Source: a virus (taxonomy: Duplodnaviria; Caudoviricetes). From it: a stretch of 64,000 bases of DNA. Where the stretch lies: the IMG/VR virus record IMGVR_UViG_3300035698_029580. One strand, 5' to 3'. Positions 1-64,000 of this stretch are shown piece by piece (within the stretch, counting starts at the first letter, position 1; every line of letters begins with the position of its first letter). Under the pieces are notes generated by a model. That model was not told the DNA's origin. It ran no database searches and worked only from the letters and a program-made list of their open reading frames with translations. Both the position numbers and the translations under genes were made by a program.

Positions 1-96
1 ATTGAGAAAGCACGAAATTTGGGTAGGGCTGAGCCAAATATAAGTAATCGTGAGGTAAGAGTCCTAACTTAGCTCGGTTTTTTAAAGGTAAAAATA

Positions 97-498
97 ATGG
101 ACAAAAATGAAATTAATGAGGATTATCCAACAACTAATCCTGTGAAAGGATTGTCTCTAACATTATATCCAATTAGAGGAGAGAGTCAAGAGGAGATAGT
201 CAACAGACGGAGAAAAAAGAGAGAAATGGATAATAAATCTAAAACAGAATTATTAGAAGGAGAAATTTTAATGGAAATTATTAAGAAAGATATTTTTTGT
301 GAACAATGGCGTGAGTATGATTTTGGTGGTAGAATATATCGTATCAAAGAGCCTATGTTTTTATTTGTGAGAGAGGGAGGATCAACACATCGAGTTGTTG
401 ATATATATGGTATCGTACATTGTGTTCCGGCTCCAGGTCATCATGGGTGTATATTAAGATGGGAAAGTAAAGATATAGATAATCCTGTTAAATTTTAA
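97..498 (+). CDS. hypothetical phage protein
   Basis: ORF with upstream AAGG; no recognisable domain. Confidence 0.7.
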   Translation: MDKNEINEDYPTTNPVKGLSLTLYPIRGESQEEIVNRRRKKREMDNKSKTELLEGEILMEIIKKDIFCEQWREYDFGGRIYRIKEPMFLFVREGGSTHRVVDIYGIVHCVPAPGHHGCILRWESKDIDNPVKF

Positions 499-514
499 TT
501 AAGGAGAAATTGAA

Positions 515-823
515 ATGAATGATAAACCTGACATTCCTGTAGAAAATGATTATTCTAGTGAAGCAGATGAAAGTGAATTATTAAAAGGAATTACTTATTT
601 ATTAAATACTACTTGTGCAGAAAATGCAAGTGATACACCTGATTTTATTTTGGCAGAATTTTTACTAGATTGTTTATCTGCTTTTAATAAATCTGTTAAC
701 AGAAGAAATAAATGGTATAAACCTAATGAAACAACTATGAAGACTTTTGAAGAAACTGATGAAGGTAAAAATTTGCATAAAGCAAATAATGTAGGAGAAC
801 TTTTTGAGGAACTTGATAATTAA
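515..823 (+). CDS. hypothetical phage protein (ENASDTPDFILAEFL motif)
   Basis: ORF with AGGAG RBS. Confidence 0.75.
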   Translation: MNDKPDIPVENDYSSEADESELLKGITYLLNTTCAENASDTPDFILAEFLLDCLSAFNKSVNRRNKWYKPNETTMKTFEETDEGKNLHKANNVGELFEELDN

Positions 824-830
824 AAATTTT

Positions 831-923
831 GGGAGATGTTCCTATCGAAAGACTGTAAATCTTTTGCCCGTTATAATTTAATGATAGGTGGTTGGGCAGG
901 TAGTTCAATTCTTCCATCTCCCA
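831..923 (+). tRNA. atypical tRNA-Tyr(GUA)-like RNA lacking a D-arm, long variable arm
   Basis: GGGAGAT/ATCTCCC acceptor, AAAGA-CTGTAAA-TCTTT anticodon arm, GGTAG-TTCAATT-CTTCC T arm; only 10 nt between acceptor and anticodon stems. Confidence 0.6.
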
Positions 924-925
924 TT

Positions 926-998
926 GTGGCTGTAGCTCAATTGGTTAGAGTATCTGGTTGTGATCCAGAGTGTCCGAATTCGAATTTCGGCAGCCACC
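926..998 (+). tRNA. trnH: tRNA-His(GUG)
   Basis: Cloverleaf GTGGCTG/CAGCCAC, TCTGG-TTGTGAT-CCAGA, TTCGAAT T loop. Confidence 0.93.
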
Positions 999-1000
999 GT

Positions 1001-1110
1001 TAAGGCAAATTATCTCCTTATCCGCCCTGATGAGAGACAAAGGCACCGATAGGACTTGGGCAAACACATAGTCCAGGGTTGTGAACAGTCGTGAGTAATA
1101 ATTTGCCTTA
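1001..1110 (+). ncRNA. unidentified structured RNA between tRNA-His and tRNA-Cys
   Basis: 13-bp terminal stem TAAGGCAAATTAT/ATAATTTGCCTTA enclosing GC-rich internal helices. Confidence 0.5.
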
Positions 1111-1113
1111 TTT

Positions 1114-1185
1114 GGCCAAGTAGTCGAGTGGTACAGACAGTGGTTTGCAAAACCATGCACGTTGGTTCGAATCCAACCTTGGCCT
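1114..1185 (+). tRNA. trnC: tRNA-Cys(GCA)
   Basis: GGCCAAG/CTTGGCC acceptor, GTGGT-TTGCAAA-ACCAT, TTCGAAT. Confidence 0.95.
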
Positions 1186-1311
1186 TTTTGCTAATTTTTA
1201 GCTCATTTTTTGCCCATTTTTTTATTTTCCAGCATTATATGATATAATGTAATAGAGTGTAGAGTAAATGTTACTAAATGATGTAAGTTGTTGTAAATTA
1301 GGAGTTTAGAG

Positions 1312-1977
1312 ATGGCTGAAGAAAAAAAAGTTGGTCGTAGAGGCAAAAAGTTATGTCCATCGTGTGATGAACAAGTTGGAGCCAGGACGTGTGAATGTGT
1401 TTGTGGGCATGTATTTAAGGCTCGTAAAGGTCCTCCTCCTAAGACTAAAGATCCTAATGTACGAGTATCTTCTAGGGGGAAACAATTTTGTCCATCCTGT
1501 GATAAAGAAGTTGGTATCCGGGCTGCTGAGTGTGAGTGTGGACATATTTTTTATGAAAGAAAAACTCCTAAGAAGGTAGCATCTAAGACTTCCCGTAAGA
1601 AAACATGTCCTGATTGTCAAAAGCAATATGGTTTTAGTCAATATAAATGTGAGTGTGGATATAATTTTACACTTCGTATGAATGTAGAGAAGGCAAAAGC
1701 AGCCAGGGAAGCCAAGAAGTTAGAATCAGTTTCAGAAGAAAAAACTAAGAAATCTGAGATAAATGAGAAGAGGCAAGCAATTTTATCTGGTCCTGATATT
1801 CTTGTTGGAGAAGGTCATGAAGAAAAGAAAATGACTAAGCAGGAACATGCCGAGAGAATATTGGGATTAGGTAAGAAGAGAGCATCTAATTTGTTAAGAA
1901 TTAGTACAAAGAATAATTATTGGGCTCATGTTGATTGGAATTATGTAAGAGAGCAATTGGGTGTAACAAATGGATAA
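1312..1977 (+). CDS. triple zinc-ribbon repeat protein (UPF0547-like CPxC..CxCGH/YxF repeats)
   Basis: Three CPxC-x8-CxCG repeats, basic. Confidence 0.75.
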   Translation: MAEEKKVGRRGKKLCPSCDEQVGARTCECVCGHVFKARKGPPPKTKDPNVRVSSRGKQFCPSCDKEVGIRAAECECGHIFYERKTPKKVASKTSRKKTCPDCQKQYGFSQYKCECGYNFTLRMNVEKAKAAREAKKLESVSEEKTKKSEINEKRQAILSGPDILVGEGHEEKKMTKQEHAERILGLGKKRASNLLRISTKNNYWAHVDWNYVREQLGVTNG

Positions 1978-2200
1978 AAAAAAATTAAAAGAATTAAAAA
2001 AAATGTCATTAAGAAATGGGGCTGATCTAGATCAGTTTTGGGCTGAGGTGAGAGACAAAGAAGATAATTTATCTAAAATTTTTGAGAATGGACCTCGTAG
2101 TGAAGATGATATAATTTTATTGAGACAAGTTGCGGGTCTTATTATAGCAGAGATAAATTATAGAAAAGCTGAGGAATGTCGCTTGCAGTCAGGAAACTAA
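1970..2200 (+). CDS. hypothetical protein, paralog 1 of 3
   Basis: Shares D(Q/R)xxA..KI.(E/D)NG..D..L..EI pattern with next two ORFs. Confidence 0.75.
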   Translation: MDKKKLKELKKMSLRNGADLDQFWAEVRDKEDNLSKIFENGPRSEDDIILLRQVAGLIIAEINYRKAEECRLQSGN

Positions 2201-2202
2201 TA

Positions 2203-2445
2203 ATGAATGAAAGAATGAAGAAAATAGAAGACGAAATGTTAAAAATTTCTTCTAATAGTGATCAACTTTTTGCTGCTTTCTCAAGTAAAAAAAATATATT
2301 AAAGAAAATAGCAGAAAATGGGATTAACGGACAAGACGATGAAACATTATGTAGATCAGTTATTTATTATTTATTGGGGGAAATAGAGATAAGAAGAGCA
2401 GAAATAAGTATTATTAATTTGAAGAATGAATTAAAAGATGGATAA
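2203..2445 (+). CDS. hypothetical protein, paralog 2 of 3
   Basis: Start at internal ATG (MNERMKK) of ORF 2176; paralogy as above. Confidence 0.7.
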   Translation: MNERMKKIEDEMLKISSNSDQLFAAFSSKKNILKKIAENGINGQDDETLCRSVIYYLLGEIEIRRAEISIINLKNELKDG

Positions 2446-2668
2446 AGATAAAAAAGAATTAAATAATTTACATTTACAAAATATTTCTTCTTTAGATCGT
2501 CTTTGGGCTCTTATGAGAGATAAAGAAGATGAATTAAAAAAGATACTGGATAATGGACCTAAAAATAAAGATGATTTAATTTTGGTTAAAAGTGTTTTAT
2601 GTCTTGTTTTGGCAGAGGTTAATTTTAAAAAGGCTGAACAACTTCGTGTTGAGTTAGGAAAAGAGTAG
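2438..2668 (+). CDS. hypothetical protein, paralog 3 of 3
   Basis: Clear similarity to 1970..2200 (LD..WA..RDKED.L.KI..NGP). Confidence 0.75.
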   Translation: MDKDKKELNNLHLQNISSLDRLWALMRDKEDELKKILDNGPKNKDDLILVKSVLCLVLAEVNFKKAEQLRVELGKE

Positions 2669-2681
2669 GATTGGTGAAATT

Positions 2682-2753
2682 GCCCCAGTGGTATAATGGT
2701 TAAAATATTAGCCTTCCAAGCTAAAGATGAGGGTTCGATTCCCTTCTGGGGCT
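2682..2753 (+). tRNA. trnG: tRNA-Gly(UCC)
   Basis: GCCCCAG/CTGGGGC, TTAGC-CTTCCAA-GCTAA, TTCGATT. Confidence 0.92.
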
Positions 2754-3028
2754 ATTATAAAAATATAAATTAGTATTTTTGGAGGAACAAATATGGATAT
2801 GGATTTGTCATTTTTTATATTATTGTGTTTATTTTGTTTTTGCTTTGGTTCTTTTTTGTGTGATATTTATTATAAATTAAAAAAAAGAAAAATACAAAAA
2901 GATATTTTAATACTTAAAAAAGAACTGGCAAACAGAAGAAAAGAAGTAAATTAATTAAAAAAAACTCAGAAAGAAAGAAATGATTAGATGTAAATATTGT
3001 AAATATTTTGAGAGGGGAAAATAATAAG

Positions 3029-3418
3029 ATGAAGACAACGTATGCACACGATTGGGAGTTGCTGGGAGAAGAGAGGATAAGACGGTGGACAAACAGTTTT
3101 AAGCATACAGAACAAATAAAATCTCAAATTGAAGATCCACGAACAGTAAATTGTGAGATATTTTCATGGAAGAATGCCCCCTGTTTAGGAGGTCGTCATT
3201 ATTCTTTGAGAATCCAAGAGGAAAATAACCAATGGTGGTGTAATGATGAAAACTCTTGGGTAGAGATTAGTTGTGATAGCAATAATCGAGGCTTCTCACT
3301 AGAGGCAGAATGTAATAGTAGAGAGGAAGCTGAGGCTATACGAGACTTTGTAATTAACAGGGTATTTGGGAATCCAAGAACAAAAAAACGAAAAATGTGG
3401 AGGGTCGTTAATGATTAA
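3029..3418 (+). CDS. hypothetical protein
   Basis: ORF 3008..3418, ATG start at 3029 preferred. Confidence 0.65.
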   Translation: MKTTYAHDWELLGEERIRRWTNSFKHTEQIKSQIEDPRTVNCEIFSWKNAPCLGGRHYSLRIQEENNQWWCNDENSWVEISCDSNNRGFSLEAECNSREEAEAIRDFVINRVFGNPRTKKRKMWRVVND

Positions 3419-3899
3419 ATGTAAAGATTGTAAATATTTTGAAAGGGCAATGTGGCCTTCTTCTTTAGGAGGAGGAGAGCAATATGGCGGAAGTTGTCCA
3501 TTATTGCTTAAAGAATTGAAATTACACAATACTAACATCTTTTTCTGGGAAAAAATTTATATACAAGATACTTTTGGATGTATAATGGGAGTTGAGAAAT
3601 TAGAAATTTCTGAAACTGTTTTATATGGAATAGGTGATTATCTTGAAAATTATGGTTTATGTTTATTTTTGACTTATGAAAAAGAATTTTTAAAAAATGG
3701 GTATCAATCAGATACGTTTGAAGAAAATATATATAAGAAATTGAAATCTAAGGGTTTTTATGACGTAGGAGATGGTATTTGGGTGGGTGGATCTCGTGTT
3801 GAGAATATAAGAGATGATTATGAAAAAATAGTAGAAGCATTAGGATTTAAGTATAATAAAAAATTTGAAGAATTTGTATTAGATTGTGATGATGATTAA
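3411..3899 (+). CDS. hypothetical protein with N-terminal CxxC
   Basis: ORF 3366..3899, start MIKCKDCKYF overlapping previous gene end. Confidence 0.7.
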   Translation: MIKCKDCKYFERAMWPSSLGGGEQYGGSCPLLLKELKLHNTNIFFWEKIYIQDTFGCIMGVEKLEISETVLYGIGDYLENYGLCLFLTYEKEFLKNGYQSDTFEENIYKKLKSKGFYDVGDGIWVGGSRVENIRDDYEKIVEALGFKYNKKFEEFVLDCDDD

Positions 3900-3905
3900 T
3901 AAGAT

Positions 3906-3984
3906 TGCGGGCGAGTGGAACGGATATATAAACCACACGTGGTTTATATCCACGTAATACCAGTTTCGACTACTGGGTTTGCTA
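3906..3984 (+). tRNA. tRNA with UAU (Ile) anticodon on an initiator-like scaffold
   Basis: TGCGGGC/GTTTGCT acceptor with 1:72 mismatch, CGTGG-TTTATAT-CCACG, CCAGT-TTCGACT-ACTGG. Confidence 0.75.
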
Positions 3985-3989
3985 TTTAC

Positions 3990-4072
3990 AGTGGAATATG
4001 CAAGTGGCTAAAGCAGAAACCCTCATAAGGTTTTGGAGAAATCCTTCCCAGGTTCAAATCCTGGTTCCACTA
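3990..4072 (+). tRNA. tRNA-Met/Ile2(CAU) with long variable arm
   Basis: AGTGGAA/TTCCACT, AAACC-CTCATAA-GGTTT, variable hairpin GGA-GAAA-TCC, TTCAAAT. Confidence 0.85.
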
Positions 4073-4086
4073 GGATCATAAATTTA

Positions 4087-4158
4087 GGTGGTTTAGCTGA
4101 GTTGGATTAGCGGTGTCTTGAAGCGGCACAGAGTCAGGTCCGAATCCTGAAACCACCA
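4087..4158 (+). tRNA. trnF: tRNA-Phe(GAA)
   Basis: GGTGGTT/AACCACC, GTGTC-TTGAAGC-GGCAC, T loop TCCGAAT (non-canonical). Confidence 0.88.
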
Positions 4159-4174
4159 TTTTTTAGGAAAAAAT

Positions 4175-4570
4175 ATGTGTCAAAAATGTATTGATGCTGT
4201 AAAAGAGACATGGAAAGATTTACCAGAAGAAAATTATAGTGATTTATTAGTGGGAGCTACAGCTTTTCCCTGTAGTGGTCCAGAGGAAACAAGAAAGCAA
4301 TTGATAGAGATAGGAAAAAAGAGTAATTATAATTTAGAATTAGCTTTAGCAATTATTGATACTGAAACAGAAAAGCAAATGAGAGAAGGGGTTGATGAAT
4401 CTAAAATACCTAAGAGGAAGTTAAGGCAAATTAAATATACTGCTCGTTTTGCACGAGAAGCAAAGGATATAGGAATTAATTTAGACAAAGAGAAGTTAAG
4501 GCAAATTAAATATTCTGAGCAATTTGTACGAGAGGCAAAGGATATGGGGGTTAAGTTAAAAGATGAATAG
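4175..4570 (+). CDS. hypothetical protein with duplicated C-terminal repeat
   Basis: KLRQIKY...F.REAKD.G occurs twice. Confidence 0.75.
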   Translation: MCQKCIDAVKETWKDLPEENYSDLLVGATAFPCSGPEETRKQLIEIGKKSNYNLELALAIIDTETEKQMREGVDESKIPKRKLRQIKYTARFAREAKDIGINLDKEKLRQIKYSEQFVREAKDMGVKLKDE

Positions 4571-4616
4571 AAAAATTATTTTTTATTTTATAATATATAC
4601 ATTATTATTGATGTGA

Positions 4617-4698
4617 ACTCCCATGATGGAATAGGTAGACATGATAGATTTAGAATCTATTGCCGCAAGGCGTACTGGTTCGACTCCAGTTGGGAGTA
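4617..4698 (+). tRNA. trnL: tRNA-Leu(UAG)
   Basis: ACTCCCA/TGGGAGT, ATAGA-TTTAGAA-TCTAT, variable arm GCC-GCAA-GGC. Confidence 0.93.
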
Positions 4699-5114
4699 TT
4701 TATTAGCATAGTAATAATATCACTTGATATAAGTGATACAAGTGCTTTCATAATTTTCCAGCATTATAAAAAATTGGAGAATAAAGAAGAAACACGGGAT
4801 AATAAAAAAGAAAGAAAGGTGAAGTGATGGCAAAAATAGAGTTTATTAAAAATGTACACGATCAATATAAGTATGATATGGTGTTGACTACAACTATTCC
4901 AAAAACAGGTAAAGAGATAAAAACCACCATGGCAACAGTTTTCTGTGATGAAATAGGTGAGGCAGGAGCAGATAATTACCAATATAATTCCGTTACTGGT
5001 AAAAAAGAATACCTGAAACAGATAAACGCTGAACTGGTTTTTTCAGCAATATAGTTGAGAGTTTATCTGCTTGTCCTTAATTTTCCAGCAAAATAAAAAT
5101 TTTAGGATAGTAAA

Positions 5115-5585
5115 ATGAAGAAGGTACTATTAAGAAAAAGTGATTTTAAGTCAGATTTTAAATTTGATGAGATTGCAAATGTTGTAGGAGTCGATACTGC
5201 TTTTTCTAATAAAATAGTATTATTTGTTAAGGATTCAGTTGCCCTTTCTTCAACAGAGACAAATAAAGAGCAAATGAAAAAAATATTTGATAAAATAGAT
5301 ATGATGAATTTGACAGATGAATATGAAGTCCAGTGGAAAGATGAAAGAAGTTTATTTGAGAATAGAGAAAATAAAACTTTTTCTTCTAGAAAAGAGGCTA
5401 TTACTTATGTAAGGTATCAAATAGAAGATTTTGTACATATGCTAGATGATGGTGATGAAATAAAGATATTTGATACTAAAAAGTTAGTCTGTACTATTGT
5501 AAGAGTTGAAAAGAAAACAGATATAGAAGAAGAATTTCATAAAGCAATAACAGAGCCTGGGGATGTAGGTCTGAAAAATGAATAA
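5115..5585 (+). CDS. hypothetical protein
   Basis: ORF downstream of motif at 5081. Confidence 0.7.
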   Translation: MKKVLLRKSDFKSDFKFDEIANVVGVDTAFSNKIVLFVKDSVALSSTETNKEQMKKIFDKIDMMNLTDEYEVQWKDERSLFENRENKTFSSRKEAITYVRYQIEDFVHMLDDGDEIKIFDTKKLVCTIVRVEKKTDIEEEFHKAITEPGDVGLKNE

Positions 5586-5856
5586 ATATAAAAAATTTAT
5601 GGATAAACATAAAATGTTTGATGTGTCATTGACTGATGTATTAGCAAAAGTAGAGGATAAGTTAAAGGGAAAAAAATTAAATAAAGAAAATTTGGAACAA
5701 GCTCTTACTGAAATGGAAGCAGAATATAAAAGAGAAAATGAGGCAGATTGGAAGAAAGTAAGAGGCAAAATAAGAAGAGATTTTATTATTCAATTGGTAA
5801 CATTTGTAGCATTGCTTGGAGTTATTGCAATGACAGTTTTTTTAGTATTGCAATAA
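5578..5856 (+). CDS. hypothetical membrane-anchored protein; paralog of 5894..6145
   Basis: KLKGKKLNKENLEQAL vs KLKGKELNKENMEQAI; C-terminal hydrophobic helix. Confidence 0.7.
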   Translation: MNKYKKFMDKHKMFDVSLTDVLAKVEDKLKGKKLNKENLEQALTEMEAEYKRENEADWKKVRGKIRRDFIIQLVTFVALLGVIAMTVFLVLQ

Positions 5857-5893
5857 AAATATTTGAAAATAGATTAGAAAAGGGAGTCTTATT

Positions 5894-6145
5894 ATGAGAA
5901 AATTATCTGATATAAAGATTAATTTAAATGATTTTTATGAAGAAGTATTAAAAGAGCTAATGCAAAAAAGAGTAGGAATTAAATTAAAGGGAAAAGAATT
6001 AAATAAAGAAAATATGGAGCAAGCTATTGATGAGGTAATAGCAGAAGCCGAATTAGAAAATCAGGCAAATATGAGGGAACATGGTTTAACCATAGTAGAT
6101 GAGGCAGATATGAAGAAAGAGAATAAGCAGATAAGAAAGGAATGA
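5894..6145 (+). CDS. hypothetical protein; paralog of 5578..5856
   Basis: Shared motif; GGAG RBS. Confidence 0.7.
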   Translation: MRKLSDIKINLNDFYEEVLKELMQKRVGIKLKGKELNKENMEQAIDEVIAEAELENQANMREHGLTIVDEADMKKENKQIRKE

Positions 6146-6272
6146 ATACAAAATATAATAGATACAATAGGATTTTGGTCTATTTTTATTGGTTCTATTG
6201 TTGTTTCTATATTGTTTGTTTATTTTGTTTTTCACTAAAATAAAAATCTTTGAAAATTGAATAGAGAAAAAT

Positions 6273-6586
6273 GCGGGTGTGGCGGAATTGGCAGACGCTG
6301 AAAGTTTTGGCGTCTAAAAATTGGGCAAAAACGGTGAAGGCTGAGATGCTAATATCGTGCTAAATAATCAGATTACGAAAGGCTGATTGTCAGTGTAGAG
6401 CATAGAAGGTGAATAAATATAATCCTTCCACGAGTGCCCAACAATCGAAAGATTGAAAATATATGCCGAGCTACAATAAAATCAAGTTGTAGAACTATGG
6501 GATAAAAAGCCTATAGGATAACATAACTGGGGGCCTTAAAAGCCCCTGCTCGTAAGAGCATGGAGGTTCAAATCCTCTCACCCGCA
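6273..6586 (+). tRNA. trnL: tRNA-Leu(UAA) split by group I intron (exons 6273-6299 and 6530-6586)
   Basis: GCGGGTG/CACCCGC acceptor, D arm GGCGGAATTGGCAGACGC, GGGGC-CTTAAAA-GCCCC, long variable arm, TTCAAAT. Confidence 0.92.
6300..6529 (+). mobile_element. group I self-splicing intron (IA-like, no endonuclease ORF)
   Basis: P1 AGACGCU/GGCGUCU with U.G at splice site, P3 TTGGGCA/TGCCCAA, P7 GCATA/TATGC, P8 CAATC-GAAA-GATTG, terminal G at 6529. Confidence 0.88.
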
Positions 6587-6716
6587 TTATTATTAACTTG
6601 ACAGAAATGGTATACATTTTTTATAAAGGAGTTTTCGTCATTATTCTGATTGATTAAGATAATTATTTTTCCAGCAAAATAATTATCTTAGCCTATAAGT
6701 AGAAAGGTATTAAAAA

Positions 6717-6944
6717 ATGGCAAAATTAATATGTCCTGAATGTGGTAGTAAAAAAGTAAATACTAGTATTAAGGATTATCCTTTTTTTTATGGAAAAAAG
6801 GGAAGTATTCAAATTGAATTAACTGCTTGTGATATTTTAGTAAGAAATTGTACAAATTGTGGTTTTAGTTTTATAGACGATGAAGCAGAAAAAATAATGG
6901 AAAAAGCAATTTCTGATTATTTGGAAAAAAAAAATGAAGATTAA
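6717..6944 (+). CDS. YgiT/MqsA-type zinc finger protein
   Basis: CPECG...CTNCG with MqsA-like spacing. Confidence 0.65.
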   Translation: MAKLICPECGSKKVNTSIKDYPFFYGKKGSIQIELTACDILVRNCTNCGFSFIDDEAEKIMEKAISDYLEKKNED

Positions 6945-7290
6945 ATTGACGAGATTACAATCTAAAATATTAAGACATCAATTAGGGTTTTCAGATCGTT
7001 TAGCTGATGTGTTGGGTGATGAGTTTGGATTTTCGAGGGAAGATGTTGAAATTACTGCTAATTTGTTATTCATTAATTTAACCAATAAAGAAATAGATAT
7101 TTCTGAGGCAAACTCATTTAGTGAAAGTATTACTGAGGAAATATTAATTGAGTGTGTTGAAGATTCTACTTGGATAAGTTCTATGATGGAGAATGAGTCA
7201 GAAAGAAAAATTTCTGCTCATATTAGAAGTTTAGAAGATTTAACACAAAAAATAAAAGAGAGTACAGGACATAAGGTGATAAAATGTTAG
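6934..7290 (+). CDS. hypothetical protein
   Basis: ORF coupled to previous gene. Confidence 0.7.
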   Translation: MKIKLTRLQSKILRHQLGFSDRLADVLGDEFGFSREDVEITANLLFINLTNKEIDISEANSFSESITEEILIECVEDSTWISSMMENESERKISAHIRSLEDLTQKIKESTGHKVIKC

Positions 7291-7324
7291 TATTAAGTAG
7301 ACAAAAATAAATAATTTTTTTAAA

Positions 7325-7406
7325 GCTCTCATGGTGGAACAGGCATACACGGTAGTTTCAAAAGCTATTGCCGAGAGGCATACTGGTTCGACTCCAGTTG
7401 GGAGTA
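7325..7406 (+). tRNA. trnL: tRNA-Leu(CAA)
   Basis: GCTCTCA/TGGGAGT, GTAGT-TTCAAAA-GCTAT; 3' end identical to tRNA-Leu(UAG). Confidence 0.9.
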
Positions 7407-7459
7407 TTATTTTTCAGCATTATAAAAATCTTAATATATAAGTAGAAAGGTGAAGAAAA

Positions 7460-7759
7460 ATGAGTGAGTCATTATCTGATAAATTGAAGAATGAGGTTAA
7501 GAGTAGCAATAAAAAGGCTAAGGGAAAAAGTCCTGGGAAGGGAAGAAATTTAGATGCAACTCATTTATTGAAAATTAAATATATTCCTAAGGATTATGAT
7601 GCTGATAGGATAGATATTTGTCCTTTATGGGGTAATTTCTTTCGTTTGAATTTTTGGAAGAAGAATGGGGAACGTTTTGTTACTTCTGAAATTATTGTAC
7701 ATTCAATTTTTTTGAAGGCAGAAGCAGCAATGGATGGATTAGTAGTGAAGGAATATTAA
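7460..7759 (+). CDS. hypothetical protein
   Basis: ORF with AAGGTG RBS. Confidence 0.7.
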   Translation: MSESLSDKLKNEVKSSNKKAKGKSPGKGRNLDATHLLKIKYIPKDYDADRIDICPLWGNFFRLNFWKKNGERFVTSEIIVHSIFLKAEAAMDGLVVKEY

Positions 7760-7760
7760 A

Positions 7761-8075
7761 ATGGGTTGCTATGATTATTATATTTCAGATGATGAGAAAA
7801 TTTGTGTTCAACTTAAGGTTGGAGAATGTCTTTTAAAGGAATATAAAGTAGGAGACAAGGTAAATATTTCAGATGGTATTTATTTTGGGCATGAGGGAGC
7901 AGTTGTTATTAAGGGAGGAGAATTTATTGCTATTTTTGGTGAGGATCAAGTTTTTGATAAGTGGGGAGGGGCATTTGATTTTTGTAGTAAACTAAATAAT
8001 GTTATCAAGGAAGAAATTAATATTATTGAGGAAGAGGTACAAGTCCTTAAACAAAATCTTCTAAAAGAATTTTAA
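7761..8075 (+). CDS. hypothetical protein
   Basis: ORF in operon. Confidence 0.7.
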   Translation: MGCYDYYISDDEKICVQLKVGECLLKEYKVGDKVNISDGIYFGHEGAVVIKGGEFIAIFGEDQVFDKWGGAFDFCSKLNNVIKEEINIIEEEVQVLKQNLLKEF

Positions 8076-8105
8076 AGATAAAAATTAATTTATTTTAAAA
8101 AAGTA

Positions 8106-8133
8106 TTGACAAGTGTTTAGGAAGTCGTATAAT
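8106..8133 (+). promoter_or_regulatory. consensus sigma70 promoter TTGACA-N16-TATAAT
   Basis: Exact -35 and -10 hexamers. Confidence 0.75.
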
Positions 8134-8139
8134 GGAAGA

Positions 8140-8259
8140 TAGTCCCCTCAGGAGGGGGAGTATTTAGCAAAAATGTTTCGAATCTTAGGTGAAAGAGACG
8201 ACAACAATTTTGCTATAAGGTGCTTTGATATAACAACTTATGTCAAAGCATCTTTTTTT
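8140..8259 (+). ncRNA. candidate small RNA with own promoter and terminator
   Basis: Hairpins TCCCCT/GGGGGA and TAGCAAAA/TTTTGCTA, then terminator; no ORF. Confidence 0.55.
8219..8259 (+). terminator. rho-independent terminator
   Basis: GGTGCTTTGATATA/TATGTCAAAGCATC + T7. Confidence 0.75.
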
Positions 8260-8349
8260 ATGATTATTTTCCAGCATTATAAAATTTGATTGATATAAGC
8301 AGAGAAAGATGTTAGAATAAAGAACTGAAGAATTTTTATAGGTAGTAAA

Positions 8350-9639
8350 ATGTCAAATGTTGTAGAATATCGAAAATTTATTTGTGTAAATTTTGAAGAT
8401 TCCAACAATAATAAGATTTGGAACATCAAATTATACGATAATGATGATGTTGAAGTTGAATGGGGGAGAGTAGGGAAGGGTCTTCAGTCTAAACCTCATT
8501 ACGGTGGGGGCAGACATAAATTTGACTCTTTAATTAAGAAGAAAACAAATCCTCGTAATTCTGCTGATAAACATTATTCTGAAAATAAAGTAGTAGAAGG
8601 TGTGTCATCTACTTCTTCTTATAATCATGATTTAAAGAAAATTGCAACGGAACAAATTAAAACAAAATCACAAATTGTTATAAATTTGATTGAATATTTA
8701 ACTAAAGTAAATGCACATAATATTTTAGTAGCAACAAATGGAAGTATTGAATTTGATACATCTACTGCTCAATTTAAGACTCCTCAAGGTATTATCGTAC
8801 CCGAACAAGTACAGATAGCAAGGCAATTGCTTGCTGATATGTCTGATTTCGTAAGGATGGAAAACTGGAGTAATCCATCTTTTCGTAAATATATGAATGA
8901 ATATCTAAGACTTATTCCTCATGATGTAGGAATGAAGAAGATTGAGCCAAAGGCAATTATTCCTACTGTAGATGTATTACAACGTGAGAATGATATTTTA
9001 GATGGATTAGAGACCTCATTTATTGATGTTACAACTCAGCCTAAAAATGATAAAGAAGAAGTGGTTGTTCCTAAAATTTTTGATGTAGAAATTGATTTAG
9101 TAGAAGATAAAAAAATCTTTGATAAAATAAATAAGTGGTGTGACAGTAGTAGAAAGAGATCTCACAGTTGTAGTCATTTGAGATTAACTCGCCTTTATTC
9201 TGTTAGAATAAATGGTATGGGAAAACGTTTTGAAGAGATATCTCATAAATTGGGTAATGTTAAAGAACTATTTCATGGGACAAGTGATCAAAATTTACTT
9301 TCAATATTGAAAAATGGATTAAAGATTACTCCTCCCAGGACAGCTAAAATTACCGGAAAAATGTTCGGAAACGGAGCGTATTTTGCTTCGAGTAGCTCAA
9401 AAAGCTTAAATTATAGTTATGGTTATTGGGGTGGAACCAGAAAGAATAAGTGCTATATGTTTGTTGCGTCCGTGTGTTTGGGGAAATATTATGTTCCTAA
9501 TAGTGGATGGGGTTCTTTGCCTAGATCTGGTTATGACTCTACTTGGGCAAAGTCTGGTATTTCTGGTGTTATTAATGATGAGATTGTTATTTATAAAGAG
9601 AACCAATGTAACTTAACATATTTGTTGGAGTTTAATTGA
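8350..9639 (+). CDS. poly(ADP-ribose) polymerase-like protein (WGR + helical + catalytic domain)
   Basis: EWGRVG; EYLRLIPH; catalytic FHGT, GKMFGNGAYFA, NDEIVIY (H-Y-E triad). Confidence 0.92.
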   Translation: MSNVVEYRKFICVNFEDSNNNKIWNIKLYDNDDVEVEWGRVGKGLQSKPHYGGGRHKFDSLIKKKTNPRNSADKHYSENKVVEGVSSTSSYNHDLKKIATEQIKTKSQIVINLIEYLTKVNAHNILVATNGSIEFDTSTAQFKTPQGIIVPEQVQIARQLLADMSDFVRMENWSNPSFRKYMNEYLRLIPHDVGMKKIEPKAIIPTVDVLQRENDILDGLETSFIDVTTQPKNDKEEVVVPKIFDVEIDLVEDKKIFDKINKWCDSSRKRSHSCSHLRLTRLYSVRINGMGKRFEEISHKLGNVKELFHGTSDQNLLSILKNGLKITPPRTAKITGKMFGNGAYFASSSSKSLNYSYGYWGGTRKNKCYMFVASVCLGKYYVPNSGWGSLPRSGYDSTWAKSGISGVINDEIVIYKENQCNLTYLLEFN

Positions 9640-9650
9640 AGGAATAATTT

Positions 9651-9794
9651 ATGAAATTTCGTGGATTTTTATATTGGTTAGCAAAGATACTTGGTGATAT
9701 AAATGCCGTTAAAAAAGGCAAAGTAGGTAGACGAGTAGGAAGAAGAATTGCTGGAAAAGTAACAGGCAGATTTTTAGGAAAATTATTTAAATAA
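9651..9794 (+). CDS. 47-aa highly cationic small protein (not in ORF track)
   Basis: AAGGA RBS; MKFRGFLYWLAKILGDINAVKKGKVGRRVGRRIAGKVTGRFLGKLFK. Confidence 0.7.
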   Translation: MKFRGFLYWLAKILGDINAVKKGKVGRRVGRRIAGKVTGRFLGKLFK

Positions 9795-9804
9795 GGATTA
9801 AATC

Positions 9805-10212
9805 ATGTTTTCTATGGATGCTTTATCACAGGCTGTTTTTGAATATGTATATTTATTTGTAGAACAGAAAAGAATATTTTCTTTTTATGATATAGTAAAA
9901 GGTTTAGGTAAGGAAACAGAAGGATTACATTTTCCAGATGATGACAAAAGATGTAATTTTTTTCATAAGTTATTTAAGTTTTCTAATCCTCCACAATCTC
10001 CCTTATTTTTAAGACAACAATTAGAAGAAATAATAAATAGTTGTGAAATTTATTTTAAGCAGAACGGTTATACAAAAACCCTATTAAAAACCAATTTAAA
10101 AAATATAAAAAAGTATTTTATTTTATATGATAAGCCTGTCATTTGGGTATATTATCCTACTGACAAAAATTCAGAAGATTATGAATTTGCAGAAAAGAAG
10201 TCTAATTCTTGA
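9805..10212 (+). CDS. hypothetical protein, homologous to N-terminus of 13081..13686
   Basis: FSFYDIVK/FTAFDLTK and GYTKTL shared. Confidence 0.7.
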   Translation: MFSMDALSQAVFEYVYLFVEQKRIFSFYDIVKGLGKETEGLHFPDDDKRCNFFHKLFKFSNPPQSPLFLRQQLEEIINSCEIYFKQNGYTKTLLKTNLKNIKKYFILYDKPVIWVYYPTDKNSEDYEFAEKKSNS

Positions 10213-10366
10213 AATATTGAGTCATTTTAAAATTTTTCAGCATTATATAATTGCTGTTATATAAGGCAGAGGATTAAGGTTGGATTATTTTCCAGCATTA
10301 TATGGTAGAGTAGTATAGTATGTATTTTTTAATGTTTTTTGAACTATTTCAGAAAGGACAAGTGTC

Positions 10367-11794
10367 ATGAATTCAAGGACGAAGAAACTAAATGTTAGAA
10401 GAAAATGTCAAAAGAAGGTTGCAAAGGCAAAGGCAAAGAAGAAAGCTGTAAGGGCAAAGAAGAAAGCCTTGACATATACTGTTTCTGAGGCAAGGAACAA
10501 GTCTAAGACAAATATTGTTCTAGACAAAAGACAGAAAATGCTATTAAGAAGTATTGAACGTGCTGCTTGTCGCGGTTCTATTCAAAAATATCCTACTCCC
10601 TTGGATTATTGTAGAAAAATAATGGGAAAAATAAGTGAAGGGGGATGGGTAGGAGATGATGAGAAAATTTTATTCTGTTATGAAACAGATACTTATAAAA
10701 AGATATTTTGTGAAAAAACGTTCCATAGGGGAACGAGCAAAAAAGCTTTGCAGGGTAAGATTTTGGTTTTGTTTAATCCAGAGTTTGCCTTTGTTCTTAC
10801 TGAGGAATTAGAAATAGATCCTAAAAATATTACTTTTGTTTCCGATTCAAGAGAGAGAATTGGAATAGCAAAGAAGATGGGTGTAAATTGTGTACATATG
10901 CAAAAGAAAGATTTGGTACAAAAAGTCAAAGAGGGAGATTATATTTTGAAAAAGAAATTTAAATTTATTTTTGGTAATTTTCCTTTTCAAGCGGAACAAC
11001 CAAGAAAAGAGGGAAGAGGGAAGAGTGGAACTTCATTATGGGATAAAATTCTTATTTCATCTTTAATGTCCTTAGAAGAAGATGGTTATCTTGGTGTTAT
11101 TCATCCTAGTCGATGGAGAAAACCAAAAAATAAACTTTGGAGCATTATGAAAGATAGACAGATTCATTATCTTGAAATTCATAATGTTGAAGATGGACTA
11201 AAAGCATTTGGAGCACAAACAAGATATGATTTATATCTTTTACAGAATTGTGCTAATACTAAAGATACTACTATTGTAGACGAAAAAGGCAATGTATCAA
11301 ATGTTAATATAAAAGATTTACCCTTTCTTCCTAATGCAGAAATTGATAAAATATTATCTTTAGTAGCAAAACCAGGAGAAGAAAAAGTAAATTTGTTACA
11401 TAGTTGGACGGAATATGAAACTCGTAAATCTCATATGTCTAAAGAAAAAACGAAAAAATATAAATATCCTTGTGTGTATATGATTGACAAAGATGGTGAA
11501 GTTACCTATTGTTACTCATCAATTAAATATGGTCATTTTGGAATTCCTAAAATGATTTTTCCCAGTGGAGATATGAGAAGTATTGATTATTTGATTGATA
11601 GCAAGGGAGAATATGGATTGACACAATATGCCAAAGGTATTGTTGATACTCCTAAGAATTTACCTTTGATTTATAAGGCAATGTCATCTCCCGAGTTTAA
11701 AAAATTAGCAAAATATTTCTGTATGTCATCCACAGAAATAGATAAAGATATTATTAAATATTTCAGGAAAGATTTTTGGAAAGAATTTGTTTAA
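10367..11794 (+). CDS. Eco57I-type DNA adenine methyltransferase-like protein (motif IV + TRD)
   Basis: FIFGNFPFQ, LW..I, GYLGVIHPSRW; basic N-terminus; motif I degenerate. Confidence 0.75.
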   Translation: MNSRTKKLNVRRKCQKKVAKAKAKKKAVRAKKKALTYTVSEARNKSKTNIVLDKRQKMLLRSIERAACRGSIQKYPTPLDYCRKIMGKISEGGWVGDDEKILFCYETDTYKKIFCEKTFHRGTSKKALQGKILVLFNPEFAFVLTEELEIDPKNITFVSDSRERIGIAKKMGVNCVHMQKKDLVQKVKEGDYILKKKFKFIFGNFPFQAEQPRKEGRGKSGTSLWDKILISSLMSLEEDGYLGVIHPSRWRKPKNKLWSIMKDRQIHYLEIHNVEDGLKAFGAQTRYDLYLLQNCANTKDTTIVDEKGNVSNVNIKDLPFLPNAEIDKILSLVAKPGEEKVNLLHSWTEYETRKSHMSKEKTKKYKYPCVYMIDKDGEVTYCYSSIKYGHFGIPKMIFPSGDMRSIDYLIDSKGEYGLTQYAKGIVDTPKNLPLIYKAMSSPEFKKLAKYFCMSSTEIDKDIIKYFRKDFWKEFV

Positions 11795-11865
11795 TATTTA
11801 TTTGCAGATGGAAACCGATAATCCTCTAATGATGAGGGTTATCGGTTTTATAGGAGTGAGGTGAT

Positions 11866-12468
11866 ATGAGCATAAAAAGAGAAAGAAGAAAAGAAAAAGA
11901 AAGAAGAAAATCGGAGAGAAGAGAAGTATATAGGAGAAATGAAGACAGAAGAGAAGCAAGGAAAAAACGAACAGCAGAAATTTTTACTCCCAACTATTTA
12001 GTTAATAGGGTATTTGATTCGGCTCCTGATGATGTATGGGAAGAAGGTGAACTATTTTTAGATCCTGCATGTGGAAATGGTCAATTTCTTGTGCTTGCAT
12101 TAATTAGAAAAATTGGAAAAGGACATGAACCACTTGAAGCATTAAGAACAATTCATGGTTGTGATATCATGAAAGATAACATTAGAGAATGTCGTCTAAG
12201 ATTACTAAAACAAATTAGTGTAGTCGAGACTATAACGGAAGACCATATAAAAGCAGTTTTCAGGAATATTGTATTTCTTAATCGTCAACGATATCCAAAG
12301 GGTGTTTTAAATTATGATTTTTCATTTAAGACAAGATATAATTTACAGAATGTAGCAGAGTGGTTAAGAAAAGTATCGGAAGATGATATGCTTGATGAAG
12401 TTGACTTACTTGTTTTGCCTGAAGATGCACCATCCAATAGAATAGATATGTTTGAAGAACCTGATTAA
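11866..12468 (+). CDS. N6-adenine methyltransferase SAM-binding domain protein
   Basis: EIFTP, FLDPACGNGQFL, IHGCDI; no NPPY seen. Confidence 0.8.
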   Translation: MSIKRERRKEKERRKSERREVYRRNEDRREARKKRTAEIFTPNYLVNRVFDSAPDDVWEEGELFLDPACGNGQFLVLALIRKIGKGHEPLEALRTIHGCDIMKDNIRECRLRLLKQISVVETITEDHIKAVFRNIVFLNRQRYPKGVLNYDFSFKTRYNLQNVAEWLRKVSEDDMLDEVDLLVLPEDAPSNRIDMFEEPD

Positions 12469-12584
12469 AATGTAAGAAATAACGATCGTTGTTTCTGACA
12501 TTTTCCAGCATTATATTTATTAGCAGTATAGGGTAGAAATTTAAGGTTGAATTGTTTTTCATCATTATAGGATTAAAGCAAGAA

Positions 12585-12977
12585 ATGGTTATTGAAAAAT
12601 ATATTTGTGATGGTTGTAAAAAGTCTTATTCTAGAAAAGAAATTCCTTTTAAATGGATAAAAATTAAATTGACTTATTATGATGAATTTGATAAAGAGAA
12701 AAATTTATACTATCATTTTTGTGAAAATTGCAAAACAAAATTCAAGAAATATATACCTTTGTTAAAATTTAGAAAACCAATTAAAGAAAAAATTAAAAAA
12801 ACCATCAAAGAAAAAAAAGAATGGAAAAACAAATTATTAGATATGGAAAAAGAATCTATTATATTTGCATTAAAAAAGATGAGAGGCAATAGACAGGATG
12901 CTATCAAAGAATTAGGAATGCCAGAAAGAACATTTTTTAGAAAAATGAAAAAATATGATTTATATGATGTTGTTTAA
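12585..12977 (+). CDS. zinc-finger + Fis-type HTH protein
   Basis: CDGC..FCENC; EKESIIFALKKMRGNRQDAIKELGMPERTFFRKMKKY. Confidence 0.8.
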   Translation: MVIEKYICDGCKKSYSRKEIPFKWIKIKLTYYDEFDKEKNLYYHFCENCKTKFKKYIPLLKFRKPIKEKIKKTIKEKKEWKNKLLDMEKESIIFALKKMRGNRQDAIKELGMPERTFFRKMKKYDLYDVV

Positions 12978-13080
12978 AAACTCTTAGAATTTTCCATCAT
13001 TATAAAAAATGGTATAATAGGTTAGAAAGACAGTTATAAACTATCGGAGAAAACTAGGTAATTTTTGAAAGGACCAAGAA

Positions 13081-13686
13081 ATGATTTCTGATGCTCTAAA
13101 AAAACTTATTGAAAAACAAGTCAACGAGAATATTGATAACTATATTATGTTTACTGCTTTTGATTTGACTAAGACATTGAGAACATTGGTTAATAACATT
13201 AGTGATGGTGCAGGAGAATTTATTGGTCATAGAGATGTTAGACAATTTCTTAATGACAATTCTTTTATGTATGAGAATATGGGGTATACCAAAACTCTTG
13301 TTACTTTGGATGTAGAGAATAAGCCTGAAGCATTTGTTTATCATGATGTACATCTTGATGCACAACATTATCATTTAGCATTGAAGGATAAAAATGATGA
13401 TGATATTTCTTTTGGTAAACTTAAATTAACAGAAAAAGGTAGACTAAATATTAGTCCTTCTATTTTAAAAAAAGCAGGTTTTACAGGAATAGGAATAGTT
13501 TGTGTTAATGGTGAACATGGGAAAATTACTATAAACAGAACATCTTTGTCTGACTCATTGCTTCTATCTATAAATAAGGATGGAAGAGTACGCTTGAGTC
13601 GAAATTTTTTAAATAAATTTGGAATTACAGGAAATAGTTTTTCCATAGAGGTCGAAAATGATAGTATAGTAATAAGTGAAGAGTAA
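13081..13686 (+). CDS. protein with C-terminal AbrB/MraZ-like repeats
   Basis: LTEKGRLNIS and INKDGRVRLS repeats. Confidence 0.6.
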   Translation: MISDALKKLIEKQVNENIDNYIMFTAFDLTKTLRTLVNNISDGAGEFIGHRDVRQFLNDNSFMYENMGYTKTLVTLDVENKPEAFVYHDVHLDAQHYHLALKDKNDDDISFGKLKLTEKGRLNISPSILKKAGFTGIGIVCVNGEHGKITINRTSLSDSLLLSINKDGRVRLSRNFLNKFGITGNSFSIEVENDSIVISEE

Positions 13687-13698
13687 GGCAGATATATT

Positions 13699-13953
13699 AT
13701 GATTAAATTCAGTTGTAGTGGGTGTGGTGAGCATTTTGCAGTAGAAGATGATAAGGCGGGCAAGAGAGGCAAATGTTTATGTGGAAATATAATTGATATT
13801 CCTAACATAACGTCTGGTTTTTTAGGGGGTATAATGTCTGATCTCATAGAAAACATAAAGTCTGATATTATGGACGATCTCTCCTCTAAAGAGGGAAGGA
13901 AAGTTAGTCCTGAAGATGTTAATATTAATTTTAAATTTGAATCTTCATACTAG
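13699..13953 (+). CDS. zinc-ribbon protein (Planctomycete-type MIKFSC..CG..F.V.D...GK.GKC.CG)
   Basis: N-terminal zinc ribbon. Confidence 0.7.
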   Translation: MIKFSCSGCGEHFAVEDDKAGKRGKCLCGNIIDIPNITSGFLGGIMSDLIENIKSDIMDDLSSKEGRKVSPEDVNINFKFESSY

Positions 13954-13968
13954 AAATTGAAGTAAATT

Positions 13969-14571
13969 ATGATTAAATTCAGTTGTAGTAAGTGTGGCAA
14001 GCAGTTTTCAGTAGAAGACGAGAGGGGAGGAAAGAAAGGCAAATGTGTATGTGGAAATGTAATCAATATTCCTGATGTGGCATCTGATGTACTACAAGAC
14101 ATAGTAGAAGATGTTTTGAAAAATACCCCCGACGATGAACCACAACTTACAGAAGCAAAACAACCATCTACTCCACCGATTATTATTAATTTAACTCAAA
14201 AACAAGAGCCGTATATTGCACCAAAAAGCAGAGGCTTTTCGTTCCTGAGTGATAAATTCAAGCCTTACTTTAATTTTGATAAAATGTATTCCTATGATGT
14301 TCTTCAATCTTTATATAGAGGATTACTAGTTTTAGGTATCTTAGGGTATTTAATGGCAACTCTTAATTGTATTGGAGATATTATATGGAGAGACCCGGAG
14401 GGAACGAATAGTTCTTATTTGATAATTTTACTCCCTATAGTATATATAATCTATTTTATAATTCTCAGGTTACTTTTTGAGAGACTAATTTTAATCTTTC
14501 AAATAAGTAGAAACCTTACAGAAGTCAATGATAAGATGTGTGTTTTAATCAAAAGAAAGAATAAATTATGA
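13969..14571 (+). CDS. zinc-ribbon + DUF4282-like membrane protein
   Basis: Same zinc ribbon; FNFDKM..., RLLFERLILIFQISRNL with two TM helices. Confidence 0.7.
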   Translation: MIKFSCSKCGKQFSVEDERGGKKGKCVCGNVINIPDVASDVLQDIVEDVLKNTPDDEPQLTEAKQPSTPPIIINLTQKQEPYIAPKSRGFSFLSDKFKPYFNFDKMYSYDVLQSLYRGLLVLGILGYLMATLNCIGDIIWRDPEGTNSSYLIILLPIVYIIYFIILRLLFERLILIFQISRNLTEVNDKMCVLIKRKNKL

Positions 14572-17083
14572 CTTGTGAAAAATGTAATGAATTAGAAGAG
14601 AGAAATAAAGAACTTCAAAGACTGATAGAAGAACAAATTGTTCATAATCAAGTTCTTAGTAGTCAAAAATGTTCTAATGGAAACAAAGTGCGTTGTTATC
14701 CTGTTGTTTTTTGTTCTTTATGTTCGTTTAAAAAGGACATAGATTTTCATCCAGTAGAAGAAATAAATAGATTGAGAAAAATAATTATAGATAGTGGCAA
14801 TAGCTGTGAACTAACGATGAAAGATCAGATAAATGATATGGCCAAAGAGAAAACTAATAATGGAAAAAATTAAATGTGCAGCAATTATGGGTTGTGATGG
14901 TAGAATATTTCAAGCACGTAATCATTCTGAATGTTTCAAACTTTTACAGAATGCAGGAATTACTCATATAGGAGCAATGCAAGGATTTGTTACTGAGGGA
15001 GATGAAAGATTTGTCAAAAGAGATGAAGCCTTTATTATTGCTAAAAATGCTAATCAGATAACTCAAGAGGGGCTTAAAAAGAAAACACTATTTTCTGAAT
15101 TCTTAAAAGGATATAATAAATTATGACAGAGAGAATTAAAAAATGAATGATAAATTATTAGAAAAATTAAAAAAGTATGCTGAATTAGCAGATAGCGATG
15201 GTGTTTCTGATGAGGCTCAAACCGTAAGAGAGGCTATTGAAATATTAGAAGAAAATAGAGTACTTTGGCAATGGAATAATGATTTAATGTCAGGGATGTA
15301 TGTTAATTGTGTTTATTGTGGACATAGATATGGACCCGTAGAAAATACCCCTACAAGCATGGCAGATATTTTAAAAGAGCATATTGAAAAATGTTCTAAA
15401 CATCCTATGTCAAAGTTGAAGGCAATTGTAGACAGATTGAGGAATGCTGAATTAACTCAAAGAGCATTGAATATGAAAGATGATATTGTTTTATTAAATG
15501 GAGAACCTGTAGGAGAACAAATTTATAGTCTTCCAATTCAGTTTGATAAGTTTTGGGATGCTATAAAAAATAAAATTTTGGGAAAAGATGATGAATAATG
15601 AAATAGAATCTCTTGAAAAAGAAATAGAATCTCTTAAAAAGCATAAACGTAGATTGAATGATATGTTACCATTATTTCAAGAAGCCAGAGACGCTATAAC
15701 AGCAATTAGTTATAGTACAGCAAAACTTCGTGGTTTAAGTCTAGACTTAGATAAACGTATGGATAGAGTAGGTATTTTGGAAGAATGGGAAGAGATGGAT
15801 AAAGAAAGAGAGAATAGATGTATGATATCTTCATATTCAATGAGAATTAGCACATATGAAGGGTCTGATAGGATAGTAATTGAACCATTAAAAGAGGAAC
15901 GTTTTACCCATCATGATGGTATGACTACTTTGTTTGAGAATATAAAACCTGAAGAAATTGTTATTACCCAAGAAGCATTAAATTATTTGTTAAATGTCGG
16001 GCAGGAGAGAAAAGGAGAATTACAATTTTTACCCAATAACACCATTAAATGGGTAAGAAGAATGATGGTGCCTATTCATCTTATTAATTGTACACCAGAA
16101 GCAAAAATATGGATAAAAAAATGTCATGTGGAGGATAGTAGGTAATGGTATCATTTAATGAACATCATCCCAAAGAAGTTATACAACAATTGGAAGAAGA
16201 AAACACTTTTCTGAAAGATGTTATAGCGGAAGTTTTTTGTTTTGATTATACTATGAAATATGAGGGCTGTGAGACTCTTGGATTTGAGATGTCTCCTTTA
16301 ACAGATAAATCTCGTGCAACAATTATAAGTGTGTTACTTGAATATCATATAAAAAAAAGAATAAGTGATGATAGAACCACGATTTGACAGAGTGTCTGTA
16401 CAGAAGTTATATAAACAAAAATGTCAGCTAATGGATGAGATAAAAATACTTCATAATTTGTGTAAAGAAGCTGCTCATTTTTATGATTTATTGTCGTTGG
16501 GTTCATTGGAACATGCTGCTATGTATGGACCAGATGCAAGACAACCTAATGATGAAGATTGTCTTGCCATGAGACAAAAATTAGAAGATGCCCAAAGGTT
16601 AGAAAAGTGCCTTAATTGTGGTAGGAAATTAACACCAGACGACTCACCTGATACTTGTATGGAATGCATTGTCTATTTAGAACAATTACAAGAATATCAA
16701 TCCAAAGAACAACATCGAGTTACTAAGGATATGGCAACTGATGCAGGAGATCCAGACTTAGAAGGAGAATTAATTTAATGATTTTAGAAAGTAAATTTAA
16801 TATTGGAGATATTGTTTGGTGTATTGTTGGAACACCTAACGGAGGAAACGCTGTGGAAGGACCATATTCTATAGGTATGGTACAAATTGAAATAGTAGAT
16901 AGTCCTGGTATGCCAGGAGAAGAACTTTTTAATAATTACAAATCTCAAAAAAAAAGAAAAGAAAACTATATGTTTGTTGAGACAGGAATAGGTTCTGGTA
17001 AAGTTTATGATGTAAAACAAATACATTTGACCGAAGAAGATGCATTTGAAGATATGGATAAAATTGATATAGGTAAATTATGA
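14568..17083 (+). other. operon of translationally coupled hypothetical genes (14568, 14833/14860, 15143, 15588, 16145, 16365, 16778)
   Basis: Abutting or overlapping + strand ORFs. Confidence 0.7.
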
Positions 17084-17319
17084 GTGATTCTTTAATAGAA
17101 AAATTAAAACATTGTGCTAATTTAGCAGAAAAAGAAGATCGTCCAGAAGATGCTAAAGCTTTTAGAGATGCTATTGATAGCATTGAGTTTCTATTATATA
17201 CAATAACTAAAATGCAGGAAGTAGATAAGAATCCATTTTGAGTAAAATTTAAGAGGTAGTAAAGGAAAAAATAAGTAGTAGAATAAAAATTAACATTTCA
17301 ATTGGATGGGAGAATCCGA

Positions 17320-17784
17320 ATGAACAGTACAATAAACAATAAATCTATTACATCATTTAGAGGAGAATATGATTTCTTGTCTAATTTTTATGAGTCTCAT
17401 TTTTTCTTTGATGGGAAAGTGTGGCATACCGTTGAACATGCTTTTCAAGCCATGAAAACATTATTACCTTCTCGAAGAGAAAAGATAAGACAAGCCAAAA
17501 GTCCAATTATAGCTAAACGTATGGGCAGAGAAAGTTCAATCAGACCTGATTGGGATAGTATTAAGATAGATGTAATGAAAGTTTTAGTTCTATTAAAATT
17601 TTGTTCAAATAAAGATTTGATGAATAAATTATTAGATACCGGAGATGCAGAATTAATAGAAGAAAATACTTGGGGAGATAAATTTTGGGGAATGTGCGAT
17701 GATGAAGGTATGAATTGCCTGGGAAAAATCTTAATGGAAGTCAGAGGAAGATTGAAAAAAATAACCAGAGAATTAAATGTGTAA
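17320..17784 (+). CDS. NADAR (YbiA-like) family protein
   Basis: FLSNFY, TVEHAFQAMK, AKRMGR, LLDTGDAELIE.NTWGDKFWG, N.LGKILMEVR. Confidence 0.92.
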   Translation: MNSTINNKSITSFRGEYDFLSNFYESHFFFDGKVWHTVEHAFQAMKTLLPSRREKIRQAKSPIIAKRMGRESSIRPDWDSIKIDVMKVLVLLKFCSNKDLMNKLLDTGDAELIEENTWGDKFWGMCDDEGMNCLGKILMEVRGRLKKITRELNV

Positions 17785-17804
17785 TTTTAATTAAGGTTTT
17801 ATGT

Positions 17805-18278
17805 ATGATAATTTTATTAGATAATTTAATACCTATTGTAAAGATTTTAAAAGCCCAGGGAGAGAAAATAGTATTTACAAATGGATGTTTTGATATTCTT
17901 CATGCTGGTCATGTTAGAATGCTCAGAGAAGCAAAGAGATATGGGAATATCCTTATAATTGGAATTAATAGCGATAATTCTGTAACAAAATTAAAAGGGG
18001 AAGAAAGACCCATAAATTGTTTTTATAATAGAGCATTCCTTTTGTCAGAACTAAAATCTGTTGATTTTGTAGCAGAATTTGAAGAGGATACCCCCTTTAA
18101 TATAATTTCTAAAATCGTTCCTCATATTTTAATTAAGGGAGAAGATTATAGAAATAAAAAAGTTGTAGGAAGAGAAACCGTGGAAGAAAATGGTGGAAAA
18201 GTTGTTTTATTACCTTTATTTCATAGTCTTTCTACTAGTAAAATTGTGGGAAAAATAAAAAAAGACACAATTACATAA
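17805..18278 (+). CDS. rfaE2: heptose-1-phosphate adenylyltransferase (RfaE domain II) / cytidylyltransferase
   Basis: VFTNGCFDILHAGH, GINSDNSV..LKG..RP, FEEDTP, KGEDY, STSKI. Confidence 0.9.
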   Translation: MIILLDNLIPIVKILKAQGEKIVFTNGCFDILHAGHVRMLREAKRYGNILIIGINSDNSVTKLKGEERPINCFYNRAFLLSELKSVDFVAEFEEDTPFNIISKIVPHILIKGEDYRNKKVVGRETVEENGGKVVLLPLFHSLSTSKIVGKIKKDTIT

Positions 18279-18605
18279 GTGTTTATTATATAAAGGCTTA
18301 TGAAAATATTGATTATTTTTGCTTTTTTAAGGAATTTGTGCTATAATTAAGAGGAAGTTGAAGTCATACTAATATGTGAGAAGTACAATGTTTGAAATAA
18401 TATTAATTTGGGTATTCGTGTGGATAGTTGGAGCAAGAATACTAACTGACTTACTATTAAAAAGTGGGTTGATAGAAAAATATATAATTTTACCTCATAA
18501 ACAAAAAACATTATTAATTAGTGTATTTTTATTGATTATGTTTGTTCCCTTAGTTCTTTATGAATGTGTTACAGAATTGCTGTCAGTTGACTAACTATTT
18601 TTTAA

Positions 18606-18633
18606 GTGCCCGTCTCGGAGACGTGGTGGAAAC
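18606..18633 (+). repeat. solitary CRISPR-repeat-like hairpin upstream of cas6
   Basis: GTGCCCGTCTCGGAGACGTGGTGGAAAC: CGTCT/AGACG hairpin and 3' GAAAC. Confidence 0.35.
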
Positions 18634-18668
18634 CTCTAACGGAGTAGATGTAATAATGGAGAAAACTG

Positions 18669-19316
18669 ATGTACTTGGATGTGTGTTTCAAATTACAGGC
18701 TGATTTTATTGCACTAAATCATAATTATCAATTATGGGAGGCTCTTGCTGAAAAGTTTGCTTTTCTCAGATATGATGAAGGTAAAACAATTGGTATTGAC
18801 TCTATCAATGGAAAAGCAATAAAATCAGGGAATGGCAGTGGAAATGGAGTAGATACTTTGGAAATTACTTCTCGTTCTATCTTGAGAATAAGGACTCCTA
18901 TTCAACATGTTAATCCTTTTCTTGAAATGTGTGATACTCAATTCCAAATTGATGATGATTTGCTTGAGATTTATAATCCTCACGTATATCCACTTAATCC
19001 TTCCTGGGCACTATGGGGTCGTATGATAGCTTATAGAGGCATAATGGACCCAGAAGGTGTATTAGAGGCAGTGAGAATGGAACTAAATAATATGGGGATT
19101 TCTTCAGATGTTCAGTTGAAGATACCTACTTATGAAGATTCAGGTGCTCCTAAATTGAGCTTTCTGATGATACAAGATAAGAAGATAGTAGGTTTTCCCA
19201 TGTATATTTATGAATTAAATAATGAAGATTCTATGAAGGTTCAAACTCATGGAGTCGGTGATTTTCATCACTTAGGTTGCGGAATATTTTTGCCAGAAGT
19301 AAAAAAAATTAGTTAG
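18669..19316 (+). CDS. cas6: stand-alone Cas6 (Cmx6/I-MYXAN-like) endoribonuclease homolog
   Basis: LDVCFKL...NHNYQLWEAL, S.LRIRTP, L..EDSMKVQ..GVG....LGCGIFLP glycine-rich C-terminal loop. Confidence 0.85.
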   Translation: MYLDVCFKLQADFIALNHNYQLWEALAEKFAFLRYDEGKTIGIDSINGKAIKSGNGSGNGVDTLEITSRSILRIRTPIQHVNPFLEMCDTQFQIDDDLLEIYNPHVYPLNPSWALWGRMIAYRGIMDPEGVLEAVRMELNNMGISSDVQLKIPTYEDSGAPKLSFLMIQDKKIVGFPMYIYELNNEDSMKVQTHGVGDFHHLGCGIFLPEVKKIS

Positions 19317-19323
19317 GAATAAA

Positions 19324-19710
19324 ATGTTAAAAATAGGATTAGATTTTGATAATACAATTACTGCTTCCCTGGAAAGTCTGAGGTTCTTTCAAATGCTTAC
19401 TAAGGCTTTTAAAGGACAAGCAGAAATTCATATTATTACAGGAAGAGAAGTTATAGGAAAATCTAGAAAAGAAACAATAGAAGAATTAAAATTACTAGAT
19501 ATTCATTATGATTATTTGGAGATGACATGGGATAAAAAATACTATATAATGAAAAATGGAATTACTGTTTATTTTGATGATATGGACGAATTTTTAATTG
19601 ATTTGCCTGAATCTGTAGCTGTTTTTAAAGTTAGAGAACAGTATAATTTTAATTTTACTAGTAAACAATGGCTTTATAGTGATAAAACTGGAGCAAAATT
19701 AAAAGGATAA
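19324..19710 (+). CDS. HAD-superfamily hydrolase
   Basis: IGLDFDNT, IITGR, YFDD. Confidence 0.8.
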   Translation: MLKIGLDFDNTITASLESLRFFQMLTKAFKGQAEIHIITGREVIGKSRKETIEELKLLDIHYDYLEMTWDKKYYIMKNGITVYFDDMDEFLIDLPESVAVFKVREQYNFNFTSKQWLYSDKTGAKLKG

Positions 19711-19736
19711 TAAGTGTAATTATTTAAATAAATAAA

Positions 19737-20231
19737 ATGAACTGGTATATCCAAGCACAATTAAATATACATGGAGAACCATTAGAATTTCAAGATAGAA
19801 CAGATGTTCCGTTTTATGATGATATGTTATCCGAAAAAGAATTGGATTGGTACGATCATACAACTAGACAACATAAAGTTGGTCCAAAAAAACAGTATAT
19901 GAAAGAAGTTAAAAATAGGACAGCAGATATTCAATGGATGAGTCCTGATGAGTATATAAATAAATGTGCAGAAGGTTTTTATGAATACTCTGATCCACGA
20001 ATAAAAGAAAAATTTCAAAATGTTTCTGAATATAAGGAATGGATTCTTAATACTAAACAAGAAGATTTAATTAGAGGATATTCAGATAGATGGATAAATG
20101 GAGAAAAACCTCCAATGGTTTATTTGACGTATAAAGATGGTGAATTTTATGGGCAAGAAGGATTACATAGAGCAATTATGGCAAAAAGACTTGGATTAGA
20201 AAAGATACCTGTATTGGTGGCTAATGAATGA
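19737..20231 (+). CDS. MNWY-tagged protein with ParB/Srx-like domain
   Basis: MSPDEY..., QEGLHRAIMA..LG..KIPV. Confidence 0.7.
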   Translation: MNWYIQAQLNIHGEPLEFQDRTDVPFYDDMLSEKELDWYDHTTRQHKVGPKKQYMKEVKNRTADIQWMSPDEYINKCAEGFYEYSDPRIKEKFQNVSEYKEWILNTKQEDLIRGYSDRWINGEKPPMVYLTYKDGEFYGQEGLHRAIMAKRLGLEKIPVLVANE

Positions 20232-20533
20232 ACTGGTATAAAACATCACAATCGTATAATACAGAAGAAGTATCTCTCGAGTGGTTAACTCGTCATAAAA
20301 TTCCTATGGAAGGAAATAAATATGTTTTATATCATGGAAGTCCTAAAAATAATAATCTAACTGAATTAAGAAGTCAGTCTCTTTTAGCGGAAGATCAAAA
20401 AGATGCTCGTTTCTTTGCTGCTAGAGATAGGGGACTTCAGCCAGAAGATATAGTAGTTTATAAAATATTAGTAGAACCATCAGATATAAATGCGGGTGTT
20501 TTTGCGTCATTAAATAGAATTTATAAATTATGA
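20228..20533 (+). CDS. MNWY-tagged protein, possible ADP-ribosyltransferase-like fold
   Basis: LYHGS...LLAED...ARFFA. Confidence 0.55.
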   Translation: MNWYKTSQSYNTEEVSLEWLTRHKIPMEGNKYVLYHGSPKNNNLTELRSQSLLAEDQKDARFFAARDRGLQPEDIVVYKILVEPSDINAGVFASLNRIYKL

Positions 20534-21126
20534 ACTGGTATAAAAAAGCACAAACTACAGATAAACGATGGCAATATGACGAAGATACTATGCTTGATTA
20601 CTATGAGAGACAGAATGAAATCATGATGGAACAGGTTCAAAATTTCAATTATTCAAAACCTGGAGATCGTCAGCCATGGAGGTTAATACCACTGCCAAGA
20701 TTAAAAAAAATATGGGCAGATTATGTTAGAATGGGATTTGTGAGGGATGAACGAGGCATCTCACTTATTGAAAATATTATAATAGAAAATGTAAGAAAAA
20801 TTGAAGCGAATACAATTCTTATGGGTCATACATCTCATAGAGTTGAAGATATGTGAAATGATTATGAAATGACAATGAATGAAACAAATGAGCATGATTT
20901 TTCCGATTGGGCGGTTGATGATAAGGGAAGTTGGAGAATTTCTGATTATGCTCTAGGCAATCTTGTCAATGGAACTCTAGAACTTATGCAAGCAAAAACT
21001 CCCGAAGAGAAGTTGCAAAAAATAGATTTTATTCTTAATGTAGTTCATCAGAGATCAGACATTGCTTCTTGGTTCGTAGAAGGAGGAATTGGAGGATTAG
21101 ATGAATTGAGTAATCAACAGATATGA
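20530..21126 (+). pseudogene. MNWY-tagged gene interrupted by in-frame TGA at 20854-20856
   Basis: ORFs 20530..20856 and 20869..21126 are in the same frame with only the TGA between. Confidence 0.6.
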
Positions 21127-21704
21127 ACTGGTATAAACAAGCACAAACTACAGATACCCTAGATTATTTTGCTGAATTAGATATCTTTCCTGATATTGAA
21201 AAGACAAATAGTCTTATTGAAGAAAAGGTCAATGCTAAAATATTGGGAGAAATAGGTAGAGGAGATAATGGCATAGCATATGACATGAGCAATGGAGATG
21301 TTCTTAAAATAACTACAAATTCTCAAGAATATAAAGTTGCTATTTATCTTATACAAAATCCAAATAAATATATTGCTGAGTATAAACAGGCTTGGCAAGA
21401 CGGAGATTTATATTTTATTGTAATAGAAAAATTAAAAGATATGGTAGTAAATCACCCTACAATTAAATCGTATTTTTTAGATTTGGTGCAAATAGCCAAA
21501 CAGAAATCCTGTTATAATCAATTTTGTTTCTTAGATATATTAGAAAATAATCCTTATATTAATTCTCATCCATATACACCAATAGTAAAAAATTATTTGG
21601 ACCATTTATCTGGAATTTCTTCTCTTAGATTATTTGATATAATTAATCCGGCTAATATCGGCATATCACAAGATGACCAATTAAAGTTTTTTGATATAAA
21701 TTAG
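21123..21704 (+). CDS. MNWY-tagged protein kinase-like protein
   Basis: IGRGDNGIAY, VLKIT, D....N catalytic-loop-like, LKFFD. Confidence 0.7.
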   Translation: MNWYKQAQTTDTLDYFAELDIFPDIEKTNSLIEEKVNAKILGEIGRGDNGIAYDMSNGDVLKITTNSQEYKVAIYLIQNPNKYIAEYKQAWQDGDLYFIVIEKLKDMVVNHPTIKSYFLDLVQIAKQKSCYNQFCFLDILENNPYINSHPYTPIVKNYLDHLSGISSLRLFDIINPANIGISQDDQLKFFDIN

Positions 21705-21712
21705 GACCAATA

Positions 21713-22279
21713 ATGAAATACGATAAATCTAATTTTGAAGAAGAATATGCTACATCTATGGCTTTCTGGGGTCATTTGAAAATTCCAACAATGGCGGCAA
21801 TAGAGTCTTATGTGTATGTTCTTGCAAAGTATAATAATAAAGAGACAAAGAATATTGTTGCCTGTGGCAATCGTCTCAAATTCACATGTATACATTGTTT
21901 AAGAAATTTTCATGAATGGGATGAAAAACTTTTACAGGAATTTAGTGATATTTTTAATATTTTTATTAAATATTTAAAGTCTCCAGAAAAAATAAAGGAA
22001 ACTGAGAAAAATATGAAAGAAGCTTCTGTGTGGGGAGAAAGAATGGTAAACTGTCTAATATCAGAGAAAAATCCTTATAAAATTGCTGTTATTTTTTATA
22101 GTGGCTTGAAGGGTTGTAGTGTTTCTTTGGAAGAATTAAAAAATAAATATAAGGAAAAAAGTGGAAATATCGGTTCTTTGATTAAAAATCTGATGCTCGG
22201 TTTCAAAATGGAGGGATGGGAAAAAGAATCTATAGATGAATTTCAAAAACACCTGGATACACTAGTGTTGGGAGAATAA
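21713..22279 (+). CDS. hypothetical protein
   Basis: ORF with AGGA RBS. Confidence 0.7.
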   Translation: MKYDKSNFEEEYATSMAFWGHLKIPTMAAIESYVYVLAKYNNKETKNIVACGNRLKFTCIHCLRNFHEWDEKLLQEFSDIFNIFIKYLKSPEKIKETEKNMKEASVWGERMVNCLISEKNPYKIAVIFYSGLKGCSVSLEELKNKYKEKSGNIGSLIKNLMLGFKMEGWEKESIDEFQKHLDTLVLGE

Positions 22280-22547
22280 TTACAATATTTTTTGAGATGT
22301 GTCGTGCAAGATGTTTTTTCAACTCACGATTCATGGATGATGGCAGTTTTTGTTTATCACTTAGTGAAACAAAATCAGTCAACCTATAGTAATGAAAAAC
22401 TTAGAATATTAGTATACTTATATTCTAAAATTCTTGAAGTGAAGCATTGGAAGAAAAAAGAAATAGAACAGTTTGAGAAGAAGTTTTTGACGATGGCAAT
22501 AAGATGAACTACCCATTCTTTCGTATAAAATGTGGTAAGGAAGCACT

Positions 22548-22892
22548 ATGAGTAATATAATAAAATTAGGAGATGTTATATTAATTTATCAATTTCCTGT
22601 TGAAAAATCTCTTATTGTTTTGGTAGAAGATATAAATGGACCAACTATAAACACTTATGTTCTAAAACCGGAAACACATAAAAAAAAGAAAAAATTAACT
22701 ATTCAAAAAAAGAATGGGCATTTTATGCCTATTTCTTTTGATCCTTCTCTTCTTCGATATATTCCTGGACATGGATTAGCATTAACAATTCTCAATGAAA
22801 TACAAATTGAACAACTGCTATCTGTTAAACAACTAAAAGAATTAAAAAAGATAGAAAAATTTATAGATGACGATGTGGATTTATTTGCCTAA
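22548..22892 (+). CDS. hypothetical protein
   Basis: ORF with AAGG RBS. Confidence 0.65.
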   Translation: MSNIIKLGDVILIYQFPVEKSLIVLVEDINGPTINTYVLKPETHKKKKKLTIQKKNGHFMPISFDPSLLRYIPGHGLALTILNEIQIEQLLSVKQLKELKKIEKFIDDDVDLFA

Positions 22893-22917
22893 AATTTCCT
22901 ATTAATAGGAGAAAATC

Positions 22918-23232
22918 ATGGTTAAATATGTTGGCAACAAAGTAGAAAACAGTAGTATTCCTTTAATAATCAATGTTGTTAATAAAGATAAAAAGTACAA
23001 ATTGAGACATGTTATTAGGCATAGTCCTACTGGATTTCAATGGGGTTATGAAGGTTCTGGTCCTGCTGATACATCTTTATCTATTCTTGTAGATTTTTGT
23101 CAAAGAAAAAAATTGGATATAAAAATAGCAGAAGATAATTATATGGATTTTAAACGGGATTTCATTTCTCAGCAAGAAAAAATATTAAAAATTACTGATA
23201 GAGAAATTGAAAATTGGCTAAAAAATAAATAA
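22918..23232 (+). CDS. DUF6166-like protein
   Basis: HSPTGFQWGYEGSGPAD motif. Confidence 0.75.
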   Translation: MVKYVGNKVENSSIPLIINVVNKDKKYKLRHVIRHSPTGFQWGYEGSGPADTSLSILVDFCQRKKLDIKIAEDNYMDFKRDFISQQEKILKITDREIENWLKNK

Positions 23233-23648
23233 AGTGATTTTCGAGGATAATAAATCAATTACAGAAAATTGTAAAGAAAAATTATAATGAATAATTACGA
23301 GGACTTAGAATATAATTTCTCTAATAGAGATAAAATAAGAGAACCTAAAAAAAATTTGTTTTATTGTGATTGTGATTGTAATATGGTCGGCAGATGGAAA
23401 AAATGTGAAATTTGCGGGAAAAGAATGGGAAATAAATGCTTGAAAAAACCATCACCAAAACAATAGAAAGAAGAAAATTAATATGTTAAAAATAACAAAG
23501 ATTATTATGTGGTTGATTGTATTATTTTTTTCAATTTGGTTTATACAAAAATTTGTTTGGTTGCTTTTGATAATTATTTCTGTGTGGGCTCTAATAAGAC
23601 TCTTTAAAGAAAATAAGAAAATAATCCCTTATAAAGAAGAAGAAAAAT

Positions 23649-24116
23649 ATGGAAGATGATACTATTTTAGAAATTTTGCGGCTAAAAGACAAAATAAAAA
23701 AAATTGAAACAGAAAATAATGAATGGAAAAAAATTGAAACAGAAAATAATGAATGGAAAAAACTTGTTAATGAGGCAGAAGAAGCAGCAGGATTAGAAAC
23801 TAAAGCAATTTCACCAAAATCTAGAAATATAATAGATTTTATTCTCCATCTTAAAAGAGGTCACGATAATTGGAATGATATAAAATCTCGTGTAGATGTA
23901 ACCGCTGATGGTGTGTTTGTTTTTATTGATGATAAAGTGTGGCTTCCTGCAACAGATAAACATAAGGAAATTGAAGGTACAGTTGGCTTTTCCAGACAAA
24001 AAAATGCTTTAGTAGCAGAGTTTGGATGGATTGATGGAGTTTCCGAATCATTGAAAAGTTCAGTAAAATATAATATCTCTAAATGCTATTCTAAGAAGAA
24101 CTCAAAAAAAGAATAG
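23649..24116 (+). CDS. hypothetical protein with 30-bp tandem duplication
   Basis: KKIETENNEW x2. Confidence 0.7.
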   Translation: MEDDTILEILRLKDKIKKIETENNEWKKIETENNEWKKLVNEAEEAAGLETKAISPKSRNIIDFILHLKRGHDNWNDIKSRVDVTADGVFVFIDDKVWLPATDKHKEIEGTVGFSRQKNALVAEFGWIDGVSESLKSSVKYNISKCYSKKNSKKE

Positions 24117-25191
24117 AAGATATTTTGATTTTAAGAAGTAGTAATATCTTAACAAAAAATTATGGGGGATTGGATATGCATATAGAAAATGTTATGGATA
24201 AGTTGCTAGGTATTTTGGTAGCAATCTGTATATTTGTTTTTACAATAGCTACAGTCAATTGGGTGTTGCAAGAAAAAATTCGCCCAGAAATAAAGTTCTC
24301 AGAAGGAGATATAGTAAAAATTGTTGATACTGATAAAATAGTACAAATAGTAGGAAAACCTATTTGGAAATTATCATGGAATGAAAGATATTGGCTCTAT
24401 TATTGTAAAATTATAGAAAAAAATCCAAATACCACAGATTATGAAGAACAATTTATATCACGATATGTCTATAAAGAAGAATATGAATTAAGAGAATTTG
24501 ATTAAAAATTTCCGGAGGAAAATAAATGACGTATAAAAAAAATGAAATGATAGAAAATGCCTTTTATGCTATAAACGGAAAAGATTGGAATAGAAAAAAC
24601 TGTCAATGTGACCCTGATGTTGGAATGGCACCATGTCAATATTGTGCAATGTTCAACTAGAACTTAAAATTATGATAATTTGTAAAAATTGTAAATTCTT
24701 CAAATCTCAAAAAGAAAATCCTCAACAAAAATTTGTTGAAGTAAATTCTCAATCAACTAACTTTGTTATTGTTAAAAAAATTAAAATGTGTCAACATTTT
24801 ATCTGCTTTAAATATTCCCAAAAAGATGATGTAGCTTACGGCCCCTACGAAATAAAAGAACGAATTCAAGGACAAGCTCAACTTAATAAAGATTATAAAT
24901 GTAAATATTTTAAAAAATTATGGTGGAAATTTTGGGAGAAATGCAATATGATATCTCAGGAGAAGAAATTTAATATATAAATTATGAATTTAAATCTAGA
25001 AACTATTATTACTATTATTAGTGTTCTTTTTTGGATATTTTTGTTTTGTAAAATTCTATAAATCATTTGTCCGTAATGGGTTATAAAAAATAGTCCCATT
25101 AGATTTTTCATTTTACAAGTGATTTTTTTTGCGGTAGAAAAGATAATACACATAGAACCAAGTAAATTAAAAAATCAGAAATAAAGGAGAT

Positions 25192-25500
25192 GTGATGGCG
25201 GCTGCACACGGACAAATGAAATGTAAGATATATCCAAGTGCCTTCTCTGGCGAAGTGGTTTTTCAGGTTGACACAGTGGACGGGCAAAGTTTTGAAGGCA
25301 TAGCCCCAAAGCACTATGTTGCGTCCATCACTCAACCAATAAAGGATGTCTCAGACGGGCAACTTAAAGAGGGCGTAGATGGACAACTTAAAGTACGAGT
25401 CTTAAGCAATAAAAGAAAAATAACTAGGGTGAGGTTGCCTGATGAGCAAATTTTGAATGTTTCAGCAGATAAGGTTGTTCTGTTGGTGAACAAGACATAG
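25192..25500 (+). CDS. hypothetical protein
   Basis: AAGGAG RBS; locally higher GC. Confidence 0.65.
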   Translation: MMAAAHGQMKCKIYPSAFSGEVVFQVDTVDGQSFEGIAPKHYVASITQPIKDVSDGQLKEGVDGQLKVRVLSNKRKITRVRLPDEQILNVSADKVVLLVNKT

Positions 25501-25516
25501 AGAAAAAGGTAATGTA

Positions 25517-26053
25517 ATGACTGAAAACAGAAAATTTATAAATCGTTTTCTTACTCTTTCTCATGTTTATAAATTAACAATTGCCAAGCAATTAAATTTA
25601 ATGCCTGATAAACATGAAGATATGAATGATATGGAACTTTATTATAATATTTTGAACCGGGCAAAAGACAAGGGAGTACTAGCGGATTTATGGGATGCTG
25701 TTGAAAAAGCACATCGGAATGACGATACTGGGGACAATCCTTTTAGAAAAAGTATAGCAAATATAGAGGAAAAAGAAGATAATATAATGAGCAAGGATCC
25801 ACAAAATTTTAGTGCTGAGGAACAAGCCTACTGGGAAGGTCGTGCTGAAGAAAAATATCTTCGAGATAAAGAAATTCAGGAATTAAAGGAAGAATCAGAA
25901 GAATCGGATCGGTTGAGAGAAGTAATGGGGGACATATTAACGAGAATAGCTAATGTTTTCAAAGGTCCACCTCCAAAACTCACAATATGGAGTTGGCACG
26001 ACTTGCCCGAACTATGTGCAAAATTAAAAGATCTAGAGGAGAAGAAGGAATAG
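25517..26053 (+). CDS. hypothetical protein
   Basis: ORF with AAGG RBS. Confidence 0.7.
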   Translation: MTENRKFINRFLTLSHVYKLTIAKQLNLMPDKHEDMNDMELYYNILNRAKDKGVLADLWDAVEKAHRNDDTGDNPFRKSIANIEEKEDNIMSKDPQNFSAEEQAYWEGRAEEKYLRDKEIQELKEESEESDRLREVMGDILTRIANVFKGPPPKLTIWSWHDLPELCAKLKDLEEKKE

Positions 26054-26316
26054 ATGTTATGAAATGTGAAAAATGTGGTGCTCCTGTCTCAGTAAAAGTT
26101 TTCTGCGGTTCTCCAAGATATGACGATGACCATTTAACTGAATTAAAAAAAGAAAATACCAAGTTGCAGAATAGACTTGATAAATATACTTCCAAAAAAG
26201 ATATTATCTGTCCTTTCTGCGGAGAAGGTGATTTCGACCTGATCGGACTAAAACATCACTTGAATGCTTATTGCGATAATTATCAAAAGATTCAACCCTT
26301 GAAATGAAAGGATAAA

Positions 26317-26580
26317 ATGTCAACTTTTAAAAAACATTGTGATGAATGCCTTATTGAATTAGGAGAAGAATTTCAAGAAGTACATCTTTGGCTGGATGAA
26401 TTCTTTAAAGAACAAGGGCCTAAACATAGAAATATAAGACATCATGAAGAGGGAGTAGAAGAAATAAGAGAGAAGTGGGGAGACAAAGCAGCAGAAGCAG
26501 CCATTTTGCATATTAAAGCAGATTGTAAAGGTATAATTCCTACGATGAAACAAATTAAATTATGGTCATTATTTAGTTAA
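26317..26580 (+). CDS. DUF6915-like HD-type small protein
   Basis: H......G.....VH.WLD...HR..RHH..G...A..HI..D. Confidence 0.55.
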   Translation: MSTFKKHCDECLIELGEEFQEVHLWLDEFFKEQGPKHRNIRHHEEGVEEIREKWGDKAAEAAILHIKADCKGIIPTMKQIKLWSLFS

Positions 26581-26835
26581 AAAAATAAAATGTTAGATAA
26601 AAATAATACTCTATATACTTCAATTTCCTATAGAACCTGTCCATGCTCCATGACTTTTAATACCATAGCAGAAGAATATAATTTTAATACAGAAAATATA
26701 GAAATAAGAGTTAGGGTAAAGAAAAAAATTTGGACAACTAATAGAAAATGTATAGAATTAAGATATGCACCTAGAAATCCTAAAATATTCTCATCAAAAG
26801 AAGATACTAGAACTGATATATAAAAGGATAACAAA

Positions 26836-27288
26836 ATGTTCAGTACTCTAACATCTCGAGCCAAATGTACAAATTGTAATAAAATATTTTTTGAAGGAAA
26901 TGGATGGAATGATTTTCTTATAATGGAAGATGGTAAAACAGTTTCACCTCTTCCTCATCCTGGAGATTGTTTTTGGAGAATTGGGAGAGCCAGAGAATTA
27001 GGTTTTACTCATAATTTTAAAGAAGAAGATTATAAAGATAATCCTCCAGATATATATGGGGATATATTTAAAGCTGCTGATGAATTTTTAAAAGAAAAAG
27101 AAATATACGGTATTGTTTATTTAGGTTATAATTTTGATACTAAAATGGCTGAATATCATATGTTATCAAAATTTCCAGATAAATTTGTTTTTCGAAAAGA
27201 CATAGAAAATTGTAGTTGTGATAATTGTTCTGAAGGAAAAATAGAGGTTAGTATGGTCCCAGAAAAATGTTTCTTTTCTCCAATATAA
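26836..27288 (+). CDS. hypothetical zinc-binding protein
   Basis: CxxC at both ends. Confidence 0.65.
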   Translation: MFSTLTSRAKCTNCNKIFFEGNGWNDFLIMEDGKTVSPLPHPGDCFWRIGRARELGFTHNFKEEDYKDNPPDIYGDIFKAADEFLKEKEIYGIVYLGYNFDTKMAEYHMLSKFPDKFVFRKDIENCSCDNCSEGKIEVSMVPEKCFFSPI

Positions 27289-27399
27289 AATACTGATTTT
27301 TAATTAATTGTGATAAGGTATTTGTTATTATGATTATAAGCCTTATTTGACTAGAAACGAAGATTTTTTATTTTTTAACCTTATAATTAAAGAATTATT

Positions 27400-27792
27400 A
27401 TGAAAACAGTTATTTTTGATAATTATGATGAAACAGTTATTCCTTTTGAAAATGTAGAAGCAGGATGTGTATATGTTATTGTACACCAATTCTATCTTTA
27501 TATTCTTAGGAAAATTGAGTTTGAAAACAAATTTCCTGTCTGGACATGGATAGCTCTCGAACACTCCTCTCAAGATTTTAGAGAAGCAAACTCCGAAAAA
27601 GATTTTCCTAATCACAACTTCCTAGAAGAAGAGTCCTTTTACGAAATTATTAAAGAAACACATGATAAAGGATATAATATCTTCCAGTTCGATGATTTTA
27701 GAGATGTGGTATATGAATTTTCTGAGTTAGAAAATGCTGCCGAATTAGAAAATAAAAAAATAATTGATAAAATGAATAAGAAAGGAAAATAA
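27400..27792 (+). CDS. hypothetical protein
   Basis: ORF in operon. Confidence 0.65.
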
Positions 27793-27989
27793 TGGATAAA
27801 AAATGTACCTGCCATGACAAACATATTTGTACTACTAATGCTAACCTCTTTGGTAAAAAACCCATCCCCCTAGCCTCTCCCGTTACCCCTAGAAATAATC
27901 TTGGAAGAAATGATAAATGCCCCTGTAATTCAGGTAAAAAATATAAAAATTGCTGCCTTAATAAACCCTCTATATTAGAAAATAAGTAA
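27792..27989 (+). CDS. SEC-C motif protein
   Basis: [18 protein letters not shown]. Confidence 0.85.
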
Positions 27990-29089
27990 TGACAGACCAA
28001 ATAATTAAATGCGATAATTGCGGAAATGAAATAAAAATAGAAGAAGCTCTGACTAAACAAATAAAAGCATCTCTAAATAATGACTTCGATAAAAAAGTAG
28101 CAGAAAAAACTAAACAAATTGTTTCAGAACAAACTAAAGAACTACAAGATGAAATAAATGAAAAAAATACTAGATTACTAAATGCTAATAAAAAAGAATT
28201 AGAACTCCTTAAAAGACAAAGACAAATTGAAGAAAAAACACAAAATTTAGAATTAGAAGTTGAAAGGAAATTAGCCTCAGAAAGAAAAAGAATATTCGAT
28301 GAAATATCACAAAAATCAGCAGAAGAAAATATGCTGAAAATGAGAGAAAAAGATGATCAATTTGCAGCTATGAAAAAACAAATTGATGAACTTAAAAGAA
28401 AAGCAGAAGTGGGCTCCCAAGAAGCTCAAGGTGAAGCATTAGAAGGTGCTCTAAAAGATAACCTCCAACATATTTTCCCCTATGACCAAATAACAGAAAT
28501 AAAGAGAGGTATCAAAGGAGCCGATGTATTACAAAAAGTCTTTCATAATAATAAAGAATGTGGCTCTATCCTCTGGGAAGCAAAAAATACTAAAGAATTC
28601 CAAAAAAAATGGATAGATAAACTGAAACAAGACCAACAAGATGCTAAGGCAGATATAGCAGTTATTATCTCCATCGTCCTACCTAAAGAAATTAAGAATT
28701 TCGACAAACAAAATGATATATGGATAACTGATTATAAATCGACTATAGGACTAGCAACTGCTCTAAGACAAACTCTTATAATGGTTACTAAAGAAAAAAC
28801 TAGAATTAAATATCAAAATAGTATGAAAGATGTTGTCTATGAATATATCACTGGTAATGAATTTTCCATGAGAATTAAACAAATTGTTGCCGCCTATGTG
28901 GAAATGCAAAGCGATATAGAAACAGAAAAAAGATCCCTAAATAGAATATGGGCAAAAAGAGAAAAACAAAATACCCTAGTACTTGAAAATCTTAGCGGTA
29001 TAAGAGGAGAAATAGAAGGTATGGTGGGCGGACAAAAATCCTTGCCGGAAATTAATAATCTTTTATTAATAGAACCAGAGGAGAATTAA
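27989..29089 (+). CDS. DUF2130 family coiled-coil protein
   Basis: GSQEAQGEALE, FPYD.I.E..G..GAD..Q, GSILWEAKNTK, W.KREKQ. Confidence 0.85.
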   Translation: MTDQIIKCDNCGNEIKIEEALTKQIKASLNNDFDKKVAEKTKQIVSEQTKELQDEINEKNTRLLNANKKELELLKRQRQIEEKTQNLELEVERKLASERKRIFDEISQKSAEENMLKMREKDDQFAAMKKQIDELKRKAEVGSQEAQGEALEGALKDNLQHIFPYDQITEIKRGIKGADVLQKVFHNNKECGSILWEAKNTKEFQKKWIDKLKQDQQDAKADIAVIISIVLPKEIKNFDKQNDIWITDYKSTIGLATALRQTLIMVTKEKTRIKYQNSMKDVVYEYITGNEFSMRIKQIVAAYVEMQSDIETEKRSLNRIWAKREKQNTLVLENLSGIRGEIEGMVGGQKSLPEINNLLLIEPEEN

Positions 29090-29090
29090 A

Positions 29091-29429
29091 ATGAAAAAAT
29101 TAATATGTTATGAAGATGCTATTACTTTTGATAATATAACTTCTAATGATTATATTGTGGCAGTCATAAAAAGTATAAAATATTCCATTAAAAAAGATAT
29201 ATTAGTAGGAAGATTAAGGGCTGATAATGTACTTGTCTTTATAAATGTTGTGACAGTCTCTGATGATAAGTTTTATTATTATACTCTTAATGAGGGTAGT
29301 AATTTTGAGTATTCTAATTATGATATTTATGTTTTCTCTAATGAACAAGAATATTTTAGATTTCTGGCCGAGAAATTAAATTCTCTTGCTGTTGATTTTG
29401 ATGTAGAATATGGACCAACAGAAGAATAA
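29091..29429 (+). CDS. hypothetical protein, tandem paralog of 29484..29774
   Basis: Shared C-terminus EY.RFL.EKLNS.A.DFDVE.GPTEE. Confidence 0.75.
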   Translation: MKKLICYEDAITFDNITSNDYIVAVIKSIKYSIKKDILVGRLRADNVLVFINVVTVSDDKFYYYTLNEGSNFEYSNYDIYVFSNEQEYFRFLAEKLNSLAVDFDVEYGPTEE

Positions 29430-29804
29430 AATGAGTAATTATGGAAAAAGATAATATAAACCCTACCATGAAAGGTAATTAAAATGGAAAAATTAGTGTC
29501 AGACAAAAAAGATTTGGAAAATGGACTCCTTATAGTGGCTGTCGAAAAAAATAACAAAGATATCCTTAGCGGAAAAGTAGTAGACCAAGATATGTATTTT
29601 GTCGATGTTCTAAATCCTCTGAAATCCGTTTTTTGTAAAATAAAAAATACCGTTCTAGATGATTATAATATATATGCCTTCAATAATGAAAAAGAATACC
29701 TTAGATTTCTAAGTGAAAAGTTAAATTCTTTTGCTCTTGATTTTGATGTAGAACATGGACCAACAGAAGAATAAAATGAGTAATTATGGAAAAAGATAAT
29801 ATAA
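29392..29804 (+). repeat. 68-bp direct repeat (29392-29459 and 29737-29804, 1 mismatch)
   Basis: Covers gene end, spacer and next start codon MEKDNI. Confidence 0.85.
29484..29774 (+). CDS. hypothetical protein, tandem paralog of 29091..29429
   Basis: As above. Confidence 0.75.
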   Translation: MEKLVSDKKDLENGLLIVAVEKNNKDILSGKVVDQDMYFVDVLNPLKSVFCKIKNTVLDDYNIYAFNNEKEYLRFLSEKLNSFALDFDVEHGPTEE

Positions 29805-30439
29805 TATTATGTAAAAATAGTATATTAGAAATAATAAATAATAGATCCTACTCGTGCCTAAGATTGGCTCAAGATATAGATGAATTGGCTTCAAAAAATA
29901 AGTGGGAACAAATCTCTAAAGATGGTAAAAATTATAATGTCTATCTCAATAATAAAAAAACTCCTTCTAAAATTCAATGCCCCTATGGACCTGTAGGAAA
30001 ATTTCTGAATGTCCAAGAATCATGGGCAGATGTCACTAATCTAGTTAATTGGAAAACTAAAAATAAAAAACCTCCACATGATGAGTATAAGGTAGTTGCC
30101 CATCAAGCCGATGGACAAGTTAGAGATTGTACTATGGCTCTCTGGCCTCCTCAAGATTTTGTCATAAATGATATGAAAAAAAAAGATCTTATTAAATGGA
30201 ATTCTCCTCTTGATATGCCTCAATATTACTCCAGATTTCATCTGATCCCTACCCTTATTTCCTTACTAAAATTACAACAATCTTTCTCTCTATATTCCTA
30301 TTTTGATGAAATTATTACTGAACCAGTAGAAAATTCAGTTATGCTCCCTGATGATAATAAATGGGTGTGGTCCATAAACTTTAAAGTAGTAAAACCTTCC
30401 TATTGCTGGATCACAGATAAAGAATGGTTCGGGGAATAA
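29786..30439 (+). CDS. ASCH/PUA-like phage protein (CPYG family)
   Basis: CPYGPVG..L.VQESW, W.SP..MP...SR..L, WVWSINF. Confidence 0.6.
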   Translation: MEKDNIILCKNSILEIINNRSYSCLRLAQDIDELASKNKWEQISKDGKNYNVYLNNKKTPSKIQCPYGPVGKFLNVQESWADVTNLVNWKTKNKKPPHDEYKVVAHQADGQVRDCTMALWPPQDFVINDMKKKDLIKWNSPLDMPQYYSRFHLIPTLISLLKLQQSFSLYSYFDEIITEPVENSVMLPDDNKWVWSINFKVVKPSYCWITDKEWFGE

Positions 30440-30693
30440 TTATGTATCTTTTATTATTAGTTTATTTGACTTTTGGAATTCTAACCAATTTCGCCCTAAA
30501 AGAAGATATGAAAAAATTAATGGGGAACGATAAAATGACGTGGAAATATAAAGCTGGATTACTAGTAGCTAGCCTTATCTTCTGGCCTTTTCTCTTCTTA
30601 TTCTCCCTTATCTATGTCTTCCTAAATATAGTAAAAAAAATACTCGATGTCTCAAAATTTGTTAAACAAAAATTTCGCGGAAAATAAAAACTA

Positions 30694-31191
30694 ATGATAA
30701 AAAATGATATTAGCACTATGGAAATGAAAAAATTTGTGATGATGGATTTTATCTATAATGCAAAAGAAATGAAAGAATTTGTAAATACCTTACCCTCAAT
30801 AGTTACTCTTTATAGCCACGTTATATGTATGAATTCTAATTCTCCTCATACAATATCATTCTGTCCTTTTAATTGGAATAATGAACTTATTTCAGATAAA
30901 TCTTATTCTCATATTTATGCGTTTTTTCTTAATAAAAATGATGCTGAAATATATAGAAATTATTATTCAGATATTACATCAGATTTAAAATGTAACTACA
31001 CTACAAAACAAATGTATCCTAAATTTAAAATTTTTCGTCATTATAGAGAAAATCTGCCAATTAAAGAATTCTCCAGTCCAAAACAAAATATTACTACCGC
31101 GGGAAATATTGTTCTTAAATATTGGGGATATCATTCTTCTCTTACTTCTATACTCTCTAATTCTTTTACCTTAAAAAATACTAAGGAATAA
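30694..31191 (+). CDS. hypothetical protein
   Basis: ORF in operon. Confidence 0.6.
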   Translation: MIKNDISTMEMKKFVMMDFIYNAKEMKEFVNTLPSIVTLYSHVICMNSNSPHTISFCPFNWNNELISDKSYSHIYAFFLNKNDAEIYRNYYSDITSDLKCNYTTKQMYPKFKIFRHYRENLPIKEFSSPKQNITTAGNIVLKYWGYHSSLTSILSNSFTLKNTKE

Positions 31192-31193
31192 TT

Positions 31194-32096
31194 ATGATTT
31201 GCTTCTATCATTCTGCTGACTTAGATGGAAAATGCTCTGCTGCTATTGTTAAATATGTATATCCCAGTTGTGAACTTTATCCCTGGGACTATGGAGATCC
31301 ATTACCAGAAATAGAATACTTTAACCATGATAAAGTGTTTATTATAGATATCTTCTTCCCTCCTGAAAAAATGAAGTGGATTGAAGAAAATGTGAAATGT
31401 CCCATCTGGATAGATCATCATGTATCGTCTATTAATACCGCTGAAAAACATAATCTCAATTTTCGACAGTGCAACGGTATTCAAAAAGTGGGAAAAGCTG
31501 CCTGCGAACTTACCTGGGAATTCCTCTCGAGATATGATATCCTTAAACCTAATAATGTCCCAATAGCAGTTACTCTTCTAGGAAGATATGATGTCTGGGA
31601 TCTAGATTATAATTTATCTGTTCTCCCCTTTCAATATGGGATGAGAGTAGAAAAAACAGATCCCCAGTCCCTTCTTTGGAAAACTTTATTTGAAAATCCT
31701 GAAAGTCCAGGATCACATACAATAGATAAACTAGAAACCATTGAAGAAAAGGGAGAAATTATTATAGAATATGAAAAATTCCAGGCAGAAGAATATCTTA
31801 ATTCCTATTCCTTTACCACCAAAATTAAAGATTATAATGCCCTATCTGTTAATAGAGGAAAAGTAAATTCTCTCTTCTTTAATTCACATTTTAATCCCGA
31901 AATCCATGATCTAATGTGCTCCTTTGTTATGTCTTCTAATCAAAATTGGTATGTTTCTTTCTATACTACTAAAGATAATGTGGATTGCTCCAAATTAGCT
32001 CAAGAATTCGGAGGGGGAGGTCATAAACAAGCAGCAGGTTACTCAGGTCCAAACCTTCCCTTTACCCTCCCTTCTCCTGGCTTCCTAGAAGATTAA
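31194..32096 (+). CDS. DHH/DHHA1 family phosphoesterase
   Basis: YHSADLDG..SA, WIDHH, GGGGHKQAAG. Confidence 0.92.
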   Translation: MICFYHSADLDGKCSAAIVKYVYPSCELYPWDYGDPLPEIEYFNHDKVFIIDIFFPPEKMKWIEENVKCPIWIDHHVSSINTAEKHNLNFRQCNGIQKVGKAACELTWEFLSRYDILKPNNVPIAVTLLGRYDVWDLDYNLSVLPFQYGMRVEKTDPQSLLWKTLFENPESPGSHTIDKLETIEEKGEIIIEYEKFQAEEYLNSYSFTTKIKDYNALSVNRGKVNSLFFNSHFNPEIHDLMCSFVMSSNQNWYVSFYTTKDNVDCSKLAQEFGGGGHKQAAGYSGPNLPFTLPSPGFLED

Positions 32097-32150
32097 TTTT
32101 TCGAGAAAAATAATGTTTAATTGTGAATAATAACTCTATAAGGTGAAATT

Positions 32151-32459
32151 ATGATTATTACTACTGTAAAAGAAGAAAAAATATGCGACCTCTGTAGAAA
32201 AGAGGATGAACAAATAAAATCTAAATATCAATGCCAAATATGTAAAAAAGATGTTTGCTCCTATCATACTAAATCTTTTACCTTCTCCAAACCCACTGTA
32301 AAAAAACAAATTAATCAAGATTATTCATGGGAAAATCAAAAATATATTATCTCCTGTGTTGATTGCTATAAAATTATAATGGAAAAATTTGATATATTAG
32401 AAAAAAAATTAGAACAATTCTATGAAAAAGAATGTCTACCTCTACTTCCAAAGGATTAA
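32151..32459 (+). CDS. B-box-like zinc finger paralog 1
   Basis: CDLC..CQICKKDVCSYH..CVDC + C-terminal helix. Confidence 0.75.
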   Translation: MIITTVKEEKICDLCRKEDEQIKSKYQCQICKKDVCSYHTKSFTFSKPTVKKQINQDYSWENQKYIISCVDCYKIIMEKFDILEKKLEQFYEKECLPLLPKD

Positions 32460-32559
32460 CTAATGACAGTTGTTAATATAGAAGTGAAATAAAAAATGTA
32501 CGAAAATAAGATAAATGAATTGTTCAATAAAAAATAATGTTCAAAGGGAGGATTAAATA

Positions 32560-33408
32560 ATGAAATGTAAAGCCTTTACTCTAGTAGAACTGTTAGTAGT
32601 TATTGCTATTATGGCTGTTCTTATGAGTATCCTAATGCCCGCCCTATCACAAGCTAAATATCAAGCCATGAGAACACAATGCCTTGCCAATGTTAAAGCT
32701 CAACATATGGCACAATATATGTATGCAACAGATTTTGAAGGAAAATTTGCCCCACATCCAGGTCCGGCTCCCTCATATGTCAGAGCCTATGGTAATAAAA
32801 AAAATAATTGTATATATGGACTATTTAAAGATTCAGTACATATGGAACAATCACAAATCCTCTGGTGCCCCATCCTAGCATCAAGATTGTCCTGGTTCAT
32901 AGGTACAGGTTGGGATAAAAGCCCTTTAACTTGTTTCCGTGAACTGGAAATGATAAATGAAATAAGCGACTCGTATGCTAATTGGAACTATGAACAAGAT
33001 CCAGATTTTAACCCCTCTCAAGATTATGACTATGAAACAGGACAAGGAAAATATGGATATGTGAGTATGTCATATCTCTGGTTCTCTAATTTTCAAAATG
33101 TTAATAATCCCAGCTGGTTCAAATTTGATTATAATGGAAGTCCAGTTAATACTACTCCCTGGCCTAAAAATCTCAGAGAAGCTAGAGAAGATTCTGCTAT
33201 GATTTCTCATTCTGTTACTCTTAATCCAACTATTATTGCTGATTATTCCCATAAAGGGGCTGGTTTCTCTTATGATATTCTGTCATTTGAAGATTATTCC
33301 GAAACAGCAGATACTCCCGTAGGCTATGGCGATGGACATACCGAAATGATACCTAGACCTGATGTTCTGCCAAGAGTAAATATCAATAATACTATCTATT
33401 TCTATTAA
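32560..33408 (+). CDS. prepilin-type N-terminal cleavage/methylation protein (DUF1559/H-X9-DG-like)
   Basis: KAFTLVELLVVIAIMAVLMSILMPALSQAK..A....C..N, MYA.D, WCP, GYGDGH. Confidence 0.9.
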   Translation: MKCKAFTLVELLVVIAIMAVLMSILMPALSQAKYQAMRTQCLANVKAQHMAQYMYATDFEGKFAPHPGPAPSYVRAYGNKKNNCIYGLFKDSVHMEQSQILWCPILASRLSWFIGTGWDKSPLTCFRELEMINEISDSYANWNYEQDPDFNPSQDYDYETGQGKYGYVSMSYLWFSNFQNVNNPSWFKFDYNGSPVNTTPWPKNLREAREDSAMISHSVTLNPTIIADYSHKGAGFSYDILSFEDYSETADTPVGYGDGHTEMIPRPDVLPRVNINNTIYFY

Positions 33409-33533
33409 AATTCTTAATATTTTTTCCCGCGAAAATAATTAAATTCAAAAAATTTCCTATCAAAGTGAAAACTTTTCCACTATAAAGGAAATTAATTATG
33501 ATTAAATCAACTTCCGAATAAGGAGTAATTAAA

Positions 33534-33863
33534 ATGTCAAATACTAAAAAATGTGATTTCTGCGAAAAAGAAGCAATACATAAATGCGATATCTGTAAAA
33601 AAAATGTCTGCGAAAAACATATTAGTGAAAATCCCTATTATACTCATCCTACTCTTATCTGTAATTATTATAGCATACTATATAGACAAGAATCCACTAT
33701 AGCAGTTTGCTCAAAATGCGAAAAAGAAAATAAAGAATTAAAAAATGTACTAAAAGAAGAAAAAAAAATCCACCAAAGATATATTTCTACAATAAATGGT
33801 ATAATGAAAGTAATTAATAAAGAAACTCAACCTCTATGGAAAAAACTACTCAATAAGGAGTAA
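33534..33863 (+). CDS. B-box-like zinc finger paralog 2
   Basis: CDFC..CDICKKNVCEKH..CSKC. Confidence 0.75.
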   Translation: MSNTKKCDFCEKEAIHKCDICKKNVCEKHISENPYYTHPTLICNYYSILYRQESTIAVCSKCEKENKELKNVLKEEKKIHQRYISTINGIMKVINKETQPLWKKLLNKE

Positions 33864-33866
33864 TCA

Positions 33867-34244
33867 ATGTCCACCATTAAAGTAAATAAAATAATCTGCG
33901 ATTTCTGCCCTAAAAATAGCAAAACTCAGGCAGACGATAGGTGTTATGTCTGCGGTAATGATATGTGCCATAAACATAAACATTTTGTTAAATATTATTT
34001 TAATATGTATTGCGAACCATATATTATAATACATCAAAATAATGATTCATTTACTATTTGTCCCTCCTGCCACGAAAAAATGATAAAATATGATAATAAA
34101 TTAGACAAAAAAAGAAATAAAGTATTAGAAAAATATAAATCCCAATTATTAGAAATTATATACAAAATGAGTGAAGAAGTACAAAAAGAAAAAAATGAAT
34201 TGTGGGAATTATGTAAAAATCAAAAAAAGGTAAATAAACAATGA
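33867..34244 (+). CDS. B-box-like zinc finger paralog 3
   Basis: CDFC..CYVCGNDMCHKH..CPSC. Confidence 0.75.
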   Translation: MSTIKVNKIICDFCPKNSKTQADDRCYVCGNDMCHKHKHFVKYYFNMYCEPYIIIHQNNDSFTICPSCHEKMIKYDNKLDKKRNKVLEKYKSQLLEIIYKMSEEVQKEKNELWELCKNQKKVNKQ

Positions 34245-34603
34245 CAACTATCTATAATCAAAAAAAATTGTGCGATATATGCCTAAATGAGGAAAAAGAA
34301 GTAATAGCAGATTCATCCTGCCATTTCTGTAATAATGATATCTGCGAAAAACATAATAAATCCTTCTCTACTCATAATCCATTCCTAATTAAATTCTATG
34401 AAATATCCTATAAAAGAAAACGTGTCTTCTGTCTATGTCCTAATTGCTTCAACCTCTTCAAAGAAAAAATTAATGATGTTATAATGAAAGAATTTAACCT
34501 TAAACAAAAATATATCTCTAAAATGGGAAATGACTTCAAAGAACTAAAAAATGAAACCGATGAACTATGGGAAAATCTATTAGAAAAACTCGATATTTTA
34601 TAA
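34241..34603 (+). CDS. B-box-like zinc finger paralog 4
   Basis: CDIC..CHFCNNDICEKH..CPNC. Confidence 0.75.
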   Translation: MTTIYNQKKLCDICLNEEKEVIADSSCHFCNNDICEKHNKSFSTHNPFLIKFYEISYKRKRVFCLCPNCFNLFKEKINDVIMKEFNLKQKYISKMGNDFKELKNETDELWENLLEKLDIL

Positions 34604-34653
34604 CTTAATTTTTTCCGCGAAAATTAATAAAAATCCCCTAAAAGGATTAACCA

Positions 34654-35040
34654 ATGGCAATTGTTAAAGTAGATCAAACCATCTGCGATATCTGTAACGA
34701 AACAGGAACGAAAATAGGAATGAAAAATGCAGCAAGTGGAATATGCTGCGTCTGTAAAAAAGATATCTGCTATCACCATACATCTAAACATCTCCTCTAC
34801 TCCAATTTTATCCAATGCGAAAATTATAAAGTGATACGTAATATAATGAGATTGCCAATCCTCTGCGAAAATTGCTATGAACTCCTAATTGATAAAAAAT
34901 TGTATAAAATAAAAGAAAAAGAAGAACAAATATATGAAAAATATGAAAAACAACTAAATGAAATACTTAATCAAATCCATCAAGAATCTGAAGAAGTATG
35001 GGAAATACTATTGGAAAATCTTAATAATCCCATAACTTAA
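34654..35040 (+). CDS. B-box-like zinc finger paralog 5
   Basis: CDIC..CCVCKKDICYHH..CENC. Confidence 0.75.
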   Translation: MAIVKVDQTICDICNETGTKIGMKNAASGICCVCKKDICYHHTSKHLLYSNFIQCENYKVIRNIMRLPILCENCYELLIDKKLYKIKEKEEQIYEKYEKQLNEILNQIHQESEEVWEILLENLNNPIT

Positions 35041-35167
35041 TATTTTTTTCGCGGAAAATTAAAGAATTCCTTAAAATAATAAATCCCCCTTATTAATAAA
35101 TAAATAAAGATTTTTAATCATTTAATTATATAAGTACATATATAAATAAATAAAGAAAGAATATAAT

Positions 35168-35593
35168 ATGTCAACTAAAATGATAAAACAAACCTTCTGC
35201 GATATCTGTAGTGAATTAGATATAAAACAATTAGCAAATAATAAATGCTCCATCTGTAAAAAAGATGTCTGCGATGATCATCTAAATCATAAAATTATAA
35301 ATCCAGTAAATCATAAAATTATAAATCCAGTAGTAAGAAATAGTATGCTATCTACTCATAATCCAGTTTTGTGCGATATATATAATGTAACCTGTATTAA
35401 TTCAATAAAACTATCCGTCTGCTCCAATTGCTCAAAAAATAGTGCCAATAATATAATCTATGAAGCACAATATAAAGAAATTCAAATACATATACATAAA
35501 AAATATATGACAAAACTAAATGAAATACTTAATTAACTATATCAAGAAGTTGAAAGAGTATGGGATAATCTGTTAAATTTAAATGATATTTAA
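35168..35593 (+). pseudogene. B-box-like zinc finger paralog 6 with premature TAA at 35534-35536
   Basis: Frame continues LYQEVERVWDNLL, matching paralog 5 (QIHQESEEVWEILL). Confidence 0.65.
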
Positions 35594-35640
35594 AAAATAA
35601 TCGTAATAACTATATAAGTACCTATTTAATAATATAACAT

Positions 35641-35701
35641 GCCCACCACTCCTCTTACTTGTCCCCTCCAGTAATGAGTACCTTTGGTGGGCCTTTTTTT
35701 T
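35641..35701 (+). terminator. terminator closing the zinc-finger operon
   Basis: GCCCACCA/TGGTGGGC stem + T run. Confidence 0.7.
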
Positions 35702-36113
35702 ATCTCCTTCATCATAATTATACTTCTCATTACTATTCAATAAATCTATATATCATAATAAATCTATATAAATCCTTCCATTTTATATCTCATTATGATA
35801 TCATGGTTGTACCATTTATGCCTTTATTCATTAATAATACACTTCACCCCACTTTCTACCACTTCCCTCCCCTTTGTCCCATTTTAAAGAATTTTAATAA
35901 TTATTTATTATTATTAAGCAAATAACCGTCAAATAAGAAATACCCCCTTATGTAACTAAAATAATACTTTTTGTCCATTTAATCACTATTAAGCAAATAA
36001 TAGTCAAATGAACCTGTAAGGATTACTTAATAGTTCATTTGAGAATAAGTAAATATATGTAATCTTATTTATGTATAACACTGAAATACTGAAACTGTAG
36101 AGTATTAATTTAA

Positions 36114-36242
36114 TGGAGTATCATTTAATTGAGTTTAGTGAACTTAAGTGGAGTATCAACTCAAAGTATGTGGAGTATCATTTAATTGAGTTTAGTGAAC
36201 TTAAGTGGACTTTAGTGGAGTAGTGGACTTTAGTGGAGTATC
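36114..36242. repeat. iteron-like repeats (39-bp direct repeat 36114-36152 / 36171-36209; five TGGAGTA)
   Basis: Exact duplication plus GTGGACTTTAGTGGAGTA x2 in a long non-coding region. Confidence 0.8.
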
Positions 36243-36801
36243 GGCAAACCTTTGTTCATTTATCTTTTTATTCATTAAAAATTTTTTATTTATTATATTT
36301 AAAACGTCTCACAATGCCCCAGGATCAATTTTATATTAGAAAGGTATCAACCTGCCTATTTGTCCTATATATTTAAACATAACAATAATACAGCACCAAA
36401 TTTACTAATCTAATTGGGTACTGGAACAGGGAATAATGAATTATAAATTAGCATTGATTTCTATAACACTGATTTTCATAACACTGATTTAAGGCACTGA
36501 CCTATAAAATAATTAAATATTAAAAAATTTTTATTTAAAAAGAAGGATTATTGAAAAATTATTACTAATTTTCTAAATAGAAAATTAGTAAAAAGGAAAT
36601 CACCTTTTAATTTTCTTATAAATTGTAATTAATTAATATTGGATAATTTTGAAATAAACTGAAAAAAATGTAAAAAAAGGGTTGCACTGTAATGAATATA
36701 TGATATAGTAGGGTTGTTGGGAGTGGTATTCCCTCTGAGTCGCCGTAATTCTGTTTCTATGGCAGGAGAAGAGTTATCAGGAATACTAAATAGTCATTTT
36801 A

Positions 36802-36940
36802 TTTTCCAGCAAGAATTTCTTTTTATTTAGCACTGAATGCTGGAAAATTAAATTGATATAATTTTTCCAGCATTATTTTATTATTTGAGAATTTTAATGC
36901 TGGAAAATAAAAGTTTGATAATTTTTCCAGCATTAAAATT
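36802..36940. repeat. cluster of five TTTTCCAGCA motifs in alternating orientation, ~60-bp period
   Basis: + at 36802, 36863, 36923; - at 36838, 36898; 18-bp perfect inverted arms. Confidence 0.85.
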
Positions 36941-37380
36941 TTAAGGATAATTAGAATGAGTGAAAACTCTCGTATAGGTTTGTGGTGTTTGGCTGGTATT
37001 TTTGGTGAAATATTTTTATTATTTAGTGTGATATTTTGTTTTGGAAAGATGGGCACTTCGGACAGCCCTGGTTTTTGGTTTATTTTATATCTTATCATAT
37101 TTTTCATAGGTATGGTTCCTGTGTATGGGATTTGCATGGGCTGTTTAAGTGAGTGAATTAAATAGATAATTTTTCCAGCAAAGAGCAAGGAAGCTTTTCT
37201 TTTGATGATTATATTTTGTTTGCACTGATCCTCTTTTTTTGGGTGAATTTTCAATTAAAAATTTTTGAGGGACATTTCTGTAAACAATTTTTAGTGGGAA
37301 AAAGAATTAAAAGTGAAAATTTGATGTTATATTAAGAACATGTTTTTCAAATTTTTGTATCATTTTTAGGAGATGAACTA

Positions 37381-38001
37381 ATGACGGAGAAGAAAGAAAG
37401 TTATGAGTCTATCAAAAAAATTACTGAAAGACCCATTAAAGACAGAGTTGAAGTAAGAAATAAGAAAGGAAATTTACAAGTTCCTCGGCGTCATCATTTA
37501 ACAAAAGAAGAGTTAGACAAGATTATTGAGCAGAAGAAAACATTAAGTCCGATAGGTGGAGATGTGTTCATAAATCCTTATACTAGGAAAGGAATTTGCA
37601 GATTTACTGTAGATGCATTACATGAGTTAGGATTGAATGAATGGCATAATTTTATTGTAGTCAGGGATAAAATTGAAGAAACAATGTCTAAGGTAGATGA
37701 TCCTAAGGGTAATAATTTATGGGAAAAATTTGTAAATAGGAAACCTCGGTCATCAACTGGCAAAGATTATAATGGCAGGTTATTGGCTACTTTTAAGACT
37801 TTACAAAGGCTCAACAGTGATAATCCTTATGGATATAAATTGAGTCAGGTATGTGCATGCATTGACATTAGGGCTGATAATGGTACTTTTCAATATCGTT
37901 TAAACACAAAATTTGACAGTAGAGAAGAGGTTTTTCCCATAACTTTACCGAAAGGAAAAAGAGGCAGGAAACCCAAAAATCAAATTTCTGATACTAAATA
38001 G
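37381..38001 (+). CDS. basic hypothetical protein with AT-hook-like KRGRKPK tail
   Basis: AGGAG RBS; first large gene after non-coding region. Confidence 0.7.
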   Translation: MTEKKESYESIKKITERPIKDRVEVRNKKGNLQVPRRHHLTKEELDKIIEQKKTLSPIGGDVFINPYTRKGICRFTVDALHELGLNEWHNFIVVRDKIEETMSKVDDPKGNNLWEKFVNRKPRSSTGKDYNGRLLATFKTLQRLNSDNPYGYKLSQVCACIDIRADNGTFQYRLNTKFDSREEVFPITLPKGKRGRKPKNQISDTK

Positions 38002-38110
38002 CATTAGATTGGGTTGATTTTATGTAAGTAATGATTTTGCAAAGGTTTATGAGTAAATATTATTAGATTACAACAAATAAATTAGTAAATAACAGGGTTT
38101 TTTGTCATTT

Positions 38111-38149
38111 GAGCAGGCAGGATATTTGTGTTCCTGTCTGTTCTTTTTT
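38111..38149 (+). terminator. rho-independent terminator
   Basis: GAGCAGGCAGGA/TCCTGTCTGTTC + T run. Confidence 0.75.
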
Positions 38150-38222
38150 ATTTTCCAGCATTATAAGGGATAAGAGAATAGAGTGTGAGAAAAGTAGATT
38201 TTCAAATTGAGAGGCAATAATT

Positions 38223-38516
38223 ATGTTTTTGAAAGAAGTTGTTAACATTGATGAGGCAGTTGATTATTTGAATGAATTATTCAGAATTGATACTATAGCA
38301 ATAAGACATTTAGTTAATAATAGGATATTATGCAACACTGAATTAGCAAATCATCCTACATGTCAAGTTTGTAGATCTGCGATTGATGGTAGAGATAGGG
38401 TGGGTATTTTGGGAGTAATTAATGGCATGTTTGGGACATCACAAAATGGGAGGGGTACCATATGTGCTAATTTTGATGAGACGGGAGAATTACAGGGATT
38501 TTCACGTTTGGGATAA
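38223..38516 (+). CDS. hypothetical phage protein
   Basis: R..CN..LA.HPT.QV..VG.LG.ING.FG pattern. Confidence 0.75.
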   Translation: MFLKEVVNIDEAVDYLNELFRIDTIAIRHLVNNRILCNTELANHPTCQVCRSAIDGRDRVGILGVINGMFGTSQNGRGTICANFDETGELQGFSRLG

Positions 38517-38623
38517 TTTTAGCACCGCGAAAAATTTTCCAGCAAAATATGGATTTTTCTATATAAGTGTGGTAAATTGAAAAAATGTTATTATTTTTTG
38601 GAAAAAATTATTAGGAGTCAGAC

Positions 38624-39349
38624 ATGGTTTCAGCAGTAGCATTAGATAGGATTATTAGTAATTTGTCAATTTTTGATGTCTCACAGAGCAAAATGAGATT
38701 AATTAATGATAAATTTCGTCAATCACGGTCGAAGAAAGCTATTCGTATTCGTGAATGGATTAACCAATATCTTCAAAATGGTATTTGGACTAACATAGAA
38801 TTGAAGAAAAAATATCCTGCTGTTTCTATTGTACATCTAGCGGCTGATGAACATGGTGGAATTGATGATGCTTATGTTTCCCAAATAGATTGGATTTCTA
38901 TTGCAGATGCTCAATCTGCTCCCTATTTTGTATTACCATCGGCCAATTGTGGGATAGGCTTGGTTTCTGCAGTATCCTCGACTGAATATAGAGGGAAATT
39001 TAAGGGATGGACATCTTCGTGTACCGAATATTTTTTGGTTGGTAGAAATGAAGCAGGAACATTTTTTGCCCATAGAGTAACACAATCCAATAGTGTGGAG
39101 GAGGCAATTAATTGGATTTGGGGAGGACGATCTAAGCAGATTGTTCGAAGACAGGGGGATATTGCAATTATTAAGGGATCTGGACCAAAGGGATTAGATA
39201 AATTACCTTTTGGGCATAATGTACAAGGCAATTATATTGTACATGATACTCATCCTCCAATTGCAATTCCTGGGAAGGGGGAAAGAATTATTATAGGTCG
39301 TAGGGCTGCTCAAAAGGGTCATGGAACATTTAGTCAAACAAGGGACTAA
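38624..39349 (+). CDS. hypothetical protein flanked by 32-bp direct repeats
   Basis: RQGD motif; repeats at 38513-38544 and 39365-39396. Confidence 0.75.
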   Translation: MVSAVALDRIISNLSIFDVSQSKMRLINDKFRQSRSKKAIRIREWINQYLQNGIWTNIELKKKYPAVSIVHLAADEHGGIDDAYVSQIDWISIADAQSAPYFVLPSANCGIGLVSAVSSTEYRGKFKGWTSSCTEYFLVGRNEAGTFFAHRVTQSNSVEEAINWIWGGRSKQIVRRQGDIAIIKGSGPKGLDKLPFGHNVQGNYIVHDTHPPIAIPGKGERIIIGRRAAQKGHGTFSQTRD

Positions 39350-39454
39350 GATAACAAATTTTAAATAATTTTAGCACCGCGAAAAATTTTCCAGCATTAA
39401 AATAAGTAATATATAGTAGTAGTTAAAATATTTCATTGAAAGTGAGGTAATAAG

Positions 39455-41134
39455 ATGACTGTACAGACGAAAAATTTGGAAATGCATCCGAAACTTTTGT
39501 TGGATGTCATAAAAAGACAGGCTGGGACGTTGGAAAAGGCTGTTCTAGAAGGGGTTATGAACGCAATTGAGGCAGGTGCCAATAAGGTAGATATCAAGTT
39601 AGACCCTGACAATTCAGTTCTTTATATTTCTGATGATGGGCATGGGATTACTAGTGAGAAGGAAATTGAGCAATATTTTGCTACATTTGGAACACCTCAT
39701 GAGAAGTCAGAGAACAAGATTTGGGCTCAATTTCGAATGGGAAGAGGGCAATTATTTTCTTTTGGCAAAAATATTTGGGAAACATCTAATTTTAAGATGA
39801 AGGTTGATATTAAGAACTGGGGACTTGTATATAAATTAAAGAAAATAAAGGTTCCTGTTAATGGATGTAATATTAAGATTGAATTATATGAAAATCCTAT
39901 TGGTAAATGGAATTATCCTACTATAGATTCTTTTAAGGACAGAATTCAACATCACGTTCAATTTATGCCTCTTCCCATATATTTTAATGGGAAACAAATT
40001 AATACTCCTGCCACTGAAATACAATGGGATAAGGAAGATGAAAATGCTTATTATTCCTTTGGGCTTGGATTGGATATGAGTATTTATAATTTGGGTGCTT
40101 TTGTGACCAAATTGCCAGTTAGTCAGACGGGAGTGCCGGGGGTTGTTGTATCTAAGAAGCAATTAGGGGTGAATTTTGCTCGTAATGATATTCAGTCTAG
40201 TTGTCCTGTTTATAAGGAAATTCAGGAAGTTATTAGAGAAAATAGGATTAAAAAAACTAGAAGGAAGAGTGGACTTCGTTTGACTCATTATGAACGTCAA
40301 ACAACACTGACTGATATACGTGATGGAATTCAAAAATATGATGAAGTTAAGAATATTGGTTTATTGTTAACATCTTCTGGAAGATATATAACACTGGAAC
40401 AAATTCGTAAGAATAAGCAATTTTGGTGTTTTGCTCCTGAGGGAAATAGGATGGCTGATAATCTTATGGAGCAAGGTGCGGCACTGGTCTTTGAAGATGT
40501 TGTTTTGTCGAATTTGAATTATACTGGTGAGAGAAGGAATTTTTTCTCATGGTTATTGCAATATCAAGAAGATTTGGTTAGGGGATGGGATACTGTAGTT
40601 AAATTACATAGGGAATTTCAGGGTAAGGGTTCTTTGACGGATGGATTTTTGGAAAACTATATTACTTTAGCAGATCTTAAATTAAATATTGTAGAGAGAA
40701 GGGTATTAAAAGCCTTGAACAAAATGAGATATTGGAAAGATAGGATTATTACTATTGGAACAAGTGATAGTGCTAGGGCTTGGACTGATGGTAATTCTTT
40801 TATTACTCTTAATCGTAGTTTTATCAAGGGTTTATGTTTGTCTGATGCTGGGAATGTTGCTCAATTATTTGCTGTATTGGTTCATGAATTGGCACATGAT
40901 GATAGTACTATGGGTTCTCATATTCATGGAGAGGAATTTTATCGTAATTTTCATGAGATTTGTATGAGTAAGAGATGGGATACTAATCCATTAAGTGAAA
41001 TACGTTATTTTTCTCAAGTTATGCAAAATTTTCGGGTAGATGAAAAAATTCAAAAAATAAAGGAAAAAGAAGAAAAGGCTAAAGTTAAGAGAGACAAGAA
41101 GTTAGGTGTCGTAATGGCACAATCTTCTATTTAA
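39455..41134 (+). CDS. GHKL (HSP90/MORC-like) ATPase with C-terminal HExxH motif
   Basis: EGVMNAIEA, ISDDGHG, QFRMGRG; HELAH..HGEEF. Confidence 0.82.
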   Translation: MTVQTKNLEMHPKLLLDVIKRQAGTLEKAVLEGVMNAIEAGANKVDIKLDPDNSVLYISDDGHGITSEKEIEQYFATFGTPHEKSENKIWAQFRMGRGQLFSFGKNIWETSNFKMKVDIKNWGLVYKLKKIKVPVNGCNIKIELYENPIGKWNYPTIDSFKDRIQHHVQFMPLPIYFNGKQINTPATEIQWDKEDENAYYSFGLGLDMSIYNLGAFVTKLPVSQTGVPGVVVSKKQLGVNFARNDIQSSCPVYKEIQEVIRENRIKKTRRKSGLRLTHYERQTTLTDIRDGIQKYDEVKNIGLLLTSSGRYITLEQIRKNKQFWCFAPEGNRMADNLMEQGAALVFEDVVLSNLNYTGERRNFFSWLLQYQEDLVRGWDTVVKLHREFQGKGSLTDGFLENYITLADLKLNIVERRVLKALNKMRYWKDRIITIGTSDSARAWTDGNSFITLNRSFIKGLCLSDAGNVAQLFAVLVHELAHDDSTMGSHIHGEEFYRNFHEICMSKRWDTNPLSEIRYFSQVMQNFRVDEKIQKIKEKEEKAKVKRDKKLGVVMAQSSI

Positions 41135-41469
41135 TTGACAAGTGATTAATTATTGGTATAATAAGGGAATTAAAATGATTAGAAAAATAATAAATATTTT
41201 TAGAAAGTCAAGAAAACCTACAGAAGTAATTGAATCTGTAGAAGTTGAAAAAGAAATTAAGTCTGGAGAAAATGAAGCTAAAAAGGCTTTTAGACCTATA
41301 GTAGATAATTTTGCAAAGAAAATTAAATCTATAGGAGAAGAATTTGAAAAGGAAATTAAATCTATAGAAGAAGAATTTGAAAAGGAAATTAAAGAAGAGG
41401 GGAAAAGAAAAAGAGAGATAATGTCTCAATGGTATGAGAATAATAAATTTAAAAAGGAAGGAAGTTAAG

Positions 41470-41745
41470 ATGCATATTTTGTTTTTAATTTTTCTTGCAC
41501 TGGTCTTATTTTTCGTGATATATCCGAAAATTAAAAAAAGTGATAAGGTTAATAAATATGCTAAAGAGTTGTTGGAAGATGTTCCAGTTACTAAAAGTGT
41601 AGATGAAAAGATTACTAATGTAGAGAAAGGAATTAATGATTTAGAAAATTATTCAGAAGAGAATAAGAAGAAGCAGAAAGAGTTAGGATTAGAAAGTGAA
41701 AAGATAGATAAGTTTATTGGAAAGGACTTAGAAAAAGATGAATAA
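41470..41745 (+). CDS. small membrane-anchored protein
   Basis: N-terminal TM helix, coupled to SPFH gene. Confidence 0.7.
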   Translation: MHILFLIFLALVLFFVIYPKIKKSDKVNKYAKELLEDVPVTKSVDEKITNVEKGINDLENYSEENKKKQKELGLESEKIDKFIGKDLEKDE

Positions 41746-43060
41746 GAAGCAGATCGTTTGGATTTCGATTGCGGCAGTTATAGTGATAGGATTTATTATT
41801 CTTGTAGCAGGTGGTATTGGCAAGAACAATGATCAAAATTGGCAGGTTATTCAAAGTGTCGGTGGGGCAGTAGTTATTAGAGATAAAGCAGGATATTATC
41901 CCAAATGGTTTGCCACTGTTTGGACATATCCTCGATATGTTGAAGCCACTTATAATGATGATGCTAGTGAAGGTGAGAAACCTAAGGAATCTATTCGGGC
42001 AACGTTTAATGATGGTGGCACTGCTGATGTTTGTACTTATGTAAGAATTTCAACTCCTGTATTAGAGGATAAACGTAAGGAATTTCATCGTCAATTTAGT
42101 GGTAACGTTCAAAATGCAACAATTGCAGTTCGTAATCATATGATAAACTGCATTAAGGCTGCAGCTCCGCTGATGAGTGCCTCAGAAAACCAATCTGCCC
42201 GTAAAGCAGAATTTGCTCAAGTAATTGAGAATATGCTAAAAACTGGTTTGTATAAGATGAATAAGATTGAAAAGGAATTAAAAGATCGTACAGATGAGAA
42301 GGGTAATCCTATCACTGTTTATGCTACGGAAATTATTGTAGACGGAGATGGTAATCCTATTATTTCTCAAAGTTCTCCTTTGGAGGAATATGGTATTTGT
42401 GTTATTCAATTTTCTGTAACTGCTATTGAGTATGATGAAATAACTCGTGAACAATTTGCTGCTAAGAAACAGAGTTTTCTACGTGCAGAGAATTCTAAGG
42501 CAGAACGAGAAGAGATGGTTCAAGGGCGTCTGATGATCATAGAAAAAGGTTTGAAGGACAAGGCAGAAGTTGAAGCAACAGCTAATAAAGATAAGGCTAA
42601 GGCAATTATTGAGGCTGAGAAAAAAGTTGAGTTAGCAGAGAAGGCTAAGCAAGAGGCTGAAACTCAGGCTAATATGAGGCTTGAGGTTGCTAAGATTGCT
42701 AAGATGGAAGCTGAGACTAAGGCAAATCAGGAGTTAGAAGTTGCTAAGGTTGGGGCAATGGCTGCTGAACAGGAAGCCAAAGCCATTCAGATATTGGCAA
42801 TTGCTCAAGAGGAAAAGATTAAGAAGGCTGGAGCGATTACCGAGAAGGAAAGGGTCACTCTTCAGATTGCTGCCGACCGTGATGCTCAGGTTGCTAGTTT
42901 TTTAGCAAATGTTAAGACTCCTCAGATTGTATTTAATGGAGGATCTGAGGCAGGTGGAAGTAATTGGAAAGATACTCTGATGAATTTGTACCTTTTGAAG
43001 CAAATGAAGGCTCTTCCAAGTGATGATGTTGTGCCTGTAATGGAAGCAGCCACAAATTAA
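41738..43060 (+). CDS. SPFH/band-7 (flotillin-like) membrane protein
   Basis: N-terminal TM, F.DGG.A, AE/EA-rich coiled coil. Confidence 0.82.
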   Translation: MNKKQIVWISIAAVIVIGFIILVAGGIGKNNDQNWQVIQSVGGAVVIRDKAGYYPKWFATVWTYPRYVEATYNDDASEGEKPKESIRATFNDGGTADVCTYVRISTPVLEDKRKEFHRQFSGNVQNATIAVRNHMINCIKAAAPLMSASENQSARKAEFAQVIENMLKTGLYKMNKIEKELKDRTDEKGNPITVYATEIIVDGDGNPIISQSSPLEEYGICVIQFSVTAIEYDEITREQFAAKKQSFLRAENSKAEREEMVQGRLMIIEKGLKDKAEVEATANKDKAKAIIEAEKKVELAEKAKQEAETQANMRLEVAKIAKMEAETKANQELEVAKVGAMAAEQEAKAIQILAIAQEEKIKKAGAITEKERVTLQIAADRDAQVASFLANVKTPQIVFNGGSEAGGSNWKDTLMNLYLLKQMKALPSDDVVPVMEAATN

Positions 43061-43080
43061 ATAAGTTACTCACTTTCAAG

Positions 43081-43136
43081 CTCCCTCTTCTATCTAATTG
43101 TTACTGCCCTTACAATTGATAGAGAGGGAGTTTTTT
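43081..43136 (+). terminator. rho-independent terminator
   Basis: CTCCCTCT/AGAGGGAG + T run. Confidence 0.75.
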
Positions 43137-43208
43137 ATTTTCCAGCATTATATAATTTTTAATAATAACGTAGAAATTAATTATTACTTTATTGAAAGTG
43201 AGGTAAGA

Positions 43209-43979
43209 ATGAAGCCGAACGGAATTGTGATTTATGATGGACCGAGTAAGATTGATGGAAAGCCGATTATTTGTGTTGTTACAGGGCTTAGGGACAAAAC
43301 TGATAATGCTAAGACAGGCAGAGTTTTACAAAGTTGGATAATTCGTAAGGATATGACACCTGTTGACGCTTTAAAGACAGGTCAGGATTATAGTCTTTGT
43401 GGATCATGCAAACATCGTCATTTTCGGACGTGTTATGTTACGGTGCATATGGCACCCCAGTCTGTTTATGCTGCATATAAGAGGGGTGTTTATCCTCATA
43501 TTTCTGCAGAAAACAAGCAATTATTTGAAGGAAAAATTCTTAGGATAGGCAGTTATGGTGAGCCTACTGCTATTCCTTTTGAAGTTTGGGAAAATATCAT
43601 TAGTATAACTAATGGTCATACCAGTTATACTCATAGATGGAAGAAGTGTGATTCACGTTTTAAAGATATCTGTATGGCAAGTGTGGACACTTTAGCAGAG
43701 CTAAATGCTGCTCAGGCAAGGGGTTGGAGAACATTTAGGGTAAGGCTTGAAAATGAGCAAGTTATGCCTTATGAATTTGTATGTCCAGCTAGTAATGAGG
43801 CAGGTAATAAGACTAATTGTGCTAGTTGTAAGAACTGTCGTGGTGGTAGTTTAGAGCAAAATTCTAAGTGTCCTGTTATTATTGTTCATGGTAGTCCGAC
43901 TAAAATGGTATGTTATAAGAAGAAGATTAAATTATTCAGAGAAAAAAGGGCATATGCTAGGAATTTTCCAGCATTATAA
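43209..43979 (+). CDS. Cys-rich conserved phage protein, probable metal/Fe-S binding
   Basis: NAKTG, CGSC..CYV, RIGSYGEP, YTHRW, MASVD, CPAS..C..C..C. Confidence 0.7.
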   Translation: MKPNGIVIYDGPSKIDGKPIICVVTGLRDKTDNAKTGRVLQSWIIRKDMTPVDALKTGQDYSLCGSCKHRHFRTCYVTVHMAPQSVYAAYKRGVYPHISAENKQLFEGKILRIGSYGEPTAIPFEVWENIISITNGHTSYTHRWKKCDSRFKDICMASVDTLAELNAAQARGWRTFRVRLENEQVMPYEFVCPASNEAGNKTNCASCKNCRGGSLEQNSKCPVIIVHGSPTKMVCYKKKIKLFREKRAYARNFPAL

Positions 43980-44349
43980 AAAATTATGTAATAAGATAAG
44001 AAAGAGGTAAAAAATTATGAGTAAGATAAATGAAATAACAGGTCAATTACTTTTTAGGGATAGGGGATCTGCTAGTTCAGTTAAACCGAATGATGATAGA
44101 CAGTTATGGATGGTTACAGGTATTATAGCTGTACCTAACACTGAAATTGTTACTTCTCAATTAAAAGGTGAACATCAGTATGTAGTAACTGGGGATCAAC
44201 TTATCGAGGATAGTATTATACGATTAAATATTTTTCAAGGTTTAAATGTTGATAGGACTGAGATATCACGTGGGGCATATCCAGGACAATTATTGTGTTC
44301 TCCAATTTGGAAGATTTAATTTTCCGGCAAAAAAGAAAGTGAGAAAAAG

Positions 44350-44853
44350 ATGAAGTATGAGGCAGAAATTGCAATTTTGATGCAAGATGGAAAATGGAAT
44401 GTAGATGTAGTAAAATTTTATTGTGCTACCATAAATGCTACTACTCCTGTAGAAATTGGAGAAGAAATTGAGAAAGCAGCATTGGAAAAATTTAGAAATA
44501 ATACGGATTTTATTGAATCTTTGTATAATTCTGGATGGAATGGTTGTGCCATTGTTTATTCATGGAAACAAATAAAAGATGATGGAGGAAGAGTTATTAA
44601 ACTTCCTTGTTATGATATAGTAGTTACATTAGATAGTGAGGTATCTGATCAAATTACTTCATCTTTACATAAAAATAGCACCGTTATGGAAGAGGAAGAT
44701 GTACAATATCAAGCTGCTATAGATGCTATTGAGTCAATTATAATGGCTCATGCTGTGGCAGGGGTAGACATAGAGACTCCTGCATATCTTGAGGGGATAG
44801 AGACAGCAGTAAATGCAATTGGTCAGAATTTTCCCATACCAGACGAAGATTAA
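44350..44853 (+). CDS. hypothetical protein
   Basis: AAIDAIES...AHA.AG.D motif. Confidence 0.7.
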   Translation: MKYEAEIAILMQDGKWNVDVVKFYCATINATTPVEIGEEIEKAALEKFRNNTDFIESLYNSGWNGCAIVYSWKQIKDDGGRVIKLPCYDIVVTLDSEVSDQITSSLHKNSTVMEEEDVQYQAAIDAIESIIMAHAVAGVDIETPAYLEGIETAVNAIGQNFPIPDED

Positions 44854-45707
44854 ATTATGTTTATTATTGTAACAGAAGATGAGAAGATAGCAATTTCTTA
44901 TTTAGGAAATAGAAGTTTTGATATTTGTGTTCAATCTTCTCCTTCTATAAAAATATGGAGAACTGAAAAAGATGCTTATAGATCTTTAAATAGATTGAAA
45001 AAAATGAGTCCTATGGGTTCTCGGATAATGAAAGTTAAAGAAAAATAAATAAAAGTGATAATATTTCCATTATAATACATTCAATTATATGAAAGGAAAT
45101 ATTATGAGTGAAGAGAGAATTGACATGTACGGTATTTTAGATGACCCGAATATGACAATTGAGGTAGAAACATCAGATGGTTTATTGAAAAATATTTCTG
45201 GCTTTAATCGTTATATTATTTTCCAGGGTAGTCATGAGAAAAATACTAAAGGAAAAATTTACAAAGTAACAGAAGAGGGAACAAAATTTCAAGGTTATGT
45301 TGATTGTGATGAGGCTTTAAGTCTAATCAAAAAATGTAAAAGGGAGGATAGGGGAAGAGGTACAATTTTGTATGATGGAAGATGGAGATTATGGGATTGG
45401 GAGAAGGATGCAGAAAAAGTTATTAAGAAAAGGGTTAAAAAAGACGTAAAGAAAAGTTAATTTTCCAGCATTATAAAATTTGTGGCATTAAAATAAAAAC
45501 GGATCACTAAAATGAAATTTAAATACACAAGAGTATTAGTTAGAACTATCGAAGTTAAATCGGAGTGGTATCCTAAAGGATCTACTAAGGAAGATATATT
45601 AAGAATTGAAAAAGAGAATGCAAATGATGATCCAGAGATGCTTTTTAGTACATGTGATGAAGATATAATTACAGTAGAAATTGTTGAAGAATAAGTGAGG
45701 ATTTCAG

Positions 45708-46667
45708 ATGTCGCATTTTACAGTATTGGTAATTGGACCTAAGAATGAAATAGAATTGGAAGAAGCTTTATATCCTTTTTGGGAATTGGATTTATCAGAA
45801 GAAGAGATGTTAAATGACCCAAGGGCTGTTTTTCAGATTGAAACAACTTCTGAGCAAGCTCAAGAAAAATATAATGCATTTGTAAAGAAATTACCTACTG
45901 CAAAACAAATTAGATATGCTTTTGATAATCTTTTGAGAAATGCAGATATTAATAGTATATCTCGTACACCACAACCTATTGATAAAGAAAAATTTGAGAA
46001 ATGGTGTGAAGATAATATTTTAGACCCTTATTGTGTGAAGGACAAGAGTACTATCACTAAGTTTCCAGATGTAGAAACATATATGAGGGAATATGAAGGA
46101 CAGAGGAAGGATGAGAAAGGTAATTGGGGTTGGTATAGAAATCCTCGATGTACTTGGGATTGGTATTTGGTGGGAGGTCGTTGGGCTGGATTTTTCAGAG
46201 TTAAAGAAGGTGCAGTAGGTGTACAAGGTCATCATCGAGCAAAGGATTTTGCTAATATAACAGGTGAAGTAGTAGAAGATTTAGCTAAGAATAGTGCTGA
46301 TATTGTGAAGGTGGGAGACATTGATTTTGAAGCCATGGAACAGGCTAATAAAGAAAAAAGGAAGAAGTGGTGGAAAGAGGCTTTTGAAAAGTATCCTAAT
46401 GATGCAAAAACGAGAAATTTAATTTTTTCTATTCAAGAAGATGATATTTTGGAGGAATATATTGCCAGGGAAAATAAATTTTCTACTTTTGCTGTTTTGA
46501 AGCAAGATGAAAATGGAGAATGGCAATGGTATGAGAGGGGAAAAATGGGTTTTTGGGGAATAGTATCAGATGAAAAAGAAGATGATAAGTGGGATGAGGA
46601 ATTTGAAAAGTTGATAAATGGTTTATACCAAGACACTGTTTTGACTTTGGTAGATTGTCATATTTGA
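45708..46667 (+). CDS. conserved phage protein (MSHF.VLV..WDWY..GGRW..VDCHI family)
   Basis: Characteristic motifs; GAGG RBS. Confidence 0.8.
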   Translation: MSHFTVLVIGPKNEIELEEALYPFWELDLSEEEMLNDPRAVFQIETTSEQAQEKYNAFVKKLPTAKQIRYAFDNLLRNADINSISRTPQPIDKEKFEKWCEDNILDPYCVKDKSTITKFPDVETYMREYEGQRKDEKGNWGWYRNPRCTWDWYLVGGRWAGFFRVKEGAVGVQGHHRAKDFANITGEVVEDLAKNSADIVKVGDIDFEAMEQANKEKRKKWWKEAFEKYPNDAKTRNLIFSIQEDDILEEYIARENKFSTFAVLKQDENGEWQWYERGKMGFWGIVSDEKEDDKWDEEFEKLINGLYQDTVLTLVDCHI

Positions 46668-46678
46668 TAGGAGAAAAA

Positions 46679-47143
46679 ATGGCAGAATTAAAAATTATAA
46701 AAGGTGATGCCACTGATCCTAATTTGGCTGATGATGCTCGTATTTGTATTCCTCATGTATGTAATGACATAGGAGCATTTGGAGCCGGATTTGCTAAGGC
46801 ATTAGCAGATAAATGGCCTCGTGTGAGACGGGCATATATTGATGAAGGAGATTGGTTATTGGGTGCTAATATATATGCCAAGGCAACAGATAATATTGCT
46901 ATTTGTCATATGATAGCTCAGCATAATTTAATTGGTAAAGATAATCCTCATCCTTTGAGATATTTGGCACTGATTAGTTGTATGAAAAAAGTTGGTGTTA
47001 GGGTTAACGGACATAAAGGTACTATTCATTGTCCGTTATTTGGAAGTGGATTAGCTGGAGGTTCTAAGTTTGCTATTGTACAATTGATGAAAGAGATATG
47101 GGTAGAAAAGGGAATTGACGTAACGGTTTATGAATTACCATAA
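46679..47143 (+). CDS. macro domain (ADP-ribose processing) protein
   Basis: IIKGDAT, HVCNDIGAFGAGFAKAL..KWP, P.FGSGLAGG. Confidence 0.88.
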   Translation: MAELKIIKGDATDPNLADDARICIPHVCNDIGAFGAGFAKALADKWPRVRRAYIDEGDWLLGANIYAKATDNIAICHMIAQHNLIGKDNPHPLRYLALISCMKKVGVRVNGHKGTIHCPLFGSGLAGGSKFAIVQLMKEIWVEKGIDVTVYELP

Positions 47144-47512
47144 TTTTGAGAGGTAAAAAAATGAAAATGATGAAATTAATTCCAATTTTGGGAATTATTG
47201 GGGCAATTTTAATTGTATCTGTTTTAACAGTAATGATATGTATTAGTTATTTTGGTATGAGCAGAGAAGAGTCTCTTATTTCTTCTACTCCGGAAAATTC
47301 TTTTTCTTATTCAGGAATTTATACTAAAAGGGTTTATGGGCATGGTCATTTATCTGGAATTGGAGTAGATTGCATTCAAAATGATAAAGGTGAAATAACT
47401 AACATTATTGTTGTAAACAGTTATGGAATAACAATTTACAGGGATATTACTTTTGATTAATAATTTTCCAGCATTATAAAATTTTTTGTAATAAAATAAA
47501 AACGGGAAAATT

Positions 47513-47791
47513 ATGATTTGTTTAAAGTGTGGATACTGTTGTAAATATTTAAGTGTGATAATAGTAGATGACCCTAAAAAAGGGATTGTTGAAGATAATC
47601 TTATTCACCATAGGGGTGACGGTACTCCGTGTAAACACTTGAGGGGAAGTAAGTTAGGAGAGTATTCTTGTGCTATTCATTCTGAACCGTGGTACAAAGA
47701 TACACCTTGTTTTGCTCATACTCAAGTAGAGCAAAAAAATAGTAAATGTAGAATGGGTGATTATTTATTTTCCAGCATTATAAAAAAATAA
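47513..47791 (+). CDS. YkgJ-like Cys-cluster protein
   Basis: CLKCGYCC..CKHL..CAIH..C. Confidence 0.65.
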   Translation: MICLKCGYCCKYLSVIIVDDPKKGIVEDNLIHHRGDGTPCKHLRGSKLGEYSCAIHSEPWYKDTPCFAHTQVEQKNSKCRMGDYLFSSIIKK

Positions 47792-48062
47792 GTAATAAAA
47801 TAAAAAAGGAATTAAAAATGGCAAAACGAAGAAATCCTATGACAGAACAAGAAACAGCAGATTTTGAAAAAAGGCTGTTGGAAATATGGAGGACTGTTTA
47901 TAATAAAGCTATAAATTCAGGTGCTTTTCCCGATGAGTATTTTGAGTTTGGCGACCATACTATGGCAGAAATTGCAGCTGTTGTTATGGGTGACGAATTC
48001 TCTTTTAATTCACAAGATAAGAAACTTTTGGATAACTTCAGAAAATTTTAGGAGTAATTAAA

Positions 48063-48572
48063 ATGGGTTGGTTACACACACAAGATGCTACTAAGAAAGA
48101 TGTTGTTGAAGATATTATTCATGGTTTCAGTTTTCGTAATGATACTAAAGACTTTACTTCCAAGTGTTTACGTCATTGTCTTAAAGGAAATGTACTTTGG
48201 CTTCTAGTAGAATATTCTTATGATAATGGAAAAATTGATAAGTGGATTGGTTGTTATCTGTTGAGAAGTGATAAAGGTTATGGGTATGGATATAAGGATA
48301 TGGATGAGTCCGTTCACCCTTATTATTATAGTTGTCCTTTGTCTTATCTTGAGTTGGCTCCTGTCGTTTGTGAAGAATGGAGGGAGGGAGTTAGAGAATA
48401 TCATCAGCAATTTGAGGTTGCAAAGACAGTTAAAGTTGGACAAAGGGTAAAATTGGTTGATGGTTGTGTAATTCCTGAAGTGGTTATTATGAGCAAAAAG
48501 CCTTTATTGGGAAGTTATGAGGGAAGTACTTATAGAGTTAAGAAAAAATTGATTGAGAGTATTATAGGATAA
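48063..48572 (+). CDS. DUF6927-like protein
   Basis: MGW..., GYKDMDESVHPYYYSCP..YL..EWRE. Confidence 0.65.
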   Translation: MGWLHTQDATKKDVVEDIIHGFSFRNDTKDFTSKCLRHCLKGNVLWLLVEYSYDNGKIDKWIGCYLLRSDKGYGYGYKDMDESVHPYYYSCPLSYLELAPVVCEEWREGVREYHQQFEVAKTVKVGQRVKLVDGCVIPEVVIMSKKPLLGSYEGSTYRVKKKLIESIIG

Positions 48573-48830
48573 TTTTCCAGCAAAATAAAAAAAATAGATA
48601 TACAAGTATAAAGTGAGAAAAAAAATGGACAAAAAGAGTTTAGAAGAAATTTATCGAGAAAAGATTAGGATTTTGTTGTCTGCCTGTGTATCAGTATCCG
48701 GGGCTCACGCTCATATTGAAACGTGTGATATGCCTGGTTGGTTGGAAGAGGTGGAAGAGGCTATCAAAGAAGCAAGTAAGCCTATACCACAGGTCAAACC
48801 AAGAGCATAATTTTACAGGAGAAAAAATTT

Positions 48831-50150
48831 ATGTCTAGTAAATCTGGTAGAAGTAAAAGGAAACGTATTAGAGATGGAAATAGTTGGACTAAAAAAGACA
48901 ATTCTATTAAGAAAGGTTCTGAAATGAAGAAGAATGCAAGTCCCGGTTTTAATGGTACTTCTGATGCAAATCATGGTTTTGTAGGCACTTCCAACGATGA
49001 GGATATTATAGTGCCTGCTCAATTGTGTACTCAAGGGGATAAGATAATGGTAATTGGTTCTCTTACCCATAAACAATTAGAGCAAATATCTGAAGCGGCT
49101 TATTATGAAGACCAAGAGGGTTATCAAAGACGATTTACAGAGAAGAGAAGTGAGGCATTCCAAGATTTTTTACTGAAGGGAGGAATTTCTCCTCCAAACA
49201 TAGTTTTGAATGACAGAGGAGGTAAATCTACTGAGTTTATTCCTATCAAGAAAAATTCTATTCAAGGAAATCTGAGATTTAAGAAAGGCAAAAAGGTTGG
49301 TATTGTTGATGGGCAAACCCGGGTAAAGGGTTTAGTTGATGCAGGTAATAATGGTTTAAAGGGAGTTTTTCAAATTTCTTTTTCTTTAATGAGTTTAAAG
49401 AATGAGATAGGAGAAGCTTCTCAATTCTGTACGATAAATGATAAACAAGCGGCTGTCAAGAAATCTCATCTAGCTGCTGTTTATGATTTAATTACACAAC
49501 AAGGGGGAGAGGATGAATTGTCTGACGAACAGATTAAACGAGGTATTATTTCTGATGCCTTACGGCAACTTCATTTAGATGAGAGCTCACCTTTTTATGA
49601 TATATTTAAATTGCCTGATGAATATCCGTATACAAATCAGCAAAAGAAAGATTTTCCAATATATGGACATAGACGTTGGGTTTCACAAGAATCTGTTATA
49701 AGTAGTTTGGTTAAAGGAGCTTATAACTGGTTGAATAATCGTCATTTTGTTCCGGACAATGATACGAAATATAGAGCTGATTATTTGGCACAAATTTTAA
49801 AGAATTATTATTCTGCTATTAAAGATATTATTCCTGATGCTTTTAATTATGGAAGGAATTATGTTGTTCTTAAAGGTGCGGGAGTTTATATTTTAACAGG
49901 TTTGCTTACTAAGTTTTTGGAATATATGAAAATAAAAGATATGTCTTTTAGTAAAAGGAATTTTGCCAAACTTTTGTCTAAGTGTGATTTGCTTCATGAA
50001 AAAGAAAAGTGGATGGGTTCTAATAAAAATCTTAAACAGAAGGCAGGTTGGATTGTAAAGAATCATGCTAATCAAGCTGCTTATAAGCCTTTGGTTGTTA
50101 AGATTTATAATTATACTATGAGAAATATAGAGGAAGAGAAACTAGTTTAA
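48831..50150 (+). CDS. DGQHR/DndB-like (ParB-superfamily) protein
   Basis: GYQR, IVLN.R, IVDGQTR, F..IN..Q..V. Confidence 0.82.
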   Translation: MSSKSGRSKRKRIRDGNSWTKKDNSIKKGSEMKKNASPGFNGTSDANHGFVGTSNDEDIIVPAQLCTQGDKIMVIGSLTHKQLEQISEAAYYEDQEGYQRRFTEKRSEAFQDFLLKGGISPPNIVLNDRGGKSTEFIPIKKNSIQGNLRFKKGKKVGIVDGQTRVKGLVDAGNNGLKGVFQISFSLMSLKNEIGEASQFCTINDKQAAVKKSHLAAVYDLITQQGGEDELSDEQIKRGIISDALRQLHLDESSPFYDIFKLPDEYPYTNQQKKDFPIYGHRRWVSQESVISSLVKGAYNWLNNRHFVPDNDTKYRADYLAQILKNYYSAIKDIIPDAFNYGRNYVVLKGAGVYILTGLLTKFLEYMKIKDMSFSKRNFAKLLSKCDLLHEKEKWMGSNKNLKQKAGWIVKNHANQAAYKPLVVKIYNYTMRNIEEEKLV

Positions 50151-50167
50151 GTTTTTTTGTTTTGCTT

Positions 50168-50201
50168 AAACCGCCAGAATATTATTTTCTGGCGGTTTTT
50201 T
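50168..50201 (+). terminator. rho-independent terminator
   Basis: AAACCGCCAGAA/TTCTGGCGGTTT + T run. Confidence 0.8.
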
Positions 50202-50278
50202 ATTTTCTATAAAAAAATTTTCTTCAAAAGTGAAAAAATGGTCGATATAATAAGACTATTAACTTTTGAGGAAAATAA

Positions 50279-50998
50279 ATGATAAATACAATTATTCAGG
50301 GAGACTGCAAGATACTGTTTCCCGAAATTTCAAAAAAATATAAAATAGATTTAATTTTAACAGATCCTCCATATAACATAAATTTCAAAGGGTATGATGT
50401 TTATAAAGATAATTTATCGGAAGATGAATATATATCATTACTTTCTATGTTCAAGGGTTATCCTTGTTGCCTTATTCATTATCCTGAAGAAACTACAAAA
50501 TATGTCGTTCCAGCTTTAGGTACAGATATTACCAAAAAAATAGTTTGGTGTTATGATTCTAATGCTTTTACACCAGACCATAATCCAAGACTTTTTCGTG
50601 ATATTTCCATTTATAATAAGGTACCTGACTTTACTAGAATTAAGAGACCTTATAAATGGCCGAATGATCCAAGAACTCAAAAAAAAATTAGAGATGGTAG
50701 TGAAGGTAGGAAGTTAGCTGATTGGTGGGATGATATAACTGTAGTCAGGAATGTTCATAAGGAGAAAACAGAACATCCTTGTCAAATTCCAGTTAAGATA
50801 TTTGAGAGATTATTATTGTTATTGACTAATGAAGGTGATTTGATAGTTGACCCATTTATAGGTTCTGGTAGTGTGGCATTGGCTTGTCTTTGGACTAACA
50901 GGCGTTATATAGGCATCGAACTTTCTGAGAAGTATGTAGAAATATCTAACAAGAGGATTGAGGCATGGGAGAGCAAGCATATTGATATATTTGGGTAG
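50279..50998 (+). CDS. DNA methyltransferase, N4-C/N6-A beta class
   Basis: TDPPY, HPCQIP, DPFIGSGS, GIELS. Confidence 0.92.
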   Translation: MINTIIQGDCKILFPEISKKYKIDLILTDPPYNINFKGYDVYKDNLSEDEYISLLSMFKGYPCCLIHYPEETTKYVVPALGTDITKKIVWCYDSNAFTPDHNPRLFRDISIYNKVPDFTRIKRPYKWPNDPRTQKKIRDGSEGRKLADWWDDITVVRNVHKEKTEHPCQIPVKIFERLLLLLTNEGDLIVDPFIGSGSVALACLWTNRRYIGIELSEKYVEISNKRIEAWESKHIDIFG

Positions 50999-51471
50999 GT
51001 GAGTCTTCTTGTGATGCCCATAAAAGGGCTCAGAATGGCTCAGGATCAATTTTTTCTTCTTATAAGGCGTTTTATACGTCTTTTTTTTATTTATAGGAAA
51101 AATTTATTTTCCAGCATTATAATTTTATTTGTAATAAAATAAAAAACCATTAAAATTGAAAGAATTGAAAAGATGAGATTCACTTGTTCTGAATGTTGTT
51201 GTCATAAGGTCTATTTTGTAGAAGATGTTAGAGCATATAGGATTACATCTGTTTCTGTCAATGATTATGGTGTTGAACAGAGGGACAATTATTCTGATTT
51301 AGAAGCTGTAGAAAATCCTAAAGACGATTGGTATGAGTGTGGTGATTGCAGAAAAATATTTACAAAAGAAGAATTCCAAAAATGTATTATTTAATAAATT
51401 TTAAATAATTTTCCAGCAAAATAATTTTATTTGGATTAAAATAAAAACCATTAAAATGAGAGGTAACAAAG

Positions 51472-51942
51472 ATGAGTACAAGATGTCAAGTTAAAGTATT
51501 GGGAGACAATGACTTAGAGAATGTTATGCTTTATCATCATTGTGATGGATATCTTTCGAATATGTTACCTATTATTTATAGGGCATATAAATATGGTATA
51601 AAACCTAAGGCTCTCTCTCCAGGTGGGGAAAAGTATGATATGAGTTGGAAATCTCGTAGAGCTGGTCATTGTGCTTCATTTCTTTGTCATATGGATCCTT
51701 TGGAATTTCAACCTGAGTCAGGTTTTGATTTACATGGTGACATTGAATATTATTATGTTATTTATGTATATGGGAATTTATCTGAGTGGAGACTTAGGGT
51801 ATATGTTCCTAAGAAGGATATTTTTTGGGATGATCCTTGTTTGGAAAATATGAATTTGTTAATTGGAGAACATTCTATTTCTGATTTAGTTAACTCTAAG
51901 GGCAAATTGAGAAAGAAAATAAGGGAGTTAGTTGGAAGTTAA
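51472..51942 (+). CDS. conserved phage protein (MSTR..Y.H.DGY..HGDIEY.Y)
   Basis: Motif pattern; behind promoter motif. Confidence 0.75.
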   Translation: MSTRCQVKVLGDNDLENVMLYHHCDGYLSNMLPIIYRAYKYGIKPKALSPGGEKYDMSWKSRRAGHCASFLCHMDPLEFQPESGFDLHGDIEYYYVIYVYGNLSEWRLRVYVPKKDIFWDDPCLENMNLLIGEHSISDLVNSKGKLRKKIRELVGS

Positions 51943-52019
51943 TAATTTTCCAGCAAAATAATTTTTTATGTATAGAATTGTAGTTACTAAATAATGTTTT
52001 TTGATGAAGGAGTTTTGAG

Positions 52020-52832
52020 ATGTTTATTTTGCATTGTGGAGCAAAGGCGGCGACGGTTGATGAGGTAAATAAGGCTCCTTGTCCTAAGGGGACAAAGAGT
52101 TGGACCCCTGTTCCTCATGGTCAATTCATAGAGATGGTAAAGGGTGCTGCTGGTAATGCTGGTTTTGAGATTGGTGAGGAACAGTATGGCTTGTATGATG
52201 ATGCCAGTCGGTTATTCGGAGTGGTTGGAATCAAGGGACAAGATCATTTTGGTGGGCAGGTTCAATTGATGATGGGTATTCGTAATGGTAATGATAAGCA
52301 AATTGCTGCCGGTGTTTGTGCTGGGAGTCGAGTGTTTGTTTGTGACAATTTGTCTTTTTTGGCATATACAGATCAGTCGTTGAATGGTGAGCCTGTTTTT
52401 ATGCAACGAAAGCATACTCGTTATGCTATTGATGGTATTCCTCCCATGTTGGAACAGGCAATGGCAAGAATATTGGAACTTAAAGATTATCAAGAGAAAT
52501 TTTTTGAGAAGTTGGCAACTGTGACGTTGAAAAATAGAGATGTTAACGATGCCATTATGCGTGCAGCAAAAGCAGAGGCTATTCCGTGGACTCATGTTCG
52601 TCATGTTCGGGAACAGTGGGATTTGCAACAACGTATGCCGGAAAATGAGGAAGAAGAGGCAAGGTGGCATGAGGAATTTCATGTTGATAATGCTTGGAGT
52701 CTCTATAACTGTTTCACTGAAGTTGCAAAGGGTTATTTGGGTCAAAATACTATGAAGGCTTCAGATAGAAGCATTGTGGCCAATGGATTTTTCCGTGATA
52801 GATTTTGTGGAAAAAACTTTAGTAAGAATTAA
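52020..52832 (+). CDS. DUF932-like protein
   Basis: PVPH, G.RN..D, RVFVCDN, KHT, W.LYN.FTE. Confidence 0.8.
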   Translation: MFILHCGAKAATVDEVNKAPCPKGTKSWTPVPHGQFIEMVKGAAGNAGFEIGEEQYGLYDDASRLFGVVGIKGQDHFGGQVQLMMGIRNGNDKQIAAGVCAGSRVFVCDNLSFLAYTDQSLNGEPVFMQRKHTRYAIDGIPPMLEQAMARILELKDYQEKFFEKLATVTLKNRDVNDAIMRAAKAEAIPWTHVRHVREQWDLQQRMPENEEEEARWHEEFHVDNAWSLYNCFTEVAKGYLGQNTMKASDRSIVANGFFRDRFCGKNFSKN

Positions 52833-52896
52833 GGGGGGACTCGATTGGGTGGAGGAGTATCAAAAGTGCTCCTCCATTTTTATTTAGGAATAAATT

Positions 52897-53769
52897 ATGA
52901 AGGTATCAACATTATCTATTGTTTGCGGCACTGATGCTTGTAATGCTTCTTGTCCTTATTGTATTTCTAAGATAACAGGGACAGAGGATATTCCCAAGAC
53001 ACCTGCCATTAACTATACTCGTCTTAAAAAAGCTTGTCAACTGGCAGAAAATAGTGGTGCTACCACTGTTTTATTGACTGGAAAGGGTGAGCCTACTCTT
53101 TATATGGACCAAATTCTTGAATTTTTATCTTCTCTACAAAATTTTAATATTCCTATTGTTGAATTACAGACTAATGGGATAATATTATCTAAAAATCAAG
53201 ATACTTATTTGAGAGAATTAAGGAGAGGTAGATTAGATACAATTTGTTTATCTATTGTTCACTGGGATGAGGAGAAAAATGCAGAGATATTTACTAATGG
53301 TGATAAAGAAAAATATATAGAAAATTTATGTAAATTTATTCTTGAAATACATCAAGTTGGTTTGAATGTACGTTTAAGTTGTATTATGTTAAATGGGTAT
53401 ATTGATTCTTTTGATAAAGTTTTACATTTATTAAAGTTTGCTAAGGCTAATAAAGTTGAGCAGGTTACTATTCGTCCAGTTTATATTCCCGTAGATTCAG
53501 ATAAGAATTTGAAAGTAAAAAAATATTGTGAACGTTTGTTAATGGATAATGTTTTGGTTAAGGAAATTCATCATGATATAAAATCTTTATCAACAAAGAT
53601 ACTTGATTTGCCTCATGGTGGAGTGGTATATGATTTTGATGGGCAGAACCTTTGCTTTGCTAATTGTTTAACAGAGAGCACCGACCCAGAGGACATGAGA
53701 CAATTTATTTATTTTCCTGATGGTCATTTGAGATATTCTTGGCAGTATCCGGGAGCCATTTTGTTTTAG
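52897..53769 (+). CDS. radical SAM protein
   Basis: CNASCPYC, TGKGEP, TNG. Confidence 0.9.
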   Translation: MKVSTLSIVCGTDACNASCPYCISKITGTEDIPKTPAINYTRLKKACQLAENSGATTVLLTGKGEPTLYMDQILEFLSSLQNFNIPIVELQTNGIILSKNQDTYLRELRRGRLDTICLSIVHWDEEKNAEIFTNGDKEKYIENLCKFILEIHQVGLNVRLSCIMLNGYIDSFDKVLHLLKFAKANKVEQVTIRPVYIPVDSDKNLKVKKYCERLLMDNVLVKEIHHDIKSLSTKILDLPHGGVVYDFDGQNLCFANCLTESTDPEDMRQFIYFPDGHLRYSWQYPGAILF

Positions 53770-54563
53770 AAATTTTCCAGCATTATAAAAAATTTATTAT
53801 TAAAATAAAAAAGGAAAAAAATGATAGGTAAAACTTTATATAAAGCTAAGATAGTAGATGGTGAAATCACCATGAGCTTTTATACAATTATTGGGGAGAG
53901 AGGCAAACAATATAAATTTACTGAAGGTGTAAGAGGTGTAAGGGGTTGTTTCAAGAGTGATGTTGGAGTTGTTTTCTTTTTGACTAAAAAAGAGGCAATG
54001 GATTATCTTATTGAAGAGATTAAACATAGCATAAAGATGGGAGAAAATTATCTGAAAAAAACAAGGTCTCTTCTTGATGATGCTTTGAATTTTCCAGCAA
54101 AATAATTTTTTGTCGAATAAAACAAATGGAAAAGAAAAAAATAAAAATTAAATTAAAAACAAATTTACCAAGGATGAAAATGCCTCCTTCTGGTAAAGTT
54201 TTCAAGGATAAGAAAAAAGAAGAAAATAGGACTCGTTGTAGAAGGAAAAATGATGAATGATGAACAAAAAGAAAAGTTAGAACAAGAAATTAGATGTCAT
54301 AAAGCAATGAAGAAAGGTGTAGAAGTTCGTATTTCAGATTTAGAAAAGAAAATTAACAGGTTGAAAGATATGGTAAAAACTGCTTATGAAGAGGGATTTC
54401 TTGATGGGTGGGAATCTGCTATTGAAAGTGGTACAACTCAATTGACAGATGCTAAAAAGGCACAATTCTGGCAAAATTCAGGGAGCCGTCAGATTCTTAT
54501 AATAAGTTATTAATTTTCCAGCATTATTTATTTTTTTCTATTAAAATAAAAAAGGAAAAAATT

Positions 54564-54950
54564 ATGAAAATTGAATTGGTAGGAATTAACATTCTAAGGA
54601 TTACTAGAGAAACTAATGATCCTAAGTTTTATGGTGTGCAAAATGCTGCTGGGGAAAGCAATTTTCTCTATTTTCTGAAAAAAGAATTAAATAAACGTTT
54701 TCCTACTGCTCATTTTATTAAGAAGCGTATGGCAAAAGATGGTCATTTGGTTGATGATATGCAACAGTATATTAGAACCAAAGATGGTAATATTATGATT
54801 TATAATGGGCATTGGCAAATTGAAGGGATTGAGGTAGACTGGAATAAGGGTTGTGCTCGTTTGTTAGTTGACGGAGATGAAAATACAATTAGAGAAACTT
54901 TCAAAGAGATTAAATATAAGGGCAATTCTTTAGAAGTTATTTATGGTTGA
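54564..54950 (+). CDS. hypothetical protein
   Basis: Behind promoter motif with AAGGA RBS. Confidence 0.7.
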   Translation: MKIELVGINILRITRETNDPKFYGVQNAAGESNFLYFLKKELNKRFPTAHFIKKRMAKDGHLVDDMQQYIRTKDGNIMIYNGHWQIEGIEVDWNKGCARLLVDGDENTIRETFKEIKYKGNSLEVIYG

Positions 54951-55855
54951 ATGAAATATGTTAAGATATAATGAACCAAATTATTTTCCTCCAGGGGTCA
55001 TTGAGTTAAATGGTGGCTTTGCCATTGTCTGTCAAAATATAATCAATGATGATGATGTTATATATTGGAGTGGTGTCGAATGGGACGAGCCACGTTTGGC
55101 TAAGATGTATAAATCTGAAAAAGAAGCACTGAAAATTCTTAATGAACATTTTCCAGCAAATTAAAAGTTTTCCTATTAAAATAAAAACGGAGAAAAACAG
55201 ATGATTATTCCTGACGAAAAAATCAAACAGTTGCAGATTGCACTTCAAGATGGAGATATGAAAGGTAGTGTTGAATGTTATGAGACTGCCTTAGATTTAC
55301 ACCATATAATTGCCTCAGATATGGTAGAATTGATTTCGGGTGTTATGGTTCCTTCTGCTGTCAAAGAAGTTATTCATAATTATTTAATAAATAACCAAAA
55401 AATTAGAGCTATTAAGGCATATCGTTGTTATAATAAGGAAGCTAATCTTAAAATAGGATTAGATATTATTGAGGAATATAGCAAAAATATGTAATTCTTT
55501 TGGCGGGCGAATTATTATCCATTTAGGAATAATTCGTCTGTCTTTATTTTCCAGCAAATTAAAAGTTTTCCTATTAAGTTATTATGAGTAAGATAATTAG
55601 ATCATTTGAGTGTGGGTGTGTAACACTGGAGGGAGGCAGGAGAATACTTTGCCCGTCTTGTGCTGTCGGTAAAAAAGGTGCTGAAGATTTTATTAGTGAT
55701 CGTCTAAGAGAAGATTATAATACTATTTTAATTGCCGCAAAAAATATTTGTTATCGTATAAAAGTTGCAAAAACTGGCAGACATAGTTTTGATGAATTCT
55801 TAGAAAAAGGTGGCTGCGAAGAATTAAATAGAATTATTGAAGAAGTTGCTAGAAG

Positions 55856-56788
55856 ATGAAACAAGAAACAATTCTACAAGAACAAATAGAAAATCCTCAT
55901 TATTTGGTAGTGGCTGGAAGTCGTCTATATGGCACTGTTAGACCAGAATCAGATGATGACAAAAGGGGATTTCTTATTCCTCCATTTGATTATCTACTGG
56001 GTATTAAATCATTTCAGGAGGGTTCTCTTCCAGGTCAAGATTATAAGGTTTTTTCCTTACACCGTTTTCTAAAATTGTGTTTGGGAGGAGATCCTCTTTG
56101 TACAGAAATGTTGTTTGTGTCTGGAGATAAAGTTCTCAAGACTTCTTTTTATGCTCAAAAAATTATTGGAATTAGAGATAAGATTGTTAGTCAGAGAATG
56201 TGCAATAGAGTAATTGGATATAGTTATAGTGAGTGGAGAAAAGCATTTGGTCAAAAATTAGAAATTGATAAGAGAACAAAAACAGAAGATGATGTTATAA
56301 ATGATATTCGTAATCTGTTTGCTCCTGATAAAGAAGATATGGATGAAGTTATTAAAATCCTATTTTCTAAACATCCCAGGAAGATTGTTGCTGCTACCAG
56401 AAAATTAGGTGCTAAGAGAAAAGAGCAGATGGAGAAATATGGATATTGTGTCAGTTCAGCTACTCATTCTATCAGGCTTTTAGGTCAATTATATGAGATA
56501 TTGACAGAGGGGAAGATGACATTTCCTCGTCCTAATGCTGATATTTTGAAGGAAATTAGAACAGGGAAGATGTCTAAAGATGAATTAGAAGATATTTATA
56601 ATGATATTTTGAGACAGGTAGAAGAAGCTAAGTTGAGTACTGACCTAAGGTTAAAGCCAGATGAAAATTTTGTTTGGGACACTTATAGAAATATAATTGT
56701 TGATTTTTTCAAAGATGATGAGTATTGTAAAAAGTTAATGTCTTCTGAATATAGGATTAATAGTGATAGTTCAAGATATTATTTTTAA
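55856..56788 (+). CDS. Pol-beta-superfamily nucleotidyltransferase (RlaP/YcgL-like)
   Basis: GSRLYGT..P.SD.D.RG, H..RLL, L..IR.G. Confidence 0.85.
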   Translation: MKQETILQEQIENPHYLVVAGSRLYGTVRPESDDDKRGFLIPPFDYLLGIKSFQEGSLPGQDYKVFSLHRFLKLCLGGDPLCTEMLFVSGDKVLKTSFYAQKIIGIRDKIVSQRMCNRVIGYSYSEWRKAFGQKLEIDKRTKTEDDVINDIRNLFAPDKEDMDEVIKILFSKHPRKIVAATRKLGAKRKEQMEKYGYCVSSATHSIRLLGQLYEILTEGKMTFPRPNADILKEIRTGKMSKDELEDIYNDILRQVEEAKLSTDLRLKPDENFVWDTYRNIIVDFFKDDEYCKKLMSSEYRINSDSSRYYF

Positions 56789-56837
56789 TTTTCCAGCATT
56801 ATAAAATAATATCCTATATAATAGGAATTGACAAGTG

Positions 56838-57043
56838 AATAGAGTTGAGATTGTGGCGGAATTGGTAGACGCATCGGTCAGTAGGTAAGAGGGACGTGCC
56901 TCCTATAGGAAACGCAGGGCGAACATCCTCTTTTAATGTGGATACAGAAGTCGTGCTACACCGCTTATGACACTAGTGGAGTGGTGTCATAAGGCCATTA
57001 GCCGAGCCGTGCAGGTTCGAGTCCTGTCAATCTCAACTCTATT
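56838..57043 (+). ncRNA. tRNA-mimic RNA 1: 16-bp acceptor-like stem, D and T arms, ~120-nt insert replacing anticodon loop
   Basis: AATAGAGTTGAGATTG/CAATCTCAACTCTATT; TGGCGGAATTGGTAGACGC; GCAGG-TTCGAGT-CCTGT. Confidence 0.8.
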
Positions 57044-57962
57044 TTTTATTTTCCAGCATTATAATTTTATTAGGAATAAGACAAATGGCAACAACAAAAA
57101 AACAATTAAAAGAATTATTTAAACATAATACGGAAAAATCGTATAAGATATATATGAGAAATGACGGAGATGGATGGATTGACTGTTATGGTATTAGTAT
57201 TTTACTTTTTATAGAAAATCTTTTTATTCCAGATGAAATTAAAAATTGTTATAGCAAAGCGATGAATAAAAATTGTATTATTTTGGCAAATTTTACGGGG
57301 AAAAATTCTTTATTGGCTAGAGAAGAAAATTCAAATTGTAGTATTCGTGCCAACAAATCTTTTGAAAAATATAAAAGATGGCTTCATCAAATTTTAGAAA
57401 TAAAAACCTTGAAAGGATGAAAAAATGTTTATTTTTGTTATTATTTGCATTGTCATTATGGTCATGAATGTTTTGTTTATGATTTATTTGAACTGGAACA
57501 AAAAACATCAAGAAAAATATAATAAAACAGTTGATAGGTTGATGGAGAACTATAAAACAACCATAGAGCACTATAAAACAGCCATTGAAAAATATAAAGA
57601 ACTATTAAAAATTCGTGAAGAAATTTTTGAAAATAATAAATCTCTTGCGAAAATTAGTAAAGAAATGATTGAAAATTATGAAAAAGTTGTAGAGACATAT
57701 AAAAATGTCTGTAAGTGTGCTTTGGCAGATTTAGAAGGTGTGATGTATTTGATAGAGCCAGATGGAGAAAGGGAACATCCTGCCTGGAAAACTATTGAAG
57801 AGTTGAGAGAAGTTATTAAACTGTAGGGTATTAAAAATTGAATGTTTTTTGTGTCAGTTGATTGACACTCAGATCCCCTTGAGAAGAGAAGTAAAATTCT
57901 CTTCTTTTCTTTTTTCCAGCATTATTATTTTTTCTTCATTAAAATAAAAAAGGAAAAATAAG

Positions 57963-58373
57963 ATGATAACACAAGTAGCAACAATTTTTAATGGCAAATA
58001 TACACTGAAAAATCCTGCCACCGGCCAACATAAAACCTTCAAAATTCACACGAAACAACGGGGAAATCTCAAAGGAAAGCGTATTCTGTCCATTTTAAGT
58101 GGACCAGATAATATGAATAGTTATCAAGGGTTTGCTTTTGTAAATGATGATGGTATAAAGGTTTGGAGCAAATATTGTACTAAGAACTCTGTTCGGCAAA
58201 AATATGCTAATATTCTTTGGGACGTTCTAACTAACTATGAGAACAGTAGTTATGTAGAAAAAGGATTACAGTTGTTCAAAGAGGCTCGTTGTATTCGTTG
58301 TAATCGGACTTTGACTCATCCTGAGAGTATTGAGTTAGGAATTGGTCCTGAGTGTGCCGGTAAAATTATGTAA
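57963..58373 (+). CDS. DUF6011 zinc-finger protein
   Basis: L.GPDN; CIRCNRTLTHPESIELGIGPEC. Confidence 0.8.
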   Translation: MITQVATIFNGKYTLKNPATGQHKTFKIHTKQRGNLKGKRILSILSGPDNMNSYQGFAFVNDDGIKVWSKYCTKNSVRQKYANILWDVLTNYENSSYVEKGLQLFKEARCIRCNRTLTHPESIELGIGPECAGKIM

Positions 58374-58665
58374 TTTTTGACTTTACCTATATTTTGAGGT
58401 ATAATAATAAGGTAATTATGCCACAAAAACAGAGGTGAAAAGTCATGGCAAAGAAAGTAGCAAGAAAAAAAACAGAGGACAAACAAGAGGTACAGGCAAA
58501 AATGGTGTGTGAGAAGGTATTTGAGGCTTCTCGTAGATGGACTTCAAAGGATGAGTTGAAGATACCCGTATTAAGAGAAATACGGTCTGCAGCGGCTCAA
58601 TGTTTGGGTCATAGTACCAGGAAGCCTAAGAGAGTATTTCATTGATTAGTTTTTCTTTTATGCAG

Positions 58666-58701
58666 ATGCCCAGTTAAATTCATTTAATTGGGCATTTTTT
58701 T
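58666..58701 (+). terminator. rho-independent terminator
   Basis: ATGCCCAGTTAAAT/ATTTAATTGGGCAT + T run. Confidence 0.8.
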
Positions 58702-58921
58702 ATTTTCCAGCATTATAAAAATTTTTGTATTAAAATAAAAAAGGAGAAAAAAATGAAAAAAGTAAAGGTTGAATTAAAATTGGTAGTAGAAATTTCAGCA
58801 GAAGATGAGAATGTCTCAATATCTAAGGTAGTTAACAAGTTGTGGTGTGATTTGCCCGATGATTGTGGTGCTCAAGTAGAAGATATTAGTATTAAATCAC
58901 AAAAAATAGTGGAGAGGATAT

Positions 58922-59332
58922 ATGAATAATTTTAATAAAGTAACAGTTGGATTTGTTATTCAGCATTTTGTAGATGGTCCAAATGGCAAGTTTATTTGTA
59001 ATCGTCAAGAATTCGTAGCTGGAGATGAAGTTTCCCATGAAGATACAATGGGAGAGGTTCTTGACCCAATTCCTGATTATAAATATCAAACTTTTGATAT
59101 GGTACAACCAGATTATGTTCTTAAAAAGGGTGATATTGTAAAACTTGTAAAATTGGATTGTAAAATTAATATACCATACACTTTAGAAAAGTATATTGGC
59201 CTATGGGCTGTAGTGATTAAACCTGGAACTGGTGAAAATGTCAATTCAATGATTAGGATAAAATTTAAAGATGGTAATCAATATTCTTTTTGGCCAGAAG
59301 AATTAGAATTGATTACTAAGAATGAAAAATAA
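58922..59332 (+). CDS. chimeric protein (N-half like 59582, C-half like 59944)
   Basis: FNKVTVGFV.QHFV.GPNGK and KYIG....IKPGTG...FWPEELE. Confidence 0.75.
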   Translation: MNNFNKVTVGFVIQHFVDGPNGKFICNRQEFVAGDEVSHEDTMGEVLDPIPDYKYQTFDMVQPDYVLKKGDIVKLVKLDCKINIPYTLEKYIGLWAVVIKPGTGENVNSMIRIKFKDGNQYSFWPEELELITKNEK

Positions 59333-59581
59333 GATGATACCTATAGTATGCAATTGTTCTCCTGTACTTGATAAGTATGAAAACATGTTGTTTCCAGTTT
59401 GGCAAACAGAATTGATTTGCAGGCCACAAGCAGGAGATTATATTTTATCAATAGATGGTCATGAAGCAAAAATAACCAAGATTTTGCATTGTAAAAAGGG
59501 TTTGATTTTGAATTTAGATGTCGTAGGATAATTTTCCAGCATTATTATTTTTTTATTATTAAAATAAAAACGGAGAAAATT

Positions 59582-59893
59582 ATGGAATTTAATAAAGTGA
59601 CAGTTGGTTTTGTTGTTCAGCATTTTGTAGAAGGTCCGAATGGCAAGTCTATTTGTGATAAGCAAGAATTTGTGGCTGGAGACGATTGTTCTTATGAAGA
59701 TGCTGAGACAGGGGAAATTCTTTCTGATTTGCCAGATTATAAATATCAACCTTATGATATGGTACAACGTAGTTTTAACTGTCATTATTGTGGTATTGAA
59801 GCAGAAGGTGAATCTTTTTCAATAGGAGAAATAGAATTTTGTAGTGAAAAGTGTCTTTGTACTTGGAAGGCTAGTAACGAAAATTATGAATAA
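59582..59893 (+). CDS. hypothetical protein with C-terminal TRASH-like CxxC..FCS..C
   Basis: Paralog of 58922 N-half. Confidence 0.7.
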   Translation: MEFNKVTVGFVVQHFVEGPNGKSICDKQEFVAGDDCSYEDAETGEILSDLPDYKYQPYDMVQRSFNCHYCGIEAEGESFSIGEIEFCSEKCLCTWKASNENYE

Positions 59894-59943
59894 TTTTCCA
59901 GCAAAATAATTTTTCTGTCATTAAAATAAAAAAGGAAAAAATT

Positions 59944-60156
59944 ATGACAGAACATATTTTTCAAAAAAATGATAGTGTAAGATTGAAAGAGTTGATTGAT
60001 GGACTTGGACGACATCCCCTTGATAAATATATTGGCCAAAAAGGTGTAATAATTAAACCGGGAACAGGGAAAACTCTGGAAACAATGATTATTGTTAAAT
60101 TTGATAATGGTAAAGAAGATGCTTTTTGGCCAGAGGAGTTAGAGTCAATTTTATAA
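59944..60156 (+). CDS. small SH3/KOW-like hypothetical protein
   Basis: Paralog of 58922 C-half. Confidence 0.65.
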   Translation: MTEHIFQKNDSVRLKELIDGLGRHPLDKYIGQKGVIIKPGTGKTLETMIIVKFDNGKEDAFWPEELESIL

Positions 60157-60484
60157 TAATTTTCCAGCATTAAAATTTTTCTGCCATTAAAATAAAAAAG
60201 GGAAAAATTATGACAGAACATATTTTTCAAATGACAATTAAACAGGCTCTTCAGGCAGTAATTGATAATTGTCCTAATCCCTATGCTAAACAGTATGTCG
60301 AGGTTATTCGTCGATCCTATGAAGAATATGGACAGCATGGGGTAAAGGTACAAATTCTTTATGTATTATCAAATATTCTTGATATTGACAAAGAAGAAGA
60401 GGCAGATTTATACTGGGAAGATTGTGAATTAAAAACAAAGGTCATTGAGACTTTTCAAAATTATCAAGAGGGTGATTGGAAACC

Positions 60485-60790
60485 ATGAAGTTATTTGTAG
60501 ATGACATTAGGGATGCTCCTGATAATTCTTGGGTTATAGCTAGAAATTTTGATAGTGTAATCGAGATATTGCAACATAGTCCAGTTTCTATTATTAGTCT
60601 TGATCATGATTTAGGCACTGACCAAAGTGGTTATGATATTGCTAAATGGATTGAGAAAAAAGTTTTTTGTGATGGATTATATCCTATTCCTGAGATTTTG
60701 TGTCATTCTCAAAATCCTGTAGGAAAGAAAAATATTCTTGCTGTTAATGAGGCTATTCAGAAGCATTTTAATAATTTTCCAGCAAAATAA
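60485..60790 (+). CDS. cyclic-phosphate processing receiver-domain protein
   Basis: LFVDDIR..P, ISLDHDLG..GYD, HSQNPVG. Confidence 0.82.
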   Translation: MKLFVDDIRDAPDNSWVIARNFDSVIEILQHSPVSIISLDHDLGTDQSGYDIAKWIEKKVFCDGLYPIPEILCHSQNPVGKKNILAVNEAIQKHFNNFPAK

Positions 60791-60824
60791 TTTTTCTCCC
60801 ATTAAAATAAAAAAGGAAAAAATT

Positions 60825-61109
60825 ATGAATAATAAATCAAAAACTTTGGAGGAGATGGAAAAAATAGCGGAAGAGTGTGAAATAAAAGACAAGAGAGTGT
60901 CTAATTATTTTCGTTTGCAAGATTTTTCTAGGCCACAGGAAATTCCTGTTTCTCCTCCTAAATTAAAACCAATTAAACCTATGCCCAAGAAAACCCAACC
61001 TTTGAATTCTAAGTGTAATTGTGGTAGTGGTAAAAAATATAAGAAATGTTGTTTTTCTGGAAAAGAGAGATATAATAAAGTGAATAGAATTAAGACTGTG
61101 GCGGAATAG
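60825..61109 (+). CDS. SEC-C motif protein
   Basis: NSKCNCGSGKKYKKCC. Confidence 0.75.
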   Translation: MNNKSKTLEEMEKIAEECEIKDKRVSNYFRLQDFSRPQEIPVSPPKLKPIKPMPKKTQPLNSKCNCGSGKKYKKCCFSGKERYNKVNRIKTVAE

Positions 61110-61277
61110 ACAATGAAAGTGAAAGTCAGTAACAGAGTAATGAGTAATTGTCGTAGACGCAAAGTGCCGTTTTCTTGCAATTAGCGGCTTAGGGAAGTGC
61201 TGCCTATTAGTGGTGCGTTAATACCGAAAATAGTATTTGCATTGCAGGTATAGAATCCTGTCAGTCTTAATTCTATT
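61083..61277 (+). ncRNA. tRNA-mimic RNA 2: 16-bp acceptor-like stem, expanded D loop, T-like arm
   Basis: AATAGAATTAAGACTG/CAGTCTTAATTCTATT; TGGCGGAAT...GTAGACGCA; GCAGG-TATAGAAT-CCTGT. Confidence 0.72.
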
Positions 61278-61334
61278 TTTCCAGCATTATAATTTTTTCC
61301 CTATTAAAATAAAAACACTAACAAAAAGGAAAAA

Positions 61335-61655
61335 ATGATGAAGTTGCTAACAAAAGAAATTAGAAAAAACCTTCCCAAACTTTACTCCCAAGAAAAGGTA
61401 GAAGATCCTATCGTCCGAGTTAAGTTTTTCCATCCTATGAGTAACTGGACTTGGTATGCCACCGAAGGAGAACCAGTCTTAGATGATGATGGAAATGAAG
61501 TTGATTTTAGTTTCTTTGGTGCAGTCGATGGGTTTGAGTTTGAGTTAGGTTATTTCTCTTTGAATGAGTTGGAAAGTGTAAATGTAAGAGGTTTGGGAAT
61601 TGAGAGAGATAAGTGGTTTCATCCTGTGCCTCTTTCACAAGTAAAAGGAAAGTAA
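61335..61655 (+). CDS. DUF2958 family protein
   Basis: LPKLYSQE, KFF.P...WTWYATE, FFG.V.G.E.ELGYFSL.EL, IERD..F. Confidence 0.85.
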   Translation: MMKLLTKEIRKNLPKLYSQEKVEDPIVRVKFFHPMSNWTWYATEGEPVLDDDGNEVDFSFFGAVDGFEFELGYFSLNELESVNVRGLGIERDKWFHPVPLSQVKGK

Positions 61656-61806
61656 GTCTTCTTTACTCGGGCAAACTGTTAATGGTATTGGTTCTGAAAT
61701 CTCAATCATAGACCATCAGTAAAATGGCTTGCAGTTAGTCCACTTTTTCCAGCAAAATAATTTTTCTTGCATTAAAATAAAAAAGGAAAAACAGAAAGGT
61801 TAAAAA

Positions 61807-62196
61807 ATGCTTACAAGAGATTTGGTAAAACAATTGCATAGAGAAGTTGATTATGCTATCGAGACAATTGCTAATAAACATGGTTTGATAGTTTCAACTG
61901 GTGCTTTTTCTTATAATGAAACAGAAGGAAGAGTAAAAATAAAGTTTCAGTCCTTAACAGAAAATGAAAATGGGGATATAGAAACTCCATCTGAAAGGGA
62001 TTTTAGATTATATGCTGATGGATATGGTTTGAAACCCACTGATATTAAAAGAGTGTTTGTTCATAATGGAGAAAAATTCAAGATTACAGGGTTGAAAACG
62101 TCAAGACGTAAATATCCTGTATCTGCTGAAAGAGTCAAGGATAAAAAAGTGTTTAAGTTTTCTTCCAGTATTGTTTCTATGCTTTTAGCATCATAA
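61807..62196 (+). CDS. hypothetical phage protein
   Basis: F...G....I.GL...RRKYP pattern. Confidence 0.7.
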   Translation: MLTRDLVKQLHREVDYAIETIANKHGLIVSTGAFSYNETEGRVKIKFQSLTENENGDIETPSERDFRLYADGYGLKPTDIKRVFVHNGEKFKITGLKTSRRKYPVSAERVKDKKVFKFSSSIVSMLLAS

Positions 62197-62643
62197 ATTT
62201 TCCAGCATTAAAATCAAAAAGACAATAAGATATGGTAATCACTACTAGACAAATAAATATGATTATACAAATGCTGAAGAAGGACACTAGCAAGGAAGGT
62301 AGAGATAGTCTAACTTTTTATCAGGGAGTTTTGCTACAAATGTTAGCACAGAAGAAACCTGAAAGGGATGTTGATTTAACAGATTTAGGAGAAGTTGGAG
62401 AAAATTTCAAAAAAATTATAGCACAATTAGAAAATAAAAATAAAATTATGAACGAAGAGAGCAGAGGAAGAAAATGATTAAATGTAATGGTTGTGGAGAA
62501 AAGGTTAATTTGAAAGATAATTATGGTATTTGTTATATGTGTGGAGAATTTATTTATCCCGAACCAAAAAATAAAGAATTTGCTATAAATGCTGAATTGA
62601 CAAAGGTTTGTGAGCCTGTTTGAATTTTTCCTTTTTTGTTTGG

Positions 62644-62681
62644 TACCTCTCAAATATAACTTATTTGAGGGGTATTTTTTT
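62644..62681 (+). terminator. rho-independent terminator
   Basis: TACCTCTCAAATA/TATTTGAGGGGTA + T run. Confidence 0.75.
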
Positions 62682-63402
62682 ATTTTCCAGCATTATGTTT
62701 TTTGATATAATAGGATAAGAAAAAAATAAATTTTTAAGGAAAAAACGATGGACACTCAAGAACAATTTGCTAAGTTAAATAATGATGATGATATTATGAA
62801 GTGGGAATTTTCTGATATTCCAGAAAATGAGCGTCTTAATGTTGATCAAACATTATGTGGGATGTTAAAAGTACAAACACTTATGAAGAAACCTGCTAGA
62901 TTTTGGTTGGGTATGTGTGCAGAACATGACATTATATATTTTCCTACACCAGATGAAATTAGCGAGGAAGATGCTATTTACTTGTTGCGTTGTGGTCTAT
63001 TTTTTGATACTGAATGTGATTGCTTATCAATTTTTACATAATTTTTGCAGGAAAAAATAATGGAAAGTATAACACAAGTTTTTGTTGAAAATATGGAATC
63101 TAATTTGGCAAATATGGAGAAAATTTTAGCCAAAAATGATTATGACAGATATTTGTTAAATTTGGTTATGCACCTTCGGGATATTCTTAGAATACATGAA
63201 GTGGATAAATTAACAATAGAACAAGCCAAAATGTTAATTCGTTTAGATGGTGTTGTAAACAACTTATATACACAAGTGAAAGTGGTTGACAAAGATGAGT
63301 ATAGACAATATTCAAAAGATTTGTTATCAGTAGGTTTGACTTGGTTGCCTGTCACCGAAAAAGCTCAAAAAGATATTGAAAATTTCAAAAAGGAATTAAA
63401 AA

Positions 63403-63585
63403 ATGGTTAGTGTTGACAAAATAATGGATTATGAGAGCGGAGAAATGAATGAAGATGAGATGATTAAGATGTTTGCAGAGATGATAAAGGATGGTAGTGT
63501 GTGGAGGTTACAAGGATGTTATGGCAGACAAGCAAAGAATCTTATAGATAATGGAATTATTAGCACTGATGGAGAAGTAATTTAA
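63403..63585 (+). CDS. small conserved phage protein (YE.GE..W.LQG.YGR.A)
   Basis: Motif pattern; AAGGA RBS. Confidence 0.7.
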   Translation: MVSVDKIMDYESGEMNEDEMIKMFAEMIKDGSVWRLQGCYGRQAKNLIDNGIISTDGEVI

Positions 63586-63636
63586 TTTTCCAGCATTAAA
63601 AAACTTTTTCCATTAAAATAAAAAAGGAATTAAAAA

Positions 63637-63849
63637 ATGGTAAAAAACAGTCTAGTAAAATATCCTGAAATTGAAGTACAATTAACTGGAGAAGATGGCA
63701 ATGCTTTTTTCATTATGGGCAAAGTAGCCAAAGCAATGAAAAGAAATGGAGTATCACAAGAAGAAATTGATGCTTATTTGAAAGAGGCTAAGTCAGGAGA
63801 TTATGATAACTTGTTGCGGGTTACAATGGATTGGGTAACAACCTTTTAA
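63637..63849 (+). CDS. small conserved protein (GEDGNAF..MG..SGDY..LL)
   Basis: Motif pattern; behind promoter motif. Confidence 0.75.
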   Translation: MVKNSLVKYPEIEVQLTGEDGNAFFIMGKVAKAMKRNGVSQEEIDAYLKEAKSGDYDNLLRVTMDWVTTF

Positions 63850-64000
63850 GAAAAATAAAAAAAAATAATTTTCCAGCATTATAAAAATTTTACCATTAAA
63901 ATAAAAAGTGAATAGATGTCTGTGTAGTTTATGTTGGTTAAAACACTCTTGTTGTCCTGACGGGCAATATCTTATTAGACAATTGACTACTGCCAAAATA

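Follow-up and report, generated by a model that had tools for sequence, protein, structure and literature searches.

A tRNA-Leu(UAA) gene in this phage is predicted to be interrupted between tRNA positions 26 and 27 by an IA-like group I intron lacking an open reading frame (ORF), which would be spliced from the precursor by the mechanism proposed below. Relying on sequence comparisons, we put the probability of this reading at about 0.85. The insert is best regarded as a genuine group I intron of a known, promiscuous phage family, situated in a new kind of place. The gene was found in the 64-kb stretch of DNA analysed here (the window), which is AT-rich (~30% GC), carries almost every gene on the + strand and encodes proteins that match phage families. 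The tRNA cluster of the window extends from 926 to 7406. Features of the split gene are listed in Table 1.

Table 1. Predicted exons, guide sequences and ribozyme helices of the split tRNA-Leu(UAA) gene (positions in the window).
Feature	Position	Strand	Description and evidence
5′ exon	6273..6299	+	tRNA-Leu(UAA) nt 1-26 (acceptor 5′ strand, D arm, U26); sequence, ARAGORN cloverleaf of joined exons
P1 5′ strand (exon AGACGCU)	6293..6299	+	Partner 6309-6315; contributes U6299 to the U.G wobble at the 5′ splice site
Group I intron	6300..6529	+	230 nt, no ORF, subgroup IA-like; blastn homology, R1 model, covariation
P10 guide GUUUU	6304..6308	+	Directly 5′ of the P1 guide; pairs with exon GGGGC (6530-6534)
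Internal guide GGCGUCU (P1 3′ strand)	6309..6315	+	Sequence; P1 present in minimum-energy fold
P3 5′ strand	6321..6327	+	Partner 6435-6441; 7/7 pairs compensatory, 91% of cells paired
P4 with enclosed P5	6332..6357	+	P4 6332-6336/6353-6357, P5 6339-6341/6348-6350; AA/AA internal loops; covariation
P6 hairpin	6364..6390	+	6364-6371/6383-6390, C(GAAA)G tip; 8/8 pairs compensatory, 98.7% paired
P7 5′ strand	6398..6404	+	G6398, bulged A6399, G6400-A6404; partner 6462-6467
P7.1 hairpin	6405..6428	+	Between P7 and P3′; conserved loop UGAAUAAAUAUAAU; 5/5 pairs compensatory, 99.6% paired
P3 3′ strand	6435..6441	+	Covariation
P8 hairpin	6442..6455	+	GAAA loop; 5/5 pairs compensatory
J8/7 and P7 3′ strand	6456..6467	+	AAAAUA then UAUGCC; covariation, conserved alignment columns
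P9 and P9.1	6471..6516	+	P9 6471-6476/6487-6492, 96.7% paired; P9.1 6495-6501/6510-6516, 99.9% paired
Terminal guanosine (omega-G)	6529..6529	+	Sequence; several homologues end at the aligned G
3′ exon	6530..6586	+	tRNA nt 27-73: anticodon arm with UAA, variable arm, T arm, acceptor 3′ strand, A73; ARAGORN

The split tRNA gene

The 5′ exon reads GCGGGUG-U-G-GCG...CGC-U, with ...GGCAGACGCU at its 3′ end. The 3′ exon begins GGGGCCUUAAAAGCCCC and continues through the anticodon arm (GGGGC-CUUAAAA-GCCCC), a long variable arm and the T arm to CACCCGC and a final A. Removal of 6300–6529 in silico yields an 84-nt RNA that ARAGORN calls tRNA-Leu(taa), comprising an acceptor stem of 7 bp, a D stem of 3 bp, an anticodon stem of 5 bp, a long variable arm and a T arm, all of them regular. 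The initial annotation, made from the sequence before any database search, had proposed that this excision gives a complete tRNA-Leu(UAA) with its anticodon loop intact, and the ARAGORN call on the joined exons bears this out. Discriminator A73 (A6586) directly follows the acceptor stem, and the long variable arm, UAA anticodon and A73 of a type II tRNA-Leu are all present after joining. The CUUAAAA loop is unbroken within the 3′ exon; the junction, U26/G27, falls outside positions 32–38, where an anticodon-loop insertion would lie. The predicted spliced junction would read ...GGCAGACGCU|GGGGCCUUAAAA...

Neither ARAGORN nor the Rfam tRNA model reports a tRNA at 6273–6586 in the unspliced genomic sequence, and the intron option of ARAGORN returns a false tRNA-Pro(tgg) with an anticodon-loop intron. 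The expectation that tRNA finders would miss the gene was thus correct.

Splice sites, P1 and P10

P1 comprises seven pairs and closes in U6299.G6309, as is required of a group I P1, and homologues have the same layout. Since the helix ends in this wobble pair, 5′ cleavage would occur after tRNA position 26. The proposal that P1 (AGACGCU/GGCGUCU, with its U.G) sets the 5′ site after U26 held under homology, covariation and in-silico splicing. At the other end, G6529 is the likely terminal G because the register of P10 is anchored by C6534-G6304 and runs gap-free to P1; with any other register, the anticodon stem of 5 bp is not restored. The boundaries in the window are ...AGACGCU|gaaaguuuuGGCGUCU... 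and ...aacug|GGGGCC.

P10 would be weak, as it consists of four G.U pairs and one G-C pair only, and the run of five G at 6529–6533 leaves room for mis-splicing at the 3′ junction. Both points count against the best explanation, as does the length of J4/6 and J6/7, which are longer than in typical cores. The register is that of the intron in Lactobacillus phage JCL1032, and the suggestion that the intron ends in a G before GGGGC, with a possible GUUUU/GGGGC P10, is retained.

Identity and structure of the intron

A blastn search of the insert against GenBank phages returned 30 records with 69–81% identity across most of its length. The matching stretches split genes for the terminase large subunit in JCL1032 (annotated as a joined CDS) and in Staphylococcus phages SA2 and F1, a DNA helicase gene in cr118_1 and a polymerase/primase gene in Dulem virus 41. 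In cr6_1, PJN02 and Lbo-JY46, an annotated endonuclease gene lies just upstream of the matching stretch and is labelled intron-encoded in cr6_1. The wider IA-like family to which these kin belong takes in Staphylococcus, Bacillus, Clostridioides and crAss-like phages. Among Lactobacillus phages, JCL1032 is cited as the only one whose introns have been proven to self-splice (PMC6669764, citing Riipinen and Alatossava 2004). The precursor fold has a z-score of −5.2 against shuffled sequences, none of the 100 shuffles being as good.

The Rfam group I model, Intron_gpI (RF00028), gave no match to the insert at its gathering score or at E≤10, and it likewise misses the introns of JCL1032, SA2, MT835539 and the metagenome contig L203 described below (E≤1). 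Because the proven JCL1032 intron and other relatives are missed too, this failure reflects a gap in the model, which has been described as incomplete for phage introns (PMC11878797). A covariance model (R1) was built from a curated alignment of 10 sequences from which P7 was left out, and a motif scan of IMG/VR for the family located at least 112 loci. Among the matches listed, R1 gave 119 in 100 sources, with the window copy second best (219 bits, E 6e-62). Group I identity, as originally proposed, is upheld by homology, covariation and in-silico splicing alike.

The helices of the intron are P1, P3, P4, P5, P6, P7 with a bulged A, P7.1, P8, P9 and P9.1; there is no P2. Across the 10 hand-picked sequences, 96.7% of cells pair, against 30–41% when partners are slid by 1–3 columns, and compensatory changes are seen in 37 of 53 pairs. 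The corresponding figures for the 119 R1 matches, among those listed, are 95.8% against 34–40% in the slid controls, and the alignment of these matches (111 distinct sequences, among the matches listed) has compensatory changes in 48 of the 53 pairs. Pairing of P7 provides an independent test, as this helix was absent from the model that made the alignment: in the R1 matches listed, it is 99.5% paired and four of its six pairs are compensatory. The G6400-C6466 pair beside bulged A6399, invariant in 97 of 97 sequences among the matches listed, is the putative guanosine-binding pair. All parts of a group I core were found, namely the P3/P7 pseudoknot, the P4–P6 domain, P8 and P9, with covariation support and the guanosine-site G-C by the bulge. 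An early hand fold (P4 as AUGCU/AGCAU, P6 as GAAGG/CCUUC, P7 unplaced) was overturned by JCL1032 and other relatives and by covariation; the corrected helices are P4 CGGUG/UAUCG, a GAAA-tipped hairpin for P6, P7 GAGCAUA/UAUGCC and P7.1 GAAGG/CCUUC.

Subgroup IA is indicated by the kinship with phage introns and by the hairpin that separates P7 from P3′; the "IA-like" label does not assign the intron to IA1, IA2 or IA3. Both P7.1 in this position and the core sequence homology that mark the IA-like family are present.

Sister phages and uninterrupted alleles

A scan for the end of the D arm followed by a gap of 4–25 nt and GGCGUCUAAA gave, among otherwise chance matches, the metagenome contigs L203 and L211. 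Both are syntenic with the window (73–92% nucleotide identity over 4168–6928) and have the same split tRNA-Leu(UAA) gene with identical junctions, and their ribozyme matches that of the window at 224 of 230 positions. The window exons differ from those of L203 at six places, one in the 5′ exon (26 of 27 columns identical) and five in the 3′ exon: one base fewer in the D loop of L203, two differences in the variable-arm loop, one in the T loop and a pair in the variable-arm stem, which is GCUC/GAGC in the window and, through compensatory change, GCCC/GGGC in L203. All six keep the tRNA fold. As the gene and its junctions are shared and the exon changes maintain the fold, the split element is conserved, and the split tRNA seems, on this comparison, to be under selection.

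The intron of L203 and L211 is 659 nt long, with a 429-nt insertion in L5, the loop inside P5, where relatives have an HNH ORF. This insertion carries a Shine-Dalgarno sequence and an ORF of 124 aa, which in L203 (2564–2938) matches the HNH family PF01844 (Pfam, 31.6 bits against a cut-off of 21.4). The initial annotation stated that there is no homing endonuclease; this stands for the window copy, whose 230 nt contain no ORF, but not for L203 and L211 with their HNH gene in L5. The homing gene was either lost from the window copy or never acquired by it. The closest and only IMG/VR relative of the intron-borne HNH protein (L226, 1–420; 43% identity) is encoded by a free-standing gene, not inside an intron, which adjoins two tRNA genes on the opposite strand, one of them with a leucine-like UUAA loop.

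Phage tRNA-Leu(UAA) genes that are not interrupted, such as that of L048, read ...GACGCU|GGGG... and represent analogues of the empty site. An IMG/VR scan with a 19-mer from the D arm found 78 loci, none with the window intron, and R1 found none at the D arm; a scan of IMG/VR with the 3′ exon gave no matches, and none of the 11 matches to the P1 pattern in the genome contig collection had a tRNA 5′ exon upstream or an intron core downstream. Of two neighbouring ORFs, 6934–7290 had no relatives in IMG/VR and 6717–6944 had no homologues in the protein collection, so that no close relative with an intron-less allele was recovered. ORF 6717–6944 (+ strand, 75 aa, 131 nt downstream of the tRNA) has a sub-threshold match to an MqsA antitoxin zinc ribbon (23.9 bits against a cut-off of 30), and L203 has a 74-aa ORF in the same place (3260–3484). 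Further downstream in the window, 8350–9639 (+ strand) encodes a 429-aa protein with 32–37% identity to proteins annotated as poly(ADP-ribose) polymerase or with ADP-ribosylation from Klebsiella, Xanthomonas and Stenotrophomonas jumbo phages.

Proposed splicing mechanism and alternative explanations

Before splicing, the guide GGCGUCU would be paired, as P1, with AGACGCU (U26 and the 3′ half of the D arm), which would then not be part of the D stem. The anticodon, variable and T arms and the acceptor stem would already be able to form at this stage. The invariant G-C pair of P7 would bind a free guanosine, which would attack after U26. GUUUU would then hold GGGGC, the first five bases of the anticodon stem, as P10, and G6529 would enter the same pocket, whereupon the exons would be joined. 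The D stem would form only after joining, and the tRNA would then mature. It is predicted to read UUA; in the ORFs of this AT-rich window, TTA makes up 41% and TTG 24% of leucine codons. We infer splicing in vivo and a functional tRNA, along with the acquisition route and homing by the HNH enzyme; re-targeting of the short guide probably brought the intron into the tRNA.

The weak P10 could be taken as a sign that a selfish insertion has killed a dispensable tRNA, with poor or no splicing at this unusual site and the exons surviving as a young pseudogene. The phage has two further tRNA-Leu genes (UAG and CAA, called by ARAGORN) in the same cluster, so loss of the split tRNA-Leu(UAA) might be tolerated, and a family that lands in at least 87 different sites can be expected to make chance insertions. 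We nevertheless regard this as unlikely, since diverged sister phages keep the split gene with identical junctions, all six exon differences fit the tRNA fold (one being a compensatory pair), the ribozyme core is intact and high-scoring, and UUA, the commonest leucine codon, is best read by a UAA anticodon. It is more improbable still, to the point of being barely credible, that the final product is the RNA before splicing, with a folded insert carried on a tRNA scaffold. Many IMG/VR phages do have tRNA-shaped genes with a non-tRNA domain right after the same D arm, but those inserts are 50–180 nt long and replace the anticodon arm. The window has a perfect anticodon arm after an insert that is a complete ribozyme core, with guide, guanosine-binding pair and terminal G.

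Splicing as proposed could also use a junction shifted by one base, with cleavage after C25, a 3′ exon beginning at G6529 and a tRNA with G26. The five G at 6529–6533 permit such a shift, the resulting tRNA would still be well formed, and G26 is common in tRNAs. This is very improbable, however, because P1 closes in a canonical U.G at U6299, C6534-G6304 anchors a P10 that is continuous with P1 as in JCL1032, and uninterrupted relatives read U26 and then GGGG. Moreover, C at position −1 is rare (Williams 2020, bioRxiv 10.1101/2020.01.27.920355).

Distribution of the family and other tRNA sites

Two scans were run with the 3′ tail of the family followed by a T-loop motif. In an 83-kb viral contig (L227), the anticodon stem of tRNA-Leu(UAA) is split in its 5′ strand, at 28/29, by a 227-nt family member (123 bits); the P1 of this intron is AUACACAGU/GCUGUGUAU and the spliced product is called tRNA-Leu(taa). 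In a second contig, L232, tRNA-Pro(UGG) has a 191-bit member at the 3′ edge of its loop (38/39). When the two split tRNAs were compared with GenBank phages by blastn, no cultured phage was found to carry these genes.

Among the matches listed, the 106 family members checked in IMG/VR have at least 87 distinct 3′ exons, and a T arm after the intron was seen in none of the 115 motif matches, again among those listed. Family members in IMG/VR appear to lie in protein-coding sequence, and on these two counts the tRNA insertions are rare offshoots of a very mobile family.

JCL1032 suggested a jump from a Walker-A (GK[ST]) coding site (P1 AACGGU versus GACGCU, P10 AAAAC versus GGGGC). This idea is unsupported, as only 8 of the 87 distinct 3′ exons begin with K[ST] among the matches listed and the nearest relatives are only 77–81% identical. 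Members that split ATPase genes inside the Walker A codons (G|K[ST]) include that of JCL1032 (L001, 1490–1730), and 3′ exons beginning with K[ST] occur in L083, L085, L086, L141, L143, L154, L164 and L192; one sublineage may home to P-loop coding sequence in unrelated genes. Four loci (L239 8056–10137, L229 3142–4980, L241 3601–4660 and L237 5984–8959) have 4–6 matches to R1 within 1–3 kb, a density that suggests individual genes interrupted many times over by group I introns lying back to back.

Comparison with known introns

The terL intron of JCL1032, a phage of Lactobacillus delbrueckii, has a core homologous to that of the window from guide to terminal G (69% identity over 227 nt, blastn). 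P1, P3–P9.1 and P7.1 are present and P2 is absent in both. The layout of the P1 and P10 guides is also the same, with P1 AACGGU|...GCCGUU, a GUUUU P10 guide and AGUUUU/AAAACU. Its aligned boundaries are ...AACGGU|agaguuuuGCCGUU... and ...aaaug|AAAACU, and its exons translate in one frame through the Walker A motif, GRKNG|KT. The two introns differ in host (a protein gene in JCL1032, a tRNA in the window), P1 guide (GCCGUU versus GGCGUCU) and P10, which is made of A-U rather than G.U pairs.

Bacterial tRNA group I introns are placed in the anticodon loop by reviews and by the tRNAscan-SE 2.0 paper, in agreement with the background given in the initial annotation. Like the window intron, these classical introns lie in a tRNA gene, that of the same isoacceptor included, take P1 and P10 from tRNA sequence and leave a tRNA only after splicing. 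They are listed as IC3, however, and interrupt the seven bases of the anticodon loop, whereas the window intron lies at 26/27, the junction of D arm and anticodon stem, has a P7.1 hairpin and has phage protein-gene introns as its sequence relatives. It is not related to the classical cyanobacterial tRNA-Leu intron, its family being one normally found in protein genes. The largest survey brought the types up from four to 21 and by design tested only eight positions around the seven loop bases (Williams, bioRxiv 10.1101/2020.01.27.920355). Full-text searches of the literature gave no report of a group I intron at the tRNA D-arm/anticodon-stem junction or in the anticodon stem. The description of 26/27 as atypical therefore stands, and the contrary view, that it is already a common described site, is without support there.

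In tmRNA genes, group I introns occupy four T-loop positions, and the authors of that study state that other sites may be systematically missed (PMC11915505). Those introns resemble the one in the window in lying in a tRNA-like body outside the anticodon loop and in being missed by standard models; the RNA and the site are different. The plastid trnG(UCC) gene has a group II intron in its D stem. Archaeal bulge-helix-bulge tRNA introns are described at many positions (PMC4090602). Both kinds interrupt a tRNA outside the anticodon loop, as here, but the archaeal introns are removed by a protein endonuclease and ligase and the plastid one is a group II ribozyme, unlike the group I intron of the window.

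This intron at 26/27 and its relative at 28/29 mean that biased searching accounts for at least part of the apparent confinement to the loop. The anticodon-loop pattern in reviews and surveys feeds ideas on the origin of tRNA introns. Furthermore, the tRNA sets of phages are under-counted, ARAGORN and Rfam having missed the present gene and ARAGORN in intron mode having given a tRNA-Pro. With the D-stem strand taken up by P1, the tRNA core would be unable to fold before splicing. If so, splicing would be an obligatory and possibly regulated step in the supply of the phage's main leucine tRNA, and the competition of P1 with the D stem would make this a natural system for the co-folding of a ribozyme and a tRNA body. 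The HNH-bearing sister copy provides a testable candidate homing enzyme, expected to cut a tRNA gene. More tentatively, at somewhat less than even odds, group I introns in the tRNA body, both in the anticodon stem and where it joins the D arm, may be recurrent and overlooked in large phages, with a promiscuous IA family that re-targets its guide to tRNA-Leu(UAA), spreads by way of the HNH gene in L5 and makes splicing obligatory and possibly regulated.

Other unusual tRNA genes in viral contigs

Several other loci came to light. About 35 viral contigs have tRNA-like genes of 100–260 nt with a perfect 7-bp acceptor stem, a leucine-type D arm and a T arm and no anticodon arm; a non-tRNA domain of 50–180 nt begins right after U26. 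They include L004, L006, L009, L016, L020, L022, L030, L032, L035, L036, L046, L050, L064, L074 and L081. In L007, L026, L027, L038, L039, L053, L065 and L067, a tRNA-like gene has an anticodon arm with a 7-bp stem (CTAATAG/CTATTAG) and a 9-nt loop, AGATGAACA; a simple search found no matching acceptor 3′ strand for it. L072 diverges directly after GGGGATTTAAAA, which may mark an insert at 38/39. Inserts of ~330–420 nt are found at the classical anticodon-loop site (CTT|...|AAAA) of phage tRNA-Leu(UAA) genes in L010 and L071, and the L071 example scores only 21.7 bits with the family model.

Follow-up and report, generated by a model that had tools for sequence, protein, structure and literature searches.

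In the window, a 64,000-nt stretch of DNA from an uncultivated giant bacteriophage (IMG/VR record IMGVR_UViG_3300035698_029580), four co-directional genes begin with the same peptide, MNWY(K/I)x(A/S)Q, and belong to one array (Table 1). Three of the array junctions are ATGA overlaps. Since Met-Asn is encoded by ATGAAY, a TGA stop in the +1 frame is always available at the start of a tagged gene, and coupling is thus built into the tag itself. Beyond these four, no further MNWY start was found in any of the six frames of the window, and a degenerate DNA pattern of the tag gave four matches against the 0.00 expected from 100 dinucleotide-preserving shuffles. The array shares a 24-kb block with tRNA, PARP and Cas6-type genes; the block has no recognisable promoters, and the array is far from any recognisable head gene. 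No CRISPR array was found beside the neighbouring Cas6, and the array region had no blastn match among 50,697 phage records.

Table 1. Features of the tagged array, in window coordinates.
Feature	Position	Strand	Description
Tagged gene 1	19737..20231	+	164 aa; MNWYIQAQ leader 19737-19760
Tagged gene 2	20228..20533	+	101 aa; MNWYKTSQ leader 20228-20251
Tagged gene 3	20530..20856	+	108 aa; MNWYKKAQ leader 20530-20553; ended by in-frame TGA 20854-20856
ORF after gene 3 (gene 4)	20869..21126	+	Frame of gene 3; C-terminal half of the gene 3 family
Tagged gene 5	21123..21704	+	193 aa; MNWYKQAQ leader 21123-21146

The sequence-only reading, which had described four mostly ATGA-coupled MNWY-start genes with unrelated domains behind the shared tag, proved accurate on both points, as the four proteins reach only 19-27% identity beyond the tag in a forced alignment and the DNA flanks of the four genes do not align at all. 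Genes 3 and 5 start with MNWYKKAQTTD and MNWYKQAQTTD over their 11 N-terminal residues, and their 5′ ends carry a near-identical block of 35 nt with one mismatch.

The tag extends well beyond this array. The octapeptide starts 69 ORFs across 35 viral IMG/VR contigs with GC contents of 28-48%, and the 78 tagged ORFs found in total fall into 52 BLAST clusters of unrelated cargo, so that the earlier suggestion of a portable tag on diverse domains is upheld. Three complete megaphage genomes hold 10, 9 and 3 copies, with ORF-level counts of 12 in genome G002 and 5 in G003. It was conceivable that the shared start had arisen through local tandem duplication or through mis-called starts and has no function, since the four genes are adjacent and the 11 N-terminal residues are common to genes 3 and 5. 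However, the proteins and flanks are unrelated beyond the tag, nearly every tagged start has a stop codon a few codons upstream of it, and about 50 cargo families in 35 viral contigs carry the tag. The search in related phages that the earlier reading had proposed therefore refuted local duplication as the source of the tag, and we regard a functionless by-product of either kind as extremely improbable.

Among cellular genomes (596 Gb) there were 30 matches, about 25 of them tiny or internal chance ORFs; the five that looked like real genes were on short AT-rich MAG contigs. As an ORF start the tag is essentially absent from cellular genomes and is restricted to viruses. It was also absent from phage G, which alone among cultivated megaphages has proteomics, and tblastn searches of 50,697 phage records with gene 2, gene 5 and two gene 3 family members gave no match, so that neither phage G nor the searches with these three cargo families revealed a carrier among cultured phages. 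We found no description of the tag in the literature.

The tag codons show synonymous variation, position 6 is unconstrained and conservation ends sharply at Q8, while the variants MSWYK, MNWFK, MNWYR and MSNWYK keep the chemistry of the residues rather than the bases. Read from these patterns of substitution, selection on the tag is shown to act at the protein level. The opposite view, in which the conserved 5′ coding stretch acts at the nucleotide level and the peptide is incidental, could invoke an initiation enhancer or operator (RegA-like) or microhomology for cassette exchange. It can draw on a biased codon choice: Asn is AAC in all four window tags and in 59% of 68 tags compared with 21% in gene bodies, and GCA makes up 73% of the Ala codons in those 68 tags against 34% in gene bodies. 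SD-like sites are also somewhat less frequent in front of tagged than untagged genes (40% vs 53%, p 0.011, duplicates included), ATGAAY provides the upstream gene with its stop codon, and genes 3 and 5 have their 35-nt block in common. Nevertheless, every degenerate site varies synonymously with codon 6 left free, the variants follow residue chemistry and MSNWYK even has a codon inserted after the ATG, and tag-like motifs are also present away from any site of initiation, at internal domain junctions and within a head protein. Conservation that is as strict as that of catalytic residues, in an alignment reaching down to 36% identity, is likewise difficult to reconcile with an incidental peptide, and we consider a nucleotide signal very unlikely.

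None of the four cargos had a significant hit in Pfam or PHROGs, and phmmer and profile searches of the PDB gave only weak kinase and sulfiredoxin matches. Gene 5 is the clearest case. In its family of 30 sequences, M1, N2, W3, Y4 and K5 are invariant, as are K62, E69, D172, N178 and D191, and the tag remains unchanged down to 36% identity, as strictly kept as the catalytic residues. The AF2 model (pLDDT 87.4, residues 1-10 below 50) matched APH(2'')-Ia in Foldseek with E 2e-7, probability 1.0 and TM 0.43, and the protein stops two residues past the DFG-like Asp. The kinase-like assignment made from the sequence alone is thus confirmed by the predicted fold as a minimal protein-kinase-like/APH-like domain, bilobal and equipped with the Gly-rich loop, VAIK Lys, alpha-C Glu, catalytic D..N and DFG Asp, whose activity is only predicted.

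For gene 2, proposed earlier to be ART-like, the support is divided. Its family of 17 members retains the tag, with His36 invariant within YHG[ST], and the AF2 model has a pLDDT of 88.7 with residues 1-8 below 50. In a wide VIA-align search KptA/Tpt1 was the best match (Z 7.0, rmsd 2.7 over 82 aa) and ART-fold proteins made up the majority of the list, but Foldseek reached E 0.7 at best, and known ARTs are longer than this protein of 101 aa. The structural model therefore supports the fold, a minimal ADP-ribosyltransferase-like domain nearest to KptA/Tpt1, by VIA-align but not by Foldseek. In both of these confident AlphaFold models the tag has a pLDDT below 50, which shows it, at the level of prediction, to be structurally detached from the cargo.

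The ParB/Srx-like label given to gene 1 stands only at the level of a motif, a C-terminal GQEGLHRA..LG..IPVLV resembling ParB/sulfiredoxin. Neither gene 1 nor its distant homologues had a Pfam hit, the latter even at E 5, and sulfiredoxin was matched at only E 1.2 in the profile search of the PDB; in Atlas clusters, ParB_N is present on 15-23% of members. Its close homologues retain the tag, and the distant P0032 (34% identity) and P0033 (30%) lack it.

Gene 3 and the ORF behind it are two parts of one domain. Gene 3 aligns to residues 3-108 of the 206-aa homologue P0053 (E 9e-38), and the following ORF to residues 123-206 of the same protein (65% identity, E 2e-37). By this alignment gene 3 is the N-terminal half of a domain family of about 200 aa, and we rejected the following ORF as an independent untagged gene, as it lies in the frame of gene 3 after the in-frame TGA. 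Genetic code 4 (TGA as Trp) was also rejected as an explanation for the break, because TGA serves as the stop codon of genes 1, 2 and 4 in the ATGA overlaps. The family gave 369 hits, with the tag on 20 of 150 representatives and missing from distant homologues. The same domain also occurs inside proteins of 2135-2575 aa, together with ART-PolyVal, cREC_REC, PARP, GNAT, SprT and SLT domains. There are fused relatives as well (P0060, P0074 and P0114), and in fused homologues the tag-like motifs SEWYKKAQ and AFNLKQYKKAQ are found at domain junctions. These internal motifs, along with the 35-nt block of genes 3 and 5, hint that the tag may serve as an exchange point for cargo.

A possible connection with the phage head comes from residues 5-8 of the tag, which match K-x-A-[QSE]. 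Four tag-bearing megaphages show a 3-6-fold enrichment of this motif in their giant head protease-scaffold, with observed/expected counts of 12/2.5, 8/2.6, 15/2.7 and 12/3.3 in the four orthologues, and permuted-motif controls total 4-22 compared with 47 for the real motif. The motif was fixed before G003, G001 and G005 were tested; under an earlier definition, K.[AS]Q, no ORF of G002 was significant after multiple testing. When the 408 ORFs of G002 were ranked by motif score, the top three were the portal, the protease-scaffold and their neighbour, which carries FNLKKAQ, FNLKKTAQ and FNWKEAQ at positions that are kept in G003. When only residues 1-5 are used to define the tag, K.A[QSE] is found within the first 20 residues of 15 of 37 tagged proteins and of about 2% of untagged ones, and it is sometimes displaced downstream where tag residues 5-8 deviate. 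In its strict form the motif is present in about 40% of unbiased tags and in two of the four window tags, gene 1 (IQAQ) and gene 2 (KTSQ) being the exceptions. The G002 protease-scaffold also has 11 K.A[DNT] sites, compared with 3-4 in the other three orthologues, and a tag reading MNWYKKAN occurs in the same genome. From these observations we infer that K-x-A-[QSE] is a candidate cleavage site.

The putative protease is the N-terminal domain, roughly the first 250 aa, of the protease-scaffold, a protein of about 1850 aa; this domain matches phrog_18299 and gp19 of phage G. The phage G paper gives no cleavage rule. Pfam searches of G001-G003 for the HK97 capsid, gp23, terminase and T4 protease found nothing, and PF03420 (T4 protease) found nothing in five tag-bearing genomes in a search that matched no control genome either; the head module was located by motif scoring, then PHROGs. 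The tagged genes of G002 and G003 are mostly distant from this module, and the head link is extended to the window phage on the basis of 16 of its 122 ORFs that are common with G002/G003.

In regards to what reads the tag, no neighbouring gene family was shared by more than 4 of the roughly 58 tagged loci, and the reader therefore acts in trans. A conserved modifying enzyme beside the tagged genes, as would be expected for a RiPP-like leader peptide, was not found. A secretion signal was rejected, since a hydrophobic core is missing from the tag and its cargos are enzymes of the cytosol. We propose that MNWYK-x-[AS]-Q serves as a portable address tag at the N-terminus and is read by the head-assembly machinery of a clade of uncultivated megaphages, a reading to which we give about an even chance, and that it probably marks proteins for loading into the phage head. 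This virion-loading interpretation gains indirect support because polyvalent proteins contain the same types of domain as the cargos and because tag residues 5-8 match the motif enriched in the head protease-scaffold. Docking to the interior of the prohead, at the scaffold or the protease core, would be the task of the invariant MNWY(K/R) part, and the K-x-A-[QSE] element would be the site at which the head maturation protease trims the tag. The ParB/Srx-like protein, the KptA-like ART, the polyvalent-type domain and the minimal kinase would then remain inside the head and be delivered along with the DNA to the next host, and the array could be seen as an 'unbundled' polyvalent protein in which each domain has its own label. 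Docking, cleavage, packaging and injection are all deduced here from sequence.

Another phage machine could also read the tag in trans with no capsid loading involved, either as a degron or handle by which a phage protease or unfoldase would clear host-takeover enzymes at a set time, or as a label for localisation outside the capsid. The tag is exposed and disordered in the models, there is no linked maturase, and the array sits among early-type genes, all of which would suit such a reader. Across all tagged proteins the cargo comprises ART, kinase, GNAT, SLT, cREC_REC and Tad6 domains, and also G6PD, aldo-keto reductase and HTH regulators; the latter metabolic enzymes and regulators are not obvious injected effectors or virion cargo, and would fit a non-capsid role as well. 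However, this alternative leaves unexplained both the match of the second half of the tag to a motif of the portal, the protease-scaffold and their neighbour, and the likeness of the cargo to polyvalent proteins. We consider it rather unlikely.

Head loading by an address tag has a known counterpart in the capsid-targeting sequence (CTS) of T4, which is present on the internal proteins IPI-III and Alt and is removed by the prohead protease gp21 (PMC3012670, PMC9026906). In both cases a short N-terminal peptide, detached from the fold of the cargo, is common to otherwise unrelated proteins of one phage, and an ADP-ribosyltransferase (Alt in T4, a candidate one here) is among the cargo. The CTS ends in a motif that recurs in head scaffold/protease proteins, and the MNWYK tag may do likewise. 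The two show no sequence similarity, however, with MKTYQEFIAE and L/I-x-E in T4 against MNWYKxAQ and K-x-A-[QSE] here, and the protease of the tag-bearing phages is related to phage G gp19 and not detectably to T4 gp21. The MNWYK tag also covers far more cargo families, and whereas packaging and cleavage are proven in T4, it is known from sequences alone. Ejection or inner-body proteins of phiKZ-like giant phages such as SPN3US are likewise processed by a prohead protease (PMC5694885, PMC10052503). Many of their head-internal proteins have N-terminal propeptides, cut at a short consensus site that is also present in scaffold/capsid proteins, but these propeptides are long instead of being one shared octapeptide, and the phages are cultured with virion proteomics at hand, unlike the carriers of MNWYK. 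For the prohead protease of phiKZ-like phages the consensus is S/A/G-x-E.

The tagged proteins resemble the polyvalent proteins that phages and conjugative elements encode, and for which packaging and injection are predicted (Iyer et al. 2017, PMC5512222), in their repertoire of ART, kinase, ParB-like, GNAT, SLT and cREC_REC domains. The gene 3/4 domain is found inside polyvalent proteins, and the prediction for both kinds of protein is entry along with the invading DNA. The difference lies in the architecture, since the window genes are all single-domain, with 101-193 aa, compared with 2-15 effector domains per polyvalent protein, and they are separate small labelled proteins instead of a fusion released by an MPTase or other peptidase. 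With somewhat less than even confidence, we suggest that a clade of megaphages of about 300-550 kb may use a two-part code, an MNWYK address followed by a K-x-A-[QSE] head-protease site, to load dozens of separate effectors and, jointly and with the same reserve, that this code may replace the fused solution of polyvalent proteins.

If this is the case, genome sequences would suffice to list the proteins that never-cultured phages inject. As a head-loading label, the tag would provide a rule predicting which proteins, among them anti-defence enzymes such as ARTs, kinases and Tad6, are carried into the cell as infection begins, a candidate rule for cleavage by a large and unstudied family of head proteases, and a compact candidate peptide with which foreign proteins might be packaged into phage heads. 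The tag would also represent a second evolutionary answer to the problem of co-delivery, which polyvalent proteins have solved by fusion. Should the tag serve another purpose, it would still be an undescribed trans-acting sorting signal over some 50 protein families.

At window positions 19737-21704, four translationally coupled genes start with MNWYIQAQ, MNWYKTSQ, MNWYKKAQTTD and MNWYKQAQTTD, respectively. No other ORF in the six frames of the window opens with MNWY, and shuffles gave an expectation of 0 matches to the degenerate tag pattern against the 4 observed, which bears out the sequence-only reading of a shared N-terminal tag on four otherwise unrelated proteins. Past the tag, both the proteins and the flanking DNA are dissimilar, with the exception of a 35-nt block common to genes 3 and 5; that this block is longer than the tag points to gene conversion between neighbouring genes or to a swap of their leaders. 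The ATGA overlaps are built into the tag, since Met-Asn (ATGAAY) gives the upstream gene a TGA.

Coordinates of the tagged array and of associated features
Feature	Position	Description
Gene 1	window 19737-20231	tagged, + strand
Gene 2	window 20228-20533	tagged, + strand
Gene 3	window 20530-20856	tagged, + strand
Gene 4	window 20869-21126	ORF in frame with gene 3
Gene 5	window 21123-21704	tagged, + strand
Block of genes 3 and 5	window 20530-20564 and 21123-21157	35-nt 5' block, one mismatch (MNWYK[KQ]AQTTD)
In-frame TGA	window 20854-20856	between genes 3 and 4
Cas6, solitary	window 18669-19316	two genes upstream of array; Pfam E 1.6e-40
PARP-like protein	window 8350-9639	WGR, PARP regulatory and catalytic domains
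Small paralogous genes	window 32212-35292	repeat families D13 and D16
TTTTCCAGCA/TGCTGGAAAA cluster	window 36802-36932	five copies, alternating orientation, 60-nt period
245-aa ORF	G003 466727-467464 (loci L138/L006)	four K-x-A-S sites
Gene 3/4 homologues with alternative leader		P0058, P0065, P0072, P0075, P0076, P0083, P0084, P0100, P0104, P0145, P0146, P0191

Gene 4 lies behind the TGA that ends gene 3, and the two jointly align end to end with single proteins of ~200 aa such as the homologue P0053; it was therefore rejected as a separate untagged gene, and of the four tagged genes that make up the array, one is split. A different genetic code was also rejected, since TGA ends genes 1, 2 and 4 and is thus a true stop here, so that the gene is either interrupted by a nonsense codon or split. 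Homologues have F, L or V at this position. The TGA cuts the gene for this polyvalent-type domain in two, leaving the tag on the N-terminal piece only; it may have arisen as a nonsense mutation, the gene may truly be split, or the codon may be read through.

A search of IMG/VR with degenerate DNA encoding MNWYKx[AS]Q gave 69 matches, in 55 stretches of 35 contigs, almost all a few codons from an upstream stop and opening ORFs of 28-1235 aa. Complete genomes (296-548 kb) carry 1-10 copies of the tag and no match to a reversed-pattern control. Bacterial and archaeal genomes totalling 596 Gb gave 30 matches to the same pattern, about 25 of them by chance (short ORFs, 5-40 aa, or positions well inside longer ones), and the five convincing matches are all on short AT-rich MAG contigs. 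With the first ten residues removed, 78 tagged ORFs fell into 52 BLAST clusters, and among these ORFs Pfam identified HTH regulators, GNATs, G6PD, aldo-keto reductase, the Thoeris inhibitor Tad6, P-loop kinase, cREC_REC, nucleotidyltransferase, methyltransferase and SLT lysozyme. The tag is more than a local accident: its confinement to four genes through local duplication is countered by the IMG/VR matches and the diversity of cargo, and a duplication by-product, given also the dissimilarity past the tag, is largely excluded and most improbable. No tagged cultured phage was found (phage G; tblastn of three cargo families against 50,697 phage records), and full-text literature searches with the motif and related concepts returned no description of the tag.

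Conservation is mainly at the protein level. Synonymous sites vary (Asn AAC 59% and AAT 41%, Tyr TAT 81%, Lys AAA 82%, Gln CAA 87%), position 6 accepts many residues, conservation ends abruptly after Q8, and variants such as MSWYK, MNWFK, MNWYR and MSNWYK retain residue chemistry. A nucleotide-level signal is thus largely excluded and improbable, even though a residual bias towards AAC and GCA codons is left unexplained, as is a modest shortage of SD-like sites. In the gene 5 family (n=30), M1-K5 and the catalytic residues are invariant down to 36% identity and positions 6-8 drift (KAN, RAI, TTQ); in the gene 1 and 3 families the tag is on close relatives and not on distant ones (20 tagged among 150 gene 3 representatives). 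In two AlphaFold models (pLDDT 87-89), exactly residues 1-8/10 fall below pLDDT 50.

As for the cargo, the kinase-like label of the sequence-only reading is confirmed at the level of fold and the ART-like label is supported: the gene 5 product folds like protein kinases and APH (Foldseek E 2e-7) and keeps 5/5 catalytic positions, and gene 2 encodes a probable ART-fold domain of 101 aa whose nearest match is KptA/Tpt1 (Z 7.0), with ART-fold proteins filling most of the list below. The ParB/Srx label of gene 1 is a motif resemblance (GLHRA...IPVLV), no search being significant. The gene 3/4 domain family has 369 members, either standalone (~200 aa) or within giant proteins that also hold ART-PolyVal, cREC_REC, PARP, GNAT, SprT and SLT domains. 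The latter correspond to the polyvalent proteins that Iyer et al. (2017) predicted to be packaged and delivered along with DNA (PMC5512222), and since cargo domains recur in them, the tagged single-domain proteins draw on the polyvalent repertoire. Many untagged gene 3/4 homologues open with M-x(2-6)-[IL][IL]-x-E-E-[IVY]-x-x-[FLY]-L-x-E, which contains T4-like (I/L)-x-E motifs and may be a second, lineage-specific leader.

Tag-like motifs also occur within proteins. Fused gene 3/4 members have SEWYKKAQ or AFNLK[KQ][YH]KxAQ at the point where the following domain joins on, ~20 residues beyond the end of their own. In the complete 548-kb megaphage genome G002, repeated FN[LW]K..AQ motifs occur in one ORF only, of 454 aa (three copies, ~150 aa apart), whose gene adjoins that of the portal (phrog_16240, E 1.7e-43); close by is the gene of an 1868-aa protein whose N-terminal domain matches phrog_18299, a family of head maturation proteases, as well as gp19 of phage G (PMC12484599). 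The pattern K-x-A-(Q/S/E), fixed before G001, G003 and G005 were scored, was then tested on four tag-bearing megaphages (G001, G002, G003 and G005). In G002, the top three of 408 ORFs for composition-corrected excess are the 454-aa neighbour, the portal and this protease-scaffold. The G003 protease-scaffold (48% GC genome; 35% identical to that of G002) has 15 sites against 2.7 expected, reached in 0 of 2000 shuffles, and the seven top-scoring G003 ORFs include three further head-module neighbours; the orthologues of G001 and G005 have 12 each (2.5 and 3.3 expected). Twelve permuted or substituted control motifs summed to 4-22 over the four protease-scaffolds, against 47 for K.A[QSE]. With the tag defined on residues 1-5 only, the site lies within the first 20 residues of 15 of 37 tagged proteins and of ~2% of untagged ones; tags deviating at residues 5-8 sometimes have it a few residues downstream (MNWYRRLKLAQ, MNWYRILTARVKKIAS). 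The 245-aa G003 ORF (0.23 K-x-A-S sites expected; C-terminus WKTASK) runs through an ATGA overlap into a tagged gene (MNWYKQAQ).

The window itself is phage-type, AT-rich DNA (~30% GC). Its genes lie almost all on the + strand and include eight tRNA genes, a DndB-like gene, a PARP-like gene (47% identity to its G002 orthologue) and a lone Cas6; no other cas genes or CRISPR array were detected within the window. A zinc-finger-like segment (C-x-x-C...C-x-x-x-H) is conserved in five or six small paralogues. A highly conserved promoter-like element, TTTTCCAGCA, with TAAAAT and an AAGGA-containing A-rich leader ~18-20 nt further on, has 57 matches against 9 expected and precedes ~45 + strand genes (1225-12999 and 36802-63878). 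None occurs in the 13-36.8 kb block carrying the MNWYK genes, which therefore represents a different transcription class; the array thus lies in a promoter-poor 24-kb block, among early-type genes. At the boundary with the promoter-rich block, adjoining a GC-skew dip at 30-36 kb, the TTTTCCAGCA/TGCTGGAAAA cluster could be an operator cluster or origin-like region.

The best-supported reading, which we consider evenly poised between right and wrong, is a two-part leader that loads effectors into the capsid: MNWYK would be the address, a head-protease site would come next, and polyvalent-type effector domains would be loaded singly, each by its own leader. It is weakened since only 2 of the 4 window tags fit the strict K.A[QSE] site, some cargos, G6PD for instance, would be unexpected in a capsid, the promoter-poor block of the array has early-type genes, the head-module link comes from other genomes and no cultured phage with the tag was found. 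No gene family recurs beside tagged arrays, so the reader of the tag would act in trans. The main rival, a doubtful one, is a handle read in trans to serve some other end, for example timed degradation or localisation. The capsid targeting sequence (CTS) of T4 is an analogous leader, unrelated in sequence to MNWYK, and if the capsid-loading reading is correct, the tag system would be a variant of CTS-type capsid loading not described before.
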